Origin: a virus
Taxonomy: Duplodnaviria; Caudoviricetes
IMG/VR virus record: IMGVR_UViG_3300025375_000017
Coordinates: 1-27,228 of that record
DNA: 27,228 bases
Reading direction: 5' to 3' (one strand)
Positions 1-27,228 of the stretch are shown piece by piece (within the stretch, counting starts at the first letter, position 1; every line of letters starts with the position of its first letter). A program made the translations under genes and the position numbers. A model generated the notes under the pieces. It had not been told where the DNA came from. It ran no database searches and saw only the letters and a program-made list of their open reading frames with translations.

Positions 1-460
1 AGATACCACTACCACTGTAGCCAGAGATACCGCTGTAGCCAGAGATACCACTACCACTGTAGCCAGAAAAACCACTGTAGCCAGAGATACCGCTGTAGCC
101 AGAGATACCGCTGTAGCCAGAGATACCGCTGTAGCCAGAGATACCACTGTAGCCAGAGATACCACTGTAGCCAGAAAAACCGCTGTAGCCAGAGATACCG
201 CTGTAGCCAGAGATACCGCTGTAGCCAGAGATACCGCTGTAGCCAGAGATACCGCTGTAGCCAGAGATACCACTACCACTGTAGCCAGAAATACCGCTGT
301 AGCCAGAGATACCACTACCACTGTAGCCAGAAAAACCGCTGTAGCCAGAGATACCGCTGTAGCCAGAGATACCGCTGTAGCCAGAGATACCACTGTAGCC
401 AGAGATACCACTGTAGCCAGACCAACCACTGTAGCCAGAGATACCACTATAGCCAGACCA
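1..460. repeat. Coding tandem repeat, 18-bp unit (e.g. TGTAGCCAGAGATACCGC) with occasional 6-bp inserts, encoding SGYSGI
   Basis: Directly visible head-to-tail repeats with no unique spacers, in frame with the CDS starting at 688. Confidence 0.95.
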
Positions 461-688
461 ACCAGAAACAGGACCAACAATTGCTATTGTTCCGTCACTG
501 TAATAAATTGTTAAATACCCTGTTGTCGAGTCGTAAACAATGTTGGTGATTAATTTGCCCGGTGAAGAAGCATTGGCAATCTGCGAGACAGATGCTTGTT
601 TTGTCACACCGTGTTGTACAACTATAGTTTGCTCATCCCCTGTTAAAGTGGTGGCAACTGGTAGTTGAGTTATCGGTAAATTTGCCAT
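1..688 (-). CDS. Tail fibre/adhesin-like protein with SGYSG(I/F/W) Gly-X-Y repeats; 3' end runs off the window
   Basis: ATG at 688 (CAT 686-688) reads MANLPITQLPVATTLTGDEQTIVVQHGVTKQASVSQIA...GPVSGWSGYSGISGYSG... and stays open to position 1. Not in the supplied ORF track because it has no stop in the window. Confidence 0.75.
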   Translation of the reverse strand, partial: MANLPITQLPVATTLTGDEQTIVVQHGVTKQASVSQIANASSPGKLITNIVYDSTTGYLTIYYSDGTIAIVGPVSGWSGYSGISGYSGWSGYSGISGYSGISGYSGISGYSGISGYSGFSGYSGSGISGYSGISGYSGSGISGYSGISGYSGISGYSGISGYSGISGYSGFSGYSGISGYSGISGYSGISGYSGISGYSGISGYSGFSGYSGSGISGYSGISGYSGSGI

Positions 689-693
689 TTATT

Positions 694-1317
694 TTATGTA
701 TAGGTAAAGGCACCATGCAACGTTGCTGTTCCATAAGTGGAAAGTGCAGAAACGTCCACAATACCTGTAATGGTGTATGCTGGAGATGTTGCAGTAATTT
801 GTATTGGTGTATTAACTGTAAACGTTGCGTTTACTCCGCCAAACTTAATGTTAGTAATGTTAACAAAGTTAGTGCCTTGAATGATCACGCTTGTCCCACC
901 AGCTTTAGGTCCATTAACTGGACTGACGCTGTATATTGTTGGCATTAGTGGAGGTGGCGCAGAAATAAATTGGCTTTTTAAATCCAAATTGCCAGGTGCT
1001 CCACCTTGGCCATACGGTGCGCCTTCAATGTACAAGTTGTCGTACTGTACACTAGTATTTGGTGCGCCTTGTGTATCAACAAGATTTGGTGCAATTGCAA
1101 CAGACACATCTGGGCGTGGAAAGCGTAATGCAATGTTTTCAGTTTGACGCGCAGGCAAGCGCCATGGGTCGAACTGATCTAGGTCGTCCTTGCACACCCG
1201 CATCCCTGGAAAATTGGGATCGGGCATGAGTTCTGTATAGCCAAACTTTCTATTACAGCGGTCACAGACCGCTATAGATAGAACAGAATTGCCTCGGGTG
1301 TCAAGGTAGACAGGCAT
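694..1317 (-). CDS. Virion-associated protein: N-terminal Cys-containing (CDRC) conserved phage domain plus C-terminal IPT/TIG Ig-like domain
   Basis: 207 aa. PTIYSVSPVNGPKAGGTSVIIQGTNF...FGG...ITATSP...FTY is a typical IPT/TIG signature. Confidence 0.7.
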   Translation of the reverse strand: MPVYLDTRGNSVLSIAVCDRCNRKFGYTELMPDPNFPGMRVCKDDLDQFDPWRLPARQTENIALRFPRPDVSVAIAPNLVDTQGAPNTSVQYDNLYIEGAPYGQGGAPGNLDLKSQFISAPPPLMPTIYSVSPVNGPKAGGTSVIIQGTNFVNITNIKFGGVNATFTVNTPIQITATSPAYTITGIVDVSALSTYGTATLHGAFTYT

Positions 1318-1325
1318 CTAGTGCC

Positions 1326-2117
1326 TTATAGAGCTGAAGGTAGTGCTTGGCCGTCGTTTTGAATCAAGAAACATTCAACTGCAACACTAATAGCAGCTGT
1401 ACCAGTACTTGTCGAAAATTGAATTTGAATATCTGTTTTTTCAGTAAAAGGACGGGGCATTACACGCTGTGCTGCATAGAACTGGGTAAACGGAGATTGT
1501 TGTGTTACGGACACTACACCAGATGAAGAGACGCTTTGATTTCTGTACGTTACATAGTTGGCATTGTTGCCATTGAACGAAGTATACGCGTTAACTCGAC
1601 TTAAATACAAAGTATAGCCAGCTGGTACAGTGTAAATAGCCATTTGGGTTCTACCAATACCAGTATTAATCTGTGCGTATGTTGTAGTATTTGTTACATC
1701 TTTTAATGTAACTGCACCAGATGGGTTTGATGCGCTACCAGAAGTTACAAACATGCTATTAATTCGGAAATATTTGTTTACTGTTGGTACAGCAGTCGCG
1801 CCGCTTAATGTTAGTGTTTCAGATATTTGCAAATAATTTGCATCTAATCCAACAATGGTAATTTTAGCAGTATCACCAGAAGTACCTGCTAAATTCATAG
1901 TAATAGCAGAACTTGGGTATGTATAAGTCGTTGCGTTTTCCCATAAAGGAATAACTGATGTTGTTACAGAGGTTTGGTAACCATAAATGTTAACAGTGCT
2001 GTGTCCCATAATCTGCGAGCGAGCAACTTGAAGGTCAAATGGCTCATAAGCGCCGACCTTAGTTACAGATTCAATTGCATAGGGTGTTGCTTGTAAATTT
2101 GTTACTAAACTAGACAT
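1326..2117 (-). CDS. Putative structural protein (Ser/Thr-rich, beta-rich)
   Basis: 263 aa with an AAGGA RBS, within the structural operon. Confidence 0.65.
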   Translation of the reverse strand: MSSLVTNLQATPYAIESVTKVGAYEPFDLQVARSQIMGHSTVNIYGYQTSVTTSVIPLWENATTYTYPSSAITMNLAGTSGDTAKITIVGLDANYLQISETLTLSGATAVPTVNKYFRINSMFVTSGSASNPSGAVTLKDVTNTTTYAQINTGIGRTQMAIYTVPAGYTLYLSRVNAYTSFNGNNANYVTYRNQSVSSSGVVSVTQQSPFTQFYAAQRVMPRPFTEKTDIQIQFSTSTGTAAISVAVECFLIQNDGQALPSAL

Positions 2118-2141
2118 AATTAATTTCCTTAAATGTTAAAG

Positions 2142-2160
2142 TAGGGGGACTAGCCCCCTA
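2142..2160 (-). terminator. Hairpin, possible weak intrinsic terminator
   Basis: TAGGGGG-ACTAG-CCCCCTA just after the stop of 2166..2735, followed by CTTTAACATTT on the minus strand. Confidence 0.45.
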
Positions 2161-2165
2161 GGCAA

Positions 2166-2735
2166 TTAATTATTGGTGTAGCCAGAACCGTATGCAGTTG
2201 TAGAACCGTCAGTATTACGGGCTGTGTACTCAACAGTGAACGTGCCAGCTAAAGAACCAGTTAAAGCACTAACAGTAGCTTGGCTAAACTGCACTGTTGC
2301 ATCCAAAGTACCGATGTTAGCTAACAGAGCTGTAGCAGCTGCAGTAGTAGCAAAAGCAATAGAGATAACACCACCATTGGTTGCTGTTGGGGTAATTGTG
2401 CCAATAGCTGTAGTTGTAACAGCGCCAGTTGATGGGTTAGTTACGAGCAAATTAACAGTAACTACACCACCAGTCAAAGCTGAAGGGATAGTTGTTTCGT
2501 AAAACTTAACGTTTTCAATGATAGAACCGGCTGGCAATACAAATGGAGTTGCAGTTGTCTGACCAATATCGAAAGTTGGAAGAACTACAGCGCCAGAAGT
2601 TGTGGCAGCAACAGGAGCAATAGAGCTCTGTTGTGAGCAGCGAGCTGCACCAGTGTTATCTGGAGCGATTACGCCGTTGTTTGTTGGGTTGTTACGCTTA
2701 AAAATGCGTAATGGAGTTGTAAATGTTGATGACAT
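2166..2735 (-). CDS. Putative minor capsid/structural protein
   Basis: 189 aa, Thr/Ala-rich, AAGGAA RBS, downstream of the major capsid gene and a late promoter. Confidence 0.65.
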   Translation of the reverse strand: MSSTFTTPLRIFKRNNPTNNGVIAPDNTGAARCSQQSSIAPVAATTSGAVVLPTFDIGQTTATPFVLPAGSIIENVKFYETTIPSALTGGVVTVNLLVTNPSTGAVTTTAIGTITPTATNGGVISIAFATTAAATALLANIGTLDATVQFSQATVSALTGSLAGTFTVEYTARNTDGSTTAYGSGYTNN

Positions 2736-2830
2736 GGTATTTCCTTAATCTCAGTGGGTATCCCAAGCTGTCTCTGAGTCGTCTCACCGGGAAGTTCGGT
2801 GGTCAGAATGGGATGATTCTTCCTATACCT

Positions 2831-2860
2831 ACTAATGCAAAAAATAGGATAAATCCGCCC
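2831..2860 (-). promoter_or_regulatory. Phage late promoter (GGGCGG...TTGCATTAGT), copy 1
   Basis: One of four 30-bp elements with identical spacing upstream of late genes. Confidence 0.75.
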
Positions 2861-3312
2861 TAAACAGGGTATTTGTTTGATTTTTTGACGTTGTCTGAGC
2901 CGGGGATGACTCTGAGGTTGGAAAAGACATGCAGTCCTGAGACTTTTTTGCCCTGAAGTGGAATAATGTGGTCTACGTGGTGTGGTTTGCCAGATGCCTG
3001 TGTGAACATAGCGGCTAGTTGATATTTGGCTATGATGAGGTGTGCGTGGAGGTCCCATGCGGGTGTGCGTTGGAGAATTGCCGATTTGCGTTTGGCTTGA
3101 AGCGCAGCCTTAACCGGTTTGTTGTTTTTATTCCATTCTCTATTCGTGATGTTGTGCTGGTCAATATTATTATTTCGCCATTTATCAACACTTTCTTTAC
3201 GTTTTTCTGGATTGGCTAACGCCCAAGCCTTAGCCCGTTCTTTAGTTAGTTCTTTGTTATGCAAGTACCATTCTCTTGCTAAAAGTTTTTGATTTTCTTT
3301 TGTGGTTGCCAT
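2860..3312 (-). CDS. HNH homing endonuclease
   Basis: HHVDHIIPLQGKKVSGLHVFSNLRVIPGSDNVKKSN motif. Start moved to MATTKE (3312), 6 nt after a TATAAT box; the ORF track starts at 3339, inside the terminator. Confidence 0.85.
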   Translation of the reverse strand: MATTKENQKLLAREWYLHNKELTKERAKAWALANPEKRKESVDKWRNNNIDQHNITNREWNKNNKPVKAALQAKRKSAILQRTPAWDLHAHLIIAKYQLAAMFTQASGKPHHVDHIIPLQGKKVSGLHVFSNLRVIPGSDNVKKSNKYPV

Positions 3313-3328
3313 ACCGATATTATACATG

Positions 3329-3357
3329 AAAAAGCCCACTTTGTGGGTGGGCTTTTT
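3329..3357 (-). terminator. Intrinsic (bidirectional-type) terminator after the major capsid gene
   Basis: AAAAAGCCCACT-TTGT-GGGTGGGCTTTTT. Confidence 0.8.
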
Positions 3358-3384
3358 ACAATTACTACTTTTGGTTAAAACCGA

Positions 3385-4302
3385 TTACAAGCCTGCTGTG
3401 CCAAAAATATTACGGGCATCATGCCATCCTGTGGCATATCGCTCAGTGGCTTTATAGCGCATGCTATCTGTTTCAAAGTCCCCCTCCATGGATTTCTCCA
3501 TGTTACGACGGTTAACGAGCATGAGACCATTTTCAGCATCAGTCTGAACCCACCAGGCTTTGCTAGAGGACAAACGTGTAACCACGTGTGTGCCTTTAGG
3601 CAACATGCCTGTTGATTTGATTGGGTTCAAATCGTTGTCAGCAGTGCCTGAACGGAGAACAGACTTCAGAATTACTTCTGATTGGAACTCGAGTGCAGGT
3701 GGAACTACTAACTGTTCAGCTTTCAGACGAATACGCTTACCGTTGTTGTCAACAGCAGAGCGAATTTGAATCAACATCTGTTCAACAGAAGTTTGGCTCA
3801 AAGAAGCAGCTGTAGATAACTGGTTAGAGTAAGAACCGCCGTTAGCGATTGGGTGAGCAGCGTTGATCAAAGTTACGCCATCGCCACCGATGTAGCCAGG
3901 AGTGAAAGCAAAGTTCAAAATGTTTGCACATAATGTTTCTTTAGTTTCAATCATTGACTGCGCCAAGTGTTTAGCGAAAGTTGAGCCGATACGGATGTGA
4001 TCGCCGTCTTCCATCAAAACTTTGGTCAAGGCGTATGCCAAGCCATAGATTTGGTAGATGAAACGGGTGATGTACAAAGTACCACCTTGATCGTAGCTAA
4101 CTGGAGTGCCGTCAGGCATTGCAGGAGCTGCGTTCATACCATAAAGCATTACTTCTTCGTGGTAGTTACGTGGAATACCTTGGATCTCTTCTACAAATCC
4201 CTTCCACTCGTCGGCGCGTTGTTCATAAACGCCATCAAAGACTTCGTTGATAATCGGTTCGACTACCGCACGAAAGTCGGTACTACGCATTGGGGTTGCC
4301 AT
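3385..4302 (-). CDS. Major capsid protein (HK97 fold)
   Basis: 305 aa, follows scaffold genes and precedes a terminator. Motifs such as GGDGVTLINAAHP, LVVPPALEF and DFETDSMRYKATERY are typical of this phage capsid family. Confidence 0.9.
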   Translation of the reverse strand: MATPMRSTDFRAVVEPIINEVFDGVYEQRADEWKGFVEEIQGIPRNYHEEVMLYGMNAAPAMPDGTPVSYDQGGTLYITRFIYQIYGLAYALTKVLMEDGDHIRIGSTFAKHLAQSMIETKETLCANILNFAFTPGYIGGDGVTLINAAHPIANGGSYSNQLSTAASLSQTSVEQMLIQIRSAVDNNGKRIRLKAEQLVVPPALEFQSEVILKSVLRSGTADNDLNPIKSTGMLPKGTHVVTRLSSSKAWWVQTDAENGLMLVNRRNMEKSMEGDFETDSMRYKATERYATGWHDARNIFGTAGL

Positions 4303-4322
4303 TGCTTATCCTTTCGTATTAA

Positions 4323-4988
4323 TTAAACGGACGTCGACGGAGCGGCGAACTGGTTGTTGCAGATCTGAACCTGAACGATTGTGTAGGCATCGCCCCAAGC
4401 ATTGGTATTACCAGCTGGGTATGCTACTTCACGTCCCAATCCAACTACGCGAACTTGACCTTGGTTTGTACTACCAACAGCAGTTGCAAGCAACGCAGTA
4501 GTAGAGAAACCAGCACCACCGTTACCGATAGCATAGCCATCAGCAGTAGTATAGTTAGTTGTTGTGTCGAAATTGTATTCAGTACCGATGGCAGAAGCTG
4601 TTGCTGAGCCGTTGATTTGAGCTTCGTATACGATTGCTGGGTCAGCGAAGATCCAGAAAACGATATTTGTAGAAGCATCAAGTGTCAATTTAGAAGCATA
4701 TTTAGCTACTGAACGACGGCCGTCAGAGTTGGTGTACTCTACGCCGTCAAATACGCCATAAACTTTACCGCTTGATGCGGTTTGGTTGGCGATAGTCAAT
4801 TGGCCAGAAGAAGTAATCGCTAAAGGTTGATACTGCCAGAAAGACTGGCCAGAACTCAAACTGTAAGGAGCACTGTAACCTGAAACACCAGTGACATAGC
4901 TGTTAGTACCGGCGAACGGTACTGCACGATCTAAACCACTTGGGTGATACGCAGGCTTCAGACCAAAGGGTTGAAATGTTGAAGACAT
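4323..4988 (-). CDS. Putative capsid decoration/minor head protein
   Basis: 221 aa with an N-terminal PFGLKP motif, immediately upstream of the capsid gene. Confidence 0.65.
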   Translation of the reverse strand: MSSTFQPFGLKPAYHPSGLDRAVPFAGTNSYVTGVSGYSAPYSLSSGQSFWQYQPLAITSSGQLTIANQTASSGKVYGVFDGVEYTNSDGRRSVAKYASKLTLDASTNIVFWIFADPAIVYEAQINGSATASAIGTEYNFDTTTNYTTADGYAIGNGGAGFSTTALLATAVGSTNQGQVRVVGLGREVAYPAGNTNAWGDAYTIVQVQICNNQFAAPSTSV

Positions 4989-5020
4989 TTATTTTCCTTT
5001 GTTATTTTTGAAGATTGATA

Positions 5021-5575
5021 TTAAAAGCGAACATTAGCGTTTGCTTTTGCGGCTTCCTTTTCCATTTCCAAAATACCACCTTCAAGAATTGATCTACCAC
5101 CTTTACCTTCTTGAGCAGAGCTCCGAACGTTTGCGGTAATATTACGTTGATGCTCGAGGGGATCCTCAAGATGCAACATTTTCATCACTTCTTGATAGAT
5201 TTCTTCTGGTAACTTGAAGAGAACCATTTCATTACAACTAATACAGCCTTCAAACTTGCCCGAGCTCATTTTACCTAGTCCTTCAAAGCCTTTACCTAAA
5301 TCCGAGGCTTTAACTGGTTCATAACCCAACGCTATGCGTTTGTCGATACTGTCATACGTGTTGGTTGTTGATAACCAGCACAAGTGGAATCCGGGAAGGA
5401 CTCCGTTTGGCAAATCCGGCAAAGCCGAGTTTTGCCACTTATCACGAAACGCAGCTACACGCTCCTTCTTGGATAATGTTTCTGGATCGTCATTAGCGAT
5501 CCGTTCTTTCGTTTCTTCGACTCGGTCTAAAAGACGGTCTTCTAAGTCACGTTTAATTCTTGGGTTCGTTGCCAT
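5021..5575 (-). CDS. Conserved head-module protein of unknown function
   Basis: 184 aa between the scaffold and decoration genes. Confidence 0.7.
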   Translation of the reverse strand: MATNPRIKRDLEDRLLDRVEETKERIANDDPETLSKKERVAAFRDKWQNSALPDLPNGVLPGFHLCWLSTTNTYDSIDKRIALGYEPVKASDLGKGFEGLGKMSSGKFEGCISCNEMVLFKLPEEIYQEVMKMLHLEDPLEHQRNITANVRSSAQEGKGGRSILEGGILEMEKEAAKANANVRF

Positions 5576-5580
5576 TTTAA

Positions 5581-6567
5581 TTAACCTTTATTTTGACGAT
5601 CATACGAAGCATAAGCTCGGATCATTTTGTTTCGTTTTTCTGTATTATCCCATGCGCCTGCGTCTTTAATTGCTTGTACACGTTCACGGCTTAATGTGAT
5701 TGTGCCAGGCTTTTGCGCTGTTGCATTAGATGATCTGCTTGAGGCTGTTGGGCCTGAAGAGCGCCTACCTTCTTTACTACCTTTACTGGTGTAGCGGTGT
5801 GGTAAACGGGACTGCAAACGATTATCTAGCTCTTCCCAATATTCAGGATCACTTGGATCCCAACCATCGGTTACGAGCTCTTGGTCAACTACTTTGGCAA
5901 TTCTACTATCTGTATCTCTAGCTTGTGGATCATACCAAGAGTTCTTTTTAAGCCATTTTGTGGCATTTTGTTGAACTTCTGTTGCGATTGGGTTTGGCAC
6001 ATTCTGTTTTGGTGACTGTGCTTGGTCCACTTGCTGTTTTTTGTAATGCTGAGCTTGGTTAAGACGTTGTTTAGCGTCTGTTAACTGTTCTAAGTATTCC
6101 ATTTGACTTACTGCATCATTAGCTTGAGCTGCTTGAAGCATTTTCATCTTAGCGTACTCAACACGAGTGGCTTCGTCTTCGATAGCCTTGTCTAGTTGTG
6201 CAAACTCGTAAGATGATGCTGTGTTTTCAACCTTAGCTAAGCGTTCTGCAAGTTCTGCATTCCGACGCTCAAGTGCATTAATCTTATTCTTTGAAGAAAG
6301 ATCGCGCTGTTTCTTTAACTCTTTTTTAAGTCTTCGCTCTTCACGACGAGCTTCACGAATTGACTCACGTTCTTCGTCAGTCTCTGCCGCGTCCATTTCA
6401 TCGTCGCCGCCATCTTCTTCATGGTCGCCGTCTTCGTTATCTTCGTGCTCTTCTTTTTTGTGTCTAGGCTCTTCTTGGTCCTCTACTTCATCTGGGACCT
6501 CCAATTTGGCGAGCACTGTGCCATCTTCCCGCTCCTTAATAGGAACATCTTTATCATTATCTGCCAT
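5581..6567 (-). CDS. Probable capsid scaffolding protein
   Basis: 328 aa with acidic N-terminus, long charged coiled coil and basic C-terminal helix; position before the capsid genes. Confidence 0.7.
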   Translation of the reverse strand: MADNDKDVPIKEREDGTVLAKLEVPDEVEDQEEPRHKKEEHEDNEDGDHEEDGGDDEMDAAETDEERESIREARREERRLKKELKKQRDLSSKNKINALERRNAELAERLAKVENTASSYEFAQLDKAIEDEATRVEYAKMKMLQAAQANDAVSQMEYLEQLTDAKQRLNQAQHYKKQQVDQAQSPKQNVPNPIATEVQQNATKWLKKNSWYDPQARDTDSRIAKVVDQELVTDGWDPSDPEYWEELDNRLQSRLPHRYTSKGSKEGRRSSGPTASSRSSNATAQKPGTITLSRERVQAIKDAGAWDNTEKRNKMIRAYASYDRQNKG

Positions 6568-6587
6568 ACATACTTTCTACAAAGTTA

Positions 6588-7028
6588 TTAATCAACAAAC
6601 GCTTTCATTTTTTGTGCTGCTTCAAATGATTTGATCTTGGAGATCACTTCACGCGCTTGCAGTGTAATAAACACCACAGCCGCGCCATCATCTTCAGGTT
6701 GCACTACGAATCGGTCGCCGCCGTACTTAATGGTGCGAACTAAATCGCCAACATTACACCAATTGCCTTCCGGCCAAGGTGTTAAATCGTCTGGACTCTT
6801 ATATGCTAAGGGGCCAATTCCACGTACTTTAGCTACTGTCTCGTTATAACGAAGAGTTTGCTTGGTTTCATCCACAAGAATGATACCGCCTTTACTTGTT
6901 GTCTTTTCCCTGCGCAATTGCACCAGTACTCGGTCACCAAGAATCTCTACACCGGGGTCTACTTCAGGAAAACACTCTAATTCTGAGCGTAAATCTGGTT
7001 CTTCCCTACTATTAAAATCAATTGCCAT
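6588..7028 (-). CDS. GroES-like (Cpn10) co-chaperonin
   Basis: ILGDRVLVQ...TTSKGGIILVD...VRGIGP...VGDLV matches the Cpn10 signature. Confidence 0.85.
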   Translation of the reverse strand: MAIDFNSREEPDLRSELECFPEVDPGVEILGDRVLVQLRREKTTSKGGIILVDETKQTLRYNETVAKVRGIGPLAYKSPDDLTPWPEGNWCNVGDLVRTIKYGGDRFVVQPEDDGAAVVFITLQAREVISKIKSFEAAQKMKAFVD

Positions 7029-7049
7029 TCGGCAATCCCTTTCTGAATC

Positions 7050-7238
7050 TTACGATTCGTCGTCTTCCGTCAAAAGTTCGTCAATAATGTCCAAAACTGC
7101 TTGAAACCCCTCGGCACGGCCAACTAAGCGTTGGTAGTCCTCAAAATTGTTTACATTATGACCCGCAGTGACAGCTTCTGCGATTTTTTGCTTTTCATTT
7201 CTCATGCGAGAAATAATTTCACTGATAAAGTCTTTCAT
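7050..7238 (-). CDS. Small hypothetical head-module protein
   Basis: 62 aa; ATG lies 6 nt after the late-promoter -10 element (leaderless). Confidence 0.7.
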   Translation of the reverse strand: MKDFISEIISRMRNEKQKIAEAVTAGHNVNNFEDYQRLVGRAEGFQAVLDIIDELLTEDDES

Positions 7239-7244
7239 ACTCTT

Positions 7245-7274
7245 ACTAATGCAATAAAGGCGAAAAATCCGCCC
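7245..7274 (-). promoter_or_regulatory. Phage late promoter, copy 2
   Basis: Minus strand GGGCGGATTTTTCGCCTTTATTGCATTAGT. Confidence 0.75.
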
Positions 7275-7279
7275 TTAAA

Positions 7280-7507
7280 TCAATAAAAGTTTCCGCCTTT
7301 AATATCTTTAAGGTTCTTACTTTGACCAACTTTGCTGTCTTTGGCCATTTTGTTGCCATTAAGAACGGCATTATTAGCGCGTTTGGAGCCTGAATTACCT
7401 TTGTCGATGGTTGTTTCACCAGGACCACCAGCATAGCCAGGGGTACCAGTCATTTTGTATGATTTGCGGAAGCCTAATTCGCCGCCGTCTTGTTTTTTAG
7501 TTGCCAT
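7280..7507 (-). CDS. Small basic Gly/Lys-rich hypothetical protein
   Basis: 75 aa; start overlaps the portal stop (TAATG), with an AAGGA RBS. Confidence 0.7.
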   Translation of the reverse strand: MATKKQDGGELGFRKSYKMTGTPGYAGGPGETTIDKGNSGSKRANNAVLNGNKMAKDSKVGQSKNLKDIKGGNFY

Positions 7508-10428
7508 TATTGTCCTTGTGGGGGTTGTGGGGCTGCTGCTTGTTGTTCTTGTTGCTGTTGTAGTTGTTGCTCATGCTGCTGTTGAGCCTGTTGTAGTGCT
7601 TGTTGATGCTGTTGGTCAGCTTGTTGCAAGCCTTGTTGGTGCTGTTGGTCCTGCTGAGCTACCTGTTGCTGGTGGGCTTGGGCTTGTTGCTGTTGATCTT
7701 GCTGTGCTTTTTGAGCTTCAATCTGGTTTTGAACTTGTTGAGACTGTTGTTCAAACTGTTGTTGCTGTACAGCTAAACCGTGCTGACGTATATCTGCCTC
7801 TGAAGTTTGAATGGCTTCTTGCGCAGACTGATTTTGTGCTGCATCAAGAGCAATTTGCTGTTGGCTCATTTGCGATTTTGCATTAATCAAGGCAATACGC
7901 TCTTTAGCAGAGTTATTGATGTTAGCCATAGCAATGTCTGTAGCATTACGTTGGTTATCAATGCTGGTTTGAGTACCGTACTTAGCTTGAAGTTCTTGAA
8001 CTTTTTGCTGAAGTTGAGCGATTTCCAGTTGATAGTTTTGTTGCTGTTTCTGTGTTTCAAATTGTTGCTGAGTCTGAGCTTCTGCAGCTTTACGTTTTGT
8101 TTCTGCCATCTGTGTTTGCATAATAACCGCAGCAGTTGGGTCAGACATCATTGCAGATTGCTGTTGAGCCTGTTGAGCTTGAGCAACTTTCTGAGCCAGA
8201 GCTTGAATTTGCTGGATATACGGAGCTAAATTGGTTTTGGCGTCGTTATCTACCATACGTGACGCCAATGCAATTGCTTTTTGTGCATCGCCGTCAAGTG
8301 GTCTTTCTTTATGCAACTCAAATTTGTCTTTGCCGTTGCTAGCTTTTGCTACATAGCCACGCATTTCTTGCAAATAGTGCAATGTTAAATGCTGCTTAAT
8401 ATGTTCTAAAGCGTGTGGGGAGAACATAGGCCCAATAACTGGGTTACCACCGTAGGCAGGATTATTTGCGTATTCTAAGTGAACTTGAATGTGGGAAATA
8501 TGATCTTGGTCTGGGAACGCAGCAGCTGCTTGCCCCATTGTCATTGATACGTTTTCCAATGCTGGATTAGATTCAACTACACCTTGTGGGTTTGGTAATA
8601 CTTCTCCAACCGCTGGAATTTTAAGCTGTCCTAAAATTCGTGAGTAAACCGCACGAAGGTTAAACATTCCTGGGGGCGCAGTAGACGCCATTTGTAAGAG
8701 TGCTTGGTTCTGAGCAAGACGTTGGGTCTCAGAGAAAATGTTAGGATCTGATACTGGGCGTACATCTGAGTTGTAAGCAAAGTCCCGAACTTCAATCTCT
8801 TCGCCGGACTGATTGTCCATTTCATCCAAGTACCAATGATTGATACGTGAAACGATTTTAAGAGATTTAGCTTGTGAACGGTGTAAACGGCCATGGATGC
8901 TAGAGAATACTTTAGCACCTTGCTCAATAAGAGCTTGGGTTGTGCCCACAGGCATTTGGTTGTTAGCTTCACCAATCTTTTCTTCTGCTGTTGTTACTAC
9001 ACCTTTAGCTGCAGCAGTTAACCAACCAAGCAAATCATAAAGAACGCTTGATGGTGGATTAAACGGCATTGGCATTGCGATCTTACGTACATCATCAACA
9101 CCAGGTGCGCCTTCAATTTCTACTACTTGGGTTGGTTCGATTCGGTCTGACTGCCCACCAATTCGTCCACCTTTAAGTTTAAGCATTGTCTGGCTGTTGT
9201 TGATATGAGCAGCATCAAGCAGAGCGCGCAAAGAGCCAGTAAGAGCAGCGGAGAGACCGCCAATAAGATGAGGCAGTCCGATAGCGTAAGCTCCACGCCA
9301 TGGGATAAATTTAAACTCCACGAACCAATCCAGCTTCTCAAGTTTTTCATCGCCGGCTTCCCAGTTACGGTAGAGTGACAGAACCTTAGAAGTGGTTTCG
9401 TCAATTGTTAAAATGTATGGGGCGCGTTTGCCTTCTGTTTCTGGATCTTCTTCCATGCGCATGAAACATGTGATTTCATAGATTCGGCGCAGGCCATCAA
9501 TGTTCTTGGACGGTAGATCTTTACCTTCGATTTTGTCGTTGGCTTTTTGTGATCTGGTTTGGTCATTAAGTGGGGCATCTGAAGAGTAATCAGAATCAAT
9601 ATCACGGTAAATACCGGACTCAACTCGCTGTAGGAAAGTATCTTCAGTAATGTCTTGTACTTCAGTTACACGTTGAGCTGTGTAGAAGTTTGTTGATGAC
9701 CAAGGTAATAGAATGTTATCAATCGGCACCCATTCGCATGTTGGACGACGTTGTTCATCGTCATAGCGCCATTTAAGGAATTGGGAACCGCCGAGTGGGA
9801 GCTGGGTCAGCAGCTGCTCCATCTCGTCACGGTATTCTGGAATTTGCTCAGTGAGCTGCCAGTTCATAAAGGTTACTTTACGATCGGCTGTATCTTCTTT
9901 TCGTTTGTCAGCATCACCTTTGATGTTCGATTTGACAAGTCCGTCGGGTGGTAATAGCTCTTTTGACGAGGAAGCTGCGAAGTCAACGCAAGCCTCGGCC
10001 ATGACGGGATGCACAACTTTAGAAGCACCGTCGAAAGTAGCACCGCCAGGCGCGTCCTTACCAAGGCCGGTCCTACGAAGTCCTTCTTCGTACTGTTTAT
10101 CCCTTTGGGACCGCGATTCTGTGTCGACATCAATCAAGTCCAAATATTCGTTGGCAAGGGAATTTAAAGTTTGCTCATCAAATTCTTCTGCCAAGTTTGT
10201 ATAGAACTCTGGATTTTTTTGTGGACCTTGTGTTTCTTTAAAGTTAACTACTACGGAACCGTCATCTAATTCGATGACTTCTTGTTCAACTTCTTCATCA
10301 TCCAAATCAAATTGTTCGGCGTACGCATCCATCTCGTCGTCTTGATCTTCTTTTTCGTGAAGATCATCTTCTGCGTCGAGGTTGGGCAAGTTGTTGCCGT
10401 TTTGAATCGGTAATTGGGGATTTGCCAT
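7507..10428 (-). CDS. Portal protein with long Gln-rich C-terminal extension
   Basis: 973 aa downstream of terL. Portal-like core (FDGASKVVHPVMAEACV, VGTTQALIEQG, DVRPVSDPNIFS) and a Gln-rich tail of about 230 aa. Confidence 0.88.
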   Translation of the reverse strand: MANPQLPIQNGNNLPNLDAEDDLHEKEDQDDEMDAYAEQFDLDDEEVEQEVIELDDGSVVVNFKETQGPQKNPEFYTNLAEEFDEQTLNSLANEYLDLIDVDTESRSQRDKQYEEGLRRTGLGKDAPGGATFDGASKVVHPVMAEACVDFAASSSKELLPPDGLVKSNIKGDADKRKEDTADRKVTFMNWQLTEQIPEYRDEMEQLLTQLPLGGSQFLKWRYDDEQRRPTCEWVPIDNILLPWSSTNFYTAQRVTEVQDITEDTFLQRVESGIYRDIDSDYSSDAPLNDQTRSQKANDKIEGKDLPSKNIDGLRRIYEITCFMRMEEDPETEGKRAPYILTIDETTSKVLSLYRNWEAGDEKLEKLDWFVEFKFIPWRGAYAIGLPHLIGGLSAALTGSLRALLDAAHINNSQTMLKLKGGRIGGQSDRIEPTQVVEIEGAPGVDDVRKIAMPMPFNPPSSVLYDLLGWLTAAAKGVVTTAEEKIGEANNQMPVGTTQALIEQGAKVFSSIHGRLHRSQAKSLKIVSRINHWYLDEMDNQSGEEIEVRDFAYNSDVRPVSDPNIFSETQRLAQNQALLQMASTAPPGMFNLRAVYSRILGQLKIPAVGEVLPNPQGVVESNPALENVSMTMGQAAAAFPDQDHISHIQVHLEYANNPAYGGNPVIGPMFSPHALEHIKQHLTLHYLQEMRGYVAKASNGKDKFELHKERPLDGDAQKAIALASRMVDNDAKTNLAPYIQQIQALAQKVAQAQQAQQQSAMMSDPTAAVIMQTQMAETKRKAAEAQTQQQFETQKQQQNYQLEIAQLQQKVQELQAKYGTQTSIDNQRNATDIAMANINNSAKERIALINAKSQMSQQQIALDAAQNQSAQEAIQTSEADIRQHGLAVQQQQFEQQSQQVQNQIEAQKAQQDQQQQAQAHQQQVAQQDQQHQQGLQQADQQHQQALQQAQQQHEQQLQQQQEQQAAAPQPPQGQ

Positions 10429-10431
10429 AGG

Positions 10432-10893
10432 TTATTGTTTCTCTATTTGTTTCATCCAATTTGCTAACGCTTGTACTTCTAAAGCGGTTGCTCTTTGTTT
10501 CATTGTGTTGGCTTTAAAAGAAATCCAACAGACGTTTCCCGGAACATATCCGAGTTCAGGTTTGAATTTATCTAATGAAGGCGAGTTATCTGTGGCTTTG
10601 CCTTTTCGTTCACACCAAGATAGTTTAAGGCCCAAAACCGGGCAAATATCTTTGGCAATCTCCATTGCGTATTTTGAATCTATTTCAAATGGTATAGATT
10701 GCTTTTTAGCTTCTGATTTTCTTTGATTAATAATTCTACTAACATGCCCCAATTTTTCCTGCATTTGCGAGTCTTTTTTGGTATTTGTTTGAATATTTTT
10801 ACAAAGACGGCACCAAGAAGCCAATTTATCTTTTGTGTGTTTGTGTTTTCCAAAATTGTCGGAAAATATTTTGCATTTACTGCATTGCTTCAT
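10432..10893 (-). CDS. HNH-type homing endonuclease with N-terminal Zn-finger
   Basis: CSKC...WCRLC followed by CPVLG...SPSLDKFKPELGYVPGNVCWISFKANTMK. Confidence 0.8.
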   Translation of the reverse strand: MKQCSKCKIFSDNFGKHKHTKDKLASWCRLCKNIQTNTKKDSQMQEKLGHVSRIINQRKSEAKKQSIPFEIDSKYAMEIAKDICPVLGLKLSWCERKGKATDNSPSLDKFKPELGYVPGNVCWISFKANTMKQRATALEVQALANWMKQIEKQ

Positions 10894-10980
10894 TTTAACT
10901 CCCCTAAGTTGTGTAGTTGGAAACTAGGTTGGCTAGGGGGCCAAACAGGCGCTGCAGGCGCTTTTCGTGTTCCTATATAC

Positions 10981-11010
10981 ACTAATGCAAAATTATGGCC
11001 AAATCCGCCC
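10981..11010 (-). promoter_or_regulatory. Phage late promoter, copy 3
   Basis: Minus strand GGGCGGATTTGGCCATAATTTTGCATTAGT, directly after the terL stop. Confidence 0.75.
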
Positions 11011-12453
11011 TTATTGTGCATAAGGATTTGCTAAACGTTTGCTTGGTTCGGAATCGGCATAGTCGTAATCTCGAGCAGGTAACGGATCTAATCTAATCCA
11101 GCCCGAATCCCTTAATATTCTTAATGCTTGGGATAGGGAGTCCACATAGTCATCATGGCCCCCCATTTCGGGGAATGAACAGACTTGGCGCAAGAAACGC
11201 TTGGCCCATTCTGCATACTCCCCTTTTTGTTTTGTATCTTCTGGTATGTAAATCTTTCCTTTTGCAACTAAAGGGGCCACAATGTTAAGACGCTGTACCT
11301 TATCACTGCGGCCGGGATTATATGCTCGTACAGGAATTCCTGATTGCTGAAGTTCCTGAATCAAAGAAATACCTGCGCTTTTGTCCTCCATTAAAACTTG
11401 GTCTGCTTTACGGCCTTTACCGAATGTATTGTCTGCCCCGTATACAACTTCTTTAAAATCTTCAATTACTTTGCGGCGAAGTTCTGGGTAGGATAAATGC
11501 TGGTCCCAAGCATCCAATAGAATGGCACAAGTTCCCACGTCGGTGTTTTCAAAGATACCCCACACTGTGCAAGCTGTTGGGTCGTTGTGTGTTTTTTCTG
11601 AGGTAGCAGGGTCATAGGAAGCAATAACGTATTCTAGGTTTGGTGTTGGCTTGGAAGCCGGCCATTGCTTAAACATCTTGCGTTTGATGATACCAGATGA
11701 CTCTGGGTCCAGAATCTCACCGTAAATCTCTTGCCGACCAATGTCGGTTCCGTCGTAGGTTTCTAGCTGTTTGAAAAATGTCTCGGAGAGGTTCGCCCGA
11801 TTGTCATACGAGGATGCGTTTGCAACGTAGACGTCACCACCGACTTTACCTTCGTTGAGGTCAACAATGAGCTCTTTTGGCTTGGGGGTGGTGGTGATGA
11901 TTTGCTGGACTCTGGGAAGTCTTGGATCTCTAAGACGCAATGTGAACTGTACTCCGTCGTATGCTGCGTCAATATAATCGAAGGCACACAACTCGTCAAA
12001 CCAAGCTCCATGGTATTGTTTACCACGATACCGTTCTGGTTCTGAAGCTGGGATTCCTTGAATGAGGCTTCCGTTGATAAGGGTAATTTCAAAGAGGGAC
12101 TTGTTGTAATCTCGTATAAGTGACGCGGGTATGATATTGAGAAGACCGGAGTCTCCTTCAAAGCAAGTTGCACGGATATCATTAGAGGTGGGGGCGGTGA
12201 CAAGCCAGCGAGTGTTGTCGAAGATCCAAGCGCGAATACCAATCCAATGAGACGCAGTGTGCGTCTTGCCAGACCCTCGGCCCGCAAGCATAAGAAATGT
12301 GTCATACTCTCCATCCTCAGGTTCCTTTTGGTGTGGCAGTGCCTGTAGCTTCCATTTAATCTGCCAAACGGCGGCGTCAAGCTGTGCTTTAGGCCAGTGT
12401 TGCCTTTCAGTAATAAATTTGGTAAGGGTCTTTTCTTGTTGCGGGGTTAACAT
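11011..12453 (-). CDS. terL: Terminase large subunit
   Basis: Walker A AGRGSGKT, Walker B GAWFDE, coupling motif TTTP, and RNase H-like nuclease motifs YDPA and HDDYVDS. Confidence 0.95.
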   Translation of the reverse strand: MLTPQQEKTLTKFITERQHWPKAQLDAAVWQIKWKLQALPHQKEPEDGEYDTFLMLAGRGSGKTHTASHWIGIRAWIFDNTRWLVTAPTSNDIRATCFEGDSGLLNIIPASLIRDYNKSLFEITLINGSLIQGIPASEPERYRGKQYHGAWFDELCAFDYIDAAYDGVQFTLRLRDPRLPRVQQIITTTPKPKELIVDLNEGKVGGDVYVANASSYDNRANLSETFFKQLETYDGTDIGRQEIYGEILDPESSGIIKRKMFKQWPASKPTPNLEYVIASYDPATSEKTHNDPTACTVWGIFENTDVGTCAILLDAWDQHLSYPELRRKVIEDFKEVVYGADNTFGKGRKADQVLMEDKSAGISLIQELQQSGIPVRAYNPGRSDKVQRLNIVAPLVAKGKIYIPEDTKQKGEYAEWAKRFLRQVCSFPEMGGHDDYVDSLSQALRILRDSGWIRLDPLPARDYDYADSEPSKRLANPYAQ

Positions 12454-13445
12454 ACAGCTATGAATCCTTCTCCGACCAGGTAACTATTATCAGCTCCTTC
12501 GGTTTCAATGTGAACGCACAATTGCGGCGGCAACTTGGAAATTGCTTTGATGTACCTACGTCCTTGGTGTACTAAAGGCTTTGGGTGTGGTATTTGGTTA
12601 TTTACTAATTGTAACTTAGATCTGAAAATAAGTATATAGCTTTTACGCTGTTCATTTATTTCCAAAGTTGTTTTATGTCCTAATGATTCCACTAGCGCTT
12701 GTATCTGTTGGACAATTGGTAGATGTCCGTTAGTAAATCGGAATAGACCGGTTTTCTTGGAGTAGGATTTGGGTTTGGCGCACAAGATACCTTTGAGCAG
12801 TTCCAATCGTTGCTCTGCAGAAGCTAAGAGATAATTGTTTGGAATTCGGTACGGAAGGTCAAAGTTAAGGTGTGACTCAATGGTTGGGTGTACAGAAAAG
12901 TACTTTTCTCCATTTGAGTGTTTGCCCCGCTCTATTATGGAATACCCAGCGTCTTTAAAGGTTTCGGTAAGGAAGTCATGGTTGCCCTTAGAGAAGTGCA
13001 TCCTTTTATTGCGGGTTTCATGGGTAAAGAACCAATAGCCAAAGATGAAAGGTGGGACGGGTAGGGACTGGTGGGGAAACTGAAGTGGCTTGGTGGTGGG
13101 TATAGAAAACGCATGGCTCCCATTGTTTTGCATTAGGTTGTCTGCTGGTAAGTCCGAAACCTTTTTAAACTTTAACGGGCGCTTGAATTTAAACTTGCCT
13201 TTGTATTGGAGTAGGCGGTCTCTGTAAACTTTGTCCTCGATTTGAAATCCAAGGTGTTGGTCGCCCTCCACTGTGAGGTGGTCATTGAATGTGACACGGT
13301 AGCAGCTGTCTGACCGGTATTCTTGGACCAGGGTTACTTTTTGGAGCCTACCCTCTTTGTCAAATACGTAATCCCCTGCCCGTAGGTCATGGGCTGTCTT
13401 CCAATAATCAAGCGTTAGTATTTTTTGGTTTGCAAGGATTGCCAA
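12447..13445 (-). CDS. Free-standing intein-like protein (Hint + LAGLIDADG-type domains) with degenerate catalytic motifs and no exteins
   Basis: N-terminal AILANQKILTLDYWKTAHDLRAGDYVFDKEG..CYRVTFND (Hint-N), PNNYLLASAEQRLELLKGIL (LAGLIDADG region), C-terminal CVHIETEGADNSYLVGEGFIAVC* (Hint-C without His-Asn). Confidence 0.8.
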   Translation of the reverse strand: MAILANQKILTLDYWKTAHDLRAGDYVFDKEGRLQKVTLVQEYRSDSCYRVTFNDHLTVEGDQHLGFQIEDKVYRDRLLQYKGKFKFKRPLKFKKVSDLPADNLMQNNGSHAFSIPTTKPLQFPHQSLPVPPFIFGYWFFTHETRNKRMHFSKGNHDFLTETFKDAGYSIIERGKHSNGEKYFSVHPTIESHLNFDLPYRIPNNYLLASAEQRLELLKGILCAKPKSYSKKTGLFRFTNGHLPIVQQIQALVESLGHKTTLEINEQRKSYILIFRSKLQLVNNQIPHPKPLVHQGRRYIKAISKLPPQLCVHIETEGADNSYLVGEGFIAVC

Positions 13446-13710
13446 AGTTTTTCATTATCCAATAATCTAGCCAATGCCCTAACGGCATCCTAATACTGCT
13501 CTCCACGGATGGGGGTAGTTTTCGTATATCAAACCGTTCTGTGACTCTTAGCCTAAACTGAATGTAAGCTGAGGTTTCTTTTGGAAACACTTCGGCAGGT
13601 ACATCGGCAAGATCCATAAAGTCCTTGTTGGCTACCAACACTCGAAAGCCACAAAACTTTCTTTCTGCATTTTCCAATGCACCTTGTATTTGGTATACAT
13701 ACTTAGTCAT
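13408..13710 (-). CDS. Hypothetical protein, first gene of the packaging operon
   Basis: 100 aa; ATG 6 nt after late promoter copy 4. Confidence 0.7.
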   Translation of the reverse strand: MTKYVYQIQGALENAERKFCGFRVLVANKDFMDLADVPAEVFPKETSAYIQFRLRVTERFDIRKLPPSVESSIRMPLGHWLDYWIMKNFGNPCKPKNTNA

Positions 13711-13716
13711 ACATCA

Positions 13717-13746
13717 ACTAATGCAAAATTGCTTTTGTTTTCGCCC
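13717..13746 (-). promoter_or_regulatory. Phage late promoter, copy 4
   Basis: Minus strand GGGCGAAAACAAAAGCAATTTTGCATTAGT. Confidence 0.7.
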
Positions 13747-13767
13747 TAATCCAGGAAATAAACATCT

Positions 13768-13888
13768 CCGGGACAGGGAAGACATAGAAGACAGGGTATA
13801 TTTATCTATTTTATTAAAAAAAAAAAAAAAAAAAAAAAATCTAAGAAAGAGTGAACATACCCTGTCTTCTGTGTCCTCCCTGTCCCGG
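13768..13888. repeat. Origin-like element A: inverted arms of three 9-bp iterons around an AT-rich core with an A24 tract
   Basis: GACAGGGAA-GACATAGAA-GACAGGGTA ... TACCCTGTC-TTCTGTGTC-CTCCCTGTC. Confidence 0.7.
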
Positions 13889-13895
13889 GATGCTG

Positions 13896-13908
13896 TAAGT
13901 CATTGATT
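13896..13908 (-). promoter_or_regulatory. IHF-binding consensus site
   Basis: Minus strand AATCAATGACTTA matches WATCAANNNNTTR, adjacent to element A. Confidence 0.55.
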
Positions 13909-14044
13909 TATATAGAGCGTCCAGTTTTTGGCAAAAAATATAAAAACTCACGGTCTGTGGGGCCCCCGGACCGAGGCCATGGGGGTCTAAAATTTTGGGG
14001 TGTCGTGTTTAAACAACACCCCCTTACCGCTAAAAAGGAGGGGT

Positions 14045-14472
14045 ATTCCACATTGTGAAATGCTATCTCATAATGTGGAACGCACCGACTCTGTCCCTAT
14101 TGTTTATGTTGCACCGCACCAATGCACCAATGTGGGGATGTTAGTAAGTGCTTACAAACCTAAGCACCACTTTGGTGCGCTTATGTTGCGGTGCAATAGT
14201 TAAGCACCAGATTGGTGCACGATGTTGCGGTGCAACATGGCAGATTGGTGGCGTGGTGTTTAAACTATGCGGGCGCGAGTGGCGGGGTGGTGATGTGGTA
14301 TGAATACCACAGTAATTCAAGGAAACATACTACTAACATGACAATTCAATCCAAAGCGTTTTAAGCCCCTTTTTAGCCGTTTGCCTAAGAGATGGGGTAT
14401 AGGTATAGGAGGGGTGGCGATCTCGATTTTCGAGGGTAAACCCTTAGGGGTAAACCCTTAAGGGTATGTCCT
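14045..14472. promoter_or_regulatory. Non-coding cluster of operator-like palindromes (NtrC-, PhaR-, SlmA-like and others)
   Basis: GCACC-N5-GGTGC at 14164 and 14204; TGTTGC-N3-GCA at 14107, 14184 and 14223; GTAAGTGCTTAC at 14144; TGTGGTATGAATACCACA at 14294; AGGGTAAACCCT-type repeats at 14433, 14447 and 14461. Confidence 0.65.
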
Positions 14473-14556
14473 AACTAGCGGGGCGGTTTAAACGCTACTA
14501 ATTGACTACAATCAAAGGGCAGTAACCGATTACTAACCAATAAGGAATAGAACACC

Positions 14557-15198
14557 ATGCTACTACTACCCGCACCAATCGAAGCCACCACCGCCAATCG
14601 TGAATCATGGCTCAACCTGATAGCCGATAAACACATTCGCCCCCTGTTTGCTTCAAAGGGCTACACAATCCCCGCCAATGTTCGCCTGTCATGCTCTCTA
14701 GCTAGTGGCGGGATTCACACTAAGAAACACCAAAAGCGTTTTACACTTGGTGAGTGCTACCCCGCTTCAATGTCATCTGATAACACTATCCAAATTATGA
14801 TCGTGCCAAGCCTAGCTGATTCCGCTAGGGTTATTGATGTCTTAATCCATGAGTTATGCCATGCCACAGTAGGCAACGGAGAGGGGCACAATAAGGTTTT
14901 TGGGGCTTGTGCAAGGGCAGTAGGGTTAGAGGGCAAACTCACCAGCACCAAAGCTGGCGAATGGCTCAAAGCCCTTATCACCCAATGGATAGAATCCGAG
15001 GGTGATTATCCCCATGCCAAACTTACAACCCGCTACACCAAGCAAACAACCCGCTTGCACAAGTGCGATTGTGCTTGTGGCTACACCATGCGGATATCGT
15101 CTAAATGGCTTAAGATCGCAACCCCACGATGCCCGCTAGGGCATGGCGATATGGCGCACGATTTCAAGCCCGAATATGATTATGAGGGCGATGAGTAA
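14557..15198 (+). CDS. SprT-like zinc metalloprotease with C-terminal Zn ribbon
   Basis: VLIHELCH...GHNKVF motif and CDCACG...CPLGHG; TAAGGA RBS. Confidence 0.8.
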   Translation: MLLLPAPIEATTANRESWLNLIADKHIRPLFASKGYTIPANVRLSCSLASGGIHTKKHQKRFTLGECYPASMSSDNTIQIMIVPSLADSARVIDVLIHELCHATVGNGEGHNKVFGACARAVGLEGKLTSTKAGEWLKALITQWIESEGDYPHAKLTTRYTKQTTRLHKCDCACGYTMRISSKWLKIATPRCPLGHGDMAHDFKPEYDYEGDE

Positions 15199-15236
15199 AA
15201 CCAAAGGCGGGGCAAACCTCCGCCATGTTTAAACTG

Positions 15237-15262
15237 ATCGGGGCTTAGCCCCGATTTTTTTT
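15237..15262 (+). terminator. Rho-independent terminator
   Basis: ATCGGGGC-TTA-GCCCCGAT followed by a T run. Confidence 0.85.
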
Positions 15263-15546
15263 GCCCGCCTAATCTGTTTAAACAATGCCAACACCTAGCC
15301 CAAAAAATAGCCCCTATCCTAGCCAATCAATTTGGGGGCATTTTAAGCCCCTTTTTAGCCTACATCGTGGCGGGTGTGTGGGTTAGGGTTAGACCCCTGA
15401 CGATCTCGATTTTCAAGGGTAAACCCTTAGTATAAAAACCCGCTTCTTTATTACTTTTCTGTATTAGACAAACCCCAAACAATCGGGCATAGTTTCAATC
15501 GTGGCATGACCACTAATTGATTACTAACCTTTAAGGAAATAGAACG

Positions 15547-15798
15547 ATGCAAACCAAACAACAAGACCCATTCTTTAACGAGATATCAGACGATGATATC
15601 CAAAGGATTACAGAATCCGAAGCCCTTGACCTATACAACGAGATGCTAGACGATTGCTACCCATTAGCAGAAGTTTGCGGGTTTCAATACGAAGCTAGTA
15701 GAGTATTGAAAGAAGTCGATCCTATCGCCTATCGTGTCGGATTTTCCGACTACTGTTCTAGCCTAGAAGATGATGGCTACGAAATCGACTACAAATAA
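15547..15798 (+). CDS. Small highly acidic early protein
   Basis: 83 aa, about 21 D/E against 6 K/R; TAAGGA RBS. Confidence 0.8.
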   Translation: MQTKQQDPFFNEISDDDIQRITESEALDLYNEMLDDCYPLAEVCGFQYEASRVLKEVDPIAYRVGFSDYCSSLEDDGYEIDYK

Positions 15799-15816
15799 CA
15801 GACAGGGAGTTTAAAC

Positions 15817-16023
15817 ATGACAATGATTACCAACCCAACACAAATTGCTACCTTTAGATATTGCACCATGCTAAGGGGGCTAGGGCTTGAATTAAAGGGC
15901 TTAAGAATGTCCAAAGGCATGACTATGTATGCTCTCATCAAAAAAGAGTTAAACCTTAAAGGCACAAGGGAAAGCGTATATAACCAATTAGCCGATATGC
16001 TAGGAAAGCCCCGCATTGTTTAA
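15817..16023 (+). CDS. Hypothetical basic protein
   Basis: 68 aa; GGGAG-TTTAAAC-ATG start and GTT-TAA end. Confidence 0.75.
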   Translation: MTMITNPTQIATFRYCTMLRGLGLELKGLRMSKGMTMYALIKKELNLKGTRESVYNQLADMLGKPRIV

Positions 16024-16070
16024 ACACTATGACCCATTTTAAATTTATCACACAACCGAAAGGCAACACC

Positions 16071-16313
16071 ATGAACAAATTACAAGTTAAACCAATCGCA
16101 AGCAATATGACCCTGTTAGAAACACCGAAGCATATTGTTTTATTCTCATACGCAACCCCTGTTGCTAGTTTTGATAAAGCCACCTATTCATTCAACCGCA
16201 CCGCTAAAAAGTGGTCTATGACAACCTCTCGCCACATCAATAAATGGTTAGATGGTGCAAAGGCACACGAACACCCACAAGAATATTTTGACAACCTTTT
16301 AGGGAGTGTTTAA
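16071..16313 (+). CDS. Hypothetical protein
   Basis: Start moved to MNKLQV after GAAAGGCAACACC; ends GTT-TAA. Confidence 0.75.
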   Translation: MNKLQVKPIASNMTLLETPKHIVLFSYATPVASFDKATYSFNRTAKKWSMTTSRHINKWLDGAKAHEHPQEYFDNLLGSV

Positions 16314-16316
16314 ACA

Positions 16317-16388
16317 ATGCGACATCTTATAGGTTTAATTATAGCCCTTGCAGTTATCACAATTATTTTATGGGGAACAACATTATGA
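16317..16388 (+). CDS. 23-aa single-pass membrane peptide
   Basis: MRHLIGLIIALAVITIILWGTTL; GGGAG RBS + GTTTAAAC-AATG; ATGA overlap with the next gene. Confidence 0.55.
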   Translation: MRHLIGLIIALAVITIILWGTTL

Positions 16389-16552
16389 TTAACGAATATT
16401 TTAAGCAAGGTGATCGGGCTATATGGTGCGGGTTTGATGAGGTCGAGATAGTCGATATATCGGGCGAGTGGGCTACCATTCGTTTCCCTGATACCCATAG
16501 CACCACGATCACCAACACCAAACATTTAGAGGAGTGTTTAAACGATGTCTAA
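16385..16552 (+). CDS. Hypothetical protein (small SH3-like beta barrel pattern)
   Basis: MINEYFKQGDRAIW...; translationally coupled start. Confidence 0.65.
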   Translation: MINEYFKQGDRAIWCGFDEVEIVDISGEWATIRFPDTHSTTITNTKHLEECLNDV

Positions 16553-16646
16553 AGATGACCTATATTGCACCCTCTTATTATTAGGGTTATTACTGATATT
16601 TATATTAGCCCCTGATCTATACAATCCCGCTTATGTTCAATCTTAA
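16545..16646 (+). CDS. 33-aa membrane peptide
   Basis: MSKDDLYCTLLLLGLLLIFILAPDLYNPAYVQS; GAGGAG RBS + GTTTAAAC-GATG. Confidence 0.55.
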   Translation: MSKDDLYCTLLLLGLLLIFILAPDLYNPAYVQS

Positions 16647-16839
16647 AGAGGGCGATTGGGTGCAGTATAGGGACAAGTTTGCTAGGGTGCATGGTGCAAC
16701 CAAAGCGGGCAGACACCTTATAGAAACCGCACCTAACGAGGATAATTTTGTTTATAGGCATTGGGTCAAGCCTTTAAGTATCACACCATTAGACCCCGCA
16801 GTTAGTAGCATTTTAGAGAGTATTTACGAAGTAGTTTAA
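16633..16839 (+). CDS. Hypothetical protein (LKEGDWV, SH3-like)
   Basis: 68 aa; ends GTT-TAA. Confidence 0.65.
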   Translation: MFNLKEGDWVQYRDKFARVHGATKAGRHLIETAPNEDNFVYRHWVKPLSITPLDPAVSSILESIYEVV

Positions 16840-16863
16840 ACACAACCAACGAAAGGCAACACC

Positions 16864-17943
16864 ATGTCAGATTTATATAAGTCGCTATCACTTAACGACA
16901 CCGCCAATTTGATTCTAGCAGTAGGCGATTCAACCACAGTCCTAGCACAGGGCGAAATGGGGATTGGTAAGTCCTCTATTCTGTCCATCTTGAAATCTAA
17001 ACTAGCAGACACACACCATTTTTGTTATGGTGATATGACAACCAAAGATGTAGGCGATTTTCTAGTCCCTAAGATACGCAGTTTAAACGGCACAGAAGTT
17101 TGCAGTTTTATTCCTAACGAGGAATTTGGTTTTCACTTTGATAAGCCCATTGTTTTAATGCTTGATGAGATCGGCAAGGCAAGTAAGGCAGTAATGAACG
17201 CTTGCTTAAGATTGATGTTAGAACGAAAATTAGGCACATTCGAATTACCCGAAGGCAGTATTGTATTCGCTACAACCAATTTAGCCAACGAAGCTATTGG
17301 GGATAACCTACCACCCCATGCCCGCAATCGTATCTCTGTTGTGAAGGTGCGTAAGCCCTCATCAGATGAGTGGATTGAGTGGGCATTGGACAACAACATC
17401 GCCCCCGAAGTATTGATGACAGTCAAACAGTTTCCGCAGATGTTGGCATCATTCGAGGATTTTGACAAAGCCAATGATAACGAGTATATCTACGACCCAC
17501 GCACACCCCGCCCCGCATTTTGCACCCCACGCAGTTTAAACAAGGCATCAGACATCATTAAAAAGTCCAAGCATTTAGGCATTGACATCATGGCACACGC
17601 ACTAAAGGGAACGATTGGAAACAGAGCCACATATGATATGCTCTCCATCATTCAATTAACAGACGAATTGCCAACATGGGAAGCCATCATTAAAGAGCCA
17701 AGCAAAACGAAAGTGCCTAATAGCCCAAGTGCCGTATGTATGCTAGTTTATTCCGCTATTCAGCAAGTAGAGAAGGAAAGCATCAATAAGTGGGTAGAGT
17801 ATATGGGCAGACTATCCAAAGAAGCACAAGGGCTATTCGCAACATCAGTAATGCGAACATCTAAGAAAACAACAGTTGGCACATCACAGGGGTTTATTAA
17901 ATGGGCTACCGCAAACAATTATCTATTCGCACAGACAGTTTAA
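16864..17943 (+). CDS. MoxR-like AAA+ ATPase
   Basis: Walker A GEMGIGKS, Walker B LMLDE, sensor FATTN, TPRS motif. Confidence 0.88.
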   Translation: MSDLYKSLSLNDTANLILAVGDSTTVLAQGEMGIGKSSILSILKSKLADTHHFCYGDMTTKDVGDFLVPKIRSLNGTEVCSFIPNEEFGFHFDKPIVLMLDEIGKASKAVMNACLRLMLERKLGTFELPEGSIVFATTNLANEAIGDNLPPHARNRISVVKVRKPSSDEWIEWALDNNIAPEVLMTVKQFPQMLASFEDFDKANDNEYIYDPRTPRPAFCTPRSLNKASDIIKKSKHLGIDIMAHALKGTIGNRATYDMLSIIQLTDELPTWEAIIKEPSKTKVPNSPSAVCMLVYSAIQQVEKESINKWVEYMGRLSKEAQGLFATSVMRTSKKTTVGTSQGFIKWATANNYLFAQTV

Positions 17944-17948
17944 ACGCT

Positions 17949-18155
17949 ATGCACAATATCCCTAAACGCAGAGCCAAGAAGATCGAAGATGAGATTCTGA
18001 GGTCTATGCAATACCGCATGAGCCAAGCCACTACACCCGCAGAAAAGCGAGCAGTTGTGGCAGAGGTGAACCCATTGTTCTATGTATTCGGTGAACAACG
18101 CAAGGTGTTTAAACCATACCTAACATACAAGGAAAATTATGAACGAAGCTATTAG
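17949..18155 (+). CDS. Hypothetical protein
   Basis: Start moved to MHNIPK after the ATPase stop; no clear RBS. Confidence 0.55.
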   Translation: MHNIPKRRAKKIEDEILRSMQYRMSQATTPAEKRAVVAEVNPLFYVFGEQRKVFKPYLTYKENYERSY

Positions 18156-18285
18156 AATTATTGATATGTTGGTGGGTTTGATCTACGATTTATACCCTGA
18201 CGAGGAATACGAGGAATTGTATGGGATTAAAGATAAGATTGAACAAGCCCAACAATTTGTAGATAAACAGGCACAGGGAGTTTAA
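18139..18285 (+). CDS. 48-aa acidic hypothetical protein
   Basis: MNEAIRIIDMLVGLIYDLYPDEEYEELYGIKDKIEQAQQFVDKQAQGV; AAGGA RBS; ends GTT-TAA. Below the ORF-track cutoff. Confidence 0.65.
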   Translation: MNEAIRIIDMLVGLIYDLYPDEEYEELYGIKDKIEQAQQFVDKQAQGV

Positions 18286-18287
18286 AC

Positions 18288-18512
18288 ATGGCACTAACCG
18301 CAGAACAACGCATTGAATACTCATCACTTGAAATTATGACCGAAGTGGCATGGCAAGTCGGTGATAATTTAAAAGATGCACCTAGAGCAGAGAGTAGGTG
18401 GTATGTTGTGGATTTAGCACAAAGAATCATTGATGCTAATATTATTACAGTAGATAGCGAAGATATAGACGAAACAATCCACACTTGGCTAATTCAAAAT
18501 GGAGAGGTTTAA
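18288..18512 (+). CDS. Acidic hypothetical protein sharing its first 10 aa with the next gene
   Basis: 74 aa starting MALTAEQRIE. Confidence 0.75.
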   Translation: MALTAEQRIEYSSLEIMTEVAWQVGDNLKDAPRAESRWYVVDLAQRIIDANIITVDSEDIDETIHTWLIQNGEV

Positions 18513-18514
18513 AC

Positions 18515-19666
18515 ATGGCACTAACCGCAGAACAACGCATTGAGAGATGCCACATTGAGTTAATGAAGCACCCGCATTTTGTGGCTTATTCGGGTATCTT
18601 GATGATTGGTGATTGTAAGGTAGAGGACAACCTACCAACCGCTTGCACCAATGGTCGTGATGTTCGTTATGGTCGCAAGTTTGTAGAGAGTTTAAACGAT
18701 ACCGATTTGCGAGGGGTTATCTTGCATGAAGCCAAGCACAAAATGTATCGCCATCTACTAACATGGAAGCATTTAAACAAGCAAGACCCACAGAGGGCAA
18801 ACATGGCTTGTGATTATGTCATCAATCTTGAATTGGTAGATGAGTGCAAGCGATCAAGCGGGTTTGTATCACTACCCAAAGGTGGATTGGTAAGCGAAGA
18901 TTTTAGAGGGCTTAATTCCGCAGAGGTGTTCAACCTATTACCGCCACAACCTAAAGGCAATGGTGGTGATGGTGGGTTTGACGAACACGACTGGGAGGGG
19001 GCAGATGGTTTAAACGATGCCGAGAAAACCGAGTTAGCCAAAGAGATCGACCAAGCCATTCGTCAAGGTGCAATTTTAGCGGGTAAGGTGGGCGGGAATG
19101 TTGATCGCAGTTTCACCGACCTTATGAGTGCCAAAGTAGATTGGAAAGAAGCCCTTAGAGAGTTTGTGTCTAGCGTATCACAGGGTAAAGACGATTCGAC
19201 ATGGCGAAAACCTAACCGCAGATGGCTTCAGCATGACATCTATATGCCATCAACCATTAGCGAATCAATGGGGCGAGTGGTGGTGGCTATTGATACATCG
19301 GGTAGTATTTATGGTGAAGTCCTTAACCGATTCATTAGCGAGGTGGCAAGTGTCATGCAGAATATGAACCCCGAACAGGTAGATTTACTGTATTGGGATT
19401 GTGAAGTAGCGGGGCATGAGGTATATGGTTTAAACGATGCCGATAGAATGACATCATCAACCAAGCCTAAAGGTGGTGGTGGCACAAGTCCGAAGTGCAT
19501 CACCCAATATATGCGTAAGCATAAGATAGACCCTGTATGTGCCATCATTCTCACCGATGGGTATGTGGGGAACGATTGGGGTGGACAATGGAATTGCCCT
19601 ACCTTGTGGACAATCACAAGCGACATCAAATCACCAATCGGTCAAACTATCAAAATCGAAGTTTAA
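18515..19666 (+). CDS. DUF2201-like metallopeptidase + VWA domain protein (partner of the AAA ATPase)
   Basis: TACTNG, HEAKH (HExxH), MIDAS DTSGS, GGGGT and LTDG motifs; start at MALTAEQ after a GGAG RBS. Confidence 0.88.
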   Translation: MALTAEQRIERCHIELMKHPHFVAYSGILMIGDCKVEDNLPTACTNGRDVRYGRKFVESLNDTDLRGVILHEAKHKMYRHLLTWKHLNKQDPQRANMACDYVINLELVDECKRSSGFVSLPKGGLVSEDFRGLNSAEVFNLLPPQPKGNGGDGGFDEHDWEGADGLNDAEKTELAKEIDQAIRQGAILAGKVGGNVDRSFTDLMSAKVDWKEALREFVSSVSQGKDDSTWRKPNRRWLQHDIYMPSTISESMGRVVVAIDTSGSIYGEVLNRFISEVASVMQNMNPEQVDLLYWDCEVAGHEVYGLNDADRMTSSTKPKGGGGTSPKCITQYMRKHKIDPVCAIILTDGYVGNDWGGQWNCPTLWTITSDIKSPIGQTIKIEV

Positions 19667-19669
19667 ACA

Positions 19670-20632
19670 ATGTGGAGGAAAATTGAAATGAGTTATTACA
19701 GAGCATCTTGCAGTCCATACGATGTGCAGTCAGCACAAGGTGGGGCATTTACATTTGCCACAGTTAAAGAACGCTACGAAAACACTAAGCCAATTCAAGG
19801 CAAGCGAAAGGCAGATAACATTAGACCAATCAATCGTAGAGATAGGTCGCAAGAACGCATTGTTAAGGTAAGCGATACCGAGTATTACATTACCTTTGAT
19901 GGCTATAAGTTTCGACCAACTCATAACAGGGCGATTACATGGAGTTTAAACAATGGCATGGAATTTATGACCATTCACACCCCACGCAAAACATGGTCAA
20001 GCACAGACCCAACCGAGTTATATCCACGCTTTTTGTCTAGTGCATCGGTATTTTGGTTTTATGATTTCAATATGCCAAGTGGGTTTAACATGGTTAATTA
20101 TTATGTTAATAAGTATGTTCGCTATAAAGACAAACATTACACCATTGAACAGGGTGATATTATGTTCCAACGCAAACAAGGTGAATCTGATTGGCAACCA
20201 CTATTAGTCCACAGGCAGTTTAAACACCATATAGACAAGGAAAAGACTAAGGAATTAAAAGAGAGTATTAAGCCGTTCCTAGAATACTATGACACCATGT
20301 CGGGGATTGTTGATACAAATTATGGGTGGGGTAATGGCATACATCGGGCTATTATTGGTGATGATAATTGGCGGGGTGTTTCCCAAGATGAGGTATTGGC
20401 ATTTATGAAGCCTACCGATGGCAACATTCCTGATGGGTGGTTAAGCATGGTAGAACGCTACAAGTCCAAGATTACATATCGCACTTATGGCGATGCAGAA
20501 GCAATCGAACGCAGAGGTGAATTAGAAAAGGTAATTACTAAAGACCTATTCGAGTTAGCAAAACCATGTAAAGCAATCGAAGTCCCACTAGGTCAAGTTT
20601 GTATTGACCGCTACAAAAAATGGTATAGATAA
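19670..20632 (+). CDS. Hypothetical protein
   Basis: 320-aa ORF; alternative start at 19688 behind GGAGG. Confidence 0.8.
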   Translation: MWRKIEMSYYRASCSPYDVQSAQGGAFTFATVKERYENTKPIQGKRKADNIRPINRRDRSQERIVKVSDTEYYITFDGYKFRPTHNRAITWSLNNGMEFMTIHTPRKTWSSTDPTELYPRFLSSASVFWFYDFNMPSGFNMVNYYVNKYVRYKDKHYTIEQGDIMFQRKQGESDWQPLLVHRQFKHHIDKEKTKELKESIKPFLEYYDTMSGIVDTNYGWGNGIHRAIIGDDNWRGVSQDEVLAFMKPTDGNIPDGWLSMVERYKSKITYRTYGDAEAIERRGELEKVITKDLFELAKPCKAIEVPLGQVCIDRYKKWYR

Positions 20633-20642
20633 GGAAAAGAAA

Positions 20643-21476
20643 ATGCCCAAATTCAATGTTAAAGCAAACAAATTTAGTGATGTTGATACAGTAGATTGTT
20701 TGATTGATCTAGCCAATCAAATATCTAAGGTAGTCCCCGACATATCGTTTAAACATGGTGGCATGGAAAAGTGGGGAGTTGATTTAGAAAAGCACCCCGA
20801 TGGTGTTTGCCAATCTCTCAAAGTATTCCACGCAGATGATTTAAACAACCATATAGGTGTTATTGAGGTGTCAAATTTTTATGGGGAAACAGATAAGCCC
20901 AAGTATGGTATCTCCTCTATCAATATCAATGATGGTAGGCAGACCTATAACGAGAATGGTCAGCATAAATACTCTATCAATATCAAGAACATTGTTCGTG
21001 TTGCCAAAAAGGTATTAAAGCCCTTTACATTCAATCAGATTGCAGACAGGCATAAGCGGGAGTTTGAGAATAATATAGACAGTTTACGCAACAATATGAA
21101 TTGGAAATTACGGCAAAATGTATGCGATGGCTACCAACATCTTATTGATGACATCGAGAATCTGTATCACTTAGACTACAAACCCAAGAACGATAAGTTT
21201 AAACAGATGATAGAATATGTTATGAATAACAAGGCAAACATCGACAAGTATAGGAATTACAAACCACCCCACTATTTTGTATTGGTTAAGAACAACCTAG
21301 TTCAATATAGATTGATGGGGGATAAACTAGCTGAGCCATTTACTATCCGAGCAAAAGACGAATTGCCTGATGAGATCAAGGGTAAGTTGTTTGTCCTAGA
21401 TATTACAGAGGGCAAGGATTTTGTGGAGGACATCGGTTTAAAACAAAACGATGGTGCATATTGGATAATAGCCTAA
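20643..21476 (+). CDS. Hypothetical protein
   Basis: Start moved to MPKFNV after TAAGGA. Confidence 0.8.
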   Translation: MPKFNVKANKFSDVDTVDCLIDLANQISKVVPDISFKHGGMEKWGVDLEKHPDGVCQSLKVFHADDLNNHIGVIEVSNFYGETDKPKYGISSININDGRQTYNENGQHKYSINIKNIVRVAKKVLKPFTFNQIADRHKREFENNIDSLRNNMNWKLRQNVCDGYQHLIDDIENLYHLDYKPKNDKFKQMIEYVMNNKANIDKYRNYKPPHYFVLVKNNLVQYRLMGDKLAEPFTIRAKDELPDEIKGKLFVLDITEGKDFVEDIGLKQNDGAYWIIA

Positions 21477-21676
21477 AAGCGGGGGATTGGTTTATGCTAG
21501 ATGATTGGGGCAGTCTAGCCCGATTAGATAGCATAAACTACTCCGACCCCACTACCGCATACATACAAATATTTGATGAGGGGTGTTATACCTATGTATT
21601 TCAAGATATTAGATTGAAAGACCATAATATAACCAAGATAACCAAAGAAGTAGCCGACATAATGCGAGGTGTTTAA
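21461..21676 (+). CDS. Hypothetical protein ending ITKEVADIMRGV
   Basis: 71 aa with TTG start. Confidence 0.65.
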   Translation: MDNSLKAGDWFMLDDWGSLARLDSINYSDPTTAYIQIFDEGCYTYVFQDIRLKDHNITKITKEVADIMRGV

Positions 21677-21679
21677 ACA

Positions 21680-21874
21680 ATGACAACATATTTAATGCAC
21701 AAAACAAAAAGTTGGGTGGGGTTTGCTGATCTACCAAAATGGGTAAATTTTGACGAACAACCACCTAGAAGTTTTAATGTATATTGGTATACCATAAATT
21801 GTGCTATGCAAGGTTCAACAACCCATGTTGTCCCGATAACCAAAGAAGTTGCTGATATAATAAGGGGTGTTTAA
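21680..21874 (+). CDS. Hypothetical protein ending ITKEVADIIRGV
   Basis: 64 aa; GAGGT RBS + GTTTAAAC-AATG. Confidence 0.7.
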   Translation: MTTYLMHKTKSWVGFADLPKWVNFDEQPPRSFNVYWYTINCAMQGSTTHVVPITKEVADIIRGV

Positions 21875-21877
21875 ACA

Positions 21878-22231
21878 ATGTATAAATCAAGCATAGTGAT
21901 AGAACGAATGGATTACCTAATGATGGAACAGGATAGTGGAGAGCCTGTGTTTCCCCGATCTGAATTTAGGGCGATGATAGGCGAGGTATTATGCACACCA
22001 ATCGAACAGATATGGCGGGTTAGATTCTATGATGATGACACAGTAGCCCTATATAGTTTTGCCATGCCACAGACCGAAAAAAATTTACCCCCTACACATC
22101 GTTTAAACAGGGAGTCAATTCCACAATGGATTAGTGAACGAATCTGTGTCTTGCAGATATGCGAAGATGGGGACATCGTAGAGGGTGTAGGGCAAAAAGT
22201 ATCAGACAGGGTGTTCTATGTCATCGAATAA
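21878..22231 (+). CDS. Hypothetical protein
   Basis: 117 aa. Its C-terminus (IPQWISERICVLQI..GDIVEGVGQK) resembles that of 20643..21476 (LPDEIKGKLFVLDI..KDFVEDIGLK), so the two are possible paralogues. Confidence 0.75.
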   Translation: MYKSSIVIERMDYLMMEQDSGEPVFPRSEFRAMIGEVLCTPIEQIWRVRFYDDDTVALYSFAMPQTEKNLPPTHRLNRESIPQWISERICVLQICEDGDIVEGVGQKVSDRVFYVIE

Positions 22232-22346
22232 GTATGATGATTTCGGTGAGCTAGTGTGGGCTTCACCCCAGAAACCAAAACGCAATCTGGCAAAGAAATG
22301 CAATTTTAAAGACGCGTTTAAACTACTAGGAAGGGCTTTATTTTGA
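22218..22346 (+). CDS. 42-aa hypothetical protein
   Basis: MSSNKYDDFGELVWASPQKPKR...LLGRALF; overlaps both neighbours. Confidence 0.45.
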   Translation: MSSNKYDDFGELVWASPQKPKRNLAKKCNFKDAFKLLGRALF

Positions 22347-22489
22347 TTGAGATTATCACAAGTTTTGTATATTTACCTGTCATAGCCATAATGTATGTAG
22401 TTAAGGGGTTATGGTGGGTGGTAAGCAATTCATGGTGGGCTTTATTACTTTCCTATCTGTATGTAGCATATAGGCATTACCAAAAGTAA
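22343..22489 (+). CDS. 48-aa hydrophobic membrane protein
   Basis: TTG start overlapping the previous TGA; IEIITSFVYLPVIAIMYVVKGLWWVVSNSWWALLLLSYLYVAYRHYQK. Confidence 0.45.
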   Translation: MIEIITSFVYLPVIAIMYVVKGLWWVVSNSWWALLLSYLYVAYRHYQK

Positions 22490-22492
22490 TAA

Positions 22493-22552
22493 ACGCACCA
22501 TTTTGGTGCGTGTGTGGTATAATAGGGGCTTATCCACAAAATAAGCCCCTAT
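22493..22552 (+). promoter_or_regulatory. Promoter of the sigma gene: NtrC-like palindrome, extended -10, DnaA box within a 12-bp hairpin
   Basis: ACGCACCATTTTGGTGCGT (22493-22511), TGGTATAAT (22515-22523), TTATCCACA (22530-22538), stem ATAGGGGCTTAT/ATAAGCCCCTAT. Confidence 0.65.
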
Positions 22553-23120
22553 GATTGATAACGACATTCTAAGCGACTACCTACAATCTCTGTATGGTAT
22601 AGAACCCCTCTCAATCGAGGAGGAACACCGACTAGCCAAGCTAGTGCAACAAGGTGATGAGAAAGCCCTAGACACCCTAGTAACCCACAACCTACGATTC
22701 GTGGTCTATATCGTCAGGAAGATGACCGCATGGAATCATGGCAAAGTGCCTGTTGAGGATATGGTGGCGATGGGTAACGAAGCCCTACTTGTATCGGCTA
22801 GGCGATGGAAACCAACCAATAATTCTAGGTTAGCTACCTATGCCAAGACATTCATTGAAAAGGGGGTGCGTAGGGATTTAGATAACACCGCAAACATCAT
22901 CAGGCTACCTATAAACATCATGGAAGCGATTAAGCGACTAAGCTATAACGACAGGGCATTAACCCAAATACTAGGTCGTAAGCCCAAAACCAAAGAATTA
23001 GCCAAGATAATGCAGGTATCCGAAGCAAGGATAGCTGAATTGCAAGGATTCATGGCAAGAGAACCTATTTCCATAGACCATTTAAACACCGAGAGAGTAG
23101 CAGATGAGCAAGATGATTGA
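22551..23120 (+). CDS. RNA polymerase sigma70-family factor (regions 1.2-3, no region 4)
   Basis: YLQSL..PLSIEEEHRLA..GDEKALDTLVTHNLRFVV..RLATYA..IIRLP..LGRKPKTKELA; ends after PISID. Confidence 0.88.
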   Translation: MIDNDILSDYLQSLYGIEPLSIEEEHRLAKLVQQGDEKALDTLVTHNLRFVVYIVRKMTAWNHGKVPVEDMVAMGNEALLVSARRWKPTNNSRLATYAKTFIEKGVRRDLDNTANIIRLPINIMEAIKRLSYNDRALTQILGRKPKTKELAKIMQVSEARIAELQGFMAREPISIDHLNTERVADEQDD

Positions 23121-23421
23121 GTTGAACCCCGAACAAACAAGAGCATACAACCGCTACATTATGGCAAGGGATAAGGTAAACAAGAAAGCTAAAAATTGGG
23201 TTAGGGCATCAGATATCTCCCATACAGTAGATATAGTAGGTTTAAACCACCCCCTGTATGTAGTAAATGATGTGTATGTGGAGTATGTGGAAGCATTTAA
23301 ACAATGGCTTAGTGTAGAACCCCGCTTTAGGAACGATGAACGCATGAGGTCGTCTAGGGGGGATTATGGAGTGCCAGCAGATAATTGGGAAGAAAAGCCC
23401 TCTAAAGTTAAGGAATTATGA
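23104..23421 (+). CDS. Hypothetical protein overlapping the sigma gene end
   Basis: 105-aa ORF; start may be 23113. Confidence 0.7.
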   Translation: MSKMIELNPEQTRAYNRYIMARDKVNKKAKNWVRASDISHTVDIVGLNHPLYVVNDVYVEYVEAFKQWLSVEPRFRNDERMRSSRGDYGVPADNWEEKPSKVKEL

Positions 23422-23615
23422 TGCAAGTTATACCAACCGATGTATATGACAAAGACGGCAACCTATTGAGGGTGGAGTTTCACGACCACGAAGGTAAGCA
23501 CCATCTCCAAGCTGATTGGGATAGCCGAGATGAGCAAACTAGCGAAAACCGAGATGCTTTCCGAAAATGGGCGTATCAAATGGCAAAACGCTTACATTTT
23601 GACATAAAGCTCTAA
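23418..23615 (+). CDS. Hypothetical protein
   Basis: 65 aa; TAAGGA RBS; ATGA overlap. Confidence 0.7.
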   Translation: MMQVIPTDVYDKDGNLLRVEFHDHEGKHHLQADWDSRDEQTSENRDAFRKWAYQMAKRLHFDIKL

Positions 23616-23661
23616 TAAGACGGGTGTGGAATTTTCCAAGAATCTTACAGATTTCAGACTG

Positions 23662-23777
23662 CGGGACAGGGAAGACACAGAAGACAGGGTATGTTTACTC
23701 TTTATTATATTTTTTTAAATTAAATTAAAAATTAAAAAATAAGTATATATACCCTGTCTTCTATGTCCATCCTGTCC
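23662..23777. repeat. Origin-like element B (inverted paralogue of element A) upstream of the primase-helicase
   Basis: GACAGGGAA-GACACAGAA-GACAGGGTA, AT-rich core, TACCCTGTC-TTCTATGTC-CATCCTGTC. Confidence 0.75.
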
Positions 23778-23895
23778 TTTTCAAACTTTTAGTTATATAG
23801 GATGAGTTTTTTATACATTTTAGCTATATAGTTAACATTTTTTTGATTTCGTCCGGGCATTTCATATACAATAGGAAAAACGGAAAGGAATCCTC

Positions 23896-26226
23896 GTGCA
23901 AAAACCTGCAGCACTACCAGTTCAGTTTTCCAACATCCCCATGGAGCTAAAGAGAATCCCCCGCTGGGTTCTATGGCGGCACACCGAAGTGGGTGAAGAA
24001 GGAAACAAACGCTGGTCTAAATTACCAATTCAAGCATCGGGGCAATCTGCCTCATCAACCAACCCAACAACATGGGCAGACTTTCTCACAGTACAAGCTG
24101 CCTATGAGTCCAACCCAGACCGCTTTTCCGGCGTCGGTTTTGTCTTCTCCGAAGACGATAACCTCATTGGGGTGGACTTGGATGACTGCTATGATGTCAC
24201 ATTGCAGAGTTTCACAAATGCTGCAATGCAGCATATTGCTACATCAATTAACGGCTACATGGAGGTTAGTCCATCTGGCACGGGTGTAAAGATCTTTACT
24301 AGGGGCTCTATAAAGACAGCTCACGTTGACCATTCGATTGGGTTTGAGTGTTACCCGCATGGCCGCTACTTTACAGTAACAGGTCAGCTCATCTCAGGCA
24401 CCATCCCAAGTGAGGAGCAAGACTTATCCACCATCATTCCTGACAGAACAGTTCACATTACTGGGGATGACTTTGCTGACTACAAACCCCCTGTGCCAGA
24501 CTACGACCTAGCTAGAGTGGAGACAGAGATCTTAGCGCACCTACCATCTACCAACTGCGGGTACACAGACTGGATGGCAGTCGGTTACGCATTGCACCAC
24601 CAATTCAGAGGTGACCCTGAGGCTTGCGAGTTATGGGATCGCTGGTCTTACGCAGACGGAGCATCACCAGAGTATCAGGCAATCGGTGAGATGTCCTGCC
24701 ATTACAAATGGGGCACATTTAAACGGGAGTCAGGCTCGACATCCACACTACGCTCGCTGATCTTCAAAGTTAACATTCAAACTAGACAAGAAGCACTTAA
24801 TCGTGGAGAAATTATTGTTGATGCAGGAACAATGAACCATGCTCGCACATTCTTAGACAATCTGTTTTCATCTGAAGAAGGTTACACCTTAGTGCATTAT
24901 GCGCAGGACTTTTTTATCTATGTAGGAACCCACTATGAAATCATTGAAGAAGCAACAATTAGATCCAAGCTCTATAGCTTTTTGGATAAATGTAAAAAGG
25001 CGGGAAAGAAGGGTGCGCTCGAAAGTTTTAACCCTAGTCCAGCATCCGTCTCTGCGGCGCTCGATGCCGTTAAGTCAATCTGTCACTTGCCAAATCATCC
25101 GAACACCAAGCCTCCAATTTGGCTTGAGCAATATGCTAGAGATCAACCAGACTCTTGCGATCTTATTTCCCTTAAAAACGGAATTTTCCACCTTAAAGAC
25201 TACGTAACTATCCCTCACTCACTAGGCTTCTTTACACAGAACTCATTACCCTTTGTGTATGACCCACAAGCACAGTGCCCCACATGGATGAAGTTTTTAG
25301 ATTCTATATGGGGTGATGACCCACAATCTATCGAAGCGCTACAAGAGATGTTTGGTTATATACTATCTGGTGAGACTAAACAACAAAAGTTTTTTAACAT
25401 CATTGGGCCTCGCCGTTCAGGTAAGGGAACCATTAACAAGATCTTAGTGTCGCTGTTAGGGCAGCACAATACGGTCGCACCACAACTGGAGGAACTTTGT
25501 GATACATTTGGTTTGCAGCCTTGGCTGGGTAAGCTCCTCGCTTCTTTTACTGACGCAAGAGCACCTGAGAGAAACAGATCTGCTGTTGTATCTCAGCTTC
25601 TGCGTATTGTGGGTGGTGATACCGTTACTGTCAACCGGAAGAACAAAGAGGCTTGGTCTGGTTATTTGCCTACTCGCATTGTTGTTTACTCTAACGAGGT
25701 TCTTCAACTAACTGAGAACTCCAACGCATTGACCGGACGTATGGTAGTGTTCAAAATGTCACGTTCATTTTATGCTAAAGAAGATACAGATCTATCTGTT
25801 AAGCTAGATAAGGAATTGGCTGGCATATTTAACTGGTCAATGGCGGGGTTAAAGCGTAGACTAGCCCGTGGTGGGCACTTTATCCAGCCAGACTCAGGCA
25901 AAGATTTGCTTGAATTGATGGAAGACATCGGTAACCCAATACGCTCATTTGTATCTGAAGCATTAGAATTTGATTTAGCTGGTAGCGTATCTAAGGATGA
26001 TGTATTTACATGCTTCAAGCATTGGTCATTACGTAAGTCTTTGCCGCCAGGTAACGAACTATCGTTTAAACGTCGTTTTTTAGCTGCAACTCAAGAATAT
26101 CGTGTGGAAGCTAGCCAAGAGAAGTCAAATGGTGTTAGAATGCACATATACCGTGGAGTTAAACTTAACGAAAGAGCACAAAAGTATGTTGATAGTGTAG
26201 AATCCTTTAATGAAGAAGTCTTTTAA
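23896..26226 (+). CDS. Primase-polymerase / SF3 helicase (PrimPol + PriCT-2 + D5/P4-type helicase)
   Basis: GVDLDDC, EVSPSGTG and RYFTVTG (PrimPol); DWMAVGYALH..WDRWS (PriCT-2); LKNGIF (D5_N); Walker A GPRRSGKGT. Confidence 0.9.
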   Translation: MQKPAALPVQFSNIPMELKRIPRWVLWRHTEVGEEGNKRWSKLPIQASGQSASSTNPTTWADFLTVQAAYESNPDRFSGVGFVFSEDDNLIGVDLDDCYDVTLQSFTNAAMQHIATSINGYMEVSPSGTGVKIFTRGSIKTAHVDHSIGFECYPHGRYFTVTGQLISGTIPSEEQDLSTIIPDRTVHITGDDFADYKPPVPDYDLARVETEILAHLPSTNCGYTDWMAVGYALHHQFRGDPEACELWDRWSYADGASPEYQAIGEMSCHYKWGTFKRESGSTSTLRSLIFKVNIQTRQEALNRGEIIVDAGTMNHARTFLDNLFSSEEGYTLVHYAQDFFIYVGTHYEIIEEATIRSKLYSFLDKCKKAGKKGALESFNPSPASVSAALDAVKSICHLPNHPNTKPPIWLEQYARDQPDSCDLISLKNGIFHLKDYVTIPHSLGFFTQNSLPFVYDPQAQCPTWMKFLDSIWGDDPQSIEALQEMFGYILSGETKQQKFFNIIGPRRSGKGTINKILVSLLGQHNTVAPQLEELCDTFGLQPWLGKLLASFTDARAPERNRSAVVSQLLRIVGGDTVTVNRKNKEAWSGYLPTRIVVYSNEVLQLTENSNALTGRMVVFKMSRSFYAKEDTDLSVKLDKELAGIFNWSMAGLKRRLARGGHFIQPDSGKDLLELMEDIGNPIRSFVSEALEFDLAGSVSKDDVFTCFKHWSLRKSLPPGNELSFKRRFLAATQEYRVEASQEKSNGVRMHIYRGVKLNERAQKYVDSVESFNEEVF

Positions 26227-26458
26227 CCGCCGCAAGTTTATTAAGCGCAACGACTTCACCTCCGTGTTTGGGGGGTTTGGTCGGCGTAGGACACTTGTTA
26301 CTAGACAAAAATCAATTAGTCTAGTACTGCGCTTTAAGATGCAGCAAATCCGTAGGGCGCATCAAGGCCACCGCAACAAGACATTCGGCATGATACAAGC
26401 GCTACGCATTCGCCGTGTATACGGCAGACGTAAATCAACAGCACTATTTAGGAGATAG
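26210..26458 (+). CDS. Very basic (Arg/Lys-rich) hypothetical protein
   Basis: 82 aa; fills the gap between the primase and the next gene. Confidence 0.55.
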   Translation: MKKSFNRRKFIKRNDFTSVFGGFGRRRTLVTRQKSISLVLRFKMQQIRRAHQGHRNKTFGMIQALRIRRVYGRRKSTALFRR

Positions 26459-26459
26459 C

Positions 26460-26960
26460 ATGACAAAGCACGACAGAAGTAAGGGTGACAAACAAATTAC
26501 CCCACAAAACAAAGAGCAGTTCAACGCACAGTGGGACGCAATCTTTAAGAAGGAGCCTAAGTTATTAGCCAACCGCATCATCACACCGGACGGCACAGTG
26601 ATGCAGAGCTACAACAGACACGACTACAAGACCTACGTAGACGCCAATGGTAAGGAGTACATGATCGACGGGGGGCTAGATTACCAGCACACCAACGTGC
26701 ACGATGACGCGCCACACACAGATGCCTGCGTGTATGACACAGACCCACACGAAAAGATCCGTACTGATTTTCACTGGGGTTGTCGTGGCAAGGATGGCAG
26801 ATCACCACTGGAATACCGCCCAGTGTGCTCGCTGTCTAACATGCACATCCACAACATCCGCATGACGCAGACCCACATCCCTGAGCACATAGCCAAGGTG
26901 TTTACCGACGAGGAAATTTACCGCCGAGATAATGGTATTATGGTGGAGGATGGTGAATGA
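26460..26960 (+). CDS. Conserved phage hypothetical protein
   Basis: Start moved to MTKHDR after AGGAG; NRIITPDGTVMQS..RHDY..YMIDGGLDY motif. Confidence 0.75.
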   Translation: MTKHDRSKGDKQITPQNKEQFNAQWDAIFKKEPKLLANRIITPDGTVMQSYNRHDYKTYVDANGKEYMIDGGLDYQHTNVHDDAPHTDACVYDTDPHEKIRTDFHWGCRGKDGRSPLEYRPVCSLSNMHIHNIRMTQTHIPEHIAKVFTDEEIYRRDNGIMVEDGE

Positions 26961-27088
26961 ACATACGATTTTATAAGGCTCCGTGGTTTAAAGGCGAGCC
27001 ATTACAGTGGAACTCAGTGCGCTTTAATGGTGGCGATTTATACTATGTTTATAGATTCGGGCCAATACTTTTACAGGTGAGAAAATGA
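26957..27088 (+). CDS. 43-aa hypothetical protein
   Basis: MNIRFYKAPWFKGEPLQW...; GGAGG RBS; ATGA overlaps at both ends. Confidence 0.55.
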   Translation: MNIRFYKAPWFKGEPLQWNSVRFNGGDLYYVYRFGPILLQVRK

Positions 27089-27228
27089 ACGCATATGAAC
27101 TAGCTGACGAACTGGACAATATGCTGAAGGCTATTGGTCTTACTGACAACCGAGTTCCTACCATGCTACGCCAGCAACAAGCTGAGATAGAGTTTCTTAA
27201 AAAAGAAATACTCGCAAAGCATGAAGAT
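27085..27228 (+). CDS. Hypothetical protein (partial)
   Basis: MNAYELADELDNM...MLRQQQAEIEFLK; open to the window end. Confidence 0.6.
   Translation, partial: MNAYELADELDNMLKAIGLTDNRVPTMLRQQQAEIEFLKKEILAKHED

What the first reader, a model, noticed from the sequence alone, without database searches (positions are those of the whole stretch)
14007..23247. About 100-fold enrichment of the palindrome GTTTAAAC, confined to the early region and woven through genes in all three frames
Seen: 29 exact copies in 9.2 kb, none in 1-14,000 and one (26064) in the last 4 kb. A rough base-composition estimate predicts about 0.3 copies. Many gaps are 200-300 bp (228, 209, 228, 247, 227, 233, 232, 215) or about 450. 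Nine genes end in Val-stop because the motif supplies GTT-TAA, often as RBS-GTTTAAAC-(A)ATG. It also occurs inside ORFs as S/G/R/C-L-N and as F-K, and in non-coding DNA, so selection appears to act on the DNA motif rather than on a peptide or junction signal. ATTTAAAC variants occur at 18771, 20839, 23080 and 23295. Inference: an undescribed marking system for the first-entering DNA. It could be a regularly spaced binding site for a host nucleoid/regulatory protein or an ejected phage protein that pulls in or shields the DNA, a modification target, or an HIP1-like recombination hotspot for shuffling early genes.
Basis: partly seen in the sequence, partly recalled or inferred. Interest (0 to 1): 0.92.

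Follow-up and report, generated by a model that had tools for sequence, protein, structure and literature searches.

The report
Phage DNA word and its reader
This freshwater phage writes one exact 8-letter palindrome about every 300 bases through its early genes, even at the cost of amino-acid changes, and in unrelated phages of many bacteria the same word travels with one small zinc-ribbon, protease-like protein that is likely its reader and would use the sites to control the phage's own early genes.

Summary
Real and strongly selected. GTTTAAAC occurs 30 times (29 in 14007-23247) against 0.77 expected. It fills 14 of 17 codon opportunities in early genes and 0 of 5 in late genes, and is more evenly spaced than chance. 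In relatives, sites are gained by amino-acid changes and swap position in a compensating way. The new element is a partner: the SprT-like gene at 14557-15198, where the array starts. Among terminase relatives, the 10 with this gene have 12-31 copies and the 14 without have 0-1. It is the only family spanning most unrelated motif-dense phage groups. The word, or GTTTACAC, is enriched in 8 of 10 cultured phages carrying it; the two exceptions lack the C-terminal zinc-ribbon motif. Some phages keep only that ~55-aa domain. Binding is inferred, not shown. Most likely it acts as an operator plus stoperator-like roadblocks on early transcription; a DNA-tethered protease clearing host proteins is the main rival. 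I found it in no paper searched. The scan noted this pairing before on other genomes; I reached it before looking.

The parts
14007..23247 (.). Array of 29 exact GTTTAAAC palindromes, mean gap 330 bp, covering the early operon
14557..15198 (+). SprT-like gene (213 aa, phrog_6361, PF10263), first early gene and likely reader of the word
14848..14889 (+). HELCH...H zincin metal-binding motif (H98, E99, H102, H111) of the N-terminal protease-like domain
   Evidence: abylysin Z 8.0, SPRTN 6mdx Z 7.6, Wss1 Z 7.0; middling scores
15034..15141 (+). C-terminal KQTTR / Cys zinc-ribbon-type domain (hairpin plus helix), predicted DNA-reading part; occurs alone as a ~55-aa gene in other motif-dense phages
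14486..14493 (.). Copy ending 63 bp before the SprT-like start codon; candidate autoregulatory operator (no strict sigma70-type promoter found around it here)
16864..17943 (+). MoxR-like AAA ATPase with two in-gene copies made by amino-acid replacement and a GTT-TAA stop copy
18515..19666 (+). DUF2201 metallopeptidase/VWA gene with three in-gene copies and a GTT-TAA stop copy
22551..23120 (+).
13768..13888 (.). Left long inverted repeat with A/T-rich loop, bounding the array
   Evidence: z -11.2
23662..23777 (.). Right long inverted repeat with A/T-rich loop, arm 92% identical to the left one, bounding the array before the primase
26064..26071 (.). Outlying copy in the primase gene, kept in 10 of 13 aligned primase genes (window included)

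Best explanation
GTTTAAAC is a selected, evenly spaced DNA signal that is likely the binding site of the phage's own SprT-like protein (14557-15198), read by its C-terminal zinc-ribbon domain; bound copies would act as an operator at the gene's own promoter and as stoperator-like roadblocks that throttle transcription along the 9-kb early operon. Shown: enrichment, even spacing, gain by amino-acid change, compensating turnover, and co-occurrence of word and domain across unrelated phages. Inferred, about 0.85: the domain binds the word, probably as a dimer given the palindrome. Inferred, about 0.5 overall: the effect is repression or damping of the phage's own early transcription. The N-terminal zincin domain would be an accessory module (for example a self-cleaving switch, or removal of stalled complexes), because one large lineage has lost its active site or the whole domain and keeps dense arrays.
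For: Terminase relatives with at least 5 kb of early-side DNA: 10 of 10 with the gene have 12-31 copies, 14 of 14 without have 0-1; the trait needs 6 changes on the TerL tree, so the cassette moves as a module. A blind three-copy pattern scan of viral contigs gave 105 loci. The 80 with flanks fall into 12 gene-content groups, and the SprT-like family is the only one spanning most of them (10 of 12); it is found in 63 of 80 loci. Reverse test on 152 of 170 loci carrying the gene: enriched in 88 of 91 with a Q[STGA]TR linker and 2 of 61 without; 29/30 vs 2/9 at 60% clusters, Fisher P 1.8e-5. Cultured phages: 8 of 10 enriched; CN1 (1 copy) and Epa5 (0) lack the C-terminal motif. Jilinvirus-like set: 4-8 GTTTAAAC copies in 5 genomes with the gene, 0-2 in 3 without. 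Stand-alone domain genes sit in loci with 15-42 copies. In 11 genomes density is 0.14-0.22/kb more than 2 kb upstream of the gene, 3.4/kb just downstream and about 1/kb by 8-10 kb. A copy lies within 400 bp upstream in 53 of 90 signature-bearing loci and 2 of 61 others, and overlaps a strict sigma70-type promoter in 16 of 35 inspected; genome-wide, 5 of 26 in DrManhattan and 7 of 16 in SuMoo (0.3 and 0.4 expected). [quoted passage not shown]
Against: No binding or transcription data. In dense arrays the copies are not enriched at promoter-like sites (window 4 vs 2.8; G001 5 vs 7.5; G011 1 vs 6.9), and none of 7 members of the window's clade shows a strict promoter over the upstream copy. Even spacing through essential late genes of cultured phages suits a coverage role better than an operator. 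The non-palindromic variant shows no common orientation to transcription (19:7 in DrManhattan, 3:13 in SuMoo). No integrase was found among 58 ORFs of G006 or 44 of G010 (ORFs of 90 aa or more, those cut at 20-kb fetch boundaries incomplete), so lysogenic immunity is unlikely to be the reason there. The linker signature was chosen after seeing the data; 52 of the 61 negatives are one Polynucleobacter-type cluster; G013 and G014 are dense without it; PPpW-3 and FoX3 keep 2 copies without the gene. 17 of 80 dense loci show no gene, nearly all cut inside the array; G015 (88% complete, 18 copies, record starts in the array) is unresolved. The Liebe allele differs by three further changes.
Confidence: 0.5

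Rival explanations
1. Same protein-site pair, but the sites are landing pads that tether a Spartan/Wss1-like protease (or simply a bound protein) along phage DNA to clear or block host DNA-bound or DNA-tracking proteins, densest on the DNA exposed first.
For: Even spacing in 9 of 11 arrays (P<=0.03) and genome-wide in DrManhattan, Marky, Pan1 and R26L; compensating site turnover inside genes; HExxH kept in all 9 of the 10 gene-bearing groups other than group 0; N-domain resembles SPRTN and Wss1 at middling Z; most sites are not at promoters.
Against: Group 0 has no HExxH in 41 of 41 loci and includes domain-only genes with dense arrays. HeidiAbel, which has the gene and 6 sites, is reported very sensitive to restriction-modification systems (PMC11990801 passage). 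Operator-like placement at the gene's own promoter in unrelated phages.
Confidence: 0.27
2. A conserved host protein reads the word (nucleoid, translocase or entry factor), and the SprT-like gene co-occurs only because it acts on that protein.
For: The same word is used by phages whose recorded hosts span Proteobacteria, Actinobacteria and a cyanobacterium; no binding by the phage protein has been shown.
Against: The word tracks residues of the phage domain; close relatives without the gene lack it; three Polynucleobacter chromosomes hold 12-32 copies per 1.6-2.0 Mb, below the control word.
Confidence: 0.09
3. The word marks a nicking, modification or recombination (HIP1-like) site.
For: Very sharp specificity: one-mismatch variants are at most about 2-fold enriched. 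tf nick sites cluster in the early half of that genome (PMC3517423 passages). Many copies sit at gene junctions, and one 37-nt duplication begins at a copy (18280/18507).
Against: tf-type nick motifs are asymmetric and on one strand, this word is a palindrome. No methyltransferase or nuclease family spans the motif-dense groups within the loci compared. 14 of 29 copies are inside genes at amino-acid cost.
Confidence: 0.08
4. A by-product of codon use or of stop/RBS/start junction habits.
For: 9 copies are GTT-TAA stops and several precede a start codon.
Against: Codon null maximum 6 of 2000 against 14 seen; 0 of 5 opportunities used in late genes; 0 in-gene copies in 10 outgroup ATPase and VWA orthologues; enriched in 63-70% GC genomes where 0.01-0.2 are expected.
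Confidence: 0.01

Closest known systems
Operators and stoperators of Cluster A mycobacteriophages (L5, Bxb1 immunity repressor; PMC6550527 passages)
   Same: 20-30 sites per genome, a minority at promoters and most elsewhere, read by one phage protein.
   Different: Stoperators are 13-bp, oriented with transcription, diverge with the repressor between phages and serve lysogenic immunity. This word is an 8-bp palindrome (or one-base variant) with no common orientation, nearly fixed across host phyla, written into genes by amino-acid change, present in phages with no integrase found, and paired with a zincin plus zinc-ribbon protein.
SPRTN / Wss1 DNA-dependent metalloproteases and phage SprT-like proteases (Cluster AZ, bioRxiv 2025.05.26.655371 passages)
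   Same: Zincin HExxH domain followed by a small predicted DNA-binding domain; the window's protein is 35-44% identical to the best 60 cultured homologues listed, AZ-type included.
   Different: SPRTN and Wss1 are known as structure- rather than sequence-directed (recalled). The AZ preprint reports no cognate sequence (no match to GTTTA, GTGTA or palindrom). Here the domain tracks an exact word and the protease can be lost.
Nick-associated motifs of tf/LUZ24-like podoviruses (PMC3517423 passages)
   Same: Short exact motif repeated through a phage genome and concentrated in the early half (11 of 14 in tf).
   Different: Asymmetric, single-strand, 8-14 copies; no link to an SprT-like gene in the passages read; nicks untestable here.
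HIP1 of cyanobacteria and DNA uptake sequences (recalled, not read)
   Same: Highly iterated short word inserted into genes in all frames.
   Different: Those are chromosome-wide host features; this one is in phage DNA, is under-represented in three bacterial chromosomes tested and follows a phage gene.

Membership tests
Cluster A stoperator system | 20-30 repeated sites, a minority at promoters | tested here: met
   30 sites in the window; 16 of 35 upstream copies overlap promoter-like elements in relatives, most other copies do not
Cluster A stoperator system | Asymmetric sites oriented with transcription | tested here: not met
   Perfect palindrome here; variant strand ratios 19:7, 3:13 and 11:21 in three actinophages with mostly co-directional genes
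Cluster A stoperator system | Temperate phage whose immunity repressor reads the sites | tested here: not met
   No integrase or repressor family among ORFs of 90 aa or more in complete G006 (window's clade) and G010; the co-occurring protein is SprT-like. Some carriers (AZ, Jilinvirus) do have integrases
Cluster A stoperator system | Protein binds the site and blocks elongation | not testable with these tools
   Needs EMSA and transcription assays
SprT/SPRTN/Wss1 zincin proteases | HExxH zincin domain | tested here: met
   PF10263 28.8 bits over cut-off 25.6; HELCH plus H111 invariant in 11 aligned; fold matches at Z 7-8
SprT/SPRTN/Wss1 zincin proteases | DNA-activated proteolysis of DNA-bound proteins | not testable with these tools
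   No assay; HExxH absent in 41 of 41 group-0 loci
Known sequence-specific DNA-binding folds | Structural match of the C-terminal domain to a solved DNA-binding domain | tested here: inconclusive
   Model pLDDT 90.5; only weak zinc-ribbon-type matches (best Z 3.1; no Foldseek E<=0.001)
tf/LUZ24 nick motifs | Asymmetric motif on one strand | tested here: not met
   Palindrome
tf/LUZ24 nick motifs | Nicks in virion DNA at the motif | not testable with these tools
   Only assembled contigs were available
HIP1 / uptake-sequence type host signal | Chromosome-wide enrichment in the host | tested here: inconclusive
   Host not established. Three Polynucleobacter chromosomes: 32, 12 and 12 copies against 50, 31 and 53 of the reversed word; one Pseudarthrobacter genome 2 vs 15 (GTTTAAAC only)

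The most novel reading that the evidence does not exclude
A mobile two-part module: a ~50-aa zinc-ribbon reader, usually fused to a Spartan-like protease, and an 8-bp self-mark that selection writes into whatever phage genome acquires the gene, tiling it evenly even through coding sequence. It would place a protease in cis on the phage's own DNA to remove or block host DNA-bound proteins: a sequence-addressed protease, conserved across phages of at least three host phyla.
Probability: 0.27. Interest if true: 0.95.

Novelty: categorically new. Interest (0 to 1): 0.82.

Why it matters
It gives a candidate binding site and function to a common, uncharacterised phage family (164 cultured records) and shows phage proteins changing sequence to carry a DNA signal. 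It is directly testable in culture: E. coli phage HeidiAbel has only 6 sites, Arthrobacter AZ phages have a natural truncated allele, and a natural ~55-aa stand-alone domain is available for binding assays. If the protease acts at the sites, it is a new way for phages to manage proteins on their DNA; if it is a repressor, it is a very small sequence-specific regulator shared across host phyla and a candidate for the unassigned regulator of AZ-type phages.

Tried and rejected
Phage sigma factor as reader: rejected, it is present at 53-82% identity in motif-free relatives. ATPase-VWA cassette as cause: rejected, 10 of 10 loci at 67-75% ATPase identity (another backbone, no SprT-like gene found) have 0 copies. 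Long terminal repeat over the array: Logan contig depth was similar on both sides in run X2 (13.4-20.6) and in three other runs; contig depth is a poor copy measure, three of the four runs may be the source sample, and the right end of the array was not covered, so this is no evidence either way. No RNA holder was listed. Helical phasing of gaps: none. Flanking-base extension: only a mild A/G bias after the word. Faster divergence of the protease than of the C-terminal domain: no consistent pattern. Fold searches of the C-terminal domain, PDB sequence search, Pfam, NCBIfam and the protein atlas gave no informative family. Literature searches that found no description of the word-protein pair: (open-licence PMC and bioRxiv only; subscription papers and all supplements unseen, including Fig. 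S3 of the AZ preprint and the HeidiAbel annotation report).
Full report
Setting. The window is a whole 27-kb viral contig. Structural genes (terminase, portal, GroES, capsid) run leftwards from about 13.7 kb; an operon of small genes, an SprT-like gene, a MoxR ATPase, a DUF2201/VWA gene, a truncated sigma factor and a primase run rightwards from 14.5 kb. All 24 runs listed as holding the stretch are freshwater, lake or freshwater-sediment metagenomes. The host is not established; a contig with a 98% identical SprT-like gene is binned in an uncultured betaproteobacterial MAG (L384), a weak hint.

Observation. Confirmed: 30 copies, 29 in 14007-23247, against 0.77 from shuffles. Nine are GTT-TAA stops, 14 lie inside early genes, one in the primase, six are non-coding. 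With proteins fixed and synonymous codons redrawn the mean is 1.06 and the maximum 6 in 2000 runs; 14 of 17 codon opportunities in early genes are the word, 0 of 5 in late genes. Gaps are more even than random (CV 0.55 vs 0.95, P=0.001; P<=0.03 in 9 of 11 arrays) with no helical phasing. One-mismatch variants are at most about 2-fold enriched.

Selection acts on the DNA. Of 65 ATPase relatives, all 18 at 81% identity or more carry 7-40 copies; the other 47 carry 0-2. In codon alignments the copies coincide with amino-acid changes relative to outgroups (T-I-D to S-L-N, G-I-D to G-L-N, E-V-V-H to E-F-K-H). Two ATPase sites 45 nt apart are exactly complementary: 14 rows have one, 4 have the other, none has both or neither (18 of 18, window included; several rows are near-copies). 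Ten outgroup ATPase and VWA genes have none. What is kept is a site in the neighbourhood, not a peptide.

Finding the partner. The terminase-sigma-primase backbone is shared with many motif-free phages that have other early cassettes. Of 80 terminase loci, 24 had at least 5 kb of early-side DNA: 10 with the SprT-like gene have 12-31 copies, 14 without have 0-1. Complete or near-complete G004, G007, G008 and G020 have no match to the family; the first three have 0, 2 and 2 copies; complete G006 has the gene and 25 copies. The trait is scattered on the TerL tree (6 changes, 30 rows, mostly weak support). A three-copy pattern scan then gave 105 loci; the 80 with flanking DNA fall into 12 gene-content groups at 32-50% GC, and the only family found in most groups (10 of 12) is the SprT-like one. 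With a domain profile it is found in 63 of 80; nearly all of the other 17 are cut within the array. Four of five records checked whole had no match, but they are 10-88% complete.

Reverse test. I took 10 of the 164-165 cultured phage records with the gene, chosen to span hosts, not at random. Eight are enriched: GTTTAAAC in HeidiAbel (6 vs 0.66), Mano (4 vs 0.14), Pan1 (7 vs 0.01) and R26L (8 vs <0.01); mainly GTTTACAC/GTGTAAAC in DrManhattan (26), SuMoo (16), Marky (34 in all) and 4A (14 in all). CN1 and Epa5, whose C-terminal motif is missing or degenerate, have 1 and 0 in about 40 kb each. Adding the best 80 of 269 viral and 80 of 189 genomic hits and dropping 18 short or cut loci, enrichment held in 88 of 91 loci with a Q[STGA]TR linker (1083 copies vs 51 expected) and 2 of 61 without (22 vs 27). 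Caveats: the signature was picked after seeing the data, 52 negatives are one chromosomal Polynucleobacter-type cluster, and G013 and G014 are dense with other linkers; at 60% clusters the table is 29/30 vs 2/9, at 50% 10/10 vs 2/7. Among 8 Jilinvirus-like genomes (6 picked from 41 capsid hits, plus HeidiAbel and Mano), five with the gene have 4-8 GTTTAAAC copies including one just before it, three without have 2, 2 and 0.

Which part matters. The N-terminal domain is a zincin (Pfam SprT-like; model pLDDT 86.5; abylysin Z 8.0 rmsd 2.9 over 90, SPRTN Z 7.6 rmsd 4.0 over 100, Wss1 Z 7.0; middling scores). The C-terminal ~45 residues form a confident hairpin-helix zinc-ribbon-type model with invariant Arg and Cys and no significant structural match. 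In the largest group, phages with a WhiB gene, none of 41 loci has HExxH, and several encode the C-terminal domain alone as a ~55-aa protein, with 15-42 copies. The word therefore follows this domain, not the protease.

How it likely works. Pooled over 11 genomes, density is 0.14-0.22/kb beyond 2 kb upstream of the gene, 1.3 in the last 2 kb, 3.4 just downstream, and fades by 10 kb; in G006 and G010 the gene leads the operon that diverges from the terminase. A copy sits just upstream of the gene in 53 of 90 loci, and in 16 of 35 inspected it lies in the spacer, on the -10 box or at the start of a strict sigma70-type promoter. That is operator geometry, so I commit to autoregulation plus roadblocks along the early operon, working like stoperators (PMC6550527, passages: 20-30 sites, most not at promoters). 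Against this, the window's own clade shows no strict promoter there (0 of 7), dense arrays are not promoter-enriched, and even spacing through late genes of cultured phages suggests coverage. A tethered protease fits coverage but not the protease-less lineage, and HeidiAbel is reported very sensitive to restriction (PMC11990801, passages). Odds: pairing about 0.85; repression 0.5; shield 0.27.

Comparison and novelty. It is not a member of the stoperator family (orientation and immunity context not met) or of the tf nick motifs (PMC3517423, passages). The AZ preprint (passages) describes the protein and predicts a DNA-binding C-terminus but gives no site. The Microbacterium survey (PMC7302621, passages) lists other repeats and has no match to SprT, TAAAC or TTTAC. 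PMC7824862 and PMC11373665 (passages) mention SprT-like genes without a site. HIP1 and uptake sequences are recalled, not read. Eight searches found no description of the pair; subscription papers and supplements were not seen. Earlier notes of this scan report the same pairing on other genomes. They are unchecked and not independent support; I stated my reading before seeing them, and took from them the id of the stoperator paper and the prompt for the promoter test.

Verdict. A real, strongly selected, evenly tiled DNA signal with a well-supported candidate reader; the function is inferred. Interest 0.82.

Noticed in passing
window 13768-13888 and 23662-23777: Two near-identical long inverted repeats with A/T-rich loops bracket the array 9.9 kb apart. 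Similar elements with different, internally repeated arms occur in many motif-positive relatives, and many terminase contigs end about 1.35-1.5 kb upstream of terL, near the left one. Possibly iteron-type origins for the PriCT-2/D5 primase or genome-end signals (inference).
   Followed up: partly
window 12447-13445 (-): A 332-aa ORF directly upstream of terL matches terminase PHROGs and looks like a free-standing intein-type protein by its sequence; conserved at 48-49% in relatives. Not tested.
   Followed up: no
window 14557-15198 versus L002/L326: The SprT-like allele is only 51% identical to that of a relative whose ATPase is 98% identical: the gene is swapped between close relatives while the word stays the same.
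   Followed up: partly
L405-L463: Many Polynucleobacter chromosomes carry a homologue with HExxH but a proline-rich linker in place of KQTTR and no motif enrichment nearby: a possibly domesticated, site-less version.
   Followed up: partly
window 18280-18316 and 18507-18543: An exact 37-nt duplication starting at a motif copy gives two adjacent genes the same N-terminus.
   Followed up: no
L035, L036, L040, L044, L049-L055; L032, L033, L042, L043, L048, L061; L104; L148; L096: Motif-free relatives have their own repeated words near the early region, such as TCCCAC(T/G)GTGGGA-type, CTTCATAT-type, CTGGTGAG, GGCAAGGT and GGGTAAAC.
   Followed up: no
window 14415-14447 and 15398-15430; 14161-14218: A 33-nt repeat ending in GGGTAAACCCTTAG and small GCACCA...TGGTGC inverted repeats in the early leader, candidate promoter or regulatory elements.
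   Followed up: no
window 2-688 (-): Open-ended gene of SGISGY-type hexapeptide repeats, probably a tail-fibre-like protein; it accounts for the other top 8-mers in the window.
   Followed up: no
G001 33612-35017 (L067): Two ORFs that by their sequence may be a ketoacyl-synthase-like and an acyl-carrier-like gene, absent from the other genomes compared; the labels are my impression, not from a search.
   Followed up: no
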